Source: Vulcanimicrobiota bacterium (lineage in GTDB: Bacteria; Vulcanimicrobiota; Vulcanimicrobiia; Vulcanimicrobiales; Vulcanimicrobiaceae). Taken from it: a DNA stretch of 64,000 nucleotides. The stretch lies in NCBI GenBank assembly GCA_963723485.1, contig CAVRQS010000003.1, positions 376,371 through 440,370 of the forward strand, given 5' to 3'. The position numbers and the translations under genes were made by a program. The notes under the pieces were generated by a model. It was not told the origin of the DNA and searched no databases. It worked only from the letters and a program-made list of their open reading frames with translations. The stretch's first letter is position 1. Every line of letters begins with the position of its first letter. Of this stretch, positions 1 through 64,000 are shown piece by piece.

Positions 1-15
1 CGCGCATAGTCGCCG

Positions 16-1887
16 ATGCAGCCGAGCGCGGCGACGTACAGGTGGTCGGTGGAATCTACAGCATTCGCAGCGGAAACGTCACGTTCGCATAGCGGGCTTC
101 TGAGGTCCGCCATCGACTTCGTGTGCGACCGGCTCTCGCTGGCCGTTGTCGCGATCGGGGCCGTTTTGATGGTGCTGGTCTTCGTCGTCGTCGAGAACAA
201 CGCCACGCACATCGGTTACTACCCAGTCGTATTCCTCGGCAATACGGATCGAGTCGAGGTGCCCGCCGGAGCGCAAGGCGCGGCCAGCCTGCGTTCGGGC
301 GACCGCATCGACCTGCAAAGCCTGACGCGGCCCGAGCGTTTCGCGCTTCTGCGGGGCGCACCGACGGATGCCGCCATGACCGTCCGGGTATCGCGCAACG
401 GCCGTTACTTTCAGCAGCGCTTGACCGCGAGCGGCTACGACAACTCACCGCGCGCGAAGCTCACGCGCGACGTCGGAATACCGCTAAGCTTCTTCTTGTC
501 GCTGCTCCTCGCGAGCGTGCTATTTCTGCTGCGTCCGCGCCCCATCACGCTCGCCTTCTATTTCTACACGATGCTGATGCTCGTGAAGACCAACCAGACC
601 GCGCTCGACCTCGCGAGCTGGCCGATTAGCCTCGCGAGCGACATGGCCATCCAAGTCGTATATCCGCTGGCGCAGCTGATGATACTGATCTTTGCGCAGC
701 GGCTCTACGGACACCCCAGCCGCATCTTTCCATGGTTTTTCGGGGTGGCGCTCGCGCTTTCGCTCGTCGTGTTCCTGATATGGCTCGATCCGATCGTGTG
801 GATCGTCTTCCAGCGCTACGGAATTCCCGGACCCACGCAGCTCTTCACGAGCCTTTCGGACGTGCTGCTGCTCGGCGTCGTTCTTTGCGGCCTCGCGTAC
901 ATCGCTTCCGGCGCCACCGCGCTCGATCGTCGGCGGGTCACCTGGGTGATCGCCGGAATCGCGCTGTCGCCGATCCTGGACTTCACCTGGGCGATCGCCA
1001 ACGTGCTCTACACGGTCTTCGGCAACCAGTCCGTCGTGCTGCTCAACCTGGAACACTGGACCGACGCGCTCGGGCCGTGGTTCGGGCTCGCCGGGAGCGC
1101 CTTCGTCGTCTACGGATTCCTCTCGGAGCGCGTGATCGATTTTCGCTTCGTCATCGGCCGTGCGGCAATCTACGGATCGATCACAGCAGTGTTGCTGCTG
1201 CTTTTCGGCATCCTCGAGTGGTGGGCCGAGCAGGTCTTCGAGAGCACGCGCCCTGCCATCTACCTGAGCCTGTTCGCGGCGCTCTTCATCGGCTTCTCGC
1301 TCAACGCAATACACGGCCGTGTCGAGGATTTCCTCAACATCTTCTTCTTCCGCGATCAGCGTCGCGCCGAAACGGCGTTGCGTACCGCATCTAAGGCGTT
1401 GGCCAACACGTCATCCGAGAAGACGCTTATCGACTTCCTTGTGGACGAGCCCGTGCGCGTTCTGCAGCTGACCTCCGCGGCGCTGTTCCTCGCAAACGAC
1501 AAGAATGGCGCGTTCGAGCGCGCCGCCGATCGCGGCTGGGACCGCCGCGAGGCGGAGACGATCGACGTGGAAGATCCGCTGATCGTGGAGTTGCGCGCTG
1601 AGCTCGGCCCCGTCGTGCTGGATGGGCGGCCGCGCGCGGAAACGATCCTGCCGGGCGGCGAGAACGCGCCGTCTTTCGTCGTGCCGCTCATCATGCGCGG
1701 CGCGGTCTTCGGCTTCGTGCTGTACGGAGCGCGCAGCACCGGTTTGCCGCTGACGACCGACGAGCGCGGCTTACTCGAAGCGATCGCGCGCAGCGCCGCC
1801 GCCGCGTACGACCACATCGACGCAGACAAGTCCCGTGCGCGCATCGCCGAGCTCGAAGCCGAGCTGCGGGGGGTTGGCGCTACTTAG
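16..1887 (+). CDS. multi-pass membrane sensor-like protein with C-terminal GAF-like soluble domain
   Basis: 623-aa ORF with ATG start. It has one N-terminal TM segment, an extracytoplasmic stretch ([13 protein letters not shown]), about 8 hydrophobic helices and a ~180-aa soluble C-terminus that resembles a GAF fold. It ends 4 nt inside the convergent rplA. Confidence 0.6.
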
Positions 1888-2585
1888 GCGGTCGCCTTCA
1901 CGCGGTTTGGATCCACCTTCACGCCCGGGCCCATCGTGCTCGCGAGCGTGACGCTGCACAGGTAGGTTCCCTTCGCGGCGGACGGCTTAGCGCGGATGAT
2001 CGCGTCGAGTAGGGTCGTGATGTTCTCTACTAGATGCGCTTCGTCGAAGCTCGCCTTGCCGATGATCGTGTGGATGATGCCCGTCTTGTCGAGGCGGAAC
2101 TCGACCTTACCGGCCTTGATGTCGCGGATCGCCGCGGCGACGTTCGGCGTGACTGTGCCGGCCTTGGGGTTGGGCATCTTCTGGGCGAGGATGCGTCCCA
2201 GCTCCTTGCCGACCTGCGCCATCATGTCCGGTGTGGCTACGGCCACGTCGAACTCGGTAAAACCGCCCTTCACGCGGTCGATTAGGTCCTGATCGCCGAC
2301 GATGTCGGCGCCGGCCTCCTGCGCGGCCTTCGCGTTGTCGCCCTTCGCGAAGGCGATGACGCGCACCGTGCGCCCCGTGCCGTGCGGTAACAGGACGGTG
2401 CCGCGCACGTTTTGATCGCTTTTCTTCGGATCGACCCCGAGCCGGACGTGCGCCTCGACGGTCTCGTTGAATTTCGCGGTGGCGTTGCGCTTGACAAGCG
2501 CGATCGCCTCGGGGGTCGAGAAGAGATGCTTGCGATCGAAGGCGTCCGCGAGCATCTTGAAGCGTTTTCCGTGATGCTGCGGCAT
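1884..2585 (-). CDS. rplA: 50S ribosomal protein L1
   Basis: ORF 1884..2648 trimmed to the ATG at 2585 ([12 protein letters not shown]). L1 signature [25 protein letters not shown] and [17 protein letters not shown]. Lies immediately downstream of rplK. Confidence 0.95.
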
Positions 2586-2586
2586 A

Positions 2587-3012
2587 TTATCCCTCCACCT
2601 CGACGCCCATCGAGCGAGCCGTGCCCGCGACGATCTTCTTCGCCGCATCGATGTCGTTCGCGTTGATGTCGGGCATCTTCACCTTGGCGATCTCCTCGAG
2701 TTGGCTCTGCGTGAGCTTTCCGACCTTGTTTCGGTTGGGCTCCTTGCTGCCCGACTCGATCTTCAAGGCCTGTTTGATGAGGAACGACGCCGGCGGCGTC
2801 TTCGTGATGAACGTGAACGTACGATCCTCGAAGACGGTGATCTCGACCGGAATGATCATGCCGGCCTGGGAAGCGGTACGCTCGTTGTACTGCTTGCAGA
2901 AGTCCATGATGTTGAGCGAATAGGGTCCGAGTGCCGGACCGATCGGCGGCGCGGGCGTTGCCTTGCCGGCCGGAATCTGTAGGCCGATCTTGCCTACGAC
3001 CTTCTTAGCCAC
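2587..3012 (-). CDS. rplK: 50S ribosomal protein L11
   Basis: GTG start preceded by AAGGAGAG. Canonical L11 N-terminus [29 protein letters not shown]. 141 aa. Confidence 0.97.
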
Positions 3013-3074
3013 TTATCTCTCCTTACGAACCGTTTCCTGCGGTTCTCCTCCACTCTCATGTTGCGCGGTTTTTT

Positions 3075-3102
3075 GTCACCCTGAGCGGAGTCGAAGGGTG
3101 AC
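3075..3102. repeat. REP-like palindromic hairpin in the nusG-rplK spacer
   Basis: Perfect 8-bp inverted repeat GTCACCCT (3075-3082) / AGGGTGAC (3095-3102) with a 12-nt loop, preceded by T6 (3069-3074). The 16-mer ttgtcaccctgagcgg (3073-3088) recurs exactly at 4047-4062. A degenerate copy lies at 33458-33500. Confidence 0.8.
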
Positions 3103-3114
3103 AAGGCAGATAAC

Positions 3115-3801
3115 CTAGACTTTTTCTACCTGGAAAAACTCCAGCTCGACCGGCGTCTCGCGACCGAAGATCGAGATAAGCGCGCGCAGGCGTTCTTTTT
3201 CCGGCGCGATCTCGTCGACGATGCCGGTGAAGTCGAAGAATGGGCCCGACGTGACCTTCACGCGATCGCCTTTCTTGAAGTCGATCTTGAGCTTCGGCGC
3301 CTCGATGCCCATCTGCTTGAGGATTGTCTTGACCTCTTTGTCCTGCAGCGGCACCGGCTTCTCGCCCGGCCCCGGGCTGCCGACGAAGCCGGTCACGCCC
3401 TGGGTGTTGCGCACGACGTACCAGGACTGGTCGTCCATGATCATCTCGACCAAGACGTAACCCGGGAAGACCTTCTTGGGCGTGATCTTACGCTTACCGT
3501 CCTTGAACTCGACCTCGTCCTCCATGGGGACGAGTACGCGGAAGATCTTGTCCTGCATGCCCATCGAGTGGATGCGGCGCTCGAGGTTCGCCTTGACTTT
3601 GTTTTCGTATCCGGAATAGGTGTGCACGACGAACCAGCTCCGATTGTCCTTGGGTTTCGCTGGAGCTTCGGCCTCGAGCTCGGTCTCAGCCGAGGGCTCC
3701 TCGGCCGCGCCGGCGACGTCGCCCATCTGGGTGTCGTCGATGATTGGCGCGTCGGCCGCGGGCTCCGCGATCTCGACGTCTTGGCGTTCGATGTCGTACA
3801 T
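3115..3801 (-). CDS. nusG: transcription termination/antitermination factor NusG
   Basis: ORF 3115..3924 trimmed to the ATG at 3801 (MYDIERQ). NGN motif WFVVHTYSGYENKV and KOW motif GDRVKVTSGPFFDFTG. Acidic N-terminal extension. Sits in the conserved secE-nusG-rplK order. Confidence 0.95.
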   Translation of the reverse strand: MYDIERQDVEIAEPAADAPIIDDTQMGDVAGAAEEPSAETELEAEAPAKPKDNRSWFVVHTYSGYENKVKANLERRIHSMGMQDKIFRVLVPMEDEVEFKDGKRKITPKKVFPGYVLVEMIMDDQSWYVVRNTQGVTGFVGSPGPGEKPVPLQDKEVKTILKQMGIEAPKLKIDFKKGDRVKVTSGPFFDFTGIVDEIAPEKERLRALISIFGRETPVELEFFQVEKV

Positions 3802-3806
3802 GGGTG

Positions 3807-4031
3807 CTATCCCGTCACTGGATGGATCACGGTGAAGAGCCAACCGAACAGCTGGTCGAGGACGAAAGTGAAGAGGCCGATCCCGACGACCAGCGCGATC
3901 GTCAGGATGGTGGCGGAGATCCACTCGTCGCGCGTCGGCCAGGTGACGCGGCGAAGTTCCGCGATCACGCCGCGCACAAAGTCGCCGCCTGCGAGGGTCT
4001 GGGCCGTTCTCTTCTGCTGCTCGTTCACCAA
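3807..4031 (-). CDS. secE: preprotein translocase subunit SecE
   Basis: 74-aa ORF. Motif FVRGVIAELRRVTWPTRDEW followed by a single TM helix. Positioned between tRNA-Trp and nusG. Start is TTG at 4031 or GTG at 4028. Confidence 0.85.
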   Translation of the reverse strand: MVNEQQKRTAQTLAGGDFVRGVIAELRRVTWPTRDEWISATILTIALVVGIGLFTFVLDQLFGWLFTVIHPVTG

Positions 4032-4046
4032 AGTTTCACTTCCATA

Positions 4047-4062
4047 TTGTCACCCTGAGCGG
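4047..4062. repeat. left-arm copy of the REP-like element, abutting the tRNA-Trp 3' end
   Basis: ttgtcaccctgagcgg is identical to 3073-3088. It can pair imperfectly with the tRNA acceptor 3' strand (CACCCTG / CAGGGCG). Confidence 0.7.
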
Positions 4063-4063
4063 G

Positions 4064-4139
4064 TGGCAGGGCGGACAGGACTCGAACCTGCAACAACTGG
4101 TTTTGGAGACCAGGACTCTACCAATTGAGCTACCGCCCT
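4064..4139 (-). tRNA. tRNA-Trp (anticodon CCA)
   Basis: Minus-strand read AGGGCGGTAGCTCAATTGGTAGAGTCCTGGTCTCCAAAACCAGTTGTTGCAGGTTCGAGTCCTGTCCGCCCTGCCA. 7-bp acceptor stem, anticodon loop CUCCAAA, T-loop GGTTCGAGTCC, encoded CCA. Confidence 0.93.
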
Positions 4140-4302
4140 ATCTGGTCTCTCGATGCGGGTTGTGCGATCGGCAGAAGCGGCAATATTTCTTGAGCTCCAG
4201 CCGGTCCGTCGTCTTCGATTTATTCTTCTGCGTGTTGTAGTTACGGCGCTTGCATACCGTGCACGCCAGGACCACCATTACACGCGTCTCTTTCTTTGCC
4301 AT
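4138..4302 (-). CDS. rpmG: 50S ribosomal protein L33
   Basis: 54-codon ORF below the track threshold, translated by hand: [54 protein letters not shown]. It has the CxxC...CxxC L33 pattern. The TAG stop (4138-4140) overlaps the first 2 nt of tRNA-Trp. Confidence 0.9.
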
Positions 4303-4306
4303 CAGT

Positions 4307-4315
4307 AGTCTACCA
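4307..4315 (-). promoter_or_regulatory. possible extended -10 element (TGgTAGACT) just upstream of the rpmG ATG
   Basis: Minus strand reads TGTGGTAGACTACTGATG. The hexamer TAGACT ends 4 nt before the ATG, which would give a leaderless or near-leaderless mRNA. No good -35 box and no RBS are seen. Confidence 0.3.
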
Positions 4316-4320
4316 CAACA

Positions 4321-4346
4321 TGAATAAAACGGACCGCCGGTCCGTT
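4321..4346 (-). terminator. intrinsic terminator-like hairpin upstream of rpmG
   Basis: Minus strand reads AACGGACC-GGC-GGTCCGTT (8-bp perfect stem), running straight into TTTTATTC. It would terminate transcripts coming from the tRNA-Arg side. Confidence 0.6.
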
Positions 4347-4713
4347 CCAGAAACCCATGCTAGCACACCGGCGACGCGCCACGCAACCGGCCACGCCACC
4401 ACTCGACCAGCCACCCGTTGCCCGTCGCCGTCCTCTAGCCTTGCCAGCCAGCTGACCTCCGGAACAGCGTTTCCCAGCAAACCACCGCCTCCGGACTCGC
4501 GCCGCAGCGCCCTGGCCGAAGCCGTCACCCCGCGCCGCCGGTCCGGCCCTCCCTCGCCCACTCGCCGCCCTGGGCGCCTTGGCCGCCGCCCCGCTGATCG
4601 GCGGCTCCGCTCCGCCGCATCCCGCGAGCAATGCGGCTACCGCGCCGTTCGCGAGCGCCGAACCTCAGCGCGGGAATGCGGACTGCGCCTCTAGACGCGG
4701 CTGTTTTTTATCG

Positions 4714-4788
4714 TGCGCCCGGCCAGAATCGAACTGGCAACCTTGGGCTTAGGAGTCCCCTGCTCTATCCAGTTTGAGCTACGGGCGC
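4714..4788 (-). tRNA. tRNA-Arg (anticodon CCU)
   Basis: Minus-strand read GCGCCCGTAGCTCAAACTGGATAGAGCAGGGGACTCCTAAGCCCAAGGTTGCCAGTTCGATTCTGGCCGGGCGCA. Perfect acceptor, D and T stems. Anticodon loop CUCCUAA. The anticodon stem has 3 G-C pairs flanked by mismatches. CCA is not encoded. Confidence 0.75.
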
Positions 4789-4892
4789 GCACAGTGGTTT
4801 GTTATTTTACAGGACTTTTGAGGCCTGGTCTCGCCCGCGAGCCCTGCTGCGCCAGGGCTCGCGGTTCCCATTGGGTTGCCATCGCAGCAGCG

Positions 4893-5105
4893 TCAACTCT
4901 CAGCCGCCTTTTTGCGTGCCTGTGCGACGGCGATCGCGTGGTCGATCTGGGCGACGGTCCGCTCCTTAGCGCCTGCGATGACATGCCCGTAGACGTAGCG
5001 TAGTCGACGCCGAGGCGTGCCCGAGAAGGACAGCAAGGGTTCGACGTCGCTGCCGCCCGCGCGCGCCTGGGTGGCCCCGAATTGCCGACACTTGCGCATG
5101 TGGGC
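4893..5105 (-). pseudogene. tyrosine recombinase (integrase) C-terminal remnant, frameshifted
   Basis: Catalytic-region-like text is split over two frames. HMRKCRQFGATQARAGGSDVE and YVYGHVIAGAKERTVAQIDHAIAV lie in one frame. LLGHASASTTLR lies in another. There is no N-terminal domain and no intact ORF. Confidence 0.45.
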
Positions 5106-5286
5106 ACATTCTCGACATGTGCGACCGATACAAAACGGCGCGCCCACACAAAGGCTTGGGCCGGAAGACCTCCGAGGTTCGCTCGCTCTTCCGCAATTAG
5201 TCGCCAAGCAAAAACCGCCACCTATCTTCTACGGCACGATAGGGATACCGTCATGACAACGCAACGAGCGAAGCGGGTACTTTTAT

Positions 5287-5517
5287 TCAAGATCGAATCG
5301 CTAGCATGGTCGCGTTCGCGCACGCGTCGCTCGCTTCCAGCGATCCGAGGTCGACGGTCTGCTCCCTGAACTTCGGGATGCTGCCGAAGTCGTACCGCGT
5401 GTGCCCGACGGAGTGCGGCTTGACGTACGGCGAGATCACGACCATCGGGATGCGGAATCCCAGCTAGCGGAGTTGGTTGCTCGTACCGATCGCGTTGACG
5501 ACCGAGGTGACCCAGTG
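5287..5517 (-). pseudogene. phosphoesterase (PLC/AcpA family) C-terminal remnant
   Basis: Hand translation gives HWVTSVVNAIGTSNQLR*LGFRIPMVVISPYVKPHSVGHTRYDFGSIPKF. This parallels GEAFVATFVNAIARS...GPRVPLILISPFAREGAVVHDAGDQTSILKF of the intact gene at 56678-58339. It has an in-frame TAG (5464-5466), an internal deletion, and no N-terminal part. Confidence 0.5.
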
Positions 5518-5658
5518 CGGACAGCGCGCGGCAAACCGCTAAATTGGTATGAAAGTACCAGGGGACGCGCGATTCCGTTTTCGAAGCGCGACAATGCTCC
5601 TTTCCTGCACGCTTGGGAATCGGGGGCGGGGACCGCTCGCGTACGGAGCGGTCCTTTT

Positions 5659-5973
5659 TCATGGTGCGGATGTCCTGACCGAACCCAAGAGCACGGTCCA
5701 CGGTTCGATGCTGACTGTTTGGAGCAAACCCATCGCCGTCCACGGATCTTGCGCCAGCTTCGCCGCGACGGCGGCGCGGTCAGGCGCGGAAACAATGTGA
5801 AGTACGCGCGGCGCATCGTCCTCGCCGCCGAGCGGTCCGCCCGCTAGGACGAAGCCCTCGTCGACCAGCGCGTCCATTAGTCGCGCATGCGCGTTCCACT
5901 CTCGTTGGCGTCGCATCGGGCGCGACCAGTCCCACGCGGCACCACGATTCCGTATCACAGCAAAATATGGCAC
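5659..5973 (-). CDS. YciI-like protein
   Basis: 104 aa. MPYFAVIRNRG..W......REWNAHARLMDALVDEGFVLAGGPLG matches the YCII/DGPF-type small alpha-beta family pattern. Confidence 0.75.
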   Translation of the reverse strand: MPYFAVIRNRGAAWDWSRPMRRQREWNAHARLMDALVDEGFVLAGGPLGGEDDAPRVLHIVSAPDRAAVAAKLAQDPWTAMGLLQTVSIEPWTVLLGSVRTSAP

Positions 5974-5991
5974 CGGCCTAACGCAGCGCTT

Positions 5992-6318
5992 TCAGGTCCT
6001 CTTTTTTATCACAATCAAGTGCGAGCTCGAGCTCGTGCTGAGGCTCGGGCTAATACTTATACTGGTGCTCGCGCTCCGTGGCGGTGGCGCGCAATTCACG
6101 CGGCCTTGTATCACGCGGCAGGCCTGCCGTGTGATCCGGTCGATGCGCCACACCACACCGTTGTCGACGACATATTGATATCGGGCGAACACTTGGATCG
6201 CGAGCGCACAGAAGGCCGCGAACCCCAGGAGCCCTACGCCGAACATTAGCTTGGCAGCGCCACGTTTCAACCAGGGGTCCGAATGCAAGCCGCCGCCCTG
6301 GGCGATCTGATTCATCAA
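5992..6318 (-). CDS. hypothetical small membrane protein
   Basis: 108-aa ORF with one clear TM helix (LMFGVGLLGFAAFCALAIQVF) and a Ser-rich tail. GGAG lies upstream of the ATG at 6315. No recognised family. Confidence 0.4.
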   Translation of the reverse strand: MMNQIAQGGGLHSDPWLKRGAAKLMFGVGLLGFAAFCALAIQVFARYQYVVDNGVVWRIDRITRQACRVIQGRVNCAPPPRSASTSISISPSLSTSSSSHLIVIKKRT

Positions 6319-6645
6319 CGATGCTCCGTCGAAGTTAACTTTAGTGGGGTTGCTTCGACCGCCATATATGCAAAAAGACGCGCAAGTACCTGCACATTCC
6401 GTCGCGACGCAGCCGCCGCGAGAGGGCCGACGCGGCCTTAAGCTGCGTTAACTGGTTTTATGCCATCATAATGAGGTATTTTTCGGTCGGCGGGCCGGAT
6501 CGAGCGGGCAAGACTCGAATTTTTTGCGGGTTACGGGTCGCTTCTAGCCGTTTTTGTCGGTTCCGGCCGGCCTCCGCTGGGGCGAGACTCATCGGCAGCC
6601 GGGGCCTCCGGCTACGCGCCCGAAGCCCGACCGAGACGCTGGTCG

Positions 6646-7617
6646 CTAGTTCCGAATGATCCGTCCAGTCTTCACGACTTCGAACGCGGTGTTCGGCACA
6701 CTCTTGAGCTGATCGAGGTCGTTGTCGTTCCAGCAGTGCGACGCCCAGCCGCCCTCGCCTTGGAAATACCAGTTCGACCCGTTGTCCGCAACGAGCATCC
6801 CGTACGTCTTCATCGCTACGGCGATGACGTGCGCCTGGCCCGTGATGTGCGAGATGTCGTATGAAGCCTTCATGCGGACGCGCAGCCCCATCGGCGGGAG
6901 CGCCTTGGCGCGGCTGTCGCTCGCATAGTGAGTCGCCGGATGGATATAGCCTTCTTGCGTTCGGCTGAACGTGACGCGCACCGCATGCGCAATCGTACCG
7001 GCCTGCACCTCGGCGCATTTGACCAGCGCGGGTAATATCGGCAGCCCCGCGGCATCGGCCGAGGTCCACCCGTTGGGCCGCAACTTGTTCGAGTCGAGGT
7101 GGAAGATCGCGCCGGAGCCGGCGCGCCAGCGCTTTCCAGCATCGCGCGGATACGCGTCCCACATCTCGTAGAGCTTACATTTTCCCTGTTGAAGAATTAG
7201 CACGTGACGATCGCCCGTCGCATGTTTGCCGCCTTCGATCTGCGGGTTTTTCGGAATCGGATACGGTCCCCGATTGCTCTCCGAGGCGTAATGAAACGTC
7301 ACGGGCACCTTCTTCTGCGTGCTGGGGACGATGTTGAACGGGATGCCGTAGTGTGGATCCTGTCCGAAATCGGGATGAAGGTTGCCCTGAAGGGTCGCGA
7401 TGTATCGATCGGATAGCGGGTCGAGCGGGTACTTCGAGATATCGGTGTTCCACGGATTGTTGGACGGAAATATCTGACAGCCGCCGACGATCGGAACTGC
7501 GGGCGAGACCCGAGTCGCGTCGACCGCGCGGGATGACTGCAACGTGCCCGGCACGTTCGTCCTCCCGCACGAGGCGAGGAACGAAGCGAGAACAAGCAGC
7601 GCCGGGGCCCGCGCCAT
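6646..7617 (-). CDS. conserved secreted lipoprotein of unknown function
   Basis: ORF 6646..8313 trimmed to the ATG at 7617. It has a lipoprotein signal MARAPALLVLASFLASC. Conserved-looking blocks are GDRHVLILQQGKCKLYEMWDA, NGWTSADAAGLPILP and YGMLVADNGSNWYFQG. The upstream 230 codons of the ORF are antisense to the real gene at 7678-8685. Confidence 0.8.
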   Translation of the reverse strand: MARAPALLVLASFLASCGRTNVPGTLQSSRAVDATRVSPAVPIVGGCQIFPSNNPWNTDISKYPLDPLSDRYIATLQGNLHPDFGQDPHYGIPFNIVPSTQKKVPVTFHYASESNRGPYPIPKNPQIEGGKHATGDRHVLILQQGKCKLYEMWDAYPRDAGKRWRAGSGAIFHLDSNKLRPNGWTSADAAGLPILPALVKCAEVQAGTIAHAVRVTFSRTQEGYIHPATHYASDSRAKALPPMGLRVRMKASYDISHITGQAHVIAVAMKTYGMLVADNGSNWYFQGEGGWASHCWNDNDLDQLKSVPNTAFEVVKTGRIIRN

Positions 7618-7677
7618 GCCAAACACTTCCCCGAATGCCGGCGGAGGGCCCTCTCTCCGGGGAGAAAGCCACCGAAC

Positions 7678-8685
7678 ATGCTCGCCGCGCTCGCACTCGT
7701 CGCATCCGCGAAGTGCTCCGTTACGATCTTTCCGCGCTTCGGCAATTACGCCGCGACGGCACGACTGCACGGCCCGGGGTTGCTGCTCGACGGCGGCGGC
7801 GCGCTCGAGGCTCCGAGCGCGTCGCTGCGCTGGATGCACCGGCGCCTGGTCGGCGAGACGAACGCGCGCGGCGGAAACGTCGTGGTGCTCCGTGCGTCGG
7901 ATCGCGATATCTACGATCGGCCTTTCTATCGCGACGGCGACTTCGCATCGGTACAGACGATACTCATTCCGCCCTGCGCGTCGCGCGACGCTGTCGATGC
8001 GGTCGCGCCCTTCGTCGACGCCGCCGATGCGGTCTATTTCGCGGGCGGCGATCAGGCCCACTACGTAGCGTGGAAAGGCAGCGCGCTGATGGCCGCGGTG
8101 CAACGCGTCTACGCGCGTCGCGGCGTCGTCGGCGGCGGCAGCGCGGGCCTGGCGATCCAAGGCGCGGTCGCTTACGACAGCGTGGCCGGCGACCGATTCA
8201 ACGTAAACGCGCACACGCGCGACGCCGTCACGAATCCGCTCGAACCGCGGATCAGTTTCACGACGGGACTTTTTGCGTGGCCCGCGCTGGCCGACACTAT
8301 CACCGACACGCACTTCGTCGTGCGCGATCGCTTCGGCCGAACCGTCGCATTCCTGGCCCGTATTTTACGAGATCGGCTGCTTCCAAATGTCCACGCGGTC
8401 TACGCGCTGGGCATCGACCAGGCCAGCGCGGTCGTCGTCGACCCCGACGGCACGGCCACGCTGTTCAACGCCCCGAACGGTAGCGGCGCGTACCTCATTC
8501 GCGCCACGGAGACGCCGCGCTTGACCGCCGGCAAACCGCTGCGCTACACGGTGAGGGTTTCGCACGTGCGCCGCGACGGCGAGCGCTTCGATCTGCTGCA
8601 TAAACGCACCCGTGATCCGTGGTACGCGGTGACCGTCGACGGCGGCCGTTCGCCGATCTACAGCCGCGATCCGTACGCGCCATGA
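7678..8685 (+). CDS. cyanophycinase-like peptidase S51 family protein
   Basis: LLLDGGGA...VYFAGGDQAHYV...GVVGGGSAGLAIQG is the S51/cyanophycinase nucleophile-elbow pattern. The stop overlaps the next start (ATGA). Confidence 0.75.
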   Translation: MLAALALVASAKCSVTIFPRFGNYAATARLHGPGLLLDGGGALEAPSASLRWMHRRLVGETNARGGNVVVLRASDRDIYDRPFYRDGDFASVQTILIPPCASRDAVDAVAPFVDAADAVYFAGGDQAHYVAWKGSALMAAVQRVYARRGVVGGGSAGLAIQGAVAYDSVAGDRFNVNAHTRDAVTNPLEPRISFTTGLFAWPALADTITDTHFVVRDRFGRTVAFLARILRDRLLPNVHAVYALGIDQASAVVVDPDGTATLFNAPNGSGAYLIRATETPRLTAGKPLRYTVRVSHVRRDGERFDLLHKRTRDPWYAVTVDGGRSPIYSRDPYAP

Positions 8686-9164
8686 TCCGTTTCGCGGACT
8701 ACGAGGTCCTCGAGCGCCAAGTCCGCGAGCTGCTCGCGGACGAAAGCGACTTCGTCGCCAACGCCGGCAACTTCGCCGCGTTCGTGTATCACGAGCTGCC
8801 CGAGGTAAACTGGGCGGGATTCTATCTCTGCGCGCCGACCGGCGAGCTCGTGCTCGGGCCCTTCGGCGGGCGTCCGGCCTGCACGCGGCTCCCGGCCGGT
8901 CGCGGGGTCTGCGGCGCGGCCGTGACCCGGCGCGCGACGCTCGTCGTCGACGACGTCACCGCGTTCTCCGATCACATCGTCTGCGACACGGCGTCGCGCT
9001 CGGAGATTGTGGTGCCGCTCTTTGCCGGCGACCGGCTCTGGGGCGTCTTCGATTGCGACAGCCCGATCCTCGCGCGCTTCGGCGAAGAGGATCGCGCGGG
9101 CATCGAGCGCCTCGTGCGCGCGTTCAGCGAATCGGTACGCCCTGCGGAGCCGCTCGAACGCTGA
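8682..9164 (+). CDS. GAF domain protein (free methionine-R-sulfoxide reductase-like)
   Basis: ORF trimmed to the ATG at 8682. NWAGFYL......LVLGPFGGRPACTRLPAGRGVCGAA......VVDDV..F.DHIVCD..SRSEIVVPL is the fRMsr/YebR pattern. Confidence 0.8.
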   Translation: MIRFADYEVLERQVRELLADESDFVANAGNFAAFVYHELPEVNWAGFYLCAPTGELVLGPFGGRPACTRLPAGRGVCGAAVTRRATLVVDDVTAFSDHIVCDTASRSEIVVPLFAGDRLWGVFDCDSPILARFGEEDRAGIERLVRAFSESVRPAEPLER

Positions 9165-10335
9165 GCGCGACCCACGCGAAGTTCGCCAGCGCGAGCGCAC
9201 CGATCGTGAGAAAGACCGCCTCAAAGCCGAAACGCGCGCCGATCGCTCCGCCCAGCAGCGGACCGGAAAACATCCCGAGAAACGTGGCGCTCGAGGTTAT
9301 CCCATAGACCTGACCGCGCCGCTCGAGCGGGAAAAGACGTCCGATGAGCGCGTTTGCCGTCGGCAGCACTCCGCCGAGAAAAAGACCGACGCCGAAACGG
9401 AGCGCAACGAAGGCGGCGACCCCGCGAACGAACGCCTGAGGAATCGTGAACGCCGCCACGCCGCAGAGCGAGATCAGCAGTACGCGGCGGTAGCCGATGC
9501 GGTCGCTGCGTTTTCCCAAAAACGGCGATGCTACGAGATCCGCGAGCCCCGTGACCGCGAAGGCGAGGCCGGTCGCGGTTGCGACGCCGGACAAGTGACC
9601 GGATAGCGCACGCACGAAGAGCGGTACGATGGGCTGTACGCCAAACGCGACGACCTGCGCGAGCAGTACGACGAGGAACATCGGGGCAAGCTGCGGATGC
9701 GTCGCGATCTCGCGCAGGCTCTCCCAGAACGGCGCCTGTCCGTCCCGGGAGCGCTGCGGCCGGGCGGGCTCGCGAACGAGCAGGGTGCAGACGAGCGTGG
9801 CGGCGAGCGCGACGGCCGAGGTCGCGAAGAAGACCTGGCGATAATCGTGCAGCCGATCGGCCAGGATGCCCCCAAAGAGCGGCCCGCACAGGCCGCCGAT
9901 CAGCTGGCCCGTGGCCATCCATCCGAGCGAGAAGCCCAGACTCTCCTCCGGCACGGCGGTGCCGACCATCGCGATCGCGGCGGCCGAAAAACCGCTGAAA
10001 ATTCCCATGCAGGCCCGCGCGAAGAAGAGCTGCCACACATTCTGGACCAGCCCCATGAGAGCGGTAAAGATCGCGATCGCCACGCACGATCGAATGACCA
10101 TCGCCTTGCGCCCCGTGCGGTCGGCGACGCCGCCCCATATCGGCGAGAAGATCGCCGCCAGCAAGAAGTTTGCGGACGCGATGATCCCGGCCCAAATCGA
10201 AACCGCGGCGATCGGCTTAACGCCGAGCTGAATGACGTACAGCGGTAGAAACGGCCCGGAAACGGAGAAGGCGAAGGACATCATCGCCTGCACCGTTACC
10301 ATGAGCCAGAGCGTGCGCTGCCACGAGGGCCTCAC
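9124..10335 (-). CDS. MFS transporter
   Basis: 403 aa with 12 predicted helices and the MFS loop motif GGVADRTGRKAMV. GTG start. Confidence 0.9.
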   Translation of the reverse strand: MRPSWQRTLWLMVTVQAMMSFAFSVSGPFLPLYVIQLGVKPIAAVSIWAGIIASANFLLAAIFSPIWGGVADRTGRKAMVIRSCVAIAIFTALMGLVQNVWQLFFARACMGIFSGFSAAAIAMVGTAVPEESLGFSLGWMATGQLIGGLCGPLFGGILADRLHDYRQVFFATSAVALAATLVCTLLVREPARPQRSRDGQAPFWESLREIATHPQLAPMFLVVLLAQVVAFGVQPIVPLFVRALSGHLSGVATATGLAFAVTGLADLVASPFLGKRSDRIGYRRVLLISLCGVAAFTIPQAFVRGVAAFVALRFGVGLFLGGVLPTANALIGRLFPLERRGQVYGITSSATFLGMFSGPLLGGAIGARFGFEAVFLTIGALALANFAWVALSVRAAPQGVPIR

Positions 10336-10350
10336 GCCGCTCGTTGTTTC

Positions 10351-10752
10351 TTAGTGCGGCGGCGCACCCTCCATGTGCATCGTGAAGCCGCCGTGATCGC
10401 CCATCTCCATCGTGTGCGGACGAGGCGACAGCGCCCCCAACAATGCCGTTCCCGCGTCGGGGCGCGCGTTCGCCATCTGGTGTTCTTTATCGCGGTCCAT
10501 CGAAGGTGGATGTCCGGCGGGAAGCTCGCTGCTCAACTCGGTGCGCATCTGATCGTGAAGCTGCCGGCTTTGCTGCAAGAAGGACGAGAGCGTGGCTAGG
10601 ACGCGCTGCCGTTCCCCCGGAGAGAGGATCATGTCGATGCGCTTTGCTGCGGCCGCAGGATCGGGGTTGGCGGCGATGGCGAGCTCGCCGACGGTGGCGC
10701 CGACGGCCCGCAGGTGCACCGGCGTCAGCGCGCTCAGGATCTGGGCCCGCAT
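10351..10752 (-). CDS. hypothetical protein with His/Met-rich C-terminal tail
   Basis: C-terminal 133 codons of ORF 10351..11271, starting at the ATG at 10752. The rest of the ORF is antisense to the EamA gene. Helical repeats (LTPVHLRAV, LSPGERQRVL) recall Spy/CpxP-type proteins. The tail reads HTMEMGDHGGFTMHMEGAPPH. The start is uncertain and no signal peptide is seen. Confidence 0.45.
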   Translation of the reverse strand: MRAQILSALTPVHLRAVGATVGELAIAANPDPAAAAKRIDMILSPGERQRVLATLSSFLQQSRQLHDQMRTELSSELPAGHPPSMDRDKEHQMANARPDAGTALLGALSPRPHTMEMGDHGGFTMHMEGAPPH

Positions 10753-10837
10753 CTGCACGTGCAACTGCGGTTCCTGACCGGCAAACCGCTCGAACGTCGC
10801 GCGAAACCCGGCGTGCCGTTCTCCGGTCGTTTGGCGC

Positions 10838-11758
10838 GTGGCGCGCCGGGACGAAGCCTTAGCCTGGATCTCGCTGGTGATCGTGTACGTCGTCTGGGGC
10901 TCGACGTACCTCGGAATCCGGGTCGCCGTCACGACGATTCCGCCGTACCTCATGACGGGCACACGATTCCTGATCGCGGGGTTGTTGCTCTTCGCGCTGC
11001 AGTGGCTCGTCGCGAAGCAGAAGCCGCGGCTGCCGAGCCGCAAGGAAATCGTTCGCATAACCATCGTGGCGGCGTCGCTGATCGTCGTCGGTAACGGCCT
11101 GCTGTGTCTTGCGGAAACGCGAGTCGAATCCGGCAGCGCCGCGCTGCTGCTGGCGAGCACGCCGATCTGGATGCTGCTGCTCGACGCGTTGCTGGCGCGC
11201 AAGCCGCCCGCGGCGCCGGCGGTTGGCGGCGCGCTACTCGGTACCGCGGGGATCGCGCTGCTCGTAGGCAAAGGCGCCGGTCACGCCGACCTGCTCTTCG
11301 CCGGCATCATTCTGATTGCGTCGGTCTCATGGGCGGCGGGATCCATCTACGCGCGCGGCAAGGCGCACACGCCCATCACCGCGTCGCTCGAGATGACGAT
11401 CGGCGGTGTGATCTCGCTCGTCGTGGGTCTGCTGCTCGGCGAGGCCTCGCACCTGAGGGTCGCCGCCATCTCTGTCCCGTCGCTGTGGGGAATGGCTTGG
11501 CTGATTACCGCCGGCGCGATGCTCGGCTACAGCGCATACGCCTATGCCGTCCGCACCCTTCCGACCACGACGGTCTCCACCTACGGCTACGTGAACCCCG
11601 TCGTCGCCGTGATTCTCGGCGCAGCGATCCTGCACGAGCCCGTGACGTGGAACATCGTCGCGGGCGGCGCGGCCGTCGTCGCCTCGGTCGTCTTGATTCT
11701 GCTTGCGCGCGGTCCCATCACCCGACCAGGTCGCGCCAGCTCGTCGCCCTCAGCGTGA
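10838..11758 (+). CDS. EamA/DMT family transporter
   Basis: 306 aa with 10 helices and two EamA-like halves (VVWGSTYLGIRV..., SWAAGSIYAR). GTG start. Confidence 0.9.
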   Translation: MARRDEALAWISLVIVYVVWGSTYLGIRVAVTTIPPYLMTGTRFLIAGLLLFALQWLVAKQKPRLPSRKEIVRITIVAASLIVVGNGLLCLAETRVESGSAALLLASTPIWMLLLDALLARKPPAAPAVGGALLGTAGIALLVGKGAGHADLLFAGIILIASVSWAAGSIYARGKAHTPITASLEMTIGGVISLVVGLLLGEASHLRVAAISVPSLWGMAWLITAGAMLGYSAYAYAVRTLPTTTVSTYGYVNPVVAVILGAAILHEPVTWNIVAGGAAVVASVVLILLARGPITRPGRASSSPSA

Positions 11759-11975
11759 CGCCGAAATAGCCGGCGGCTGCCTTGATGTTCGCGAAGGCCT
11801 GCGCGCGCTCGGCCTCGCTGACGCCGCTCACGGTGCCAAAGCGGCCGATGGCGCTGCGCACGTGTGCGGCATCGGTTAACGGCTCCTTACGCTCCTTCGG
11901 GAATGCGAAGACGCTGTCGGGCAGTGTGGCGCGCGGCGCGGCGCCGTCGCGCACCGGTTTCCATGTGATCTGCAT
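11718..11975 (-). CDS. small conserved hypothetical protein (DUF6582-like)
   Basis: 85 aa. LPDSVFAFPKERKEPLTDAAHVRSAIGRF resembles a recurring small-protein family. The family assignment is from memory only. Confidence 0.55.
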   Translation of the reverse strand: MQITWKPVRDGAAPRATLPDSVFAFPKERKEPLTDAAHVRSAIGRFGTVSGVSEAERAQAFANIKAAAGYFGVTLRATSWRDLVG

Positions 11976-11984
11976 CCCACGAGC

Positions 11985-12566
11985 TTACCAGCCGTTTGTG
12001 GCCGGCGTGTTTCCGGGACTCGGCGCGTCGTCGGGCTGAACCATGTTCTTCGGCAGCGGCAGCGCAGGTGCGCTCGCCGGCTGCGCGCAAATACCCTTAT
12101 GGCCGCGGTCCGTCTGCGCCGCAAGGACGAGGCCCTTATCGAACACCGCGTCGTGCGCGTGAATGCCGAACGAGAGAAAGCCGCTGCGCACGCCGCCGAC
12201 GAACGTCCGCTCGAAGTTCAGGTGGATCGTGTCGCCGCAGAAGTTGACCGCGTCGTCGAGGTCGAGGGTTACCTCTTGAGAGGTCGTCGTTTCGAAGGTT
12301 CGGTGCGTGACGTTTTGTTGATTGGTGTAATGACCCTCGACGAGATCGCCGGCCTTCGCGACGACGTAGCCGTTGACGACGACATCCTGCGTCACCGCGA
12401 AGCGGACCGTTCGCTGCTGCACGTTCGTTCCGAAGGCACCGACCCGGACGTCCTTCGTCACGGTTACCGGAATTACGACGCCGCGGGGAACGAAGACCGA
12501 AGGATAGGGCGGTGCGGTCGGTGGCGGCGCGGGCAATGCTTGCGCGAGGATGAGAGCGGCAATCAT
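11985..12566 (-). CDS. hypothetical secreted protein
   Basis: 193-aa ORF with a short hydrophobic N-terminus, a Pro-rich stretch and a beta-rich body. Coding-like G/C at third codon positions. Confidence 0.55.
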   Translation of the reverse strand: MIAALILAQALPAPPPTAPPYPSVFVPRGVVIPVTVTKDVRVGAFGTNVQQRTVRFAVTQDVVVNGYVVAKAGDLVEGHYTNQQNVTHRTFETTTSQEVTLDLDDAVNFCGDTIHLNFERTFVGGVRSGFLSFGIHAHDAVFDKGLVLAAQTDRGHKGICAQPASAPALPLPKNMVQPDDAPSPGNTPATNGW

Positions 12567-12604
12567 GTTGGTTCGCGCTTTCGCGCGGCGCGCGCGACTC
12601 TTTC

Positions 12605-14251
12605 TTACCCGGCGCTCGCCAGCCTATCACGTAAGACGGCGCGGGCGGCACGTTTTCCGGGAAAGCCGCTCACGCAGCCGCCGGGATGGGCGCCCGAGCC
12701 GCACAGATATAGATTGCGCACCGGCGTGCGCGTCGCGAAGCGATTTTCGTAGATCTGCCCTGGTAGCAGTTCGCCGTGAAAGATGTGTCCACCGACGAGG
12801 CCGAAGCGCGCCTCGAGATCGGGCGGGGCGAGCACCTGACGCCGTTCGATGACGCGAGGTAGGTTCGGCGCGTAACGCGCCAGGATCGCCACGATCTTAT
12901 CCGCGGCCGCCTCGCGCTGCCGCTGGGACCAACCGCCCTGTCGATCGTAGGGAAAGTACTGCGCGAAGATCGAGAGAATGTGCTTGCCCGGCGGAGCCAG
13001 CGCCGGATCCGTCGGCGTCTGCAAGAAGCACTCGATCAACGGCTCCTCGCTCGCGCCGGTCCTTCGCGCGTCGTCGTACGCCTGTTGCAGATAGTCGATC
13101 GAGGATGCCACATGGATCGTCGCATGGTGGTGCGGCTGCGCCTTACTCCCCGGACGGCACGTGAAGTTCGGAAGCTCGCCGAGCGCGAGATTCAGCTTCA
13201 AAGAAGCTCCGACGCTGCGCCATGACGCGAGCTTGTCGCGCAGCGGGCGGCCGATCAGATTCACGTCGAGCAGATCGAGAAAGGTCGTCTTAGGATGGGC
13301 GTTCGACACGACGACCTCCGCGCGCACGGGCCCTAGTGGGGTATCGACGCCGCACGCTGCGCCGGTGCCGTCGGTGAGAATACGCGCGACCTTCGCATCC
13401 GCAAAGATCTCGGCGCCGTGCGCAGTTGCCGCAGATGCGAGCGCGCTCGAAACCGATCCCATACCTCCGCGCACAAAGGCCCACGCCCCTTGCACGCCGA
13501 GCACGCGTCCGGCGAGATGATGCGCGAGAACGTACGCCGTTCCTGGATCGCGCGGCCCCAGGTAGGTGCCGATCAAGCCGTCGTTAACGAGCTCCGCCTG
13601 CAGCACAGGTGTGGAGACATAGCGCTCGACCAACTCCGCCGCCGACCCGCATAAAATCCGCAACGTATCGGGATCGAAGCGGTCGAAGCGCGGATCGTCG
13701 TCCGAGAACGAATCGAAGAGCTTCCTCCCGAGCCGATCGGTGCACTCAACGTACGCCTCGAGCCCGGCGACGTCGCGCGGCGCGAACGCGGCCACCTCGC
13801 GGGCGTTTTGCTCGCGATCGGTTCCGAGCAAGAGCGAGCGCCCGTCGAGCAGCGGCGTGAACGCGTACGGATCCTTGCGGTAATAGGTCAGTCCGCGCGC
13901 CGGCAGATCGAGCGCTTCGACCAGCCATGGATCGAGCAGGCTGCAGACGTAGGAGGCCGTCGAGACGGTGTATCCCGGCCACACGTCCCGCTCGCTAACC
14001 GCGGCGCCGCCGATGGCGCCGCGCCGCTCGAAGACCGCGACGGAGTGGCCCGCGCGCGCCAACAGCGCGGCGCACGCGAGGCCGTTGTGGCCCGCGCCGA
14101 TGATGACGGCGTCGTACGAAGGCTTAGGGCTTGCGGTTGTGCGTTTGTTCAGCGATACGAGGGCCGCGAAGCGAAGCAATCCCGGCAATAGACCGGCTTG
14201 TCGCCGCGCGGATTGAACGGAACCTCGGCAACGCCGCCGCACTGGCTGCAT
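12605..14251 (-). CDS. phytoene-desaturase-family NAD(P)/FAD-dependent oxidoreductase
   Basis: YDAVIIGAGHNGLACAALLARAGHSVAVFERRGAIGG dinucleotide-binding motif with a CrtI-like body. The start is uncertain: ATG 14251, or TTG 14188 or 14179. All of them overlap the upstream zinc-ribbon gene. Confidence 0.85.
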   Translation of the reverse strand: MQPVRRRCRGSVQSARRQAGLLPGLLRFAALVSLNKRTTASPKPSYDAVIIGAGHNGLACAALLARAGHSVAVFERRGAIGGAAVSERDVWPGYTVSTASYVCSLLDPWLVEALDLPARGLTYYRKDPYAFTPLLDGRSLLLGTDREQNAREVAAFAPRDVAGLEAYVECTDRLGRKLFDSFSDDDPRFDRFDPDTLRILCGSAAELVERYVSTPVLQAELVNDGLIGTYLGPRDPGTAYVLAHHLAGRVLGVQGAWAFVRGGMGSVSSALASAATAHGAEIFADAKVARILTDGTGAACGVDTPLGPVRAEVVVSNAHPKTTFLDLLDVNLIGRPLRDKLASWRSVGASLKLNLALGELPNFTCRPGSKAQPHHHATIHVASSIDYLQQAYDDARRTGASEEPLIECFLQTPTDPALAPPGKHILSIFAQYFPYDRQGGWSQRQREAAADKIVAILARYAPNLPRVIERRQVLAPPDLEARFGLVGGHIFHGELLPGQIYENRFATRTPVRNLYLCGSGAHPGGCVSGFPGKRAARAVLRDRLASAG

Positions 14252-14454
14252 GTAGCCGTGAACATCTCGCGCGGGCGCCCCGTGCGGTCACCGCCGCCTC
14301 CGCTAGAGCGCATCTGCTTGCGCGCCTGGCGGCAGTCGGGACAACGATTCGGCTTGTTCTGGAACCCCTTCTGCTCGTAGAACCGCTGTTCACCCGAGCT
14401 GAAGACGAACTGGCGTCCGCAGTCCACACAGTTGAGCATTTCATCGACGTACAC
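14149..14454 (-). CDS. zinc-ribbon domain protein
   Basis: 101 aa with CVDCGRQF...CPDCRQ and CSQCGG...YCRDCF, two CxxC pairs on each side of a Gly-rich linker. Confidence 0.8.
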   Translation of the reverse strand: MYVDEMLNCVDCGRQFVFSSGEQRFYEQKGFQNKPNRCPDCRQARKQMRSSGGGGDRTGRPREMFTATCSQCGGVAEVPFNPRGDKPVYCRDCFASRPSYR

Positions 14455-14546
14455 GAAACCAGAAACTCCTTGTTAGACTCTGCCTACCGTGCGGACTTCG
14501 CAACCGAGATCTCGGAGAATCCTACCGGGGGACCAGAGCAGCATTT

Positions 14547-15146
14547 GTGTCCGGCGTTCTGCGACCTCGGCTGGGTCCGTCCCTGCCGTCTCGTGCCGGA
14601 CTCGGCGGCGAAAGGGCGAAGCCCGCGGGCGTGGTCGACACCATTCCGGACGTAATCGCTCCCGGCTCGCTCGCGGATTACTTCGAGGTGTTGACGCGGG
14701 CCGTTTTCCAAGCCGGCGTGAGCTGGAAGCAGATCGCCCAGCATTGGGAGGCCTATTACGAAGCATTCGCGGGCTTCGATCCGGCTACCGTCGCCGCGTA
14801 CGACGACGTCGACGTCGATCGCGCGCTCGCAACGCCGGGAGTGCTGCGCATGCCGAGCAAGGTACGTGCGACGATCCGTAATGCAGGCGCCATGCTGCAG
14901 GCCGACCGCGAATACGGCGGCTTCGTGCGCTATCTGCGCTCGTTCGACTCGTACGCCGCACTCGCGAAGGATCTCAAGCAGCGCTTCGCGCTAATGGGCG
15001 ACATGAACGTCTGGTACTTCCTCTTCCGCACCGGCGAACGCGTGCCGCGCTTCGAGCCGTGGGTGGCCACCATTCGCGGCGACCACCCGCGGATGCGCGA
15101 GATGGTCGAGCGCGCTAGGGCGCGGGGCCGCTCGCCGGAATGCTGA
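14547..15146 (+). CDS. tag: DNA-3-methyladenine glycosylase I-like protein
   Basis: YFEVLTRAVFQAGVSWKQI...W..Y..AF.GFDP..VA and MGDMNVWYFLFRTG match the Tag (Adenine_glyco) pattern. The N-terminal start is uncertain. Confidence 0.75.
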   Translation: MSGVLRPRLGPSLPSRAGLGGERAKPAGVVDTIPDVIAPGSLADYFEVLTRAVFQAGVSWKQIAQHWEAYYEAFAGFDPATVAAYDDVDVDRALATPGVLRMPSKVRATIRNAGAMLQADREYGGFVRYLRSFDSYAALAKDLKQRFALMGDMNVWYFLFRTGERVPRFEPWVATIRGDHPRMREMVERARARGRSPEC

Positions 15147-16662
15147 CCAACCCGACGCGATTCGCATACGCCGCTAAGCGCGCACCGTCGTCGCCGCCGA
15201 ACGCCAATCCGACATAGCCGTCCGGGCGAACCAGATAGGCGGCGTCCTTCCCAAGCCCCGCGTCTTGCGCACCTGCGCCCCAAGCAAAAGCGTCGACCAC
15301 AAGGCCGCGCTGCGCGGCCGCCGCGGCGACCTGGGGGCCCGGCTCACCGTAGACGTGCACCTGCCAATCCAGCGACCGTAGCGGCGCGAAGTTATCGAGG
15401 CTCGCGACCCACGGCAGTCGATCGCCCCCTCGAACTCGCCCGGCTCGGCCTTCACTCAGGCTCGAGTCGGGATAGTGGATCTGCGTCTGCGAGACGATTC
15501 GAAAGAGGACGTGGCGCATGGACTCGAGTCGCGTGCCCGCTGCCAGCAGCACCGGTGCGAGGAAGCGCCGCGTCAGCTGACCGCGCGCCCCCGGCGCCAC
15601 GATCGCGGTGAACGCGCGGTCGGTCGTCGCCACCAAGGCGCGCGCGAACGCGATGCGTTCTTGCTCGAAGGAGTCGAGAACCGTCGCTGCGGTGCGGCCG
15701 GTGATTGCGTCGGCGAGCTTCCACCCGAGATTCGTCGCATCGCCGATCCCAGTGTTCATGCCCTGTCCGCCGGCGGGGCTGTGAATGTGCGCCGCGTCGC
15801 CGAGGATGAAGACGCGGCCGCAACGGAACCGCTCCGCGACGCGATGATGCACGCGATACGCCGCAAACCAGTTCACGTCGGTGACCTGCGCACCCAACAG
15901 CGGCTCGACGTAACCGCGAATGCTCTCGAACGTCATCGAGTCGCCTTCCGCGCATTCGCGCGGAGCCAAGCCGATCAATCGGCGCATCCCGGTCGAGCGC
16001 ACGGCGAAGATCAAAGCCAAGGCGTACTCGCCGAGCGTTACGTAGAGGTCGTGATCGAATGGCGCATCGATCTTCGCATCGCACACGAAAAAGAGCTGTT
16101 CGTAGGTCTTGCCCGCGAAACCGAGCCCGAGCGCCGTCCGCACCGCCGAGTGCGCTCCGTCGCAGCCGCACAGATAGTCGACCTCGAGCTCTTCGCTCCC
16201 GTTCGGACCGAGGAGTCCGGCTACGACGCTTCTCTCGCCGGCACGGGGCAATGCCGTAAGCTTGGTGTTCCACTCGACCCGGACGCCCGCCGCGGCTAGC
16301 TTCCTGATGAGGAAGCGCTCGTGGTCGTCTTGCGGGTAGGTGAGGGCGAAGGGAAACGGGCTGATTCCGTCGCCCAGGTCGGCGAAATTCAGCCGGACCA
16401 TCTCGCGCAGGCGCCCATCGCCGGCCGCCTCGCGCAAGCGCAGATGCGGCACGACGATCCCCTCGCCGACGATCTCCTCCGCGAATCCCAGCTGACGATA
16501 GAATTCAAGCGTCCGCGCCTGGACGACCATCGCGCGCGAGTGCTCGCCGGGACCGGCGGCGTCGGCGATGATGCGAAACGGTACGCCGCGCCGGGCGAGA
16601 TTCAACGCCAGCACGAGCCCCGTAGGGCCGGCTCCGACAATCAGAACCCGCGGGGAACTCAG
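15115..16662 (-). CDS. FAD-dependent aromatic-ring monooxygenase
   Basis: RVLIVGAGPTGLVLALNLARRG, CDGAHSAVR and GRVFILGDAAHIHSPAGGQGMNTGIGDATNLGWKLA. No ATG, GTG or TTG lies between the upstream stop (16674) and the Rossmann motif. The coordinate given uses CTG at 16662. The 415 upstream codons of ORF 15115..17907 are out-of-frame shadow of the receptor gene. Confidence 0.8.
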   Translation of the reverse strand: MSSPRVLIVGAGPTGLVLALNLARRGVPFRIIADAAGPGEHSRAMVVQARTLEFYRQLGFAEEIVGEGIVVPHLRLREAAGDGRLREMVRLNFADLGDGISPFPFALTYPQDDHERFLIRKLAAAGVRVEWNTKLTALPRAGERSVVAGLLGPNGSEELEVDYLCGCDGAHSAVRTALGLGFAGKTYEQLFFVCDAKIDAPFDHDLYVTLGEYALALIFAVRSTGMRRLIGLAPRECAEGDSMTFESIRGYVEPLLGAQVTDVNWFAAYRVHHRVAERFRCGRVFILGDAAHIHSPAGGQGMNTGIGDATNLGWKLADAITGRTAATVLDSFEQERIAFARALVATTDRAFTAIVAPGARGQLTRRFLAPVLLAAGTRLESMRHVLFRIVSQTQIHYPDSSLSEGRAGRVRGGDRLPWVASLDNFAPLRSLDWQVHVYGEPGPQVAAAAAQRGLVVDAFAWGAGAQDAGLGKDAAYLVRPDGYVGLAFGGDDGARLAAYANRVGLVSIPASGPAP

Positions 16663-16673
16663 TGACGCGCTCG

Positions 16674-19600
16674 TTAGGGCCCAGGCGACGGTGAGGAGTT
16701 CGGGATCACGGCCCGATTGTTCGGGCGAATGAGATAGAGTCCCACGCTGGGCGCATAGTTGAGCTCGGGGACCGGCCTGCCGTCGAGGCCGTGCGGAGCG
16801 AGCTCCTCGGTTGTCGTCGCGGCGATACGTCCGCAGACGACGAGCGCCGGAACGACGGTCGGATCGCCTGGATCGAGCTCGTACCACGTGCCGCTCTTCG
16901 CCGCGTGCGCGGTGATCGTCCAGCTCGCCGTCGCCGCTCCGTTGGCGAAATGGTTTCTCAGTTCTAGAAGCGACTGCGTTGCGAGATTCTTCACTTCCCC
17001 CGTACATGTCGCCGACGTACGCATCTGGAATGGATCCTTCGGCGGCGTCGTCGGCAACTTGTAGACGCGAAACGCTTCCTGACCCGCCTGCGGCTGGCGT
17101 GCGACGACATACAGACCGACCGCGGGCATGAAGTTCAGCTGCGGCACAAAGAACAGCGGACTCGTCGGCGCAAAAAGTTTGCGCCGGCTCACGTCGTCTG
17201 CTCTCGCGATGTGCAGCGACAGACAGGTCGCCACCGCGCGCAGCATCCCGCTGCCTTTCGGCGTGATCGCCAGCGCGTACGTCATGCCCAGCCCATGGTA
17301 CGTGATCGTCGCGTCCGGCAGCGCCGGCGCAGGCATCGTCGCCGGGTAGCCCGCCGCCGTGCGGGCCGCCTCCACTTTTGCCGCAAATGCCTTCAGCTCC
17401 GCGGCCAACTGCCGAGCCTTGGCGGCGTTGTCGGCGCTGCACGCCGCGGGATTGGCAGCGACGGCCAACGGATCGGCCGGCGGCGTCTGCGGCAGCGGCG
17501 AAAACAGCGACTGCAACCCGCGGCCTCCGCCTGGCCCACCGGGACCGCCAGGTCCGCCAGGACCTCCAGGAGCACCGAACGGCGCGCCGCCTCCGGTGCC
17601 GCGGGCGTGAAACGCGGTGGCCGTCTGCGACGAGGCGCCCTGACCGAACTTCGCGGAGTACGTGACCGAGACCGTGCGCGGCACGAGTGGCCGAGCCAGG
17701 TTGGCGATCACGATGCCGCCCGCGGTGGTGAAAGGCACGGCGTTGGCCGGACTCGCGAAGATGCCGGCATACGTGTTGGTGACATTGCTGGCCGCGAGAG
17801 TGAGCGTTCCGCGCGTCAGCTGCGCGGTGACGCCCGCGTCGAACGTCGTGTACGGCGGGAGATTGTTCGGGTTGTTCGCGCCGACGTGCTGCGCATCGGC
17901 AAGCCACTCGAACATCGAGCGCGACGGCTTATAGTCGAGCACGATGCCGGATTTGATCAGCGGGACGTTCGGAAGCTGCTGACCGGAAATCGTGATCGAC
18001 CACGGATTGCTGAAGAGGTAGCTGTTCGAGTCGGCCTGCGCGCCCGTGAGGTTATAGTATCCCTGGACGACGAGGTCACCGAAAGTGAAGTAGCCGGTGA
18101 GCTCCGCACCCTGGTAAAGCCGCTGCACGCCGGCAATCGGTGTCGTGAAATAGAGCTGCTGCGGCGCGAATGGCGTGCCCGCCGGTGCGTTGCAGCCGGC
18201 GGGAGAGTTGTAGAGAGCCGCAACCTCCGCGAGATAACCAGCCGGCAGTTGGCCGAGCTGGTTCAGGATCACCCCGTTGACGTACACCGGGAGCAGCACG
18301 CCGTTTTGCTGCTGGCGGTACAGCGTGAGTGCAACGTCGCCGCCGTGCAGCTGGTGCGTGTAGGTTAGGCGCGCCGACGTTGACGAGCTGTTCTGCGGCT
18401 GTTGGCCCGGCGCGTTGCCGTATGCGACCTTCCCGTTGCAGTCGAAGCGCAGCGACGCCGGATCGCTGAGAATTTGCAGGCGCCCCTGCGTGGCCGCCGC
18501 ACCGCCGAGCGCGAACGACGCGCTGTAGCTGTCGCGCGGCGTCGGGCGCCAGGCAGCCCCGACGCTGGCGAGCTCCGACACGCCGCTGTTGCCCGTCGCC
18601 GTGCTGAGCCCAGCCGATCCCGACAGCGTCAGTTTGTCGTTCGAGTGGACCGTGTCGGTGGCTTGCAGGACGGAATAATTCGTCGACTGCGACCCGCTGT
18701 AAAACAGCGCCGCCTGCGGAACGAGCGGCGTGGTCGCAAACTGCGACGACGTTCCATACGCCTGGATCGAGATCGTGTGGCGCTCTTTCGCCGGCAGCGT
18801 CGCATTCACGGTATAGCCGCTCGACTTGGTATTCGTGGAGTAGCCGGTCGGCGACGGGGCGCCGTTGACGTAGCGCGCCAGCTGGTTCAAGAGGCCGCTA
18901 GAATCGAAGGAAAAGAGCGCGGTCTGGATCTGGGTCGCGCCGACCAGGGCATTGTCGGTGACCGAATAGAGCTGGAGATTGGTCGTATCGGTGTTGTTCG
19001 GCCCGTAGCCGCAGGGCAGCGTCGTGGCGGGATCGCCGGGATAACGCAGGCACACGACGTTGGTGCTGCGGTTGGAGTTCATGAATATACCGGTCAGGGA
19101 ATCGGAATCGCCGAACTCGTAGCGCGCGCTGACGAGGTTGCCGGAGATCGTGCTGTCACCGTCGTGCGAGTAGCTGAGGCCGCTGGCATCCTCGTAGAAG
19201 TCCCCGTCCACCAGGCTCGGATACAATCGGTTGACGGTCTGCACGGCCACGCCGAGCTTGCCGATCGAGCCGCTCTCCGCAACCGAATAATTGTTGCGAC
19301 CGTAGCTTCCTACCGACATCTGCAGCTGCGTCTGCCAACTCAGCGTCGGCTGCAGCGTGCTGAAATTCACCGAACCACCGAGGCCGCCCAGCGTGGGTCC
19401 CATGTGAACCGAGGCACCTTGGAACAGATCGGTCGCGAAGCCGCCGAGATTGCCGGCCGAACCGGGCGCGTTGAGCGGGATCCCGTCTAGCGTCAGCTGC
19501 GTCTGCGTCGGATCGTGCCCCTCTAGCGAAATCGTCTGAGTCGCATCGCTGTCGTCGCTCGAGGTCGAGAGGCTTACTCCGGACAGCTTGTTGAGCGCAT

Positions 19601-20048
19601 CGGCCAAGTCGGTCGAGAGGCGCCGTTGCGCGGAGTTTTGATCGATGCTGCTGCTCGAGACGGTGGCCGATGCCTTGGCGGTCACCTGTCCGATAACTTT
19701 GAGACCGCCGTCCTCCAGCGCCAGCGCGAAGTTGACCGTCACCACGCGCCCGTCGAGCACCTCGAACGAAGCCGAGGTCAGGCTCTGGTAGCCGCGCTTG
19801 ACGATCCGCGCACGATAGATGCCGTCGGGTACGTCCGTGAACGTAACCTTGCCGTTCTTTCCGGTGATTTCCGACGTGATGACCGGGCCGTCGAGCAGCA
19901 CGCGCGCGAGTTCGAGCGGTTGCTTGGTACTCGCGTCTACCACGACGATGTCGATCTCCGCCGACTCGGATTGCGCCGGCGCCGGAGGCGCGCCGGTCGC
20001 GCATAGTATGACCAGGGCGACTGTCAGCCCAACGCAGCGCCGCAACAT
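16674..20048 (-). CDS. TonB-dependent-receptor-like outer-membrane protein with a ~320-aa C-terminal extension
   Basis: Trimmed to the ATG at 20048 with signal peptide MLRRCVGLTVALVILCATGAPPAPAQS. It has a CarboxypepD_reg-like domain, a plug-like segment (ISLEGHDPTQTQLTLDGIPLN) and a long barrel-like region ending in RTVSVTYSAKF. A G/P linker and two repeated modules follow in frame. Confidence 0.85.
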   Translation of the reverse strand: MLRRCVGLTVALVILCATGAPPAPAQSESAEIDIVVVDASTKQPLELARVLLDGPVITSEITGKNGKVTFTDVPDGIYRARIVKRGYQSLTSASFEVLDGRVVTVNFALALEDGGLKVIGQVTAKASATVSSSSIDQNSAQRRLSTDLADALNKLSGVSLSTSSDDSDATQTISLEGHDPTQTQLTLDGIPLNAPGSAGNLGGFATDLFQGASVHMGPTLGGLGGSVNFSTLQPTLSWQTQLQMSVGSYGRNNYSVAESGSIGKLGVAVQTVNRLYPSLVDGDFYEDASGLSYSHDGDSTISGNLVSARYEFGDSDSLTGIFMNSNRSTNVVCLRYPGDPATTLPCGYGPNNTDTTNLQLYSVTDNALVGATQIQTALFSFDSSGLLNQLARYVNGAPSPTGYSTNTKSSGYTVNATLPAKERHTISIQAYGTSSQFATTPLVPQAALFYSGSQSTNYSVLQATDTVHSNDKLTLSGSAGLSTATGNSGVSELASVGAAWRPTPRDSYSASFALGGAAATQGRLQILSDPASLRFDCNGKVAYGNAPGQQPQNSSSTSARLTYTHQLHGGDVALTLYRQQQNGVLLPVYVNGVILNQLGQLPAGYLAEVAALYNSPAGCNAPAGTPFAPQQLYFTTPIAGVQRLYQGAELTGYFTFGDLVVQGYYNLTGAQADSNSYLFSNPWSITISGQQLPNVPLIKSGIVLDYKPSRSMFEWLADAQHVGANNPNNLPPYTTFDAGVTAQLTRGTLTLAASNVTNTYAGIFASPANAVPFTTAGGIVIANLARPLVPRTVSVTYSAKFGQGASSQTATAFHARGTGGGAPFGAPGGPGGPGGPGGPGGGRGLQSLFSPLPQTPPADPLAVAANPAACSADNAAKARQLAAELKAFAAKVEAARTAAGYPATMPAPALPDATITYHGLGMTYALAITPKGSGMLRAVATCLSLHIARADDVSRRKLFAPTSPLFFVPQLNFMPAVGLYVVARQPQAGQEAFRVYKLPTTPPKDPFQMRTSATCTGEVKNLATQSLLELRNHFANGAATASWTITAHAAKSGTWYELDPGDPTVVPALVVCGRIAATTTEELAPHGLDGRPVPELNYAPSVGLYLIRPNNRAVIPNSSPSPGP

Positions 20049-20106
20049 GTCTTCGCGATTATACGGAATTGGCGCGGCCGCAAGCCTTGAACCGCGCTGG
20101 GAAAGC

Positions 20107-21486
20107 TCAGATCGTGATCGTGACGGCCGTTCCGTGGCCGGGCGCGCTGTCGATCGCGATGTCGCCGCCGACGCGCTCCACGGCCCGCTTTGCGATGGCG
20201 AGGCCGAGGCCCGTTCCGGCGATCTCGCCGCGCTGGTCGCCGCGATAGAAGCGTTCAAACGCATGCACGCGCTCCGACTCGGACATGCCCGGACCCTCAT
20301 CGCTGACGCGGATGATCGAATGGCCATTGTTGCGCGTCGCGCGCAGATGAATCGGCGCATCCGGAGCATACTTGAGCGCATTTTCGATGACGTTCCAAAC
20401 CGCTTCGGCCAGCTCACCGCGATCCGCCTGTACGGTCTCGACCCCGTCGATGCTGTAGTCGATGATGCGCCGATCGTCGAGCCTGCGGGCGGCATCGCAT
20501 TGACCGCGCAGGAGCTCGGCGACGTCGACCGTTTCGATGTGCGGGGGTGCCTCGGAGTCGAGCCGCGCGAGCCGCATGAGCCGATCGATCAGGCCGCGCA
20601 TGTGCTCCTTCTCGATTGACATGGTGCCAAGAATCTGGCGAGCGATGCGAGGTTCCTCGATCGCGCCGCGCCGCAGCACGTCGATGTATCCGCCGATCAC
20701 AGTGAGCGGCGTTCGGAGCTCGTGCGAGGCGTCGGCGGCAAACTGGCGCATCCGCTCTTCGCCGTGCTTCCGGTGCTCGATCGCGGTCGCGACGCTCGCG
20801 ACGGCGTCGTTGAAGGCCGCAGTGAGCGACGCGATCTCGTCGCCCCCGGCCATGACGAATCGGCGTTGCGTGTAGTCGCCGTCAGCGAGGGCCCGTAGTG
20901 AGTTGCTGACCTCGTTGATGGGTCGTAGCGACTGCTGCGCGAATAGGCGCCCGACGAACCACGAAAGCAAAATCGCCGCGGCGCCGATCGTCAAAACGAT
21001 CCGCCAATACGGGATCAGCGAGACGAGCAACAGCGGAAATGAAGGGCCAAAACCGACATATCCCCCCTCCACGTAGGTGAGCGACAGCGGCTCGAGCCCG
21101 GTAGGATCGAGAGGCGCCGGCTTCCCCCTGGCGACGCGAGGGATGAAGTGTTGCATGCCGCCTGCCGCGAGCACGGCGGGCAGCAGTTTGGGCCGCAGAG
21201 TCTTATCGCCGGCGAGGTAGCGGCCTTTGAGATCGAAGACCGTGACGCGTAGGCCGATCCCGCTGAGCGCATTGACGATTTCCGGCGCTGCTTGTTTGAG
21301 GCTCATGCCCTCGCGACGGTACTGATCGACTAAGATGTGAGCCTGTTCGTGTTTGGCAAACAGTACGTCGCCGGAAAACCGCCAGAGCTCGAAGACGAGC
21401 GCGATCGACGACGCCAAGATGACGATGACGACCGTCACGCCCAGTAGTACCGCGTAGAGGGCGGACAGGCGCGCTGCCAGCTTCAC
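20107..21486 (-). CDS. sensor histidine kinase (HAMP-HisKA-HATPase)
   Basis: Two TM helices. H-box FAADASHELRTPLT. N, G1 and G2 boxes (VWNVIENALKYA, DEGPGM, GTGLGLAI). Confidence 0.92.
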   Translation of the reverse strand: MKLAARLSALYAVLLGVTVVIVILASSIALVFELWRFSGDVLFAKHEQAHILVDQYRREGMSLKQAAPEIVNALSGIGLRVTVFDLKGRYLAGDKTLRPKLLPAVLAAGGMQHFIPRVARGKPAPLDPTGLEPLSLTYVEGGYVGFGPSFPLLLVSLIPYWRIVLTIGAAAILLSWFVGRLFAQQSLRPINEVSNSLRALADGDYTQRRFVMAGGDEIASLTAAFNDAVASVATAIEHRKHGEERMRQFAADASHELRTPLTVIGGYIDVLRRGAIEEPRIARQILGTMSIEKEHMRGLIDRLMRLARLDSEAPPHIETVDVAELLRGQCDAARRLDDRRIIDYSIDGVETVQADRGELAEAVWNVIENALKYAPDAPIHLRATRNNGHSIIRVSDEGPGMSESERVHAFERFYRGDQRGEIAGTGLGLAIAKRAVERVGGDIAIDSAPGHGTAVTITI

Positions 21487-21498
21487 CGGCGTTTGCCT

Positions 21499-22176
21499 CT
21501 ACTGAGAGAGGCCGTAGCCGACGCCACGGACGGTTCGAATGAACGAGCCCGGTTCGCCCGCCCGGTCGATTTTCGCGCGCAGGTAGGAAATGTAGGTCTC
21601 GACGATGTTCGGGCCACCCTCGAAGTCGTGTCCCCAAACGATCTCGAGCAGATGGTCTTTGCTGAAGACGCGCCGCGGCTCGCGCATGAACACCTCAAGC
21701 AGGTCGAACTCGCGCTGAGTGAACTCGAGCGGATCTTTGCCGCGCCAGGCTTCGCGGGTCCCCGGATTGATCGAGATCTCACGCCACCGCAGCACGTTCT
21801 CCTCGATGAGCTGCGGCCGGCGCAGCTTCGCTTGAAGACGCGCAATCAGCTCCTCAAAAACGAAGGGTTTGACGAGATAATCATCGGCACCGGAGCTGAG
21901 TGACCGGACCTTATCCTCCGTTCCGCCCTTGGCAGTCAACATGAGGATCGGCGCCTGGGTGATCTCGCGCAACCGCGGCAGCAACGTGACCCCATCGATC
22001 TTGGGCATCATAATGTCGAGGACGATGAGCTCCGGATCGAAGATCTTGACGAGCTCCAGGGCGGCCAAGCCATCCGTTGCCGTCCGCACCTCGTAGCCCT
22101 CGCGGGAGAGCCCCAGTTCCAACATCTCCCGAACCATACGGTCGTCGTCGATGACCGCAACGCGGGCATTGGGCAT
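21499..22176 (-). CDS. OmpR-family response regulator
   Basis: Receiver domain (VAVIDDD...DIMMPKIDG...LTAKG) plus winged-helix (LLEIVWG.......NIVETYISYLRAKI). Start is the ATG at 22176 or at 22185. Confidence 0.92.
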   Translation of the reverse strand: MPNARVAVIDDDRMVREMLELGLSREGYEVRTATDGLAALELVKIFDPELIVLDIMMPKIDGVTLLPRLREITQAPILMLTAKGGTEDKVRSLSSGADDYLVKPFVFEELIARLQAKLRRPQLIEENVLRWREISINPGTREAWRGKDPLEFTQREFDLLEVFMREPRRVFSKDHLLEIVWGHDFEGGPNIVETYISYLRAKIDRAGEPGSFIRTVRGVGYGLSQ

Positions 22177-22187
22177 GATCACCATTT

Positions 22188-22664
22188 CTACGCTGCATCG
22201 TGCTTTGCCACCCTTGGAGCAGCCTGAACTGGCCACCGGCCCACCCGCTGCCCGCAAACTAAAGCCGCCTGCCCGATGGCTTCAAGGGGATGCGATATCA
22301 CGCAAATTCCGCGCTTCTCCAGCGTCTGCAACGTCTCGTCGTCGGGAAGCCACCGAGCAAAAACGTGGACCTCACGGGTGCCGGCGGCCTCAGCCAAGAC
22401 CGCCATCACGTCTGCGAGCGTGCACTCGTGCTCGGCCAGGAGCCGGGCGACGACCTCACTCCGGAAGCGCGGCGCACTCCACCCGGCGGCGACCACGAGG
22501 AGTCGGGAGAGCTCGGCCAGCCGCGTCGCCTCAAAGTCGATCACGGCCGCCTTAACGCAGGCCGCCAGGCCGGCCTCGGTCTGGGCGTGCAGAGCCGCCG
22601 CCGCGATCGACCCGCTCGGCCCCGCCTCCAGAAGCGCCCCGGCCCCTATAAAATACTCGTCCAT
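22188..22664 (-). CDS. hypothetical protein, first gene of the two-component/receptor array
   Basis: ORF trimmed to the ATG at 22664 (MDEYFIGAG). About 158 aa, soluble, with no family I recognise. It ends 2-11 nt before the response regulator start. Confidence 0.5.
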   Translation of the reverse strand: MDEYFIGAGALLEAGPSGSIAAAALHAQTEAGLAACVKAAVIDFEATRLAELSRLLVVAAGWSAPRFRSEVVARLLAEHECTLADVMAVLAEAAGTREVHVFARWLPDDETLQTLEKRGICVISHPLEAIGQAALVCGQRVGRWPVQAAPRVAKHDAA

Positions 22665-22903
22665 GCCCGCATGTTGGCATGGACGAGTGCCAACTGGGTG
22701 GCGCACAAACCGGCCACCCGATCAGCTCTTGCGCTTAAAGTGGATCTGGCGGACTTACGCAGAGAGCCAGAATCAGCGCGATTGCTAAGCTCAACACAGT
22801 TGAAATCCTCCCTAACGAAGCGTTCTGGGACCAGCCTACCGCAGAAAAGCGTCCCGGTCCCTAGTCAATATTAACTAGGCCGGCGAATCGGGGCACGACG
22901 CGC

Positions 22904-25648
22904 TTAGATGATCCCCTCGTGGCGCGCTCGTCGGATAGCCTCGGATCTCCCGTGGCAGCCGAGCTTGGCAACAGCATTCGCAATGTGGGCGCGGATCGTG
23001 CAAACACTTCGGCCGTTTCGAAGCGCGATCTGTTTTGGAATGAGCCCTTCGTTCAGCCGCCGCAGCACTTCGATTTCCGAACGAGTAAGCTGCGTCCGAG
23101 GAACTTGGTCAGACCTCGCGCCCAGCTCGCCGTCTACTGCACCCAGTAGCCGCGCTATATCAGCATAGCCAAGTTTACTCAAATCCGCGATACCACTTTT
23201 AACACGGCGTTGGCCTGCGTCACTGTGATGAGTTAGCCGCAGCAATATGTTCTGAACGATCGTCGCTACAAGCCGGATCACGGAGTCGTCTCCCGCTTTG
23301 ATACCTCGCAGAATCCGATCCGCATGCGCCGACCGCCCGTTTATCGCTTCCGTCAAGGCTGAAACCGCGTTAGCAATTGCCATCGATCGCACACGAAACC
23401 GACCCGTCACGCTCACCGACTTTAGAAGCATTAAGATTTCGCGCGTCATTCTGGACGATTCTTCGCGCTGACCGTCGAGAGCCAGAAACAGCGCGTACTC
23501 GCTACCTGATACCACTCTGTCGAAGGTAAAGGCCATCTGTGACCAGCATGGTGCGACGAGTTGGTGCGCCTCAGCGAATCGTCTCTCCCAGGCAAGTCTT
23601 ACCGACCTAAACAGCGCTAGAAAGGGGCCAGCTAGCTCGTTCTTTTTTATTCCAGCTAAACGCTGCTCAGTCGCTATGCTGTTTTCAACGCTACCGCTTC
23701 GCATTTGCGCGCTCAGCACTTGGAGCAGGGCGGTTTGAAGGACAAAAGCGTCGCCCGCTTTAGTCGCAGCATTCGCTGCAAGTTGGGCATAGCGAAGCTG
23801 GCCGTCGACGTCATCCTCTTCGTGAAGGACCAAATTAGAGAGCACTGCGTTTGCTCTGCTTTCGATGCTGTATAGATGCAGCTCCGTAGCAAGCTCGCTT
23901 GACAGCGTCAATACTTCAAACGCTCGGTCGGCCATTCCAAGATGGTGGAAGGCTATACCGCTGTGGTGTAGGACTCGAGCCCGCACGAGCTCCGAATCTA
24001 TCCCGAGAAGCAGCGGCTCCAGTCGATCGAGAGCCGTTTTCGCCAGCGGGAGGTCACCACTTACTGCAGCCTTGCCAGCCATGAGCGACAGGGCCTCCGC
24101 GCGATGATCTGCGCGCTGTCCCTGGTCGTTTGCAACAGGATCGAGGATGCTGGCAATCTCCCCGCCCTGGTTGGCAACTAGAGACGCGAGACGCAGGCTC
24201 GAGATCGCAAATAGGTCGCGATTGTTGCCGGCTTTTGCCAGGGCGCGACGGAGGAGCGATTCCGCGCGTGCGAATTTGCCGGCGGTCGCCTGGAGCGCTC
24301 CCTGGAGGGCCAGGACCGTCGCGTTTTGGCGTCGGGTGCTCTCGTCCAGCGATCCGATGGCCCGTGCAACGACGTCTCCGTGGGCACGTTCCAACATTTC
24401 GAAGCCGTCGCGCTCCAGCAAGCGAACGACGTCGCCGGGCAATGCGGCAAGTCCGTAGGACGCGATCGCGTGCTCGACGTCGCCGCAGGCTTCCAGTGCT
24501 CGCGCGGCCCGTTCGTGGACCTGCTGCTGTGCATGCTTTCCACCGAGCGCACTTTGATGGCGCAGGAATTCGCGAAAGAGTTCGTGGCACTGATAGATTC
24601 CCGGCGAATCCTCATAAATGAAAGCCGTACGCTCCCGCAGCCTCTCCACAGTCGGCAGTGCGTGATCGAACCCTGCGCGCTCGAGCACGCCGACGCTGAT
24701 GACGGGCAGCGCGATGGCCACCTCGAGGAGTGCTCGTTCGTCTTCATCAAGCTCGCCATAAACTTGCTCAGCCAAAAAATGATAGATCATCTCCCGCGTG
24801 AGCGCGGAAACGTTGCGTAAGTCCGACGAGCGCGTCGAGGTCCTCAGCGCGAAGCTCATCGCGGCCGGCCAGCCTTCCGTAAGGGCAAGTAGGTCGTTGA
24901 GCTCGTCGTCTCGCCGCGCCAGGCCGAGGCCGCTCGCCGCCGATCGCGCCTCCTCGATCGTAAAGCGCAGTTCTTCTTCGCCGATTGCTAGTTCCGCGTC
25001 CCGATAGGCCAGCCAGGTTCCGATCGGAAGATTGCGCGTCGATCTAGATGCAACGATCCAGCGAACGCGTCCCTTGGAGCGCTCGATCAGCGAGCAGAGG
25101 AATCCGGCGACATCTGGGTCGGCGTCGGCCATGTGAAGGTCGTCGATGGCCATCACGCCGTCGAAGGATTCGAGGTGCGCGTGCATCCAGCGCGCCAAGT
25201 CACCACATCGCTTTGGGGACGGAGTCATGCGTTCGTACGCACCGGCGAGCGCGTCGATCGCGTGCGGCGCAAAGTCGCGCAGCGCTTCGGCGAAGCCGCG
25301 TAAGAAGCTCAGCAGGGACGCATGCTCGCCATGCAGCGTGAAGCGAACATACGGCTCACGTACGCTCCGCAGGTACTGGCGAAGCGCGACGGATTTCCCG
25401 TAGCCCGCCGGAGCAATCACTAGAGTGATCGGGTAGCCTGCCGAGGCAGACAACCGTTCGACCAGACGGGGGCGCTCGACCGGTACAAAAACTCCGACTC
25501 CGCGCTCGCCGCCCTCGATAACCCGCACCCGATTTCGTTCTAGGGTTTGGGAACGTCGCCTTTCCCGATCAGACGGCTTACGAAATACGCGAGCAGCGCA
25601 CCCGTCCAATGCAGGCGCGCTGCGAGCCAGGCTCGCTGTTCCGGGCAT
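22904..25648 (-). CDS. MalT/LuxR-type large ATP-dependent transcriptional regulator (NTPase + helical repeats + LuxR HTH)
   Basis: Walker A VIAPAGYGKS. Long helical-repeat middle region. C-terminal LuxR HTH LTRSEIEVLRRLNEGLIPKQIALRNGRSVCTIRAHIANAVAKLG. An alternative GTG start at 25528 avoids the overlap with the upstream gene. Confidence 0.85.
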   Translation of the reverse strand: MPGTASLARSAPALDGCAARVFRKPSDRERRRSQTLERNRVRVIEGGERGVGVFVPVERPRLVERLSASAGYPITLVIAPAGYGKSVALRQYLRSVREPYVRFTLHGEHASLLSFLRGFAEALRDFAPHAIDALAGAYERMTPSPKRCGDLARWMHAHLESFDGVMAIDDLHMADADPDVAGFLCSLIERSKGRVRWIVASRSTRNLPIGTWLAYRDAELAIGEEELRFTIEEARSAASGLGLARRDDELNDLLALTEGWPAAMSFALRTSTRSSDLRNVSALTREMIYHFLAEQVYGELDEDERALLEVAIALPVISVGVLERAGFDHALPTVERLRERTAFIYEDSPGIYQCHELFREFLRHQSALGGKHAQQQVHERAARALEACGDVEHAIASYGLAALPGDVVRLLERDGFEMLERAHGDVVARAIGSLDESTRRQNATVLALQGALQATAGKFARAESLLRRALAKAGNNRDLFAISSLRLASLVANQGGEIASILDPVANDQGQRADHRAEALSLMAGKAAVSGDLPLAKTALDRLEPLLLGIDSELVRARVLHHSGIAFHHLGMADRAFEVLTLSSELATELHLYSIESRANAVLSNLVLHEEDDVDGQLRYAQLAANAATKAGDAFVLQTALLQVLSAQMRSGSVENSIATEQRLAGIKKNELAGPFLALFRSVRLAWERRFAEAHQLVAPCWSQMAFTFDRVVSGSEYALFLALDGQREESSRMTREILMLLKSVSVTGRFRVRSMAIANAVSALTEAINGRSAHADRILRGIKAGDDSVIRLVATIVQNILLRLTHHSDAGQRRVKSGIADLSKLGYADIARLLGAVDGELGARSDQVPRTQLTRSEIEVLRRLNEGLIPKQIALRNGRSVCTIRAHIANAVAKLGCHGRSEAIRRARHEGII

Positions 25649-26121
25649 GTGATCTCGCCCAGTTCGACGACGAGGCTGCCGTCACGCGCATGAACCTGTT
25701 CGAAGCCGTAATACTCGCTCAGGTTCTCGGTGAAGTTGTCGGGCCGGAACCCGAACGGCCACTCCGAGTGATACAGCCCGCGCCACTCGCGCGCGGCCCG
25801 AGCATCGCGCTTGTGCGCGTATCCGATCGAGGCCGCGCTCCGACACGGCGGATCGGACCCGTCGAAATGAATGAAGAGTGCTGCGTCGACGCGGTACTCG
25901 CCGCTGAAATCCGCGGGAAGGCGCGCCACCGTCACGCCGTGACGCCGCAGAATCGCAGTCGCCGCGTCAGCGACAACCGGCGTCCACGCGCGCTCACCGG
26001 CGGCTCCGAGATTACAGCGGCGCTGCGGGAACCTGATGCAGCTCGCCGGGCGCCCTTCGTGCCCGGCCGAGATCAGCACGTCGTATCGCAACAGCGAGGC
26101 GGCGATCAGCAGGGCGAGCAT
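25540..26121 (-). CDS. N-acetylmuramoyl-L-alanine amidase-like protein
   Basis: 193 aa. ISAGHEG..., GAAGE and ALFIHFDGS are spaced like the Zn ligands of Amidase_3-type enzymes. The start overlaps the upstream stop (TAATG). Confidence 0.5.
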   Translation of the reverse strand: MLALLIAASLLRYDVLISAGHEGRPASCIRFPQRRCNLGAAGERAWTPVVADAATAILRRHGVTVARLPADFSGEYRVDAALFIHFDGSDPPCRSAASIGYAHKRDARAAREWRGLYHSEWPFGFRPDNFTENLSEYYGFEQVHARDGSLVVELGEITCPEQRAWLAARLHWTGALLAYFVSRLIGKGDVPKP

Positions 26122-26933
26122 TACCAGCCGCCGGACGCGCCCCCGCCGCCAAAGCTACCGCCGCCTGCCGAAAAGCCTCCGCTAAATCCGCCGCCGCCGC
26201 CGCCGAACCCGGAGCCGACGAACGCACCGCCCGCCCACGCCGGCCAATTTTTCATGTCTTTCCGTGCGGCCTTCGGACCCTCGCGCAAGATGAGATAGCC
26301 GTAGCGAATCATGCGCACCACCGCCATGACGGTCATCCAGATCAGGAACAAGAACGCCAATCCAATGATGACGGCCAGGAAGGTCGGCACGTCGCCGCCG
26401 GTGCTCTGAGCCTCCTCCGGCGGCGGCGACACTCCTTTATAGCCCGGCGTGACGGTCGTGAGCATCGCCGCCACTCCGTTCGAGACGGCCGCGTCGGGAT
26501 CGTCCGACTTCATGCGCGGTACGATGACGCCGCTGATGATTCGATGCGTGTCCGCGTCGGTCAGCGAGCTCTCCAAACCGTATCCCACCTCGATGCGGAT
26601 CTTATGGTCCTTCATGAAGAGGAAGAGCACCGCGCCGTCGTCGTGACCGCGCCGGCCGATCTTCCAATGATCGGCCGTCTCGCTGGTCCAGGTCTCGAGC
26701 GGAACGTCGCCGGTCGTCTGTCCGATCCACACGATGACCTGATGCCCGGTGGCCGTCTCGTACGCGTGCAGCTCGTTCTCGACCAAAGCCCGCGTGTCGC
26801 TCGAAAGCACGCCGGTATTGTCGGTGACGTAGTGATCGGGTGTCGGCGGAATGTTGAAGCCTTGGGCGGATCCCCCGAGTGGCCACGCCATCGCGACGGC
26901 GATCCAGGCCAAAAGCGCCGGCCGCGATCTCAC
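26121..26933 (-). CDS. TPM domain protein (YgcG-like) with TM helix and Gly-rich tail
   Basis: Signal peptide. YVTDNTGVLS...LE..TGHQVIVW... TPM fold pattern. One TM helix. C-terminal GGGGGFSGGFSAGGGSFGGGGASGGW. Confidence 0.85.
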   Translation of the reverse strand: MRSRPALLAWIAVAMAWPLGGSAQGFNIPPTPDHYVTDNTGVLSSDTRALVENELHAYETATGHQVIVWIGQTTGDVPLETWTSETADHWKIGRRGHDDGAVLFLFMKDHKIRIEVGYGLESSLTDADTHRIISGVIVPRMKSDDPDAAVSNGVAAMLTTVTPGYKGVSPPPEEAQSTGGDVPTFLAVIIGLAFLFLIWMTVMAVVRMIRYGYLILREGPKAARKDMKNWPAWAGGAFVGSGFGGGGGGFSGGFSAGGGSFGGGGASGGW

Positions 26934-27322
26934 GGTGCTTTCTCCAAATTGGTCTCGGGAAAGTACGCCCGCAGCACGCCCCCCAATCTATCGACGGCGT
27001 AGATGATGCCGTCTGCCAACGCACCTCGCGCAAAGTACGGCTGCGACTCCGCGACGACGCCGCGCCAAAACGCATCGCCCACTCTTTCGTGCAACGCCCG
27101 ATCGCCAATGATCGCAAAGCGCCTCGCCTTCGGTGCTACTAGGATCAGCGCGGCGTTTTGGTGCGGGTGCCGATGCAGGCCGGCCCGCGCGAACTCGTCT
27201 TTTGCGCGATCGAAGGCGTCGATCTCGCGATCGGGGACGACCCGCACGCCGATGCGTCCGCTCGTGCCTTCTTCCGCTTCGGCCAGCGCGCAGGCGATGG
27301 CGGAACGCTCGGCGCGCGTCAC
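26930..27322 (-). CDS. TPM domain protein
   Basis: 130 aa. IA.AE..TSGRIGVRVV......AF...GLH.....NAALILVA...RRFAIIGD is the typical short TPM phosphatase-like pattern. GTGA overlaps on both sides. Confidence 0.8.
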   Translation of the reverse strand: MTRAERSAIACALAEAEEGTSGRIGVRVVPDREIDAFDRAKDEFARAGLHRHPHQNAALILVAPKARRFAIIGDRALHERVGDAFWRGVVAESQPYFARGALADGIIYAVDRLGGVLRAYFPETNLEKAP

Positions 27323-27993
27323 GGCGAGAAGTTCACAACCGGCGCCTGCGCCGCTCCGGGCTGCGCCTGGAAGTACGGCTTCTCGTTGAAGCGACCGCCG
27401 AAGAGACCGGCGACGAACACCGTCGGGACGGTGTCGCGTTTGGTGTTGAAGACACGCGCCGCGTCATTGTATTTGCGGCGCTCAAACGCGATGCGATTTT
27501 CCGTCCCTTCCAACTGCGCCTGAAGCGTCTGGAAGTTCTCGGTGGCCCGTAACTGCGGGTAGTTCTCGACGACGGCGAGCAGCCGAGAGAGCGCGGCGCC
27601 CAGCGAATCCTGAGCGGCCGCGTACTTCGCGAAGTCCTGCGGATTGTTTATCGCGTTCTGTACGACCTGAGGCGAGATCTGCCCGACGCTCGCGCGAGCC
27701 TTGGCCACATCCTCGTAGGTGCTCTTCTCGAAGTTAGCCGCGCCCTTCACCGTCGCGACGAGGTTCGGCACCAAATCGGCACGCCGTTGATAGACGTTCT
27801 GCACTTGACCCCACTGGGCGTCGACGGCCTGCCCGAGCGAAACGAGCGAGTTATACGTTCCACCGATAAAAAGGAAAATAACGACGACGATCGCGATAAC
27901 GACGATCGGACCGACGTAAGAACGGCGCTGTTGCATGCCTGGCTGATGCGGCGCCGCGCCGCCGGTACCTCTTTTGGCAGGCATGCGGACCAT
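27319..27993 (-). CDS. lemA: LemA family protein
   Basis: N-terminal TM helix, then YNSLVSLGQAVDAQWGQVQNVYQRRADLVPNLV and RIAFERRKYNDAARVFN. The start may be an internal ATG (27936). Confidence 0.9.
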   Translation of the reverse strand: MVRMPAKRGTGGAAPHQPGMQQRRSYVGPIVVIAIVVVIFLFIGGTYNSLVSLGQAVDAQWGQVQNVYQRRADLVPNLVATVKGAANFEKSTYEDVAKARASVGQISPQVVQNAINNPQDFAKYAAAQDSLGAALSRLLAVVENYPQLRATENFQTLQAQLEGTENRIAFERRKYNDAARVFNTKRDTVPTVFVAGLFGGRFNEKPYFQAQPGAAQAPVVNFSP

Positions 27994-28011
27994 TGTGCTT
28001 AACAGGGCCGA

Positions 28012-28191
28012 ATGCTGCGCGCCGTTCTCGCGGCGATTCCGATCGTTGCGCTAACGTTGGCCGTACCGCTCGTCAATCGCGTCGAGCCGAGATTCTTCGG
28101 TCTGCCATTCCTTTTGAGCTGGATCGTAATATGGGTGCTGCTCACGCCCGCCTTTCTGTGGATGATTGGCCGCAAGGAGCGGCGCTGGTGA
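28012..28191 (+). CDS. small membrane protein (DUF3311-like) coupled to the symporter
   Basis: 59-codon ORF below the track threshold, translated by hand: MLRAVLAAIPIVALTLAVPLVNRVEPRFFGLPFLLSWIVIWVLLTPAFLWMIGRKERRW. It has two TM helices. Its stop overlaps the symporter GTG (GTGA). Confidence 0.7.
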   Translation: MLRAVLAAIPIVALTLAVPLVNRVEPRFFGLPFLLSWIVIWVLLTPAFLWMIGRKERRW

Positions 28192-29612
28192 GCCATGCGG
28201 ACTTGGCCCTGGCCATTGTGGGCCTCATCGTTTTCGGCGCGATCGCGTTTGCGCTGCTCGGCGTGCGACGTATTAAGATGGACCCCGCGGAGTACATCGT
28301 CGGGGGCCGTTCGTTCGGAACGATCTTCCTCTGGGTGCTTTTAGCGGGCGAAATTTACACGACGTTCACGTTCCTCGGCATCGCCGGTCTCTCATATTCG
28401 CAGGGCGCGCCCGCGTACTACGTGTTGGCCTATGGCGCCTGCGCGTACGTCATCGCGTACTTCCTGACGCCGGCCGTCTGGCGCGTCGCCAAAGAGCACA
28501 ACCTGCTCACGGGCCCGGACTTCTTCGAGACATGCTACAACAGTCGCGCGCTCGGCGTGGGCATCGCCATCCTTATGTTCGTGATGGTCGTACCGTACGT
28601 CGCGCTGCAGCTCAGCGGATTGCAGATCCTGTTACATATGGCGGGTTACGGTGCGTTTAACGCGACCGCGGCGGTCTGCGTCGCGTTTGTCATTCTCGCC
28701 CTCTTCGTCTTCACGGCCGGGTTGCGCGGTACCGCATGGGCAAGCATCATCAAAGACATCCTCGTGCTGAGCGCGGTAGCGTTTGCGGGCATCGCCGTGC
28801 CCATTCGCTTCTTCGGGTCGCCCACCGCCATGCTCGATCGCGTACTGCAGCTGCACCCGCAGATGCTGGTCCTACCGCCCGCCTACGCGTTCCATGGGAC
28901 AATCTGGTACGTCTCGACCGTGCTCTTGTCGGCGATCGGGTTCTTCATGGGCCCGCAGTCGTGGAGCGTGGTCTACAGTGCGCGCAGCGACGCTACGCTG
29001 CGACGCAACGCGATGCTCCTGCCCTTCTATCAAGCGCTCATGAGCCTTATGATCTTCGCCGGTCTTTCGGCGGCGCTCATTCAACCCGGCCTCAAGGGCA
29101 CCGCGGTCGACCAATCGTTCCTGCTCGTGGTCGCGCGACACTATCCGCCCTGGGTTCTCGGCATCATTGCCGGAGCCGGCGCGCTGGCGGCGCTCGTACC
29201 AGCTTCCGCGCTGCTGCTCGCCGGCGCGAGCGTGATTACCAAGAACGTCGCGGGCGATGCGTTCGGCGTCGCGACGAGCAACGCGTCTCGCACGATGCTC
29301 ACGCGCGTTCTCGTCATCGTCGTCGCACTGCTCGCCCTCGGCGTCTGGCTGACCGCGCAAAGGACGGTTGTCGAACTGCTCCTGCTCTATTATAACGGTG
29401 TGACGCAGCTCACGCCTGGCGCCGTCGCCGCTCTCGTTTGGAAGCGCGCGACCGCGCTGGCAGTCGGTGCGGGCATTACCGTCGGGCTTGCGGTCGCGAT
29501 TCCGCTCGCGGCGCTCAACGTCTCACCGTGGGGCATCAACGCCGGTTTCCTCGCGCTCGTCGCCAACATCGCGGTGTTACTCCTCATCTCGTTCGTCAGA
29601 CCGCGCCGGTAG
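28188..29612 (+). CDS. sodium:solute symporter family transporter
   Basis: ORF 27993..29612 trimmed to the in-frame GTG at 28188. About 13 helices. EYIVGGRSFG... is SSF-like. Confidence 0.9.
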   Translation: MSHADLALAIVGLIVFGAIAFALLGVRRIKMDPAEYIVGGRSFGTIFLWVLLAGEIYTTFTFLGIAGLSYSQGAPAYYVLAYGACAYVIAYFLTPAVWRVAKEHNLLTGPDFFETCYNSRALGVGIAILMFVMVVPYVALQLSGLQILLHMAGYGAFNATAAVCVAFVILALFVFTAGLRGTAWASIIKDILVLSAVAFAGIAVPIRFFGSPTAMLDRVLQLHPQMLVLPPAYAFHGTIWYVSTVLLSAIGFFMGPQSWSVVYSARSDATLRRNAMLLPFYQALMSLMIFAGLSAALIQPGLKGTAVDQSFLLVVARHYPPWVLGIIAGAGALAALVPASALLLAGASVITKNVAGDAFGVATSNASRTMLTRVLVIVVALLALGVWLTAQRTVVELLLLYYNGVTQLTPGAVAALVWKRATALAVGAGITVGLAVAIPLAALNVSPWGINAGFLALVANIAVLLLISFVRPRR

Positions 29613-29631
29613 ATACCCGCGCCGTTCTTAC

Positions 29632-33426
<3,795 letters not shown>

Positions 33427-33457
33427 AAGATTTTCCTCAAAAACCGTCCCCTGACGA

Positions 33458-33500
33458 TTGTCATCTGAGCGCAACCCGAAGGATTGCAGTCGAAGGGCGC
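33458..33500. repeat. degenerate REP-like element copy in the rpoC upstream region
   Basis: ttgtcatctgagcg...ccgaaggattgc agtcgaagggcgc compares with ttgtcaccctgagcggagtcgaagggtgac at 3073-3102. Confidence 0.4.
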
Positions 33501-33698
33501 CGCCTACGCAGGGAATCGCTCTCACGTCGTCACGTAAGGGTTCCCACCGCCGCCGCTGGCCCGGGGGCACGGCCATAGAGTATATCACCTCGGTCCGCCG
33601 TCCTCAAGCGGGCCGGGCGCGGCCGTCGCGTACGAGTGAGTCTTGCGCCGAAAGCCCTAAACTCAGGCATCGCCCAGCTTCCTGGGTACGCGAATATC

Positions 33699-34202
33699 AT
33701 GATTATAGGAATTGTTGGCTCTGACGACCGCGCCCAGGCGATCGGCCGCCTCCTGAGCAGCGGCGGACACAAGGTCACTTTCGGCGACCCAGGCGGCAAC
33801 GATCGCGCGGGCCGCGCCGCAGCCACCCTCGGTACGGAGAGCGAGCTGCCGTACGAGCAGGCCATGACATCCGACCTGCTGGTGATGGCGGTGCCGCGCG
33901 AGCAGCTCGACCGCGCGGTGACGGCGGTCGGGTCGGGCGCGGATGCCGTAATCGTCGATGCGGTCGAGGGCGAGCGGGGCAGCCCGACGCACAGCGGGGC
34001 CGAACAGCTTGCCCGAAAGCTCGACAGTCATCGCGTCGTGCGCGCGCTGATCAACATGCCGCAACCCGGCTGCAACATCCCGATATGCGGCGACGACGAC
34101 CAGTCGAAGGTGTTGGTCGACAAGGCTCTCCACGCGTGCGGTTGCGAGACGACCGACCGCGGACCGCTCTCGAACTCAACGGAGCTGGAGGCCCCAGTCT
34201 AG
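33699..34202 (+). CDS. NADP oxidoreductase, coenzyme F420-dependent family-like protein
   Basis: ORF trimmed to the ATG at 33699 (MIIGIVGSDDRAQAIGRLLSSGGHKVTF). Rossmann-like N-terminus with a degenerate glycine motif. Length is typical of NpdG-like proteins. Confidence 0.6.
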   Translation: MIIGIVGSDDRAQAIGRLLSSGGHKVTFGDPGGNDRAGRAAATLGTESELPYEQAMTSDLLVMAVPREQLDRAVTAVGSGADAVIVDAVEGERGSPTHSGAEQLARKLDSHRVVRALINMPQPGCNIPICGDDDQSKVLVDKALHACGCETTDRGPLSNSTELEAPV

Positions 34203-34222
34203 GGCCTCCGCTTCCATCTTTT

Positions 34223-34597
34223 CTACTTCTTCGACGAACGCTTGCGCGGGACTTTGCCGCCCGCGCGGCGTGCCTCACTCAGGCCGATCGCGATCGCCTG
34301 TTTGCGGCTCTTCACTTTCTTCCCCGAGCGACCTGATTTGAGCTCGCCACGCTTCATCTCGTGCATCGCACGCTCGACCTTCTTACCGGCCTTGCGCCCG
34401 TACTTGCGCCGAGACTTCTTGCGGCCGCCACTCTTCTTTCGCGAGCTGCTCTTCTTTCGCGACGTGCTCTTCTTGCGCGACGTGCTCTTCTTGCGCGAAG
34501 TGCTCTTCTTGCGCGAAGTGCTCTTCTTGCGCGAAGTGCTCTTTTTGCGCGAACCACTCTTACGAGTGCCGGTCTTTTTTCGCTTACGGCTAGGCAT
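34223..34597 (-). CDS. highly basic protein with tandem KKSTSR repeats and a conserved C-terminal domain (DUF6496-like)
   Basis: 124 aa. N-terminal (SRKKST)n repeat, then VERAMHEMKRGELKSGRSGKKVKSRKQAIAIGLSEARRAG. The family name is from memory. Confidence 0.75.
   Translation of the reverse strand: MPSRKRKKTGTRKSGSRKKSTSRKKSTSRKKSTSRKKSTSRKKSTSRKKSSSRKKSGGRKKSRRKYGRKAGKKVERAMHEMKRGELKSGRSGKKVKSRKQAIAIGLSEARRAGGKVPRKRSSKK
34431..34556. repeat. 18-bp tandem repeat, 7 copies, in frame within the basic-protein gene
   Basis: Unit ctcttcttgcgcgaagtg. Copies start at 34431, 34449, 34467, 34485, 34503, 34521 and 34539. The three central copies are identical and the flanking copies differ by 1-5 nt. 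Confidence 0.95.
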
Positions 34598-34626
34598 AAC
34601 AAGCTACCCCTTTCGTCCGAAACCTA

Positions 34627-34785
34627 TCAAACGCGAGCGCCTCGTCCGGTGAGGAGATTGATGATAATGAGGATGACCACGATCACCAGGATGATGTGGA
34701 TCAGTCCCCCACCTATATGGACCAAAAATCCGATCAGCCAGAGAACGAACAGAATCACGATGATGGTCCAAAGCAGTCCTGCCAT
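34627..34785 (-). CDS. lmo0937-family small membrane protein
   Basis: 52-codon ORF below the track threshold, translated by hand: MAGLLWTIIVILFVLWLIGFLVHIGGGLIHIILVIVVILIIINLLTGRGARV. A perfect AAGGAG lies 5 nt upstream of the ATG. Confidence 0.8.
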   Translation of the reverse strand: MAGLLWTIIVILFVLWLIGFLVHIGGGLIHIILVIVVILIIINLLTGRGARV

Positions 34786-34811
34786 ATTTACTCCTTGATC
34801 AACGGGTGGTT

Positions 34812-34890
34812 AAAGGCGGCGCTCGTCGTAGGAGTCCCGCACACACTCGTTCGTGTGTGGTCCCGGATCGTAGCCGAGCGGCCGCCTTTT
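34812..34890. promoter_or_regulatory. 79-nt composite palindrome in the divergent intergenic region upstream of the lmo0937-type gene
   Basis: Outer stem AAAGGCGGC-GCTCG / CGAGC-G-GCCGCCTTT. Central stem CACACAC / GTGTGTG with loop TCGTTC. The internal loops carry the hexamers TCGTAG and GTCCCG in swapped order on the two arms. Confidence 0.6.
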
Positions 34891-35072
34891 GCCTCGACCA
34901 ACCTCCGAGTCTCTTCATGACTTTGCGTATCACGTGCCCGTGCCAAAAAGGTTCCTCCTTCGCTGACGTTAGGACGTTCGTTCCCCGATTGCGGCGAAGT
35001 GAACCGGCGCCTCCCGCGGGCTTGTCGCAGCCGGCGGGGTGTAAGACGCGGCCATAGCGTAGTTACCGGAGA

Positions 35073-37466
35073 ATGGGCCGACCCGAAAAACGCGAGCAAA
35101 AGGCGGTCTGGAGGCACGACCGTCCGGCGCCGTCGCTCGTGCCGGTGACCGCGCGAATGACAGACGTGATTTGGCAAGCCGATGCCTCAGGCCGCGTAAA
35201 TGCCGTGACGCCGTGCAAGCCGACTCTGCCCGTCGGCGACGGCACGCTCGACGAAAATGAGATCGCGCAGGTCGAACAGCATTGGCGCAAATGCGTCCTG
35301 TGCGCGGAGCAGTTCAATGCGATCTTTCACGTGCGAAGCCGCGTGGGATCCTCCGTTCGCACGTTTGCACTGCAGGCCATCCCGGTACTTGACAGTCGCG
35401 ACGACGTACTGTATTGGTCCGGAACGGCGATCGAGGCGCACGGCCTCGCCGACGCCGCGACACGTTTCTTGTCGGAGACGTCGACCGTCCTGTCCTCATC
35501 GCTGAACCGCGGCACGATCGTCAACCGTCTGGCGCAGACGGCGGTGGAGACGTTCTGCGAACTCTGCATGATTCACTCAATGGACGACCACGGCGTCATT
35601 CACCTGGAAGGCATCGCCCGCCGGCGCGGCGAGGATTCGCAACCCGCCGGATTGGACGGCGTGCTGGCCGACGTGTTACGCAGCCGGCAGCCCGCGCTGC
35701 ATCTGTCCGGTTCCGTGGCGGGCACGCGATCCATGATCGTCGTGCCCATTCTGGTCGGCGCGAGCTGCGTGGGTACGGTCGCGTTCCTGGAATCCGAAAA
35801 GCCGTCCAGCTTCGTCGCACGCGACGTGGACGTTGCCGTCGTCGTGGCACGGCAGCTCGCAATGGCGCTCGAAAACATCAAGACGCTCGAGCGCGAGCAA
35901 AAGGTAACCGAGCGCTTCCGATATCTCGCGCGCGTCACCGAACGCCTCTTCACGACCCTGGACGGCGCGAAGATGCTTCAGCTCTTGACGGAATCGATCG
36001 CCGACGGCTTCGCCGAATATTCCGTAGCGGCAAGCCTGGTGGAAAACCGTTTACGGATCGTCGCCGCATGCGGCGTACGAAACCCGGCATTTCGCGATGA
36101 AACCGAACGCGAATTAATCGCCAGCCTGCAGGAGCGCCGCTCCATCCTCGTGGGTCCGCAGCTCGACGTCCGCAGGACGTTGAAGCTAGGCCCCCTCTCG
36201 GAAATGGTCCGGCCGCTCTCGTGGCTGATGGTGCCGCTCTTCTCCGGCGACGCGATCTATGGCGCGATCGTATGTTGCGCCAACAGGCGCCCGTACGATT
36301 CGGGCGACCTCGAGCTCGCCGAAGAAATCGGGCGTCGCGCGTCGCTCGCACTCGAACGCGCCGCAAGCTTCGCGCGCGAGCAGCGGATAACGCACACGTT
36401 GCAGCAGGCGACGCTGCCGACCCAGCTCGCGAGCGTCGAAGGCGCTAGCCTGAGCGCGGTCTATCGACCCGCCGAGTCCGATCTGCGCGTCGGCGGCGAT
36501 TGGTACGACTCGTTCCACTTGGACGATCGCCGCGTTCTCCTCACGGTCGGCGACGTGACCGGCCACGGATTACAGGCCTCCATCGTAATGGGCAAGCTGC
36601 GACATGCGATCAACGTCATCGCCATGTTCGAACGAAACCCGGTGCGGATTCTCAACGCGGCCGAACGCATTCTCTTGCGCCGCTATCCCGGATCGGTCGC
36701 GACGGCATTTATCGCCATCGTCGACTCGGCGCGCGATACGATAACGTATGCCAATGCCGGCCACCCGTACCCCATCGCGCGTCGCGCCGACGGCACCCTC
36801 CAGGAACTGCGTGCGGAAGGGCTGCCGGTTGGCCTGCGCTCCATAGGCGAAGACGGCAGCCCGGTCACCGAGCGCCTCGGCGATACGCGGATGCTCGTGT
36901 TCTATACCGACGGCCTTACCGACGCGACCCGCGATACGCTGGCCGGCGAGAAGCTCTTGCATCAGGCGATCGCGAGCGACGTCGTCTTCTTCGTCGGTAG
37001 CCCCGCGCGTTTCATCGAGAGTTTTTGCGTTCGAACGCGCTCCCCCGACGACGTCGCGGTGCTTACGCTGAACTTCGTCCAGTGCAAACGCTGGGCGTTC
37101 GAATCGCGCGACTGGCGCGCGGCGCGTGCGGCTCGCCGTGAGTTCGTGCAGTGTATCGAGGCGACCGCGGTGCCGACGAGCGATTTGAAGGCCGCCGAGC
37201 TGATTTTCGGCGAGCTCGCCGCGAACTTAGCGCAACAGGCCAGCCCCGTAGAGGTTGCGCTGGACTGGCACGCGCAGCGGCCGGTCCTGCATATGATCGG
37301 CCATGGCGACAGCTTCGCGACGCCGTTAGGCCGCGAAGCAGATCCCCTAGCGGAGCGCGGACGCGGCTTTTGGCTGCTGCAGCGGCTCGGAGCTCAACTA
37401 GACGTCGAAATTCTGCCCGGTTTCGGGACGCATATCGCGGCCATCTTGCCCATCATGTCCCCATAG
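35073..37466 (+). CDS. multidomain sensor: PAS-like/GAF/GAF, PP2C (SpoIIE) phosphatase, HATPase (RsbW-like) domain
   Basis: GDWYDSF...VGDVTGHGLQASIVMG...FYTDGLTDA is the SpoIIE/PP2C pattern. Two GAF-like regions lie upstream. The C-terminal ELIFGELAANLAQ...GRGFWLLQRL resembles an anti-sigma kinase ATPase. The start may be the ATG at 35157. Confidence 0.85.
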   Translation: MGRPEKREQKAVWRHDRPAPSLVPVTARMTDVIWQADASGRVNAVTPCKPTLPVGDGTLDENEIAQVEQHWRKCVLCAEQFNAIFHVRSRVGSSVRTFALQAIPVLDSRDDVLYWSGTAIEAHGLADAATRFLSETSTVLSSSLNRGTIVNRLAQTAVETFCELCMIHSMDDHGVIHLEGIARRRGEDSQPAGLDGVLADVLRSRQPALHLSGSVAGTRSMIVVPILVGASCVGTVAFLESEKPSSFVARDVDVAVVVARQLAMALENIKTLEREQKVTERFRYLARVTERLFTTLDGAKMLQLLTESIADGFAEYSVAASLVENRLRIVAACGVRNPAFRDETERELIASLQERRSILVGPQLDVRRTLKLGPLSEMVRPLSWLMVPLFSGDAIYGAIVCCANRRPYDSGDLELAEEIGRRASLALERAASFAREQRITHTLQQATLPTQLASVEGASLSAVYRPAESDLRVGGDWYDSFHLDDRRVLLTVGDVTGHGLQASIVMGKLRHAINVIAMFERNPVRILNAAERILLRRYPGSVATAFIAIVDSARDTITYANAGHPYPIARRADGTLQELRAEGLPVGLRSIGEDGSPVTERLGDTRMLVFYTDGLTDATRDTLAGEKLLHQAIASDVVFFVGSPARFIESFCVRTRSPDDVAVLTLNFVQCKRWAFESRDWRAARAARREFVQCIEATAVPTSDLKAAELIFGELAANLAQQASPVEVALDWHAQRPVLHMIGHGDSFATPLGREADPLAERGRGFWLLQRLGAQLDVEILPGFGTHIAAILPIMSP

Positions 37467-37578
37467 CGCTCGCACGCGATCGCACCTACTGCCGCGTCGA
37501 ATGGCCCCGGATTCCCGCGGCCCGTCGCCTATGAAGAGACCGAGCGGGAGGCGCGCTTGAACGCTGGCGGCGTTGCGC

Positions 37579-37737
37579 TCATTCGTCGCGCAGATACAGG
37601 GTCCAAGGCTTATCGGGATGATGATCCGGTGGAAAGCTTTCGCCTGCCGCGAGATGACGCCGGAAACCGCACTCGGAGCACTCGTACTGACCGCCGACGG
37701 TGACGGTTTCGCCGGCACTTCCAAAAATCTCGGCCAT
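37579..37737 (-). CDS. small zinc-ribbon-like protein
   Basis: ORF trimmed to the ATG at 37737: MAEIFGSAGETVTVGGQYECSECGFRRHLAAGESFPPDHHPDKPWTLYLRDE. It has a CxxC plus HH pattern. Confidence 0.5.
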   Translation of the reverse strand: MAEIFGSAGETVTVGGQYECSECGFRRHLAAGESFPPDHHPDKPWTLYLRDE

Positions 37738-37778
37738 GCCTCGTTTTACCCGCGCCGAGCCCTGGGGATACCAGGCAC

Positions 37779-38027
37779 ATGCCACTCGCAGCTTTTGAAA
37801 GCGAACCTCAGGCGTCCGCAGCGGCGACGGTTTTACGCGAGCTCGGTTTCGATTCCGAGGTCGTCCTTCGCGGCAGCAACACCTTCGAAGCACGCACGCA
37901 CGATTTCTTCGAAGGCAAAACGCCGCCGTTCGAGCCGCACGCGCTGTTGGTCAGCCAGGACGCCGACGAGGAGCGCTTCCTGAGGACCGTTCAGCGGCAC
38001 TACGGCATCGTTATCTTGTCGCCCTGA
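37779..38027 (+). CDS. hypothetical small protein
   Basis: 82-aa ORF with coding-like composition. It ends 2 nt before the udgX-like GTG. No family recognised. Confidence 0.45.
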   Translation: MPLAAFESEPQASAAATVLRELGFDSEVVLRGSNTFEARTHDFFEGKTPPFEPHALLVSQDADEERFLRTVQRHYGIVILSP

Positions 38028-38029
38028 CC

Positions 38030-38665
38030 GTGTCCACGCCACTACGATCCGCCGCTGCCTACGTGCCGCCCCGCCGCACGCTTTCGAGCCTCCGCGCCGC
38101 GGCCGCGCGTTGCCGCGGCTGCGATCTGTACAAGCGTGCGTCCCAGACCGTGTTCGGAGAGGGTAAGACGCGCGTGCCGTTGATGCTCGTCGGCGAGCAG
38201 CCCGGCGACAGTGAGGATCGTGCCGGGCGCCCCTTCGTGGGACCGGCAGGCAGAGTTCTTCACGATGCGATGGAGGCCGCCGGCATCGATCCGCGCGACG
38301 TGTACGTAACGAACGCCGTGAAGCACTTCAAGTTCGTCGAGCGCGGCAAGCGGCGCATCCACAGCAAGCCGAAGACGATCGAAATACGCGCCTGCAAGCC
38401 CTGGCTGGACGCCGAGATCGACGCCGTAAAGCCGGCGTTGATCGTCGCACTCGGGGCCACCGCGGCCCAGTCTTTGCTCGGGACCGGCTTTAAACTGCTT
38501 GCGAACCGAGCGCGAGTCATCGTGTCCGACGGCGTCGCCAAACCCGTGCTCGCCACGATCCATCCGTCGGCTATCCTGCGCGCGCCGGATCGCGATGCGC
38601 GCCGCTCCGAAATGCAAAGGTTTATCCGGGATCTGGAGATCGCTGCGGACGCATCCCGGGTATAG
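38030..38665 (+). CDS. udgX: UdgX-type uracil-DNA binding protein (family 4 UDG-like, KRRIH loop)
   Basis: CRGCDLY (Fe-S Cys), motif A GEQPG rather than GEAPG, NAVKHFKF, the insertion GKRRIHSKP, and motif B HPSAILR. All match the UdgX pattern known from Mycobacterium smegmatis. Confidence 0.85.
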   Translation: MSTPLRSAAAYVPPRRTLSSLRAAAARCRGCDLYKRASQTVFGEGKTRVPLMLVGEQPGDSEDRAGRPFVGPAGRVLHDAMEAAGIDPRDVYVTNAVKHFKFVERGKRRIHSKPKTIEIRACKPWLDAEIDAVKPALIVALGATAAQSLLGTGFKLLANRARVIVSDGVAKPVLATIHPSAILRAPDRDARRSEMQRFIRDLEIAADASRV

Positions 38666-38672
38666 GATCGGC

Positions 38673-38975
38673 ATGCGCAACGTAGAGTCGGTTCGCCAAG
38701 GGTTTTCGGTGCTCGAGAACGGAGGCGCGCTTCAAACCGCGGTGATGGTGCTCGAGCCGGGCGAGGAAAGCGGACCGTACGGCAACGAGCATCCCTCGAG
38801 CGAACAGGTCCTACTCGTCGTCGACGGGTCCCTCGAAGCCGAAATCGATGGCCGCAGCTTCACGATGGGGCCGGGGGATAGCGTCGTCGTGGCCCACAGC
38901 GCGCCTCATCGTTTCGCGAACGTCTCGAAGAAGCGCGCGCTGACCTTTAACGTGTACGCGCCGAAGGCGTATTGA
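38673..38975 (+). CDS. cupin domain protein
   Basis: ORF trimmed to the ATG at 38673. 100 aa. G.EHPSSEQVLLVVDG and GDSVVVAHSAPHRFAN are the two cupin motifs. Confidence 0.8.
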   Translation: MRNVESVRQGFSVLENGGALQTAVMVLEPGEESGPYGNEHPSSEQVLLVVDGSLEAEIDGRSFTMGPGDSVVVAHSAPHRFANVSKKRALTFNVYAPKAY

Positions 38976-39480
38976 CCTCGGCGTCGCGGACCATTCTTTC
39001 CGGCGGGCTTGCCGCGCTACGATCTCCGGCCTCGCGCGGCGATCCGACGTCCTCCTCAGACGACCCCACGAGGTGGGCGTGCGCGACGTTCCCGCCGAGC
39101 GTAGCGGCGATTGCGAGCACGACGATGCCGAGACCGGTGAGCGCGTATCCCGCCACCGAGGTGTGGTCCAAGAAGCGTACGGCGCACGCGAGGCCGAACA
39201 GCACGATCATCGCCGCGTTCAACGCCATGTGCCAGCCGGCAACGCTCTTCGCGGTCGCGGTCATCGGGGCGCTGAGGTAGTCGACGAAACCGAAAAACGC
39301 CGCGAGTAGCGCGCCGAGCAGTCCGAAGAGCAGCAGCCACGTGCTCATTGCCGCCCAAAAGACGGGACCGGCCCATATCGAGATGACGTCACAAACGACG
39401 GCCGCGACGAAGCAGCCGATTGGAAACGTCACCAGCATCGGGTGGACGGGGTGGCCGGCAATCGTTGCTTTTCCTTGCAT
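38947..39480 (-). CDS. DUF2231-like membrane protein
   Basis: GHPVHPMLVTFPIGCFVAAVVCD, four helices, and GGNVAHAHLVG near the C-terminus. Confidence 0.8.
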   Translation of the reverse strand: MQGKATIAGHPVHPMLVTFPIGCFVAAVVCDVISIWAGPVFWAAMSTWLLLFGLLGALLAAFFGFVDYLSAPMTATAKSVAGWHMALNAAMIVLFGLACAVRFLDHTSVAGYALTGLGIVVLAIAATLGGNVAHAHLVGSSEEDVGSPREAGDRSAASPPERMVRDAEVNTPSARTR

Positions 39481-39542
39481 TGCGAGTCCCTACCCATCCC
39501 TCATGGTGGGGAATCTCCAAGCGGCCGCAAGCCTACTGGAAG

Positions 39543-39884
39543 CTATAGTGAGTTTACGTATGCCGCGACGTCGCGCAGTTGGTCGTCCGTCAGAAATTTC
39601 GGATAGAGCCGCGGCATCGGCGGCTGCGGATCTTCGATCCACGAAACGGTCGCGTCGTAGTCCATGCGCATCGACTCGTGACGCAGCGACGGACCAACGA
39701 TGCCGCCTTCGACGCCGGTGCGTCCGTGGCAGGTCGCGCAATTCGTCCGAAAGATCTCGGCACCCGCCTCCCGGTCACCGCCGTAGGTCGTCGCGTCGCC
39801 CGCGACAGCACCGCTCGTCTGCGTTCCCGCCGAACTGCAGCCCGTGACGATTGCGAGGAGTACCAGCGAGGCGAGCGCCCTCAC
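39543..39884 (-). CDS. monohaem cytochrome c lipoprotein
   Basis: GTG start at 39884 overlaps the upstream stop (GTGA). Lipobox LLAIVTGC. Haem motif CATCH with a distal Met (PPMPRL). Confidence 0.8.
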   Translation of the reverse strand: MRALASLVLLAIVTGCSSAGTQTSGAVAGDATTYGGDREAGAEIFRTNCATCHGRTGVEGGIVGPSLRHESMRMDYDATVSWIEDPQPPMPRLYPKFLTDDQLRDVAAYVNSL

Positions 39885-40542
39885 TCGTTGGTGGACGCTT
39901 GCGCATGCGCCGACTCCAGAGCGAACGAGTAATCTTTGAACTGCGCGCTTGCGGAGAGGTCGAGATGCGGCTCGTCGATGTCGGCCGTGAGCGAGGCGGG
40001 CAACATGAACCCGTCGACACTGCCGAAATTGACGTTCATCTTGATTTCGGTTCCGTCGTTGTACGACGCATCGATTTGCCGCGCGCACCACTTCGGCCCG
40101 AGGGCGACGACCGCGCCCTTCAAAGAGGAGTCGTCGATTGCGCGCAAATCGAACAAGGTAGCGCCGTCTTCCTGCCCCGCTTCTTGGTACAGGAAGCGCG
40201 AGGGCCATAGGGATGGCTCCAACATCGCAAGATCCGTGTCGTGCGCGCGTGGCGGCGCAAACCACGGCAGCTTCGTAAAATGGACCTCGTACGCTTTGCC
40301 GGGCTCGTACCTGCCCACCCCCGAGGCGCGGAAATGCAGCCACGGAAAGTGGCGCATCGCCATCGCAACGTCGACGTCAAAAGTGAAGGCGGGCAACGAG
40401 GGTGTCCTAGCAAAATTCGTCCCGGGGCCTCCGGGGTTGTTGCAGGCTCGCGCGGGCGCGGTGCACAGGAGCGACGCGAGCGCCGCCAAGAGGAGAATGC
40501 TCTCCGGTGCGCGTCCGCCTTCCCAGTTTGGGATATAAGCCA
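39881..40542 (-). CDS. hypothetical secreted protein
   Basis: The preferred start is GTG at 40542, which gives the signal-like ILLLAALASLLCTAPARA. A TATACT box lies 6 nt upstream. ATG at 40660 is the ORF-track start. No family recognised. Confidence 0.5.
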
Positions 40543-40641
40543 CAAATAAAGTATACCCATGCCTGGAGGGGCGCACTACAGCGCAATGATCATTCTCCGA
40601 AGGGGGTGCGGCCGGGCGACCGGCCGTAACCCGATCACCTG

Positions 40642-41784
40642 ATGGAACGGGGACCCGCATGGCGTAACGCTGCGGACGCCTGGTTCAAGCTGCTAGCGGC
40701 GATAGGGATCGGCTACTTCTTGCTCGGGCAGACCGTTGCCATACTGAAGGATTTCAGTGGCATAGCGGTCATTCTGATCGGCGGCATTCTGCTCGCATAT
40801 TTCGTCTATCCCGCAATCGCCCGCCTCAACCGCCGGCTGCCTCTCTGGGCGGCGTTATCGATCGTCTACGTCAGCGGGCTCGTCGTCATTGCGGCCATCT
40901 TTTACCTGCTCGTGCCGCAGGCCGTCGCCCAGATCGAGGGCCTCGTCCACGACTGGCCGATCATCGAAAAGTCGGTGCGCGGCTATATCGAGAGTCCGGA
41001 CAATCCGTTCTTCACGACGCTGCCCGCGGCCGCTCAGGATTGGATTATGAAGCTGCCGAGTCAGGTGGGCGCGGATTTGCAGCGCCATGCGCTCGCGTAC
41101 GGTTCTCGGGTGGTCAACGCTCTCGCGATCGTCGTCGGCGTCGGCGCATTGGCCATCGCGATACCGGTTGTGTCGATCTACATGCTTGCCGAATCGCCGA
41201 TGATCAAACGCTTCTTCGTGCAAAGCTTCAAGCCGCGCTCTCGCGCTCGGGTCGTAGCGATCCTGCACGACGTCGATCAGGTGATCGGGGGATTCATTCG
41301 CGGGCAGATCATCGTCGCGGCGGTCGTGGGAATCCTCGCGATCGTCGCCCTCATGATCCTGCACGTTCGCTACGCGGTCATCATCGGCGTCTGGGCAGGC
41401 ATCATGGATATCATTCCGTACATCGGCCCCATCGCGGGCGCCATCCCCGCGGTGATCGTTGCGTTGATCTTCAACGGGCCCGGCGCCGCGCTCGGCGTGA
41501 TAGTAGCGTTCACCGTGATCAATCAACTGGAGGGACACCTGCTCGCGCCTCGCATCGTCAGCAACAGTGTGAAAATCACGCCGCTGGCGGTCATCTTCGC
41601 GCTGCTGATCTGCGCCAAAATCTTCGGGTTCATCGGCCTGATCGTCGCCGTCCCTCTCGCCGGAATCGTCCGCGTGTTTCTCACGCACATCTTCCAAGAG
41701 GATGCCGTAACAAACGCGCAGCTGAAGCCTGGCCTGACTCAGGCGCCCCGTTCTCGAGTCGATCCTCGAGCCACGAAATCGTAG
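40642..41784 (+). CDS. AI-2E family transporter (PerM/UPF0118)
   Basis: 380 aa with 8 helices. The motif IPYIGPIAGAIPAVIVAL...QLEGHLLAPRIV is typical of the family. Confidence 0.9.
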   Translation: MERGPAWRNAADAWFKLLAAIGIGYFLLGQTVAILKDFSGIAVILIGGILLAYFVYPAIARLNRRLPLWAALSIVYVSGLVVIAAIFYLLVPQAVAQIEGLVHDWPIIEKSVRGYIESPDNPFFTTLPAAAQDWIMKLPSQVGADLQRHALAYGSRVVNALAIVVGVGALAIAIPVVSIYMLAESPMIKRFFVQSFKPRSRARVVAILHDVDQVIGGFIRGQIIVAAVVGILAIVALMILHVRYAVIIGVWAGIMDIIPYIGPIAGAIPAVIVALIFNGPGAALGVIVAFTVINQLEGHLLAPRIVSNSVKITPLAVIFALLICAKIFGFIGLIVAVPLAGIVRVFLTHIFQEDAVTNAQLKPGLTQAPRSRVDPRATKS

Positions 41785-41811
41785 CGGCCGAAAGGTGGGT
41801 ACACCGATGGC

Positions 41812-42534
41812 ATGAAGCTCGCTGCCGGCGCGCTTGCGCTGCTGGCGTTCGTGCCGCTGAAGGCTCCGTCTGCCGAGGAAGCGGCCGACCTCTACGCGAT
41901 GCACTGCTCGTCGTGTCACGGCGACCACGGCCAAGGGTCCAACGTCGCACCGTCGCTGATCGGCCGGTCGGCAGCCGACATTCACTTCATGCTCGACACC
42001 GGCAGGATGCCCGCGACGATCCCGTATGTCGGCGAAATTCATCGCGAGCCGCGCTTCACGCAGGTACAGATGGCCCGGCTAGTGCGCTACATCCAGGCGT
42101 TCTCGCCGGCTCCGCCGGACGCGTCGCTGCCGCTCGTAATGCCGGGGAACGTCCAGCGCGGCCGCGCGCTCTTCGCCGAGAACTGCGCCCAGTGCCACGG
42201 CGCCGCGGGCGCCGGCGCTTCCGTGGGATCCGCCGACGTCGCACCGTCGCTCGGCGTTGCGACGGTCTTCCAGGTGGCAGAGGCCATCCGTGCCGGACCG
42301 TCCGTTATGCCGCGCTTCGGACCCGACGTGTTGAGCGATCAGGACGTCAGCGACATAGCCCGGTACGTCAACTACGCACAGACGCAGGCCGGCATTCCCA
42401 ACGGGGAGGACGCAGGCGGCTTCTCGTTGGGCCACGTCGGACCGGTCGCGGAGGGCTTCGTGGCTTGGCTCTTCGGATTGGGCGCGCTGGTGCTGTTCGT
42501 CCGCAGGATCGGCACGGCCGGCACGGACGAGTGA
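41812..42534 (+). CDS. qcrC: dihaem cytochrome c subunit of the bc1 complex (QcrC-like)
   Basis: Signal peptide, two CxxCH motifs (CSSCH, CAQCH) and a C-terminal TM anchor (FVAWLFGLGALVLFV), as in actinobacterial QcrC. Confidence 0.8.
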   Translation: MKLAAGALALLAFVPLKAPSAEEAADLYAMHCSSCHGDHGQGSNVAPSLIGRSAADIHFMLDTGRMPATIPYVGEIHREPRFTQVQMARLVRYIQAFSPAPPDASLPLVMPGNVQRGRALFAENCAQCHGAAGAGASVGSADVAPSLGVATVFQVAEAIRAGPSVMPRFGPDVLSDQDVSDIARYVNYAQTQAGIPNGEDAGGFSLGHVGPVAEGFVAWLFGLGALVLFVRRIGTAGTDE

Positions 42535-42548
42535 TCGAGGCGCAGGAT

Positions 42549-42941
42549 CTAGGGCCCGGTTCGCGCGCTTTCCGCACCGAGTCGCCAAAAACACAGGATC
42601 ATTCCAATCAAACCGGCGATGCCGAGGAGCGGCGACCAAAGCATTCCAACCAGAAGTGCGAGCGTGCACAGCGCTATCAAAATCGGCCATGGACTCTCGG
42701 TCGTGAACACGTCGAGCACCTCGCCGGCGACGCGCTCGTTAGTCTCGTCCGGATCGTCGCCCTCCAAGTGCGCCTCGCGCTCGGCCAGCACCGCATAGAG
42801 CGTCGCGAATGCCAGCGCGGCCCCCATCACGGCGAGCAGCGCCGTGCCCGCAGCCTCTTCGTGCGCAACGAACCAGTATACGATCGCGATCGCGAAACCG
42901 AACGCGGCATCGATTGCAAACAATCCGACGAACGTCTTCAT
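42549..42941 (-). CDS. ctaF: cytochrome c oxidase subunit IV (actinobacterial CtaF type)
   Basis: 130 aa with 4 helices. Motifs YWFVAHEEAAGTALL and AGEVLDVFTTESPWP. Located directly downstream of ctaD. Confidence 0.75.
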   Translation of the reverse strand: MKTFVGLFAIDAAFGFAIAIVYWFVAHEEAAGTALLAVMGAALAFATLYAVLAEREAHLEGDDPDETNERVAGEVLDVFTTESPWPILIALCTLALLVGMLWSPLLGIAGLIGMILCFWRLGAESARTGP

Positions 42942-42948
42942 TCTTCGC

Positions 42949-44502
42949 TCAAGACTCCAGCGCCGGCCGACGGCCCCGAATCGGCGGCAGCGCCTCGAAA
43001 TTGAACTCCGGCGGGGGCGAGCTCGTCATCCACTCGAGCGAATAGCCGCCCCAGGGATTATCAGCGACCGGTGCCCTTCTCCGTGCCGAGACGAGCACGT
43101 CGACGAAGAAAGCGATCGCGCCAAGGGTCATCAAGGCGGCGCCCAAGGACGCGATTCCGTTGAGCAACGCCAGGTGGCCGATCGCGGGATAAGTGTAGAC
43201 GCGGCGCGCCATGCCTTCCATGCCCATGAAGCCCATCGGAATAAATGTCCCGTTGAAGCCCACGAAGAGCAAGGCGAAGGCCCAGCGGCCGATGCGCTCG
43301 TCGAGCCGGACGCCGAACATCTTCGGAAACCAGAAATACAGCGCGCCGAAGAGGGCGAACATACTTCCGCCGCCGATCGTATAGTGGAAGTGCTGAACGA
43401 TGAAGTAACTGTCGTGGGCATGGTAATCGATGGGCGGCGACGCGATCATCACGCCCGTGATGCCCCCGATGAGAAAATTCAGCATGAAGCCGATCGCGAA
43501 CAGCATGGGAACGGTCAAGGCGATGGATCCCTTCCACATGGTCCCGATCCAGTTGACGAACTTCACGCCCGTAGGGACCGCGATCAGGAAGGAGACTGCG
43601 GAGAAGAACGGGTTGCTCACCGCCCCCGTCGTGAACATGTGGTGCGCCCATACGCCAAGCGACAGGCCTGCGATTGCAAAGGCCGCGATTACCATCCCGA
43701 CGTATCCGAAGACGGGCTTCCGCGAGAACGTGGCGACGATCTCGGTAATGATGCCGAAATAGGGCAGGATCATCACGTAAACTTCCGGGTGGCCGAAGAA
43801 CCAAAAAAGGTGCTGATAGAGAATCGGATTGCCGCCGAATGCAGGGTCGAAGAAGTGTCCGCCCATGTGCCGTTCGATCAGCACGAGGGCGAACGCGGCG
43901 GCCAGCGACGGGAAGGCCATCAGTACCAGGACGGCGGTGGCCACGATCTCCCACGTGAAGATCGGCATCCGCCACATCGTCATGCCGGGTGCGCGAAGCA
44001 GAAAGACGGTCACGAGCAGATTGATCGACGTGACGATCGTGGAGACGCTCGTCATCAACAGACCGATGAAGAACAGGTCCTGCCCCGCCCCGGTGCCCTC
44101 GAAGAACTCGTCGAGCGGCGCATAGGAGGTCCAGCCCGTCGCCGCCGCTCCGCCATACGCCGCGAGGCCCGCGAAGACGGTGATTCCGCCGAGCACGAAC
44201 AGCCACAGCCCCGTCGCGTTGAGCCGGGGAAAGGCCACGTCCGGCGCACCGATTTGAAGCGGAACCAAGTAGTTGGCCAGACCGATTCCGAAGGGCGCGA
44301 TCACCAGGAAAATCATGGCGGTGCCGTGCAGAGTAAAGATCTGATTGTACGCGTGCGCGCTCAACAACGAATTATCCGGCACGGCCAATTGCGCGCGAAT
44401 CAGCGCGGCGAGCACTCCCGCCGCGACGAAGAAGCCTAGCGTCGCAACGACGTACATGATGCCGATCTTCTTGTGATCGGTGGTCGTGATCCACTCGATC
44501 AC
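42949..44502 (-). CDS. ctaD: cytochrome c oxidase subunit I
   Basis: GTG start at 44502 overlaps the ctaC stop (GTGA). WITTTDHKKIGIMY, FFGHPEVYV, WAHHMF and HDSYFIVQHFHY haem/CuB ligand motifs. The ORF-track start at 44706 is an upstream artefact. Confidence 0.95.
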   Translation of the reverse strand: MIEWITTTDHKKIGIMYVVATLGFFVAAGVLAALIRAQLAVPDNSLLSAHAYNQIFTLHGTAMIFLVIAPFGIGLANYLVPLQIGAPDVAFPRLNATGLWLFVLGGITVFAGLAAYGGAAATGWTSYAPLDEFFEGTGAGQDLFFIGLLMTSVSTIVTSINLLVTVFLLRAPGMTMWRMPIFTWEIVATAVLVLMAFPSLAAAFALVLIERHMGGHFFDPAFGGNPILYQHLFWFFGHPEVYVMILPYFGIITEIVATFSRKPVFGYVGMVIAAFAIAGLSLGVWAHHMFTTGAVSNPFFSAVSFLIAVPTGVKFVNWIGTMWKGSIALTVPMLFAIGFMLNFLIGGITGVMIASPPIDYHAHDSYFIVQHFHYTIGGGSMFALFGALYFWFPKMFGVRLDERIGRWAFALLFVGFNGTFIPMGFMGMEGMARRVYTYPAIGHLALLNGIASLGAALMTLGAIAFFVDVLVSARRRAPVADNPWGGYSLEWMTSSPPPEFNFEALPPIRGRRPALES

Positions 44503-45155
44503 GGCGTGACCGTTCCGTTCGTGGCGAGGTAGCGCGCGTATGCCGCTGCCGGAACGACCCGCACGACGAACGTCATCAAGGCGTGATCGAGACCGCAGAA
44601 CTGAGCACACCGTGACGGGAAGCGACCCGTTCGGGTTGGAGTGATGTCGAAGACGTTGGTCATGCCCGGGATCGCGTCGCGCTTGAAGAGGAAGGCCGGG
44701 ATCCAAAACGAGTGCGTCACGTCTTCAGATCGCAGGTCGATCTCCGTCGGCCGCCCGAGCGGCAGGTAGAGCGTCGGCGGCACCATCGGCGTACCTAAAC
44801 CTGAAACACCTCCGGGGTACTGAAACCGCCACGACCAACGAAACGCGGTGACGACGATCCGATTCGGCGGATCGGCGACGCGATCGATCGGCATCTCGAT
44901 CGCGAACGTCACCCCGAACAGCGCGATGACCAGAAGCAGCGGAATAGCGACGTAGAGAATTTCGAGGGGCGTGTTGCCGCTGAACTGCGCGGGCGCGCGG
45001 CCCTCGCGCTCGCGATAGGCGAGGAGGCACCAGGCGATGCACGCGTACACGAAGATTCCGACAAACAGCCCCGCGCCGATAAAGACGTACCAATCGGTAC
45101 GCATCGCGACGCCCTCCGCGGACGCCGGATTCAACAGCCACTCCACTGCGTGCAT
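44499..45155 (-). CDS. ctaC: cytochrome c oxidase subunit II (no fused cytochrome c domain)
   Basis: Two TM helices. CuA motif DVTHSFWIP...CAQFCGLDHALM. Confidence 0.9.
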   Translation of the reverse strand: MHAVEWLLNPASAEGVAMRTDWYVFIGAGLFVGIFVYACIAWCLLAYREREGRAPAQFSGNTPLEILYVAIPLLLVIALFGVTFAIEMPIDRVADPPNRIVVTAFRWSWRFQYPGGVSGLGTPMVPPTLYLPLGRPTEIDLRSEDVTHSFWIPAFLFKRDAIPGMTNVFDITPTRTGRFPSRCAQFCGLDHALMTFVVRVVPAAAYARYLATNGTVTP

Positions 45156-45210
45156 CTCTTACCCAATTGCTCGTCGTGTAGAAAAGCGGTGACGCGGGTA
45201 GTACGAAGCC

Positions 45211-45801
45211 ATGCCTAGTTCGGCGAACGGCAGCGCTCGGCCGCTTGCGCCGCTGCCTGTTCGCGCGCATCCGCTGGTTTTCGGCGTCGTCTTGTTGCTC
45301 GCGTCGGAGCTGATGTTCTTTGCCGCCCTCTTTGCGGCGTATTACGACCTGCGCGCGAATCGCGCGCAGTGGCCGCCGCCGATGGTACACCTCGACGTTC
45401 CCGAGGCGAGCTTCGGCACGTTTTTGCTGTTCGCAGCATCGGCCGTCATGCTGCTGACGACGCGCGCGATGGATCGCGGACGCCTGCGCGCCGCACGCTG
45501 GTGGACGGCCAGCGCGATAGTCGCGGCGATCGGCTTCGTCGCGGTCGCGATCCACGGCTACTCCAAAGACGCGTTCACGATAGCGACCAACGCGTATGGC
45601 TCGATCTATTACACCATGACCGGCTTCCATTTGCTCCACGTGATCGCCGGCATCGGTATACTCGCCGCTCTGCTGATCGGGATGCGCAGCCGCGCGCTGC
45701 TCGTCAACCAGCGCGCCGGCGCCGAGGCGATGACCTACTACTGGCACTTTGTCTTCATCGTGTGGCTCGGCATCTTCGGCACCATCTACTTCGTGCGATG
45801 A
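45211..45801 (+). CDS. ctaE: cytochrome c oxidase subunit III
   Basis: 196 aa with 5 helices. Motifs ASELMFFAALF, YYTMTGFHLLHV and YWHFVFIVW. Confidence 0.9.
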   Translation: MPSSANGSARPLAPLPVRAHPLVFGVVLLLASELMFFAALFAAYYDLRANRAQWPPPMVHLDVPEASFGTFLLFAASAVMLLTTRAMDRGRLRAARWWTASAIVAAIGFVAVAIHGYSKDAFTIATNAYGSIYYTMTGFHLLHVIAGIGILAALLIGMRSRALLVNQRAGAEAMTYYWHFVFIVWLGIFGTIYFVR

Positions 45802-46610
45802 GTCCGCGCAGGCAGCTGGCCGTCGCGGGCGCGCTGTTCGCCGCCGTACTGGGCAGCGCCGGCTTCATCGCCGCGTACTTCACCGGGGGCGATCGTCTCT
45901 ACGAGGGAGTCGCTATCGCAATTGCCGCCGCCGGCCTTTGCGGCGCCTCCCTCGGGTGGGCGTTCTGGATCGTGCCGCCCGAAGAGGTGACCGACCAAAT
46001 AGAGACCTATCCTTCGCCGCCGGGGGAGCGCTCGGCCGAAGAAGCAGCAGTCGCCGCCGATCTCCGCGCCGTGTCGCGTCCGCACGCGCTGGTCTATCTG
46101 CTCTACGCCGCGCTCGGTAGTTTCGCCGCGGCGCTCATCGTGCCGATTCGGTCGCTCGGTCCCGCGCCGGCCGACGCGCTCTTTCATACGCGTTGGCGTC
46201 GGGGCACCCCGCTCGTGCGCGAGGACGGCAGCGTCATAAGCGTCGACACGCTCAACGTGGATTCTGCGGTCACCGTCTTCCCGCAAGGCGCCGTCGGCGA
46301 CGCGCAGTCGCAAGCCACGCTGATTCGCCTCCCCAAAGACGTCCCGGGCAGCGTGCGCGGCTACGTCGCCTACTCGCGCCTCTGCACGCACGCCGGTTGT
46401 CCGGTAGCGCTCTACCGCGCCGCCGCGAGAGAGCTGCTCTGTCCCTGTCACCAGTCGGTGTTCGACGTCGTCGGCAACGGCGCGGTGATCTCGGGTCCCG
46501 CCGATCACGCGCTACCGCAACTCCCGATCGCCGTCGCGGCGGACGGAAAGCTGGTCGCGACCGGCGACTTCCCGGAACCGGTCGGCCCAAGCTTTTGGGA
46601 GCGGAGCTGA
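45798..46610 (+). CDS. qcrA: Rieske iron-sulfur subunit of the bc1 complex
   Basis: ATG at 45798 overlaps the ctaE stop (ATGA). N-terminal TM helices. Rieske boxes CTHAGCP and CPCHQSVF. Confidence 0.9.
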   Translation: MSPRRQLAVAGALFAAVLGSAGFIAAYFTGGDRLYEGVAIAIAAAGLCGASLGWAFWIVPPEEVTDQIETYPSPPGERSAEEAAVAADLRAVSRPHALVYLLYAALGSFAAALIVPIRSLGPAPADALFHTRWRRGTPLVREDGSVISVDTLNVDSAVTVFPQGAVGDAQSQATLIRLPKDVPGSVRGYVAYSRLCTHAGCPVALYRAAARELLCPCHQSVFDVVGNGAVISGPADHALPQLPIAVAADGKLVATGDFPEPVGPSFWERS

Positions 46611-46629
46611 TCGTGCTTGCCCTTACGAC

Positions 46630-48000
46630 ATGACCAACGTCGAGCGGTTCCTGCTGTGGGTCGACGACCGTCTGGGAACGGCGCATTTCGTGCCCCACGC
46701 GCTGCGCAAGGCATTCCCCGACCACTGGTCGTTCATGCTCGGCGAGATCAACCTGTACGTATTCCTCGTGTTGCTCGCGACGGGCACGTTCCTAGCGTTC
46801 TTCTTCAAGCCGAGCGCCGCGGAGACGATCTACCACGGACCATATAGGCTGCTCGATGGCGCGCACGTCTCGCACGCCTACGCGTCGACGCTGGATCTGA
46901 GCTTCGTCGTCAACTGCGGCCTGCTGGTGCGTCAGATCCATCATTGGGCCGCGCTCGTTTTCGTTGCCGGCATCGCGACGCACATGGGGCGCGTATTCTT
47001 CACGGCGGCGTTCCGCAGACCGCGCGAGATCAACTGGATCATTGGCGTGCTGCTCTTCTGGTCGGCGCTCTTCGAGGGGTTCACGGGTTATTCGCTGCCC
47101 GACGATCTCCTGAGTGGAATCGGATTGCGCATCGCGGACGCCGTGCTGCTCGCGGTCCCGGTGCTGGGTACTTGGCTATCGTTTCTGTTGATCGGGGGCA
47201 TCTATCCGACCGAGCAGATCGTCGAGCGGCTTTTCGTGGTGCACATCTATCTCATGCCGGCGATCATCGCGACCCTGATCGCGCTGCACCTAGCCATCGT
47301 GTGGCGCCAGAAGCATTCACAGTTCCCGGGGCCCGGCCGCACCGAGCACAACGTCGTCGGGTCGCCGATGGTGCCGCGGTACGCAGCCAAATCGATCGCG
47401 CTGCTGCTCGCCGTCGTCGCCGCCCTATCGGCGCTCGGGGCGCTGGTCCAGATCAATCCCGTGTGGCTATGGGGACCGTACAAGTCGTGGATCGCGTCGA
47501 GCCCAGCGCAGCCGGACTGGTACATCGGCTGGCTCGAGGGTGCGCTGCGCATGGGTCCCGCGTTCGCACTGCATCTCTGGGGCCATACGGTCCCATCGCC
47601 ATTTTGGCCCGCGGCGTTGTTGCCGCTCGTTTTATTCGTTCTTTTGCTGATCTGGCCGTGGATCGACGCCGCCCTGCGCCACGATCGGCGCCCGCATCAA
47701 TTGCTCGACAACCCGCGCGACGTTCCGTGGCGCACGGCCCTCGGCGTGGCGGTCTTCGTCTTTGCCCTCGGGCTCACGCTTGCCGGAAGCGACGACGTGC
47801 AGGCGCGTTACGTGCACGCGCCGATCACGGCGATTACGCAATTCTACAGGTACTTCTGCATCGTCGGACCGATCTTGGGGTTCGTGATCGCATACGTTGT
47901 CGCCGCCGAGTTGCGGGCGAGCGGCGGCGTACAGAAGGCGCCGCGCATCCGGCTCCGCCGCAACGCGCGCGGCGGCTTCGACGAGGAGCCGCTCCCGTGA
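46630..48000 (+). CDS. qcrB: cytochrome b subunit of the bc1 complex
   Basis: 456 aa. Motifs FPDHWSFMLGEINLY and RQIHHWAA. The long actinobacterial-type QcrB architecture. Confidence 0.92.
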   Translation: MTNVERFLLWVDDRLGTAHFVPHALRKAFPDHWSFMLGEINLYVFLVLLATGTFLAFFFKPSAAETIYHGPYRLLDGAHVSHAYASTLDLSFVVNCGLLVRQIHHWAALVFVAGIATHMGRVFFTAAFRRPREINWIIGVLLFWSALFEGFTGYSLPDDLLSGIGLRIADAVLLAVPVLGTWLSFLLIGGIYPTEQIVERLFVVHIYLMPAIIATLIALHLAIVWRQKHSQFPGPGRTEHNVVGSPMVPRYAAKSIALLLAVVAALSALGALVQINPVWLWGPYKSWIASSPAQPDWYIGWLEGALRMGPAFALHLWGHTVPSPFWPAALLPLVLFVLLLIWPWIDAALRHDRRPHQLLDNPRDVPWRTALGVAVFVFALGLTLAGSDDVQARYVHAPITAITQFYRYFCIVGPILGFVIAYVVAAELRASGGVQKAPRIRLRRNARGGFDEEPLP

Positions 48001-49068
48001 GGCGAAGGCAACTCAAAGTGGCCTGCTGGATCGCGGCGTTCGCCCTCGGCGCGGCAGCCATTGCCCCGCCGCTCGACCGACTCGCCGATCGTTCCTTTAC
48101 CTGGCATATGCTGCAGCATCTCGTGCTGCTGTACTGTCTTCCGCTGCTCGTGCTTCTCGCGCGGCCCTTCGACACGTTCGCCGCTCTCGCAGGGAAGAGC
48201 GCGACGGCGCGGCTCGTGCGCGCGACGCGTCCACTGCACGTTCTCGCGTCGCCTCCTGTGGCTCTCGGTGTCTTCGTTGCTGCGATGTGGCTGACGCACT
48301 ACTCCGGTCTCTACGAGCGATCGCTCGAGAGCGCGCCCGTGCACGCCGCCGAGCATCTCGTCTATCTCCTGGCCGGCACGCTGTTCTGGCTGCCGGTGCT
48401 CGCGCCGCCGCCGTTGCGTCCCTGGAGCTTCCCGGCGCGACTGCTGTACCTCGTGCTGGCGCTGCCCCAGGGGGCGCTGCTCGGCATGGCCCTGGGCAGC
48501 GCGCGCGAGCCGCTCTATCCGCACTACGTAGCGCTGGAGGGCTCGATCTCCGCGGCGCTGCGCGACCAACACGCCGCCGCCGCGCTCATGTGGATCGCCG
48601 GCGGCATGATCGTGTTCGCGGCGCTGTTGATTGTGCTGGGCGCGTGGGCGCGCCGCGAATCGATCACCGCCGTCGCACCCCCGCTCGCGATCCTGTTGTG
48701 CGCGATCGTGCTGCGCGGCGCGGTCGCGGCGCCGCCGGCCCCTGCTGCGCCGGCATACACAGAGGAGCAGGCCGTCAAGGGACAGATTCTATTCTACGAA
48801 AACTGCGCCGAGTGTCACGGCGCCAGCCTCGAAGGCAATTTCGGCCCGGCGCTCGCCGGATCGAATGTCGAACGTGCAGTGGGAGACGGTGAGCTATGTC
48901 TGGACCTACATGACCGCGCACATGCCCGCGGGGAATGCCGGCGGCCTGCGGCCGGAGGAGTACCTCGAGATCATGGCGTTCCTCTTGAAGACGCACGGGC
49001 ATGCGCCCGGCACGGCGGGCTTGTCGCCGCAGGCCGCGGCCGGCTCGAAAGCGTTCATGGGGCCGTGA
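47997..49068 (+). pseudogene. ctaG: caa3-type CtaG assembly factor fused to a C-terminal cytochrome c domain, with the frame broken by a 7-nt tandem duplication
   Basis: GTG at 47997 overlaps the qcrB stop (GTGA). It has 7 helices with the motifs FTWHMLQHLVLL and HAAEHLVYLLAG, followed by YENCAECHG...GPALAGS. The cytochrome c domain continues only in the +1 frame (NVQWETVSYVWTYMTAHMPAGNAGGL...) up to the TGA at 49066-49068. The duplicated heptamers are tcgaatg and tcgaacg at 48861-48874. Confidence 0.7.
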
Positions 49069-50756
49069 AGCCCGCAATCTGCATCGCCGTTCTCGCCGCC
49101 GTCGCCGCGTGTGCCGGCAATTTCGGTTCGCCCTCGTGGCAGCCGGTCACCGACGCACGGCTGCGCGACGCCGCCTCGGACGACGGATGGTTGATGTACC
49201 TGCGCACGTACGACGCCCATGCGTTCGTGCCGTTCGACCAAATCAACGCGCGCAACGTCGCCCGGCTGCACGTCGCGTTCAGGCGTACGTTCTCGATACC
49301 GGAGGGTTATGAGGCTCCGCCGATCGTCAACGGCCGCACAATGATCGTGACGACTCCGATGGATCGGGTATACGCGCTCGACGCGGTGACGGGGAGACCG
49401 CTTTGGGAGTACTCCCGAGACATTCCGAAGGTCGCGCTGCGCACGGTCTGCTGCGACATGGTCAATCGCGGCGTCGCACTTTACGGGAACGATGCGTACC
49501 TGGCGACGCTGGACGCGCACGTCGTGGCCCTCGACGCGCGCAGCGGAAAGGTCGATTGGGATCGCGCGGTCGCCCAGCCCGGCATCGGCTATGCGATGAC
49601 CGCCGCGCCGCTCGCGGTGCGCGGCAACATCGTCGTGGGCGTATCCTGCGGCGAGTACGGCGCGCGCGGTTTTCTGGAGTCGCTCGACGCCAAAACGGGC
49701 GCCCAGCGGTGGCGCTTCTACACCGTTCCGGCACCGGGACAGCCCGGCGGAGAAACCTGGCCGGGCCTGACCTACCGCCACGGCGGAGCATGCCCGTGGA
49801 TGACACCGAGCTACGACGCGGCGACCAACACGATCTTCGCGGGAACGAGCAATCCATCTCCGTGGCTGTGGCTCGAACATCCCGGGCGGAACCTCTACAG
49901 CGACTCGATCCTCGCGCTCGACGCCGACAGCGGTAGATTAAAGTGGTATTTCCAGCAGACGCCCAACGACCCGTGGGACTACGACGCGACCGCGACACCG
50001 CTGCTCGCGACGCTTAGGCTCGGCGGTAAGCCGCGGCAAGTGCTCTTCCAAGCCGCGCGCAACGGCTGGCTCTACCTGATCGATCGCACGAACGGATCGC
50101 TCATCTACATGAAGCGTTACACGATGGCGACATCCGTTACCGGATACGACCGCGCTCGCGGAATCGGTACCGTCAACGCCTCGCTGCGCCCGCAGATCGG
50201 CCAGACCATTTTCACCTGCCCCGCATTCTTCGGAGCCGACAACTGGTGGGCGTTTGCGCTCGATCCTGCAGCGCATGACGTGTTCGTTCCAACGATGCGC
50301 ACGTGCATGAAGCTGAGCGGCCAGAAGCCGGCGAAGGTATTCCACCCGGGCGCGGCAGCGCTGGACGAGGGCTTCGCAGTCATGCCGATGCCGGGCGCGT
50401 ACGGTTGGGGCGCGCTGCAGGCATTCGATCTGCGCAGCGGCGTGCGCGTGTGGACTAAGGAAACGAAGTATCCGTGGACGGACGGCACCCTGTCGACCGG
50501 CGGCCGCCTCGTCTTCAGCGGAACGCCTGACCGCAAGTTCTACGCGCTCGACTCCAGAACCGGGAAGGTACTCTGGACGTTCTACGGCCATTCCGGGTTC
50601 GTAGGTCAGCCGGTCAGCTATCGTGTCGACGGCAAACAGTACGTGGCCGTGCAGAGCGGATATGGCGGCGTCACGCCGTTTTGGGGCGGCAAGAAGGTTG
50701 CGCCCATGTTCCGCCACATCCCGCTCGGCGGCACGCTCTACGTGTTCACCCTTTGA
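49065..50756 (+). CDS. PQQ-dependent alcohol/methanol dehydrogenase family lipoprotein (lanthanide-type D-Y-D signature)
   Basis: GTG at 49065 overlaps the frame-B stop of the upstream gene (GTGA). Lipobox AAVAAC. Vicinal Cys pair TVCCDMVNRG (49449-49454). Motifs GEYGARG, GTSNPSPW and TPNDPWDYD (D-Y-D at 49977-49985). Propeller W-motifs run throughout. Confidence 0.88.
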   Translation: MKPAICIAVLAAVAACAGNFGSPSWQPVTDARLRDAASDDGWLMYLRTYDAHAFVPFDQINARNVARLHVAFRRTFSIPEGYEAPPIVNGRTMIVTTPMDRVYALDAVTGRPLWEYSRDIPKVALRTVCCDMVNRGVALYGNDAYLATLDAHVVALDARSGKVDWDRAVAQPGIGYAMTAAPLAVRGNIVVGVSCGEYGARGFLESLDAKTGAQRWRFYTVPAPGQPGGETWPGLTYRHGGACPWMTPSYDAATNTIFAGTSNPSPWLWLEHPGRNLYSDSILALDADSGRLKWYFQQTPNDPWDYDATATPLLATLRLGGKPRQVLFQAARNGWLYLIDRTNGSLIYMKRYTMATSVTGYDRARGIGTVNASLRPQIGQTIFTCPAFFGADNWWAFALDPAAHDVFVPTMRTCMKLSGQKPAKVFHPGAAALDEGFAVMPMPGAYGWGALQAFDLRSGVRVWTKETKYPWTDGTLSTGGRLVFSGTPDRKFYALDSRTGKVLWTFYGHSGFVGQPVSYRVDGKQYVAVQSGYGGVTPFWGGKKVAPMFRHIPLGGTLYVFTL

Positions 50757-53167
50757 AGCTCGATCACCGAGAATCCCAACGCGTCGATGTCGACCGCGAA
50801 GCCACGCTGGAGTTCGTGGCCCGCTACGTCCTCGTGGCGTACCCACTCACCTAGCATGCTCGTAAAGTAGCGCACGTGATAGCGCCCCCGCATCGGGCGC
50901 GTGAAGCGCAGCGGCGTCGTGACCGTGCGTTGCGCGGTATTGCCCATCAGGATGACGAGATCGGGCCCACGACGCAGGGCGATCTCGGTCACGTCCTCGC
51001 CGACGCGCAGCAGGGGCGTCACGTCGTGCTCGTAGACCTTATGTGCGTACTCCGTCGAAAACTCGAAATTCGCATAGAGGGTCGGCTCGGGCAGTCGCGC
51101 GATGAACCAGCTCAAGCACGCCCCTCGCACGTGCAGATTGCGCACGCCGAGCCACTTCCAGTGCGGCGCCAACCGCGGATTGCACGACGGCCTATGGCCG
51201 CGCATATCCAACCCGGCCGCGCCCTCGATCGCCGCCCACACGTAGCGCGGCGGATACCAGGGCGAGAGCATCATGCCCTGATTGGTTAGCGTCTCGCCGT
51301 GCAGCCACTCGGAAAACTGGCCCGGCACCGTGTTGTTGCGGCCGGGATCGCGGGAGTAGTGTTGGAAGCTCGCACCCAGCGCGTGGGCCATGAACGCGGG
51401 ATTGAAGCGCGCGGCCGCCAGCGCGAAGACGAAGTTCATGCCGACCCAGACACCGCCGAGCAGCCCCCAGCTACGCGTGGGACTATACTCGAGGTCATCG
51501 CGCGGCACCGTCCGAATGCCCGCGTCGGTCCAAAACGGAGGAACGCTGAGCCGGCTGATGATGCGAGCCGCCGTGTCGTGATCGGCGATTCCGAGAAAAA
51601 CCGGAAAGAGCATGTCGGACGTCACGTTCGACCGCGGCGTGCCGTCCACGTCGATGTTCAGGTAGTACAGGCCGGTCTTGGGGTCGAGCAGATGGCGGTT
51701 CATGGCAGCGCGCAGCGTCGCCGCCTCCCGCTCGTAGCGTTGGGCGTCCTTTTTCTTTCCAACCACGAGCGCCATGCCGGCCATCGCCGCGAACGCCGCG
51801 TAGCATTCCGAGTTCACCTCGGTCGAGGCGCCCGATATCCGGTAGTCGTCGATGATGTTACGCCAGCCGACGATACCTTGGACTCCAGTGCCCGTCGACG
51901 TGCACCAGATTAGCCCGCGGTCGTCCCGCTGTGACAGCAGGTAGTCTGCCGAGCGTTTCACAGCGGCGTACGACTCGCGCAGGAAATCCGTATCTCCCGT
52001 GACCAGATAGTGGTGCGCCACCGCCAGGATCATCAGCGGCGTATCGTCGTTGACGTTGAGTCCGTAGTCATTGGACTCGCCGTTGCGGACGTCGTAATAT
52101 TCGACGATCTTGCCGTTGGGCTGGGCGTTTCGCAAATACCAGCGAATCGACTCGCGCGAGAACGCCGGCATGACGTAATCCGATCCCAAGGCGAAGGAGG
52201 CCGTGTCGCATCCCACGCTGTTGTTCGAACGCGTCGGATCGTTCACGAAGCACCAGCCGGTCGGCGCGCACAGCTGTGTGCGCAACATGTCCGCCTTAGC
52301 CCACAGCACGCCCCGATTGACGTTCGTGTCCGGAGTCACGACCACGGCCTCCTCCAACACGTCCTTATAATGCCGGCGCGTCTGCGCGTGGGCGCTCGTG
52401 GCCGGCGGCGCGTTGTGGTAGGCTCGCCGCGCGTCGCGCGCGCCGCGCGCCGATGCGACCATCGTGAACCACACGCGTCTGCGCGAGCGCGGAGCTAGAC
52501 GCAGCCGATGATGAAACAGGGCGATCGGCTCGCTGGCTCCCGCAACGATGCGACCGGACAGCTTACCGACGAAGTGCGAACGATTCATTGCGCCATGGTC
52601 GTCCGTCACTTCGAAACTCGTGGGCGCGCGGGAGCAGCCGATTGCGCGCGCCGCAGAAGGCGCCGAAGCATTCCACGCGACAACCGCGGCGGCCTCGCGG
52701 TCGTACACGGCGCGTACGTCGCGCTCCGTACTACCGCGTAAGAGGGCGCCGGTCATGGCGTCCAGCTCGTGTGTCTCGCTCGAGTCGTTACGGATTTCAA
52801 CCAGGAGGTACGCCGTCAAAGGATCGACGCGATTGCCGACGCTATAGCGGTTGAGCACGAACAGCGTCTCGAGGACCGTGACGTCTTCTTCGATCCGATA
52901 CGCATACTGCTGGCAATCCGGGTAGATCATAAACTTTCCGCCGGCCTTCACGCGTTCCGCTCCGGACGGTCCGTCCCAGAACTGAACCGACACCCCGGCC
53001 ATCACCGTCTCACCGATATCGCTCGCGTAGAGTTTTTCGACCGCACCCGACGCCTTGATGACGATAGACCCTTTGGGGCCGCCCAGCGTGCTGCCCACGG
53101 CGAGCTCCGTATCCTCGATCTCATAGACCGCTATCCGCTCGCCGGAACCGAAGATCCGCGCGCTCAC
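50738..53167 (-). CDS. amylo-alpha-1,6-glucosidase / glycogen-debranching-like (alpha/alpha)6-barrel protein
   Basis: 809 aa. The central and C-terminal region (GLIWCTSTG..GIVGWRN, SECYAAFAAMAG, WGLLGGVWVGMNFVFALA) resembles the GDE_C family. Overlaps the convergent dehydrogenase gene by 19 nt. Confidence 0.7.
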   Translation of the reverse strand: MSARIFGSGERIAVYEIEDTELAVGSTLGGPKGSIVIKASGAVEKLYASDIGETVMAGVSVQFWDGPSGAERVKAGGKFMIYPDCQQYAYRIEEDVTVLETLFVLNRYSVGNRVDPLTAYLLVEIRNDSSETHELDAMTGALLRGSTERDVRAVYDREAAAVVAWNASAPSAARAIGCSRAPTSFEVTDDHGAMNRSHFVGKLSGRIVAGASEPIALFHHRLRLAPRSRRRVWFTMVASARGARDARRAYHNAPPATSAHAQTRRHYKDVLEEAVVVTPDTNVNRGVLWAKADMLRTQLCAPTGWCFVNDPTRSNNSVGCDTASFALGSDYVMPAFSRESIRWYLRNAQPNGKIVEYYDVRNGESNDYGLNVNDDTPLMILAVAHHYLVTGDTDFLRESYAAVKRSADYLLSQRDDRGLIWCTSTGTGVQGIVGWRNIIDDYRISGASTEVNSECYAAFAAMAGMALVVGKKKDAQRYEREAATLRAAMNRHLLDPKTGLYYLNIDVDGTPRSNVTSDMLFPVFLGIADHDTAARIISRLSVPPFWTDAGIRTVPRDDLEYSPTRSWGLLGGVWVGMNFVFALAAARFNPAFMAHALGASFQHYSRDPGRNNTVPGQFSEWLHGETLTNQGMMLSPWYPPRYVWAAIEGAAGLDMRGHRPSCNPRLAPHWKWLGVRNLHVRGACLSWFIARLPEPTLYANFEFSTEYAHKVYEHDVTPLLRVGEDVTEIALRRGPDLVILMGNTAQRTVTTPLRFTRPMRGRYHVRYFTSMLGEWVRHEDVAGHELQRGFAVDIDALGFSVIELQRVNT

Positions 53168-53228
53168 GCTACCGTCGATTGCTTCCGTGAAAGGCGCGCT
53201 CCTTCCACAAGGCCAACACTAGTGCGAC

Positions 53229-54242
53229 GTGCTGATGCTTGGAATCGAAACGTCGTGCGACGACACTGCTGCGGCCGTGGTACGCAACGGTAACAGCGTC
53301 CTATCGAACGTCGCGACGAATCAGGATGCGTTTCACGCCAAGTACGGCGGAATCGTTCCGGAGATCGCGAGCCGCCGCCACGTGGCGCTGCTTTCGGCCG
53401 TCGTCGAAGACGCTCTCGATCGCGCCGGCGTCCGGTACGCCGGCGTCGACGGCATCGCTGTGACGCGCGGGCCCGGGCTGATCGGCAGCCTCGTGGTCGG
53501 CGTCGCAGCGGCAAAAGCGACGGCATTTGCGCTGCGCAAGCCGCTGTATGCCGTAAATCACCTGCACGGACACGTCTTCGCCGCATTCCTCGATCGCGCG
53601 GAAGCGCCGCCTTATCCGTTTTTGGTTTTGCTCGTTTCGGGCGGTCATTCGCAACTCGTGGCGGTGGAGTCGCCCGTGGCGATGCGCATCCTCGGTCGGA
53701 CGCACGATGACGCCGCGGGCGAAGCCTACGACAAGACGGCGCGGCTGCTCGGCCTACCCTATCCGGGCGGGCCGGAGCTCGACTGCCTCGCACGAGGCGG
53801 CAACCCGCGCGCATATGCCTTTCCCCGCCATCGCGCCGCCGGCGACTCGCTGGACCTCTCTTTTTCGGGTCTCAAGACGTCGGTGCGTTACTTTCTCGAA
53901 TCGGAAGCCGGTCGCGATGCGAAGGCGCCCGACATCGCCGCGTCGTTTCAGGCCGCCGTGGTCGACGTCTTGATGGCGCGGGTTGACTCCGCGTTCGAAC
54001 GTGGCCGCTACAACGCCGCGATTCTTTCCGGCGGCGTCGCCGCCAACTCCGCGTTGCAGACGGCGTTTCGGTCGTGGGGCGAGCGCGGCCGCGTTCCGGT
54101 CTTCATTCCGCCGCCGAAATATTGCACTGACAACGCGGCGATGATCGCCGCGGCCGCGTACTACCAGGACGAAGCGGTCCGCATGGATCCGCTATCGCTC
54201 ACCGCCGACCCCAACCTCCCGTTCGAGTTGGGCTCGGGGTGA
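53229..54242 (+). CDS. tsaD: tRNA N6-adenosine threonylcarbamoyltransferase
   Basis: LGIETSCDDTAAAVV, GVDGIAVTRGPGLIGSLVVG, NHLHGH and LLVSGGHS. Start is GTG at 53229 or ATG at 53235. Confidence 0.95.
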   Translation: MLMLGIETSCDDTAAAVVRNGNSVLSNVATNQDAFHAKYGGIVPEIASRRHVALLSAVVEDALDRAGVRYAGVDGIAVTRGPGLIGSLVVGVAAAKATAFALRKPLYAVNHLHGHVFAAFLDRAEAPPYPFLVLLVSGGHSQLVAVESPVAMRILGRTHDDAAGEAYDKTARLLGLPYPGGPELDCLARGGNPRAYAFPRHRAAGDSLDLSFSGLKTSVRYFLESEAGRDAKAPDIAASFQAAVVDVLMARVDSAFERGRYNAAILSGGVAANSALQTAFRSWGERGRVPVFIPPPKYCTDNAAMIAAAAYYQDEAVRMDPLSLTADPNLPFELGSG

Positions 54243-55526
54243 CACTGGGTGATAGAGGTCCGCGCGGGTGGGCGGGAGGTCGACACGGCCGTCTGCGAGC
54301 GGACGCGCCAGCAGCGACTGGTACACGCCGATGCGTCCGATGCGAAAGCCCTGCGCGCTGCCCGCGACGTAGAGCCGCCAGAGGCGATAGCTCTGTTCAC
54401 CCGCGGCCGCGACAGCCGCGTCACGATTGCGTTCGAGATTTTCTACCCACGCGCGCAGCGTCTTCACGTAGTGCTCGCGCAGGCTCTCGACGTCGCGCAC
54501 CTCGAATCCCGCGCGCTCCGCGAACTCGAGCGTGTCCGAGATCGGAACCAGCTCGCCATCGGGAAAGATGAAGTGCCCAAGAAAGCCGCTCGCGCGGCCG
54601 TCGCGTCGCCGGCCGCTTCGATCCGCGATGGCATGATTCAAAAAGAGGCCGCCCGGATTCAGGCCCTCGTATGCGGCGCGAAAGTACTCGGTAAAACGCG
54701 CGCGCCCCACGTGCTCGAACATTCCGATGCTGACGATTTTATCGAAGCGCTCGCCTGCCAGATCGCGGTAGTCGCGCAGCTCCACGCTCGCGCGATCCGT
54801 CAGTCCAGCCTCGATGACGCGCCGCTGCGCCTCTTCACACTGCTTCTCGCTCAACGTTATCCCGAGCGCACGCGCGCCGAAGCGCTGCGCGGCGCGCACG
54901 ACGAGCGCGCCCCATCCGCAGCCGATGTCGAGAAGCCGCTCGCCGGGACGCAGACGCAGCTTATGCAGCGTGTAGTCGAGCTTGGCCGACTGCGCTTCGT
55001 CCAACGATGCTGCGCCGTCCTCCCAGTACGCGCACGAATACACCAGGTCGCGATCGAGGAAGCTGCGGTAGAAGTCGATCGGCTGATCGTAATGGAATCC
55101 GATCGCGGCGCGGTCGCGTGCACGCGAGTGGACTCGCCCACGTAAGCGCGCCTCGCGCATGTCGGCCGGCGCGCTCTTCGGAAGGCGCGCGAGCAGGCGT
55201 AAGAGCTCGATAAATCGCCGTCCACGCGGCGCTCCCGCACGGTAGAAGGCGTCGACCGCGGTCTCGAGGTCGCCGTCAACGTCCAGCAATCCCGCGCCGA
55301 AGGCTCGTCCCGCGGAAAGATCCACCGGAGGGGTGAACGCGGCCCGCAGCGCTCCCGGCGAATTGACACGCAGCGTGAACCGCTCCACATTTGCCGCGCG
55401 CACGCGCGTCCCGTCCCACAGCTCGATGCCGAACTCCCGAACATAGGCGTCCCCGAAGATCGCGCGCAGCACCGCGATGGCGATGCGCGCGTGCGGGTCG
55501 CGCGAGGCGAAGCGCTCAGCGTTCAA
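54192..55526 (-). CDS. cyclopropane-fatty-acyl-phospholipid synthase family methyltransferase
   Basis: HYDQPIDFYRSFLD, SCAYW and the SAM motif LLDIGCGWGALV. The TTG start at 55526 overlaps the upstream gene by 11 nt. The ORF-track start is 55625. Confidence 0.85.
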   Translation of the reverse strand: MNAERFASRDPHARIAIAVLRAIFGDAYVREFGIELWDGTRVRAANVERFTLRVNSPGALRAAFTPPVDLSAGRAFGAGLLDVDGDLETAVDAFYRAGAPRGRRFIELLRLLARLPKSAPADMREARLRGRVHSRARDRAAIGFHYDQPIDFYRSFLDRDLVYSCAYWEDGAASLDEAQSAKLDYTLHKLRLRPGERLLDIGCGWGALVVRAAQRFGARALGITLSEKQCEEAQRRVIEAGLTDRASVELRDYRDLAGERFDKIVSIGMFEHVGRARFTEYFRAAYEGLNPGGLFLNHAIADRSGRRRDGRASGFLGHFIFPDGELVPISDTLEFAERAGFEVRDVESLREHYVKTLRAWVENLERNRDAAVAAAGEQSYRLWRLYVAGSAQGFRIGRIGVYQSLLARPLADGRVDLPPTRADLYHPVSPRAQLEREVGVGGER

Positions 55527-56157
55527 ATGCGACGATCTGATTCGCCTCGCGGTGATTGGTCCAGAAGCGCGCGCCGTCGTAGGCCAGCGCGCGCGCCGCA
55601 AAGGGAATTCGCGCCAAATCTTCACTGTGATTCTCGCCGTCCGCCGACACTTTCGTGAGAAAATACTCCCCGCTATCCTCGTCGTCGGTGGTCACCAGGT
55701 AGAAAGCGCCGTCCGCATAGCACTGCCCGCACACCTGGTGGGGCAGGCCGATCTCGCGGACCACGCTGCCGCGCTCGTCTAGGCCGAGGATGCGCCGATT
55801 GTACCACTGGCTCACGTACAGCCACGTGCCATCGTAGCTCAGCTGCGAGCCGGTGCCGTCGGGGCAGCGGAAGGCGTCCTGCGTCTTGAACCCGTGCCCC
55901 GGTACGAAGCGGCGCACGATACGGTCGTCATCGTCACCCTCCCCGCAGATAACGCGCAGCTCGTCGCCGACGACGGTCATGCCCCACGGCTTTCCTGGGG
56001 CCGTGTCCTCTTCCACAAGCGTCCATTGCCGCGGATCGAGTGCATAGATCCGGTTCGTTTCGATCGAGCCCATCCAAAGTTTCTCACCATCGAAGGCAAT
56101 CGATTGAGGGCGCGGCGCCGGCGAGGGCAGCCGCAGGGCTTCCGTTACATCATGCAC
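55516..56157 (-). CDS. beta-propeller-like hypothetical protein
   Basis: 213 aa with repeated strand-turn motifs (IAFDGEKLWMGS, LSYDGTWLYVSQ, CYADGAFYLVT, LAYDGARFWTN). Function unknown. Confidence 0.55.
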   Translation of the reverse strand: MHDVTEALRLPSPAPRPQSIAFDGEKLWMGSIETNRIYALDPRQWTLVEEDTAPGKPWGMTVVGDELRVICGEGDDDDRIVRRFVPGHGFKTQDAFRCPDGTGSQLSYDGTWLYVSQWYNRRILGLDERGSVVREIGLPHQVCGQCYADGAFYLVTTDDEDSGEYFLTKVSADGENHSEDLARIPFAARALAYDGARFWTNHREANQIVAFER

Positions 56158-56261
56158 AGTGGAGCCCCAGGTTCTTTTCCAAAGGAACGAGGCCTGCGTT
56201 TGCAGGCCTCGCGGCTTCTTGCGTAGGTAAGCTTTTGCTTACGCTGCCATGATGCCCCGAA

Positions 56262-56570
56262 TCAATCCGCATTAAACCACGGCAATCGCGAGAGGCGGCC
56301 GCATGGCGGGTTCCTCCTCTTCGTCCTCCTCGTCGTCGTCGTTGTCCGGCGAGATCCGTTCCAGCGCGCAATATATCTCGCGATACATGCGCCGATCTCG
56401 CGACCTACCTCCTGCCCGCTGCTTGCCGAGGAGTCCCAACTGGACGCTGGGGACGGGCAAACCTCCCTGCGCGCGAGAATACGGCCGTCGATCGTGACGC
56501 CGTCGGCGGCCGCGGCGGGAGCCATCATACGCAGGAGCAGAAGCACCAGCAGAAACCGTGCATGACGCAT
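56262..56570 (-). CDS. possible small secreted protein (frame uncertain)
   Basis: It starts with the signal-like MRHARFLLVLLLLRMMAPAAAADG. The overlapping frame (56272..56580) has the more protein-like 3' half, ending in an acidic run DNDDDEEDEEEEP. A frameshift or miscall is possible. Confidence 0.3.
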   Translation of the reverse strand: MRHARFLLVLLLLRMMAPAAAADGVTIDGRILARREVCPSPASSWDSSASSGQEVGREIGACIARYIARWNGSRRTTTTTRRTKRRNPPCGRLSRLPWFNAD

Positions 56571-56677
56571 GTTTCGACAATGCCGTACGAATCTTATGAA
56601 TGCCTTATGCCGCCGTTAAAGAAGCCCATAAGAACGCGCTTCGTCTTGGGTTCATACGGGCGGCCTACGATGGACGA

Positions 56678-58339
56678 ATGCTGTTTCTGCTTGCGGCGCT
56701 GACGCTCGCGCCTTCGACCGTAGCCTCGGGCAACGCGGACGTGCTGGCGGCGCTGCGCACTCGCGTGAAGCACGTCTTCATCATTTATCAGGAGAACCAC
56801 TCATTCGATAACTACTTTGGAACCTATCCCGGCGCCGACAACCTCGCGTCGCCGGAGGCACAGACCCGCGGTTTCCGGCAGTACGATCCGATCGGAAAGA
56901 GCTGGGTGACTCCGTTCCGCATCACCGATCCGGATACCGAGTCTCCATCCCAAGGTCGGCCGCTCGTCTACGAAAAGATGCACGGCGGCGCGATGGACGC
57001 GTTCGTTTCGGCCCAAGAGCGGGCCTCGCAGCGCAAGGTCGGGCAAGCCGCTCGCGACGTCGGCCTGCTGACGATGGCGCATTACGACTGCGACACGATC
57101 CCGTTCCTTTGGAAGTACGCGCGCTCGTTTGCGCTCTACGACCGGATCTTCAGCGCGATCGTAGGCCCGTCCACTCCGTCGGCGATCGAGCTGATCGCGG
57201 GCCAGGCCGGTGAGACGCAATGGGCGCGGGATCCGCAGAGCGCAACCGCGGCGAGCGACGTGGGACCGGGCGTCCCGGTCACTAACGATCTCGATCCCGC
57301 CTTCGGTCCGTATTCGGAGAGCGGCAAGCAGCTGCAGATATCGCAGCGCTACGCGACGCTGATGCTGGCGCTGGCCGGCGTCGACGCCACGCAGGTGACG
57401 AACGAGACACTGGGCATCGGCCGCGATCTCGGCGCGGTCGTGACGAGCGGACGCGCGCCGATTCCCTGGGGCTGGTATCAGGAGGGCTATGTGTCGCCGA
57501 CGGTGGCCCTTCCGGGATACGAGACGCATCACAACGCGCCGCAGTACTTCGGCTACCTGCGGCAGAACGACGTGTTTTGGAAGAACGAGCACGAGGTTCA
57601 CGCCATGCTGCAGGCGCTGGAGGCCGGCTCGTTGCCGTCTCGAGGCATCTTCTACATCAAGGGCGGCTCGCAGAACCGTTTCGGCTGGAAGCCCGCGAAT
57701 CCGGACTCGCACGTGCAATCGAACTACCGAGGTGACGACGACCACCCCGGCCCGGGCGATAGCGACGCGCAGGTCGGCGAGGCGTTTGTCGCCACGTTCG
57801 TCAACGCCATTGCCCGCAGCCCCTATTGGAACGACTCGGCGATCATCGTCACCTGGGACGACCCGGGTGGGTATTACGATCACGTCCCGCCGCCGCAGAT
57901 CGGGCAATGTGCGGACCAGCGTCCCTGCGGCGACGGCCCGCGCGTGCCGTTGATTTTGATCTCGCCATTTGCCCGCGAGGGTGCCGTCGTGCACGACGCC
58001 GGCGATCAGACGTCGATCCTCAAATTCGCCGAGGCGCTCTTCGATCTGCCGCCGCTCGCGTCGCTGCCCGAGGAGACGGCGCATTTGCCGCGCGGACCGC
58101 GGGACGCCGACCCCGCACTCACCGATCTCCTCGCCGGCTTCGACCCGGCGCGCCTCGCCGGCACCGCTGCACCGATTCCCGCCGCGCAAGCGGAGATCGC
58201 GGATTCGGTCGTCAACGCGTTTCCGCCGGCGATGAGCTGCGCCTCGCTCGGAATCACGCCCGTCGCACTGCCCAACGCGCCGTCCGCGCCGCCGCCCGGT
58301 TTCAATCCGCGCCCGAAGCGGGCGCGCCCGTCAACGTAA
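56678..58339 (+). CDS. phosphoesterase family protein (phospholipase C / acid phosphatase AcpA-like)
   Basis: ORF trimmed to the ATG at 56678, which gives a signal peptide. Motifs HVFIIYQENHSFDNYFGTYPGA, IIVTWDDPGGYYDHVPPP and GPRVPLILISPF. Confidence 0.85.
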   Translation: MLFLLAALTLAPSTVASGNADVLAALRTRVKHVFIIYQENHSFDNYFGTYPGADNLASPEAQTRGFRQYDPIGKSWVTPFRITDPDTESPSQGRPLVYEKMHGGAMDAFVSAQERASQRKVGQAARDVGLLTMAHYDCDTIPFLWKYARSFALYDRIFSAIVGPSTPSAIELIAGQAGETQWARDPQSATAASDVGPGVPVTNDLDPAFGPYSESGKQLQISQRYATLMLALAGVDATQVTNETLGIGRDLGAVVTSGRAPIPWGWYQEGYVSPTVALPGYETHHNAPQYFGYLRQNDVFWKNEHEVHAMLQALEAGSLPSRGIFYIKGGSQNRFGWKPANPDSHVQSNYRGDDDHPGPGDSDAQVGEAFVATFVNAIARSPYWNDSAIIVTWDDPGGYYDHVPPPQIGQCADQRPCGDGPRVPLILISPFAREGAVVHDAGDQTSILKFAEALFDLPPLASLPEETAHLPRGPRDADPALTDLLAGFDPARLAGTAAPIPAAQAEIADSVVNAFPPAMSCASLGITPVALPNAPSAPPPGFNPRPKRARPST

Positions 58340-58350
58340 GGAGCTCATCC

Positions 58351-59271
58351 ATGCCGATCACGGTAGCCGCCCCGCCGCAGCGGGTTGCGGTCTTCAGCGG
58401 ATTCGATTATGTCACCGTCGACGAGGCGCGCCATCGCGCGTACGCCGCGCACACGCGCAGCGACCGGCTCTTGGTCGTCGATACGCGCACTGGGAAGGTG
58501 ACCGCACAGGTCGACGTCGGACCGATGCACGGCGTCGCGGTCGATCCGAGCACGGGCGTCGTGTTCACCGGCAATGGCACCGACCGAACGATTTCCAAGG
58601 TTGATCCGGCTACGGGCAAGGTCGTCGGCAGCGTCGATGTGCTCGGCGACATCGACGCGATCGCCTACGATCCTTCGCATCGCAGGATCTACGCCGACCA
58701 GATCGGCGGCGGCTCCGTCTACGTGATCGACGCGGTGACGATGAAACCGATCGCCACGATCGCCATGCCGTCCGACGATCTCGAGTCGCCGGCGGTCAAC
58801 CCGAAGACGGGCGTGCTCTACCAGAATCTCGCCAACGGAGGCGGCTTTGCCGTCATCGATCCGGCGACGCTCAAGGTCGTCAAGGTGGTGAAGACGCCCC
58901 AACTGCAAGACAATCATCCTTTGACGTTCTCGCCGTCGGCGGATCAGGTGATCGTGGGAGGCGTCAACGGCGTCCTTTCGGCTTACACCACGGACGGCGC
59001 GCACGTCGGCGATATCGCGGTGCAGCCGCGCATCGATCAATGCGGCACCGGCTCGCGCGGTGACCTCGTCGTCTGTGCCGGGCGCGGCATCGTCACGGTC
59101 GTAGCGATCAAGAAAGGCGCGGCGCCGCAGGTCGTAGGGCGTCTCGACACGGCCCATGCCGGCCTCCATACGGTCGGCATCGACGAAGCGACCAACGATA
59201 TCTGGGTAGTCTACGCCGACACACGAGGCGATTGGGTCCAACGGCTGAAGTGGATCCCGTCAGGGTTCTGA
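58351..59271 (+). CDS. YncE/YVTN-type beta-propeller repeat protein
   Basis: ATG at 58351 with AAGGAG upstream. Repeated ..D..T.KVV..V.VG..P.GVAVDP-like blades. The ORF-track start at 57826 is a shadow of the upstream gene. Confidence 0.8.
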   Translation: MPITVAAPPQRVAVFSGFDYVTVDEARHRAYAAHTRSDRLLVVDTRTGKVTAQVDVGPMHGVAVDPSTGVVFTGNGTDRTISKVDPATGKVVGSVDVLGDIDAIAYDPSHRRIYADQIGGGSVYVIDAVTMKPIATIAMPSDDLESPAVNPKTGVLYQNLANGGGFAVIDPATLKVVKVVKTPQLQDNHPLTFSPSADQVIVGGVNGVLSAYTTDGAHVGDIAVQPRIDQCGTGSRGDLVVCAGRGIVTVVAIKKGAAPQVVGRLDTAHAGLHTVGIDEATNDIWVVYADTRGDWVQRLKWIPSGF

Positions 59272-59398
59272 TCGTTGAAGACGACGAACCGTTGCGCGCA
59301 CTGCTCCGCCGGGGCTCTCCGAAGGTGGCTACATCGTCGACGCGCGACCCGACGGACGCGATTGCCGGAGTAGTCAGATACGCGTGAATGCTACATGA
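59250..59398 (+). pseudogene. OmpR-type response regulator N-terminal remnant
   Basis: VRVLIVEDDEPLRALLRR in one frame, GLSEGGYIVDARPDG in the next, then back (DAIAG...). It stops after about 46 codons with no rest of the receiver domain and no DNA-binding domain. Confidence 0.5.
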
Positions 59399-59405
59399 AG
59401 AACGA

Positions 59406-60221
59406 TTATGGCGTCGGCGTCGGCGTTGCCTGAGTGGTGCCGCACAAGATGGCGCTCGCCATGACGGCCTTGGCCGCATCGTTCTCGCGCGTCTGCGCCT
59501 GCGAGATCGTCCACGTGAGCGCGTCCTGTAACCGCGTCACCGGATTATAGCCGAGGGTCAGTCCCGGAATCGACGCAGGATCGATCGTATATGGGTTCGG
59601 CGGAAGGCCGGCATAGTTCGGGTTCGCGGTTAGCGGGTTGGGAGCCGGAGTGGCGATCTGCGCGTTCGGCTCATCCGGCTGGGCGATCGAGCTGATGTAG
59701 GCCTCGCCCGCATGTTGGAGGTCCGCCATCTGCTGCGTGTCGACGAACCCGCTGATGAGGTCGAGCGACGCATTCTGCGCGGCCAGCGCCTTGAGCAGCT
59801 TCGCGCGGATGTCGCTCAAGCGCTTATCGTCCTCCTCGCGCCCCGTTCCCTTGGTAAGTTGCGGGCTGTCGAGAATCGTCTGGATCGCGATGATGTTGTT
59901 GGCGATCGGACGTATCAGGTTCTCCATCCCGAGCAGGGCCATGTTCTGCGACACGTTCGAACCGCCGGCGTCGGGATCGCGGCTGCCCGGATTGCTCTTC
60001 GTGCTCGGTCCTGCTCCGTAGAGCGAGTCCGCGTTGTACTCCTTGAAGAAATCCGGGCCTTTCTTGATCGTCGTATCGTTCTGAAGCATCATGCCGATCG
60101 CCGGCGCGATGCGATCGTGCAGCTGCGCGCAGAGTGGACGGGTGACGACGCGGTAGATCGTCGGCGGGGGGCTGGCGCCGAGCGCCAGCACGCCCGCCAG
60201 CATGGCAAGGGCGTATCTCAA
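59406..60221 (-). CDS. hypothetical secreted protein
   Basis: TTG at 60221 with AGGA upstream gives the signal MRYALAMLAGVLALGA. The body is helical and low-complexity with a Pro/Asn-rich region. The upstream part of ORF 59406..60689 overlaps the 3' end of the S9 peptidase gene out of frame on the same strand. Confidence 0.55.
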   Translation of the reverse strand: MRYALAMLAGVLALGASPPPTIYRVVTRPLCAQLHDRIAPAIGMMLQNDTTIKKGPDFFKEYNADSLYGAGPSTKSNPGSRDPDAGGSNVSQNMALLGMENLIRPIANNIIAIQTILDSPQLTKGTGREEDDKRLSDIRAKLLKALAAQNASLDLISGFVDTQQMADLQHAGEAYISSIAQPDEPNAQIATPAPNPLTANPNYAGLPPNPYTIDPASIPGLTLGYNPVTRLQDALTWTISQAQTRENDAAKAVMASAILCGTTQATPTPTP

Positions 60222-60277
60222 AGCGTATATCCTTACTGCTAGGACGCCCTGTGGCCCCTGCTTGTGACGGTCGGCAT

Positions 60278-62371
60278 CTAGAGGTATTTCTTCAGCCAGT
60301 CCAGGATGAGGTTGAGCCGCTCCACGCGGTGGATCGGCGAGCCCGTGCGCGACAGATCGTGGTTTTCGTTGGGAACGGCCACGTACTCGACCGTACGGCC
60401 CAAGATCTTCAACGCCGTGTACTCTTGGAGCGTCTGATCGATCGGAGCTCGCGTGTCGTTGTCGGCGTGAAGGATCAGCAGCGGCGCGTGCACGTTCGCG
60501 ACGTACGTGAGCGGCGAGAAGCGCGCGTAGTCCGCGCTGGCAGGATCCCATGGCGGCCCCCAGTTGTAGTAGCCGCCGCCGAGGCCGTTCTTCGCGGCGA
60601 AGTCCGCGGTGAGGTTCTCGGTGCGCACGTTGCTGACCGCACGCTCCGCGACCGCCACCTTGTAGCGATCGGTATGGGAGATCACCCACAGCGTCGCATA
60701 GCCGCCGTACGAGCCTCCCAGCACCGCAAGGCGCGACCCGTCGACGTCCGGGCGCCGCACGACCGCGTCCATAACGGCTTGCACGTCGGCGAACATCGCG
60801 TCGCCGTAGTTGCTCTCGAGGATCTCCTCGAACGCATAACCGTGACCGGTGCTGCCCGCCGGATTGGAAAAGACGACGTTGTAGCCCTCCGACGCATAGA
60901 GCTGGAACTCGTGGAAGAACGTGTCGCCGAACTGCGTCTCAGGTCCGCCGTGAATGTCCAGCAGCGTCGGATGTTTGGCGTTGGGCGCTCCGCCGGTCGC
61001 GGGCATGAACCACGCCTGTACGGTGTAACCCGCGGGATCCTTCACCGCCAATTCCTGTGGATGCGATAGCGTGACGCTGGCAAGATACGCAGCGTTGACG
61101 TTCGTGAGTTGGCGCTGCGCGCCCCCGTTCACATCCGCAACGTAGACGTCCGCCGGATGCGTGAAGTCGCTGTACAGGTAGGCGACCCGCGTACCGTCGC
61201 GCGAGATCGAACAGGACCAGGCCTCGCCGCGCGCGGGCGTAACGGCTCGAAACTCGCCGCTGGCGAGATCGACCATCTGCAGATTAGCGTAGCCCGGACC
61301 GTCCACGTTGAGCAACGCGCGTTCGCCATCCGGCAGGCGCCACGCGCACAATCCGCCGCCCTCCTTCATGTCGGCCAACAGCGTATCGCCCCACCCCACC
61401 GCGTTGCGCTGGACGATGACGCTCCGACTGGATCCGTCGACGTTCGCAGCGGCGAGCGCCGGCCGTTCGGCCGCGTCCTTGACGTCGCCGCTCAGGAAAT
61501 AGACGCGGCGACCGTCCGCGCCGAAGAAGACGCCGTTGTTGGCCGGCAGCGCCGACGCGACTTTCCGCATCGTCCCACCGGCTGAGGGAATGGTATAGAC
61601 ATCACTCGGCCCTCCGTCGACCGAGTCGTAACGCAAGGAGTCGAAGAGGATCGTGCGGTCATCGGGCGACCAGTCGTCGAAATTCTCCGAGTACTTGCCC
61701 GAAGTCAGCTGCTTTGGCCGCGATCCATCGGCGTTCACGGTCCAGATGTGCTCGTGCTGCCGATAGACGTAGCCCTGGCCGTTGCCCTCAAAAAACAGCG
61801 AGTCGACGACCGCGATGTCGCTCTTGCGCTGCGCGGCCTTCGGCGTGAAGCCGGCCTTGGCGAAGTCCACCTGCGCGCTGGGTGCGGGGTCGGTCGAGGT
61901 GACGGTGAGCGCGATGCGGTCGCCCGCGTGATCCACGACGGGACCCGACACGCCGTCCGCAATATGCGTGAGCCGCCTAATCGTGCCGCCCGCTAACATG
62001 TAGCGATAGAGCTGCGGCTTCTGCTTCTCCACCGTGCGCACGAAGACGAAACTGCGGCTATCCGGCATCCACGCGTAGTCGCCGTCACCGAGATGCCTCG
62101 TGACGTCATGCGTCAGCTTGCCGGTCGCCACGTCGACCAGCTCGATCGAGCGATCGTATGTGTCCTTAGGTCCATTCATCCGCGACGCCTCGACGAGCAC
62201 GACCCGCCCGTCCGGCGAGATCGCCGCGTTGCTGAGGAACGTAAGCTTAAAGAGGTCCTCCGGCGCAACCGGTGCCGCGGAGGCGGCGAGGGGATAGAGT
62301 ACGCAAGCCAAGATCATGGAAGCGAAAAGACGCATGCCCCTGATACCGTGCCTCATTCTTAACGGTTTCAC
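60278..62371 (-). CDS. S9 family serine peptidase (prolyl oligopeptidase/acylaminoacyl peptidase type)
   Basis: N-terminal propeller region. C-terminal hydrolase with GGSYGGY nucleophile elbow and catalytic D and H (ADNDTRAP, PNENHDLS). The GTG start overlaps the upstream stop (GTGA). Confidence 0.9.
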   Translation of the reverse strand: MKPLRMRHGIRGMRLFASMILACVLYPLAASAAPVAPEDLFKLTFLSNAAISPDGRVVLVEASRMNGPKDTYDRSIELVDVATGKLTHDVTRHLGDGDYAWMPDSRSFVFVRTVEKQKPQLYRYMLAGGTIRRLTHIADGVSGPVVDHAGDRIALTVTSTDPAPSAQVDFAKAGFTPKAAQRKSDIAVVDSLFFEGNGQGYVYRQHEHIWTVNADGSRPKQLTSGKYSENFDDWSPDDRTILFDSLRYDSVDGGPSDVYTIPSAGGTMRKVASALPANNGVFFGADGRRVYFLSGDVKDAAERPALAAANVDGSSRSVIVQRNAVGWGDTLLADMKEGGGLCAWRLPDGERALLNVDGPGYANLQMVDLASGEFRAVTPARGEAWSCSISRDGTRVAYLYSDFTHPADVYVADVNGGAQRQLTNVNAAYLASVTLSHPQELAVKDPAGYTVQAWFMPATGGAPNAKHPTLLDIHGGPETQFGDTFFHEFQLYASEGYNVVFSNPAGSTGHGYAFEEILESNYGDAMFADVQAVMDAVVRRPDVDGSRLAVLGGSYGGYATLWVISHTDRYKVAVAERAVSNVRTENLTADFAAKNGLGGGYYNWGPPWDPASADYARFSPLTYVANVHAPLLILHADNDTRAPIDQTLQEYTALKILGRTVEYVAVPNENHDLSRTGSPIHRVERLNLILDWLKKYL

Positions 62372-64000
62372 GTCCCCTTCTCGCCGCCGGCGTAGAATAT
62401 CAGCTTGAAGATCGCCTGCGGCACCGTGATGAGCGTATTCGGATTACCGTAGGCGGCGTAGACCTCGGCCCTGCGCAAGCGCAGGTGGTACGCGATTGAG
62501 ATGTTCGAGCACGAGCCTGCGCAGTCGCCGCCGCCATTGGGCTGCGGCGGATAGCCGACCACCCGCCGAACGCCGATTGCAAACGATGAGTTCGCACTCA
62601 CCTGGTAAGCGTACGCGATCTCCTCGAACCATTGGATGTTAGGCGACCCCGCGTGGAAATACTGGGCCGTATCGTCGAGCGTGAACGTGAGCGCGCCGCG
62701 GCTGCCGACGCGAACGGTCGAGTTACGGAACCACGTGTCGAGCCGGCCGCCGATGCCGTAATTTCCCGTATACCATTGAATCGACGTCGGCGTCGCCGAC
62801 GACCCATGGGTGGGAAAGTTGTTGAGGTTGTTCTGCATGCCGCTGTGATACGTCAGGCTTAAGCCGGCGTTCTGCGAGATCGGCGTGAGGTTAGCGCCGA
62901 AGCGCCAATAATCCGATCCCGAATAGAGCTGAAGGTCCACCGTGTCTTTGGTCAGGAAATCGACCAGCACCTGGTTATCGCTCTGACCGATGCCGGCAGT
63001 CGTGGTCCCTTGGTAGCGGTCCATGAAACCCGAGACGCCGATCGACGATAAGAAATCGCGGGGCGCAAACGTCCACACCCGCGCACCGTAGAGGCCATAA
63101 CCGCGGATGCCCGGATGGGAATCGAAGCCGTCGACCGGGTTGAAGTAGCTTCCCACGTCGCGGTACGAGCCGAAGAGCGCGTACTGCTGGCTGATGAAGC
63201 CGCCGCCCGCGTCGAGCCAGTTGCCTTGCGAGGGGTCGAGCACGTTGGTTCCGCGGTCGGTCGCATAGTTCGCATACGCCGACAGATACTTTCCGTTGAA
63301 CCAGCTCATGCCGGCCTCGTTCGACACGTCGACGACGCCGGGAACGTCGGCCACTACATGCTGCAGGGCGGCATTCCAGCGATTGTCGTCCGACGTATAG
63401 TTGAGCGCCTCCGCGGAGTCGTTTCGGCCGTCGCCGATTGCATCGTATCCCGCTAGCCCGAACGCTCCCTGCCTCCCTTCGAATGCATAGCCCTGTGACG
63501 GTGTGGGAATCCCCGGCGTATAGAGTATCGTTCGAAGTCCGTTGCAGACGTCGCAATTGAAGTTGTTGTAGTACGGCGCAGCCTGGGTGAAGAACGGGCG
63601 GACCTCCGAGTAAGTGCGCTGATAGACGGTCGGAGAAATCGATTGCTGATCGATCTCGACGTTCGAGTAGTCGGGGTGCAGCGTGCCGAAAAGGGCCGCG
63701 GTCTGCGTAACCGGAATCGAAAAGTCGCTCCCGACGCGCGAAGTGCTGCCGCCGGTCGGCTTGCTCGCGATCTCGCCCAGCCCATACATGCCGAAGCGCG
63801 GCCCGGGCAGCGGCGGTTTTGCAACCAGCGGTATGTCGAGCCGTCCGGCGCGTGCCGGATCGTCCGGATTGGTTTGCGACTGATCGTACGACCAGACGTC
63901 GAGTTCTCCGGTCGACCGTACGTAGCGCACGAATTGCACGCGCCACGTACCGGCATGCGCACCGTGAACGACGCGCAGCGGAATGGCCATCGTCACGACA
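62368..64000 (-). CDS. large beta-rich outer-membrane-like protein (DUF5916-like), 5' end outside the window
   Basis: The reading frame is open to the window edge. It is rich in Y/G/N/S/T with alternating patterns and ends in an aromatic-rich strand (IFKLIFYAGGEKGT). The family guess is from memory. Confidence 0.55.
   Translation of the reverse strand, partial: VVTMAIPLRVVHGAHAGTWRVQFVRYVRSTGELDVWSYDQSQTNPDDPARAGRLDIPLVAKPPLPGPRFGMYGLGEIASKPTGGSTSRVGSDFSIPVTQTAALFGTLHPDYSNVEIDQQSISPTVYQRTYSEVRPFFTQAAPYYNNFNCDVCNGLRTILYTPGIPTPSQGYAFEGRQGAFGLAGYDAIGDGRNDSAEALNYTSDDNRWNAALQHVVADVPGVVDVSNEAGMSWFNGKYLSAYANYATDRGTNVLDPSQGNWLDAGGGFISQQYALFGSYRDVGSYFNPVDGFDSHPGIRGYGLYGARVWTFAPRDFLSSIGVSGFMDRYQGTTTAGIGQSDNQVLVDFLTKDTVDLQLYSGSDYWRFGANLTPISQNAGLSLTYHSGMQNNLNNFPTHGSSATPTSIQWYTGNYGIGGRLDTWFRNSTVRVGSRGALTFTLDDTAQYFHAGSPNIQWFEEIAYAYQVSANSSFAIGVRRVVGYPPQPNGGGDCAGSCSNISIAYHLRLRRAEVYAAYGNPNTLITVPQAIFKLIFYAGGEKGT

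Follow-up and report, generated by a model that had tools for sequence, protein, structure and literature searches.

A conserved tandem domain follows the last barrel strand of Oar-type TonB-dependent transporters of Eremiobacterota

Few outer-membrane proteins have been studied as closely as the TonB-dependent transporters. To our knowledge, their accessory domains (STN, the CarboxypepD_reg extension and AMIN) are all N-terminal and the last barrel strand normally ends the protein; Cir, BtuB, FrpB, ChuA/ShuA, PfeA and PirA all end there with an aromatic residue, and PfeA has no tail. Elsewhere in the outer membrane a β-signal followed by further domains is normal, as in OmpA, the chaperone-usher ushers and intimin/invasin, and in the ushers PapC and FimD a large plugged barrel precedes two tandem periplasmic C-terminal domains. 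The pfeR-pfeS-pfeA and pirR-pirS-pirA loci of Pseudomonas aeruginosa have a two-component system beside the receptor that this system induces. In a survey of 34,893 TonB-dependent transporters, variation was reported at the N terminus only, and the Oar subclass was defined by a CarboxypepD_reg N-terminal extension (PMC6434023). Our literature search turned up no publication that describes either a C-terminal domain in a TonB-dependent transporter or the receptors of Eremiobacterota.

The protein described here is encoded by ORF 16674-20048, on the minus strand of a 64-kb stretch of DNA (the window) from an Eremiobacterota bacterium, whose phylum has an outer membrane (PMC6664022; PMC9758169). 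Pfam, an AlphaFold2 model of the full-length protein (mean pLDDT 81.6) and Foldseek identify it as an Oar-type TonB-dependent transporter of 1124 aa, and no second, paralogous copy was found in the window. All features given below lie on the same strand. The order of parts is that of Oar of Myxococcus xanthus (signal peptide, CarboxypepD_reg, TonB box, plug, barrel; ~1000-1100 aa), but whereas Oar and the other surveyed transporters vary only N-terminally (PMC6434023), this product adds a C-terminal linker and tandem domain of 320 residues. The mechanical ORF reaches upstream to 20495; we consider 20048 to be the correct start because the signal peptide results and the homologue lengths agree, with homologues of 1105-1147 aa aligning from this position. 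The signal peptide, read from the sequence, covers residues 1-25 (MLRRCVGLTVALVILCATGAPPAPA, then QS; 19974-20048), and the model has a helix at residues 2-18 followed by a low-confidence stretch.

The receptor part is conventional. The CarboxypepD_reg extension (PF13620; residues 35-109, 19722-19946) scores 37.5 bits against a cut-off of 32.3 (E 3e-9), and in a profile search of the PDB this region aligns to the N terminus of receptor 9gbc_A. It lies ahead of a TonB-box-like motif and the plug, which places the product in the Oar subclass. The STN signalling domain (PF07660) had no Pfam match in the product. The motif LKVIGQVTA (residues 116-124, 19677-19703) sits between the extension and the plug, where a TonB box is expected, and fits the family pattern LKVIGxVTA, with I119 in 107 and V122 in 101 of 112 family sequences; it is a putative TonB box, judged by resemblance alone, and the model has a short low-confidence strand at residues 121-124. 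Neither tonB nor exbBD was found among the window ORFs scanned, although 64 kb is too small for this to be informative. The plug (PF07715; residues 125-218 in Pfam, extending to about residue 235 in the model; 19395-19676) scores 38 bits against a cut-off of 23.9 (E 2.6e-9); in the PDB profile search it aligns with the corresponding domains of Cir, BtuB and ShuA. It is followed by a β-barrel of 22 long strands (residues 239-802, 17643-19334), modelled with a pLDDT of about 90.

A Foldseek search of the PDB with the full-length model gave 195 matches at E<=1e-3, and the top matches listed are all TonB-dependent transporters. The best of these (Cir, FrpB, BtuB and ChuA) have E values of 1e-26 to 1e-24 (2e-26 for Cir, 2.5e-25 for BtuB) and target TM-scores of 0.69-0.78. 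Taken together, Cir, BtuB, FrpB, ChuA/ShuA, PfeA and PirA share the plug-in-barrel fold with our protein (E 2e-26 to 1e-22, target TM-score 0.6-0.8), at a sequence identity of only 12-15%. The barrel model PF00593 is below threshold in this ORF, but three close homologues have it among their precomputed Pfam domains. A previous reading of this DNA, made from the sequence only, had proposed a TonB-dependent-receptor-type protein and a check of its domains by HMM; the two Pfam domains above cut-off and the plug-and-barrel matches bear the proposal out.

The last modelled strand, TVSVTYSAKFG (residues 792-802, 17643-17675), contains F801 (codon 17646-17648), the residue at which the sequence-only reading had closed the barrel before the frame runs on. 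The model agrees; 323 residues follow F801, so the end of the protein is not the last barrel strand. The same reading took the strand to be a typical final one with Phe, which is true of this ORF and does not extend to the wider family, where an alignment of 112 sequences has F in 37, I in 24, V in 22 and L in 15 at this position, followed by a near-invariant Gly. It had also treated the β-signal as always the last residue of the protein, which fails as a general rule (OmpA, ushers and intimins) and holds for the TonB-dependent transporters surveyed. Since a terminal aromatic residue is a usual and not a defining property of the family, membership among the TonB-dependent transporters stands. 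We considered the conserved GLY hairpin of the tail as a second β-signal and rejected it; the hydrophobic residues in it follow one another instead of alternating, and in the model it lies inside a globular domain.

The composition of the barrel end bears on one explanation of the tail, namely that it serves biogenesis, helping BAM to assemble very large barrels either as an intramolecular chaperone or as a targeting element, and might thereby offset the terminal aromatic that the last strand has lost. In distant paralogues the terminal Phe is indeed mostly replaced by I, V or L (F in only 9 of 83), with an invariant Gly next, and the tail strictly co-occurs with this type of barrel. OmpA-like proteins, however, assemble with internal signals unaided, and the fold of the tail has no link to known chaperones in its own Foldseek search. 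The family logo further shows that the last strand keeps the [aromatic/hydrophobic]-x-[aromatic/hydrophobic] core of the β-signal, as compared with the published consensus (PMC10945584). We therefore regard a role in biogenesis as very unlikely. The family does offer a natural test case for how BAM assembles a 22-strand barrel whose β-signal is internal and non-aromatic, and for how strictly a C-terminal aromatic residue is needed.

Beyond the barrel lies a disordered Gly/Pro-rich linker (residues 803-849, 17502-17642; pLDDT 25-42), which includes GAPGGPGG from residue 825 (codon 17574-17576). In the model, pLDDT falls below 50 at residues 807-847, and the tail that follows (residues 848-1109) is folded with high confidence. 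Linker length in the family ranges from 13 to 58 aa (median 27.5), with Gly as the commonest residue (22%). The tail consists of two modules of ~115-150 aa each, module 1 (residues 850-997, 17058-17501) delimited by AlphaFold2 models and invariant residues, and module 2 (residues 998-1112, 16713-17057) by its hhalign alignment to module 1 and by invariant residues. The modules are homologous (hhalign probability 99.6%, E 8.6e-24, 114 columns). Their shared end motif begins with FVPQLNF at residue 967 (17148-17150) and with PVPELNY at residue 1092 (16773-16775), a spacing of 125 residues. A G/P linker followed by two tandem modules with a common end motif had already been proposed from the letters of the DNA, and the coordinates coincide. 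The protein finishes with a Pro/Ser-rich end (residues 1113-1124 and the stop TAA at 16674-16676; 16674-16712; pLDDT below 50), which is present in close orthologues and not in distant paralogues.

Module 1 is composed of an LPxxPPxDP arm, Cys870, a long helix, a hairpin, a helix ending in Cys942, a strand, a further helix and the hairpin NFMPAVGLY; module 2 has the same layout, with Cys1015, Cys1072 and the hairpin LNYAPSVGLY. Cys870, Cys942 and Gly978 are invariant in module 1, where Tyr980 is nearly so, as are Cys1015, Cys1072 and Gly1103 in module 2. There is thus one invariant cysteine pair per module, and the tail has exactly four cysteines in 200 of the 201 full-length members; a single disulfide probably holds each domain together, expected between Cys870 and Cys942 in module 1 and between Cys1015 and Cys1072 in module 2. 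The most conserved motifs of the tail are PPxDPF and [LF][ND][YF]xPxxG[LFI]Y, and its pI is neutral. Because only Cys, Gly, Pro and Tyr residues are invariant throughout the family, the tail has no conserved catalytic or ligand-binding set of polar residues. The even number of barrel strands would place it in the periplasm.

The modules had been described as unrecognised, and they still are. The last 323 residues have no match in Pfam or NCBIfam, 22 diverse tails have none in Pfam at E<=1, and a PDB sequence-profile search with the tail found nothing; no well-described periplasmic family was found to account for it. Foldseek with the tail model gave no match at E<=1e-3 against the PDB and BFVD, the two collections to which the statement that the tail has no known fold refers. 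A type IV pilin-like fold was considered and discarded, as the best local match (4d40_A) has an E value of 1.1 and a probability of 0.72 over 59 columns, and covers one module.

The sequence-only reading had left open a new receptor-coupled domain or a fusion of two genes, possibly through a lost stop. A lost stop, an indel or a mis-assembly might have joined a receptor to a separate downstream gene, either as an artefact or as a recent accident, and tail-only 'hypothetical proteins' do exist in databases, some of them on long contigs. The short proteins on long contigs (P0137, and P0143 on the contig of locus L024) proved to be frameshifted assemblies, and the other short matches are contig-end fragments, none with a signal peptide. 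Among 85 related loci that were fetched, 75 have a single ORF over both parts, and in no locus is the barrel followed by a clean stop and a separate downstream gene. In four loci (L003, L024, L054 and L072) the receptor and tail parts are in overlapping frames, and in L001, a frameshifted long-read assembly, the receptor is broken into three ORFs and the kinase beside it into two. More than 200 full-length homologues, down to ~25% identity, share the architecture of barrel plus tail, and the 120 listed orthologues with 65-90% identity are almost all ~1100-1150 aa long, the four shorter ones being partial or frameshifted. Given this conservation and the lack of any locus with a stop and a separate gene, we reject the artefact, which is almost certainly wrong; the tail is a conserved part of the receptor, which supports the new receptor-coupled domain of that reading.

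The spread of the tail was followed in three ways: by a profile search of 1.84 billion representatives, by a scan of the species genomes in GTDB and by a word-indexed search that used a diverse profile. It matches 228 clusters (at 50% identity) among the representatives, and in every full-length cluster member (1004-1138 aa) the tail is at the extreme C terminus. It is essentially confined to Eremiobacterota, always at the C terminus of an Oar-type receptor and in many paralogues; these searches did not find it outside Eremiobacterota receptors or their fragments, and never alone with its own signal peptide or on another type of protein. In distant members the tail has 26-32% identity and the plug and barrel 27-35%, an equal rate of divergence, and the tail-bearing paralogues sit in unrelated gene neighbourhoods.

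Because the tail was never found alone, diverges like the barrel and occurs in unrelated neighbourhoods, we favour a role intrinsic to the receptor. The tail may be a lineage-specific receptor module of Eremiobacterota, periplasmic and non-enzymatic, that serves the transport cycle of its own receptor, a reading to which we give an even chance. In this arrangement the 22nd strand would lead through the flexible linker to a tandem pair of homologous α/β domains in the periplasm, which would act as a tethered binding module in that cycle rather than as a generic cell-wall-binding domain. The tail might fold back onto the periplasmic face of the receptor, its plug or its N-terminal extension, might capture the substrate as it emerges, or might dock a periplasmic partner that is specific to each paralogue. 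A linker this long, variable and disordered is at least as compatible with a domain extending away from the receptor as with one folding back on it.

The tail could alternatively bind peptidoglycan or another periplasmic polymer, so that abundant receptors double as anchors, in parallel with OmpA/OprF and with the SLH-bearing OmpM/SlpA of other Terrabacteria. OmpA and OprF likewise have a barrel, a Pro/Gly-rich hinge, a globular periplasmic domain and an internal β-signal, tandem repeats are typical of polymer-binding modules, and many paralogues would give many anchors. A report on diderm Terrabacteria describes most of them as lacking Lpp, Pal and OmpA and using OmpM (PMC10628300). The barrel of OmpA, however, has 8 strands, as against the plugged 22-strand barrel here, and the OmpA_C-like domain PF00691 matched neither the tail nor the 22 diverse tails (Pfam, E<=1), just as no PDB fold did. 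The tail resembles none of OmpA_C, SLH, LysM and SPOR, nor any other family or fold searched; it is found on one type of receptor, whereas known wall-binding domains span many architectures. It lacks family-wide invariant polar residues for a common ligand, and its neutral pI likewise speaks against a tether. We consider a tether unlikely. The motifs PPxDPF and [LF][ND][YF]xPxxG[LFI]Y could together make up a shared surface for binding one partner, peptidoglycan or the Ton complex for example, which would favour the alternatives to a receptor-intrinsic role. The ushers offer a further comparison, and differ in that their barrel has 24 strands with the plug inserted into it, and their C-terminal domains are β-sandwiches; no usher likeness was found in Pfam or in the Foldseek search with the tail.

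Immediately upstream of the receptor, on the same strand and 58 nt before its start, is a sensor histidine kinase (20107-21486; Pfam HAMP, HisKA and HATPase_c), preceded in turn by an OmpR-family response regulator (21499-22182; Response_reg and Trans_reg_C). Apart from this two-component system the receptor neighbours a LuxR-type STAND regulator, and there is no sigma/anti-sigma pair. Regulator, kinase and receptor follow each other on one strand in related loci as well, the kinase being present in 65 and the regulator in 62 of 81, with a gap of ~60 nt between kinase and receptor. This is the order of pfeR-pfeS-pfeA and pirR-pirS-pirA, a likeness of gene order, and the two-component system probably controls expression of the receptor in this orthologue, as PfeRS does for PfeA.

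The tight synteny could instead mean a signalling role, in which the periplasmic tail would contact the kinase next to it at the sensor domain and signal whether the receptor is occupied. The kinase has a periplasmic segment of ~115 aa between two hydrophobic stretches, as read from its sequence, and its best model matches, below cut-off, are WalK and PhoR; the regulator is 81-99% (mostly 94-99%) identical across loci, and its best NCBIfam models are of the MtrA, PhoB and RpaB types, all below cut-off, with MtrA at the top. The tail would then be a two-component analogue of the N-terminal signalling domain of FecA and FpvA (the latter is among the Foldseek matches of the full-length model), and could be likened to LpqB in mtrA-mtrB-lpqB or YycH/YycI in the walRK operon. 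FecA and FpvA also have an extra periplasmic domain that could in principle address an inner-membrane sensor, but their STN domain is N-terminal, single-copy and partnered by an anti-sigma factor, whereas our tail is C-terminal and tandem, and no receptor signalling domain is among the matches listed for the tail. Three distant paralogues (P0193, P0224 and P0243) carry the same tail without an adjacent two-component system, and the tail family is therefore not a kinase-specific module; a family-wide link between the two was dropped on this ground. As plain transcriptional control of the pfeR-pfeS-pfeA kind explains the synteny without the tail, signalling seems decidedly unlikely.

More broadly, the tail might constitute a new class of coupling domain, located in the periplasm, and alter how transporters connect to the envelope throughout the phylum, as a wall tether or as a second contact, in addition to the TonB box, to the Ton motor or a sensor kinase. 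We think this rather improbable; if true, these proteins would be the first of the TonB-dependent transporters in which a C-terminal domain has a function. Should the tail act in transport, tethering or signalling, it would add an element to the model of receptor-envelope coupling. Its conserved architecture has not been reported for this receptor class, and more than 200 sequence clusters from a widespread and barely cultured soil phylum break the rule that the last strand ends the protein. The tail merits a domain family of its own. At present its members are annotated as 'TonB-dependent receptor', or as 'hypothetical protein' where frameshifts split the gene.

The receptor is encoded by a minus-strand ORF, 20048 to 16674, whose translation has 1124 residues. 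Pfam matches CarboxypepD_reg at residues 35-109 and Plug at residues 125-218, both above the curated cut-offs, in agreement with the sequence-only reading. In the AlphaFold2 model of the full-length receptor (built from a 112-sequence alignment; mean pLDDT 81.6), 22 long strands span residues 239-802 at a pLDDT of ∼90, the last strand being 792-802; residues 807-847 have pLDDT <50, and a confident fold follows at 848-1109. Foldseek of this model against the PDB gives 195 matches at E≤1e-3, headed by the TonB-dependent transporters Cir (2e-26), FrpB, BtuB, ChuA and PfeA, whose target TM-scores are 0.6-0.8. The motif LKVIGQVTA (residues 116-124), kept family-wide (I119 in 107 and V122 in 101 of 112 sequences), lies after the N-terminal domain and before the plug, at the TonB box site of Oar-type transporters. 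Based on the N-terminal domains, the 22-strand model, the structural matches and this motif, residues 1-802 are therefore an Oar-type TonB-dependent transporter, and the receptor belongs to the Oar subclass of that family by its plug, barrel fold and N-terminal extension. The TonB box, recognized by its motif, is putative, as is TonB-dependent transport. The barrel region (17643-19334, minus strand) also contains four cysteines, C333, C346, C537 and C619, which are invariant in all 112 aligned members and probably form two disulfides in extracellular loops.

The last strand, RTVSVTYSAKF, ends with F801 at codon 17646-17648, exactly where it had been placed. Across the family, hydrophobic residues alternate along this strand and Tyr797 is strongly conserved. 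Position 801 is variable (F 37, I 24, V 22 and L 15 in the 112-sequence alignment), and the residue after it is Gly802 in 110 of the 112. The beta-signal consensus core, [aromatic/hydrophobic]-x-[aromatic/hydrophobic] (PMC10945584), is retained. The terminal aromatic is dispensable in this receptor family. The claim that beta-barrel proteins end with their beta-signal stands for the class of TonB-dependent transporters, but not as a general rule, since in OmpA, ushers and intimins it is not the last residue of the protein. Beyond the strand, the Gly-rich run (GAPGGPGG...) begins at residue 825 as described, and the linker between barrel and tail varies from 13 to 58 residues across the family, with Gly the commonest residue. 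Because the number of strands is even, the segment after strand 22 would emerge on the periplasmic side, given the known topology of the family, which supports the periplasmic placement that had been presumed for the tail.

The fusion of barrel and tail is real. At least 120 homologues match the whole receptor at 65-90% identity; their lengths are almost all within 1100-1150 aa, and their labels nearly always read Eremiobacterota, Cybelea or Baltobacteraceae. A tail profile matched 228 clusters among 1.84 billion representative proteins; in every full-length cluster (1004-1138 aa) the tail is at the extreme C terminus, with at most four residues after the profile match, and both modules are clear in 79 of 83. 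A single ORF spans barrel and tail in 75 of the 85 fetched loci, the others being truncated at contig ends (five) or having overlapping reading frames (five), and in none of the 85 does the barrel end at a stop codon with a separate gene behind it. An artefactual joining of two genes, which had been offered as an alternative, is thus rejected; homologues in related genomes carry the tail as a fusion, and no true stand-alone gene was found. Short tail-only entries are contig-end fragments or frameshifted products of long-read assemblies, and no signal peptide was found among their representatives. Frameshift-split receptor genes occur in several long-read MAG contigs (loci L001, L003, L024, L054 and L072), the receptor of L001 being cut into three ORFs and its adjoining kinase into two. 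Such frameshifts are the source of spurious “hypothetical proteins” made up of the tail only, which public protein databases list on megabase contigs.

Scanning the GTDB species, one genome each, gave 159 loci, of which 80 were kept. All belong to Eremiobacterota (= Vulcanimicrobiota), a diderm phylum (PMC6664022; PMC9758169), except for two short contigs in bins labelled Candidatus Acidoferrum (L018) and Alphaproteobacteria (L079). Both encode the Eremiobacterota receptor tail and the adjoining glycosylase gene; at least L018 is probably mis-binned, because the regulator, kinase and LuxR-type genes are there too, in their usual order, which makes the syntenic locus complete. The 64-kb window holds no second tail-bearing copy, and the receptor is single copy there.

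Modeled separately, the tail (residues 843-1124; mean pLDDT 83.6) consists of two copies of one layout. From N to C terminus, each module has a Pro-rich arm (LPxxPPxDPF), a Cys, a helix of 20-23 residues, a beta-hairpin, a helix with a second Cys at its end, a strand and short helix, a loop, and a final hairpin with the motif [LF][ND][YF]xPxxG[LFI]Y. This motif lies in the two repeats noticed from sequence, which start with FVPQLNF at residue 967 (17148-17150) and PVPELNY at residue 1092 (16773-16775). Profile-profile alignment of the modules (probability 99.6%, E 8.6e-24) bears out the tandem arrangement and indicates that the two arose by duplication. The modules, described as unrecognized, remained so when the tail was searched on its own: Pfam matched nothing in the last 323 residues or in 22 diverse tails, NCBIfam gave nothing in the tail (only sub-threshold receptor matches, over the plug), a PDB sequence search found no match, and Foldseek against PDB and BFVD found no structure at E≤1e-3. 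The best local match, to a type IV pilin at E 1.1 over 59 columns, was not accepted. After module 2, close orthologues have a Pro/Ser-rich end (...RPxPRxSPSPSP; here 16674-16712, minus strand), which is absent from distant paralogues and might act as a spacer or as a modification site.

Down to 24-30% identity, invariance in the tail is limited to four Cys and two Gly, with a few Pro and Tyr nearly invariant, and the tail contains exactly four Cys in 200 of 201 full-length members of the family. This pattern suggests a single disulfide in each module, as would suit an oxidising extracytoplasmic location. It also speaks against conservation of a catalytic site or of a site for a common ligand, and we infer that the tail is periplasmic, disulfide-stabilized and non-enzymatic. 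An OmpA-like cell-wall tether is a rival explanation, attractive given the hinge and tandem repeats, but two findings weaken it: no ligand site is conserved, and the domain is confined to one receptor type.

The conserved gene block reads LuxR-type STAND regulator, response regulator, histidine kinase, receptor, methyladenine glycosylase (other strand) and amine oxidase. Of 81 related loci, 62-65 contain the regulator and kinase, and regulator identity is mostly 94-99% across species whose receptors are only 60-80% identical (L001-L081). The regulator (21499-22182, minus strand) scores best to MtrA, below cut-off, and the kinase (20107-21486, minus strand) to WalK and PhoR. The order of regulator, kinase and envelope protein recalls mtrA-mtrB-lpqB, walRK-yycHI and pfeRS-pfeA. 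Most simply, the two-component system would control expression of this receptor orthologue, as pfeR-pfeS controls that of pfeA. The tail might alternatively make a signalling contact with the adjoining kinase, like the signalling domain of FecA or like LpqB and YycHI; this is weakened by P0193, P0224 and P0243, more distant paralogues that share the tail but whose gene surroundings are unrelated and contain no two-component system. Directly after the receptor stop codon is a gene for an FAD-dependent aromatic-ring hydroxylase (15115-16650, minus strand), which occupies this site in only 8 of 81 related loci; since the glycosylase directly follows the receptor in other loci, the hydroxylase gene is a variable insertion.

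No tail was found by itself or attached to any other protein, its divergence equals that of the plug and barrel (26-32% versus 27-35% identity to the query in distant members), and it has no family-wide polar invariants; together these suggest a function specific to the receptor rather than a general one. We therefore favour a binding module on a tether, working within the transport cycle of the receptor that carries it, a class of explanation on which belief and doubt are evenly balanced, with an assembly aid as a rival. A new receptor-coupled domain, one of the readings first proposed, is supported, and we are highly confident of the architecture of receptor and tail. Such a module could fold back onto the receptor’s periplasmic face, plug or N-terminal extension, catch the emerging substrate, or dock a paralogue-specific partner.

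A survey of 34,893 TonB-dependent transporters reported only N-terminal variation (PMC6434023), and the present receptor differs from all of those by its C-terminal domains. We found no description in the literature of a C-terminal domain on a TonB-dependent transporter. We conclude that this is a genuine variant of a well-known receptor, conserved but restricted to one phylum, with a previously undescribed tandem domain.

Elsewhere in the window, four long ORFs of 542-654 aa (16-1887 and 41040-43004, plus strand; 62368-63996 and 6646-8313, minus strand) have no Pfam match at E≤1e-5, and some may be spurious or mis-started in this high-GC window. A 1270-aa ORF (46944-50756, plus strand), near COX1, Rieske and cytochrome c genes, joins a Caa3_CtaG cytochrome oxidase assembly domain (residues 343-570) to a PQQ-type beta-propeller dehydrogenase domain (residues 749-1055), an unusual-looking fusion.

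Follow-up and report, generated by a model that had tools for sequence, protein, structure and literature searches.

The window (the whole stretch of DNA that was analysed, 64,000 nt) contains a gene for a CtaG-like protein with a C-terminal cytochrome c domain whose reading frame is broken, and the net lesion is one additional nucleotide relative to all orthologues. We infer that the extra base is an artefact and not a real, very recent allele; in our judgement this nucleotide (nominally G48867) is a non-programmed indel, with about even chances of being a consensus error in a long-read assembly. Lone frameshifts of this sort in conserved MAG genes are already known.

Homologues place the window in the Eremiobacterota (source names include Candidatus Cybelea and Baltobacteraceae), and the host genome is accordingly predicted to be a Cybelea/Baltobacteraceae-like member of this phylum. 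The affected gene is part of an operon with the order ctaE-qcrA-qcrB-ctaG::cytc-PQQ alcohol dehydrogenase, which lies within a respiratory cluster. The features of the cluster and of the site are as follows:

41812-42534, plus strand: gene for a qcrC-like dihaem cytochrome c
42549-45155, minus strand: ctaF, ctaD and ctaC
45211-45801, plus strand: ctaE
45798-46610, plus strand: qcrA
46630..48000, plus strand: qcrB (cytochrome b), intact (Pfam Cytochrom_B_N_2, E = 2e-56; orthologues are also 456 aa long)
47997..48866, plus strand: 5' part of ctaG::cytochrome c in frame 0, comprising the CtaG domain, the hydrophobic linker and the N-terminal half of the cytochrome c domain
48663..48719, plus strand: hydrophobic stretch ITAVAPPLAILLCAIVLRG between the CtaG and cytochrome c domains, delimited in alignment A1
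48804..48818, plus strand: haem-binding CAECH (TGC GCC GAG TGT CAC), upstream of the frame break
48859..48862, plus strand: GATC motif, 5 nt upstream of the extra base
48861..48874, plus strand: flagged near-repeat, TCGAATG (48861-48867) followed by TCGAACG (48868-48874)
48864-48866, plus strand: AAT, the last in-frame codon of the 5' part of ctaG::cytochrome c
48867..48867, plus strand: nominal extra base G, a 1-nt gap in the blastn and MAFFT alignments to the related contigs L001 and L003
48868..49068, plus strand: 3' portion of the gene, with the rest of the cytochrome c domain in frame 1 (SNVQWETV...KAFMGP)
48922..48924, plus strand: ATG of the conserved H-M-P motif, readable in frame 1 only
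49065..50756, plus strand: PQQ-dependent alcohol dehydrogenase (methanol/ethanol family) with its own GTG start

The GTG at 47997 overlaps the stop codon of qcrB as GTGA (47997-48000). The N-terminal part of the encoded protein matches Caa3_CtaG (PF09678) over residues 6-219 (profile positions 20-236 of 237, E = 7.2e-46, 156.9 bits against a cut-off of 27.7), and the protein obtained after repair of the frame also contains Cytochrome_CBB3 (PF13442) at residues 258-327 (38.9 bits against 27). The Pfam search thus found the fusion of CtaG and cytochrome c that an earlier note had read from the sequence. Both the CxxCH motif and a complete domain, as expected of a class I cytochrome c, are present, with the distal half out of frame as recorded. 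C270, C273 and H274 are invariant in alignment A1, M307 is conserved in at least 90% of the sequences and P308 in all of them; given what is generally known of class I cytochromes c, we presume the methionine encoded at 48922..48924 to be the axial haem ligand. The hydrophobic stretch at 48663..48719 matches the N-terminal signal or anchor of a separate cytochrome c gene in distant relatives and probably serves as a membrane anchor. The dehydrogenase matches TIGR03075 (502.4 bits against a cut-off of 480.05, profile positions 7-530 of 530) as well as Pfam PQQ, and a lipobox-like VAAC was seen by eye at its N-terminus. Its GTG start overlaps the TGA of the cytochrome c frame (49066-49068), again as GTGA. 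Judging from gene order, the cytochrome c is likely a membrane-anchored electron acceptor of the adjacent PQQ dehydrogenase.

Translated from GTG 47997, frame 0 reads ...CAECHGASLEGNFGPALAGSNVERAVGDGELCLDLHD... and meets no stop until 50756, which gives 919 aa in the recorded sequence, whereas frame 1, with ...MSNVQWETVSYVWTYMTAHMPAGNAGGLRPEEYLEIMAFLLKTHG..., terminates at TGA 49066-49068. The CtaG-like reading in frame 0 is sensible through CAECHGASLEGNFGPALAGSN and then becomes nonsense (VERAVGDGELCLDLHD...), so that the junction peptide of the recorded sequence is ...AGSNVERAVGDGE...; the continuation is found in frame 1 as SNVQWETVSYVWTYMTAHMPAGNAGGL...KAFMGP. A codon log-odds scan of the six frames, trained on the long ORFs of the window, placed the point where frame 0 gives way to frame 1 at 48857/48858 and identified it as the sole intragenic frame switch in 64 kb, all other same-strand frame changes coinciding with normal stop/start boundaries (a GC3 frame plot was too noisy for locating switches). 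Cytochrome_CBB3 is complete (profile positions 2-68 of 68) solely in the repaired protein, and orthologues align across the site in a single frame, which supports the break independently. Translation therefore agrees with the earlier note on both the frame-1 continuation to its TGA and the broken frame that stays open, contiguous with the PQQ dehydrogenase, until 50756, and codon usage, Pfam and orthologue alignments concur in placing the break at the near-repeat.

The two heptamers are present at 48861-48874 exactly as they had been described. They sit in a variable loop of three codons downstream of the haem-binding CAECH, which in the window comprises 10 nt (TCG AAT G TCG, 48861-48870) and in every orthologue 9 nt. 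Enumeration of single-base deletions revealed that the frame and the loop length are restored by removing any one base within 48860-48870 except C48862, the deletion of which creates an in-frame TGA. The extra base at 48867 lies outside any homopolymer. The frame break exceeds chance; the heptamer near-repeat by itself is statistically unremarkable. The window contains 135 tandem heptamers with at most one mismatch, the footprints of which occupy 1.6% of its length, and the 14-mer at 48861..48874 occurs there once, with 1.25 matches of up to two mismatches expected by chance.

The size of the lesion follows from comparison with relatives. DNA was read at 16 distinct orthologous contigs of Eremiobacterota (L001/L002, L003/L022, L006-L013, L015, L018-L020, L023 and L024), which show 44-90% identity and include Illumina/megahit and SPAdes assemblies. 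All 16 run in one frame across the site and have exactly three codons between ...AL(A/S/D/V)(G/A/D) and N(V/L)QW, and three residues likewise precede N(V/L)QW in 16/16 full-length homologous CtaG::cytochrome c proteins (347-381 aa; the 476-aa protein P0046 was kept outside this set, as it has a different C-terminal cytochrome domain). The residues of the loop itself vary, with ADS, GGG, GGS, DAS, GDG, THG, SHG and PDG among those observed. Since the loop comprises 9 nt in the orthologues and 10 nt in the window, the net lesion is +1 nt. The closest protein, P0001, is intact, 356 aa long and 90% identical, and the protein homologue search returned no homologue of the CtaG::cytochrome c protein above 90% identity. 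Its contig, L001, aligns to window positions 40004-56434 with 90.6% DNA identity and shows a single 1-nt gap at the site, opposite position 48867 (GCCGGCGCCGAT-TCGAACGTG versus GCCGGATCGAATGTCGAACGTG). No conspecific genome was present among the genome contigs, where the best relative was 90% identical, and a degenerate DNA pattern spanning the site matched, among metagenome contigs, only two relatives that are more distant and keep the frame, but no conspecific.

These comparisons contradict the proposal that a 7-nt tandem duplication constitutes the lesion, as 16/16 contigs and 16/16 proteins imply a net change of +1 nt. They equally disagree with the idea that deletion of one heptamer restores the gene: removal of one base yields ALAG-SNS-NVQW, which has the orthologous length, whereas removal of one heptamer yields ALAG-S-NVQW, leaving a loop two residues short of all orthologues. 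As a tandem duplication, the site thus has adjacent copies that match at 6/7 positions and lacks the ancestral length once one copy is removed.

How the extra base arose is a question separate from whether it is real. A duplication of the 7-nt TCGAACG in an ancestor reading ...AGSNVQW..., followed by a C-to-T substitution, would explain the 6/7 match between the copies and a period-7 match that extends to 15 nt, and the 6 nt displaced by the first copy agree with the closest relative at only 3/6 positions. The footprint of such repeats is so small a fraction of the window that their overlap with the break is unlikely to be pure chance, which hints at a slippage or templated component behind the break. 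The duplication would, however, imply an ancestral loop of one residue where all orthologous contigs and proteins have three, and would require a 6-nt deletion in addition to the 7-nt duplication and the substitution, against which a single 1-nt insertion together with substitutions in an already variable loop suffices. Hexamer near-repeats of the type TCGAAT|TCGAAC are furthermore common, with 898 in the window, and we regard the duplication as an unlikely origin.

The gene organization around the site is shared with relatives to different degrees. The same 4-nt overlap of cytochrome c and PQQ dehydrogenase genes and the same gene order were identified in L001, L020 and L022-L024. In L006-L012 and L015, ctaG and cytochrome c are separate genes joined by an ATGA/GTGA stop-start overlap, the cytochrome c gene beginning with M-K-(I/V/T)-hydrophobic. 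An apparent change from frame 2 to frame 1 near residue 222 in these eight contigs, seen by tblastn, was considered as a conserved frameshift and rejected, being accounted for by the two overlapping genes. L021, a relative of approximately 90% identity, lacks the entire 9-kb block that extends from qcrC through the PQQ dehydrogenase (window 41785-50737), and its AI-2E transporter gene directly adjoins a glycoside hydrolase gene where the block is missing. The respiratory block is thus not essential to every member of the clade and may be dispensable and free to decay.

The coding sequence downstream of the lesion bears on the age of the break. We read in frame 1 the 65 codons that run from NVQW (48871) to the stop and polarised their changes by L020 and L003. 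On the branch leading to the window, 10 changes are synonymous and 3 are non-synonymous; two of these three fall in a single codon of the variable tail. As 76% of possible changes are non-synonymous, three or fewer among 13 would be expected under neutrality with a probability of 7e-5. The same codons contain neither a stop nor an indel relative to L001, L020 and L003. Purifying selection has therefore acted on the downstream frame during essentially the whole separate history of the window, and the break is very young, absent in vivo or bypassed. An established (old) pseudogene was rejected on these grounds, there being no relaxed constraint and no further stop or indel downstream of the lesion.

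Bypass by programmed +1 frameshifting at AAT-G would yield both CtaG::cytochrome c and a CtaG-dehydrogenase read-through product, and several features appear to suit it: a skip of a single base restores the length of the orthologues exactly, the frame downstream shows conservation, the zero frame is open into the next gene and AAT is fairly rare (5.6 per 1000 codons compared with 20.5 for AAC). Yet restoration to the perfect length is predicted by any 1-nt insertion, the open zero frame is expected from composition, and AAU is only moderately rare. By inspection, none of the P-site codons GGA, UCG, AAU and GUC permits +1 re-pairing, and no stop codon occupies the A site (GCC GGA UCG AAU GUC GAA CGU). 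Searches of the sequence upstream of the site found no GGAGG-like or Shine-Dalgarno-like element, folding of 48840-48960 gave no unusual RNA structure (z = -0.25 against shuffles), no Rfam match was obtained at the site, and there is no A or T run at the site for transcriptional slippage. Orthologues with the same out-of-frame arrangement were looked for as well, and a frame change at the site occurs in 0/16 contigs; the +1 recoding that the earlier note had listed as an option is hence disfavoured, and we consider a programmed event very improbable. The release factor gene prfB (RF2) offers a comparison, in that a one-base forward shift would in both cases produce a full-length conserved protein, but the present gene has no conserved shift site, CUU-U-like codon, in-frame stop or Shine-Dalgarno-like stimulator. 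An unconventional, lineage-specific +1 recoding at UCG AAU G UCG, by which a real base would be bypassed to give CtaG::cytochrome c and a CtaG-tethered dehydrogenase, is in our view more improbable still.

What remains of the earlier options is a real recent mutation, strain heterogeneity or an assembly error. The proteins of the window belong to one NCBI contig, and its length (1,122,691 bp), for a soil phylum that is uncultured, suggests that the source is probably a long-read assembly, in which isolated indels are expected. Most public relatives are Microflora Danica MAGs, which were assembled from Nanopore reads only with Flye and one round of Medaka polishing (PMC12313526). L001, which belongs to one of these MAGs, contains 11 isolated extra bases and one missing base within 16 kb, mostly outside homopolymers, and these split its cox1, cox2, cox3, qcrB and PQQ dehydrogenase genes. 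In the alignment of L001 with the window, 8/15 isolated 1-nt gaps have a GATC of L001 at most 10 nt away, compared with a background of 21%; the GATC at 48859..48862 is possibly relevant to the extra base if the assembly is Nanopore-based, although its proximity is a weak, circumstantial sign of an artefact. The window resembles long-read (Nanopore-only) MAGs and young pseudogenes in its isolated 1-nt indel, fused or split gene calls and conserved downstream frame. It differs from errors of the L001 type in having a single lesion in 64 kb, located in a 7-nt near-repeat and not in a homopolymer.

The latter differences would fit a real and very recent mutation, fixed or in the majority in the sampled population. 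The rest of the window has no broken genes: about 45 other genes appear intact, and about 40 ORFs scanned with Pfam show full-length domains. Together with the lack of any other intragenic frame switch, this indicates a low assembly error rate; the position outside a homopolymer also speaks for a mutation, and TCGAATG/TCGAACG provides a plausible slippage or templated context that suits a mutation no less than an error. The missing block in L021 and the separate ctaG gene in L006-L012 and L015 are likewise in keeping with a real lesion. Such a mutation must, on the other hand, be very young, given that downstream constraint has not relaxed, and it would affect a gene that is intact in all 16 orthologous contigs; the probable long-read origin of the window's assembly also speaks against it. 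We regard a real mutation as a serious possibility that falls somewhat short of an even chance.

The open chimeric frame needs no separate explanation. The read-through frame is that of the PQQ dehydrogenase, as the GTGA overlap introduces an offset of -1 and the lesion one of +1. In this genome, 63% of 66-codon stretches are open in the -1 frame of genes, and the corresponding frame meets a stop after 15 nt in L001, 105 nt in L003 and 225 nt in L020. The open frame is a compositional by-product; selection for its length was considered and rejected, since it is expected by composition and not conserved. The prediction that automated callers would report a 919-aa chimera is borne out by an exact protein (P0151, NCBI) in a public collection, which clusters at 90% with PQQ dehydrogenases that bear the JGI name 'alcohol dehydrogenase (cytochrome c)'.

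Bacillus-type CtaG (PF09678/TIGR02737) is an assembly factor of caa3/aa3 oxidase. The protein encoded in the window resembles it in that its N-terminal 220 residues cover almost the whole of PF09678 and in its location in a cox/qcr cluster, but it scores only 31.3 bits against the TIGR02737 equivalog cut-off of 279 and is thus a distant member, at the Pfam level only. Unlike Bacillus CtaG, it is fused to a cytochrome c domain in the clade of the window, with separate genes in more distant Eremiobacterota; many database entries already contain this CtaG-cytochrome c fusion. ExaB/PedF (c550) and MxaG (cL) are dedicated c-type cytochromes encoded beside PQQ alcohol/methanol dehydrogenases. Like these, the class I cytochrome c of the window is encoded directly upstream of, and coupled to, a TIGR03075-family PQQ dehydrogenase. 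The models for cytochrome c550, c551 and MoxG, however, match weakly and well below their cut-offs, and the cytochrome of this clade would be membrane-tethered via CtaG or its own anchor, its partnership with the dehydrogenase being suggested by gene order.

If the extra base is spurious, the cell would make a normal 356-aa protein (...GPALAGSNSNVQWETV...), a CtaG with a C-terminal and probably periplasm-facing cytochrome c, whose stop codon would be translationally coupled (GTGA) to the start of the lipoprotein-like PQQ dehydrogenase. If the base is real, the CtaG domain, which is a stand-alone protein in many relatives, would be unaffected, but the haem-attachment site would lose the distal H-M-P region (ATG 48922-48924) and with it cytochrome c function. 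Approximately 66 junk residues would then be followed by the in-frame PQQ dehydrogenase as a 919-aa chimera, and the dehydrogenase could still start at its own GTG (49065). The strain would in that case have lost a membrane-tethered cytochrome c that probably links the PQQ alcohol dehydrogenase to the respiratory chain. In biological terms the finding is minor and concerns a single gene, broken or mis-called, of a soil bacterium that is uncultured. Through a single indel, a false CtaG/PQQ-dehydrogenase "fusion protein" has nevertheless already entered public collections, where the chimera could mislead the inference of domain architectures or gene fusions.

The respiratory genes of the window lie in a 9-kb block that is absent as a whole from L021, a contig of a relative with approximately 90% identity (L021:9435-10711), in which a glycoside hydrolase gene immediately adjoins the gene for an AI-2E transporter at the place occupied by the block in the window. 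The transporter of L021 shares 90% amino acid identity with that encoded at 40642-41784. The missing block comprises:

41785-50737: qcrC, ctaF, ctaD, ctaC, ctaE, qcrA, qcrB, the ctaG-cytochrome c fusion gene and the PQQ dehydrogenase gene

In L001, the contig of the closest public relative (MFD00731.bin.2.166, also represented as L002), the block occupies the same position as in the window. A second stretch of 1.7 kb (38980-40640), which encodes a DUF2231 protein and an unknown ORF, also has no counterpart in L021.

L001 was aligned to window positions 43500-50100. L001 contains 11 isolated extra bases and one missing base within 16 kb, and its gene calls for cox1, cox2, cox3, qcrB and the PQQ dehydrogenase are broken up by these indels; the CMAS and TsaD genes are likewise split in L021. 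Eight of the 15 isolated 1-nt gaps between L001 and the window are located within 10 nt of a GATC site (background 21%), a motif with a very high density in these genomes (~10 per kb).

The extra base within the fusion gene of the window turns AAT G into ATG (48865-48867), which heads the remainder of the cytochrome c domain in frame 1 (MSNVQWETV...). The putative product starting at this codon would comprise 67 amino acids and lack the haem-binding motif, and no entry for this ORF was identified in the protein collection. The public protein collection includes the 919-aa CtaG-dehydrogenase chimera (47997-50756) as P0151, which groups with genuine PQQ dehydrogenases at 90% clustering, and its CtaG part is therefore masked by the dehydrogenase representative.

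Elsewhere in the window, a nusG-rplK-rplA run (1884-3924, minus strand) is followed by a GAF-domain gene on the plus strand rather than by rplJ-rplL-rpoB. A codon-usage scan gave a weak or mixed coding signal at 4037-7500, a region containing two tRNA genes. Furthermore, rpoC lacks an adjoining rpoB, its upstream neighbour being an F420_oxidored-like gene on the plus strand.

4064-4139, minus strand: tRNA-Trp
4713-4788, minus strand: tRNA-Arg(cct)
29632-33588, minus strand: rpoC, 1318 aa, with all five Rpb1 domains

In the clade of the window (proteins P0001-P0014 and P0016), ctaG and the anchored cytochrome c form a single fused ORF. The more distant Eremiobacterota (L006-L012 and L015) encode them as two genes with an ATGA or GTGA stop-start overlap, as exemplified by the following junction:

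L011:4615-4640, compared with window 48650-48720: ctaG/cytochrome c junction

The two arrangements differ by the fusion or fission of genes at a junction of translational coupling.
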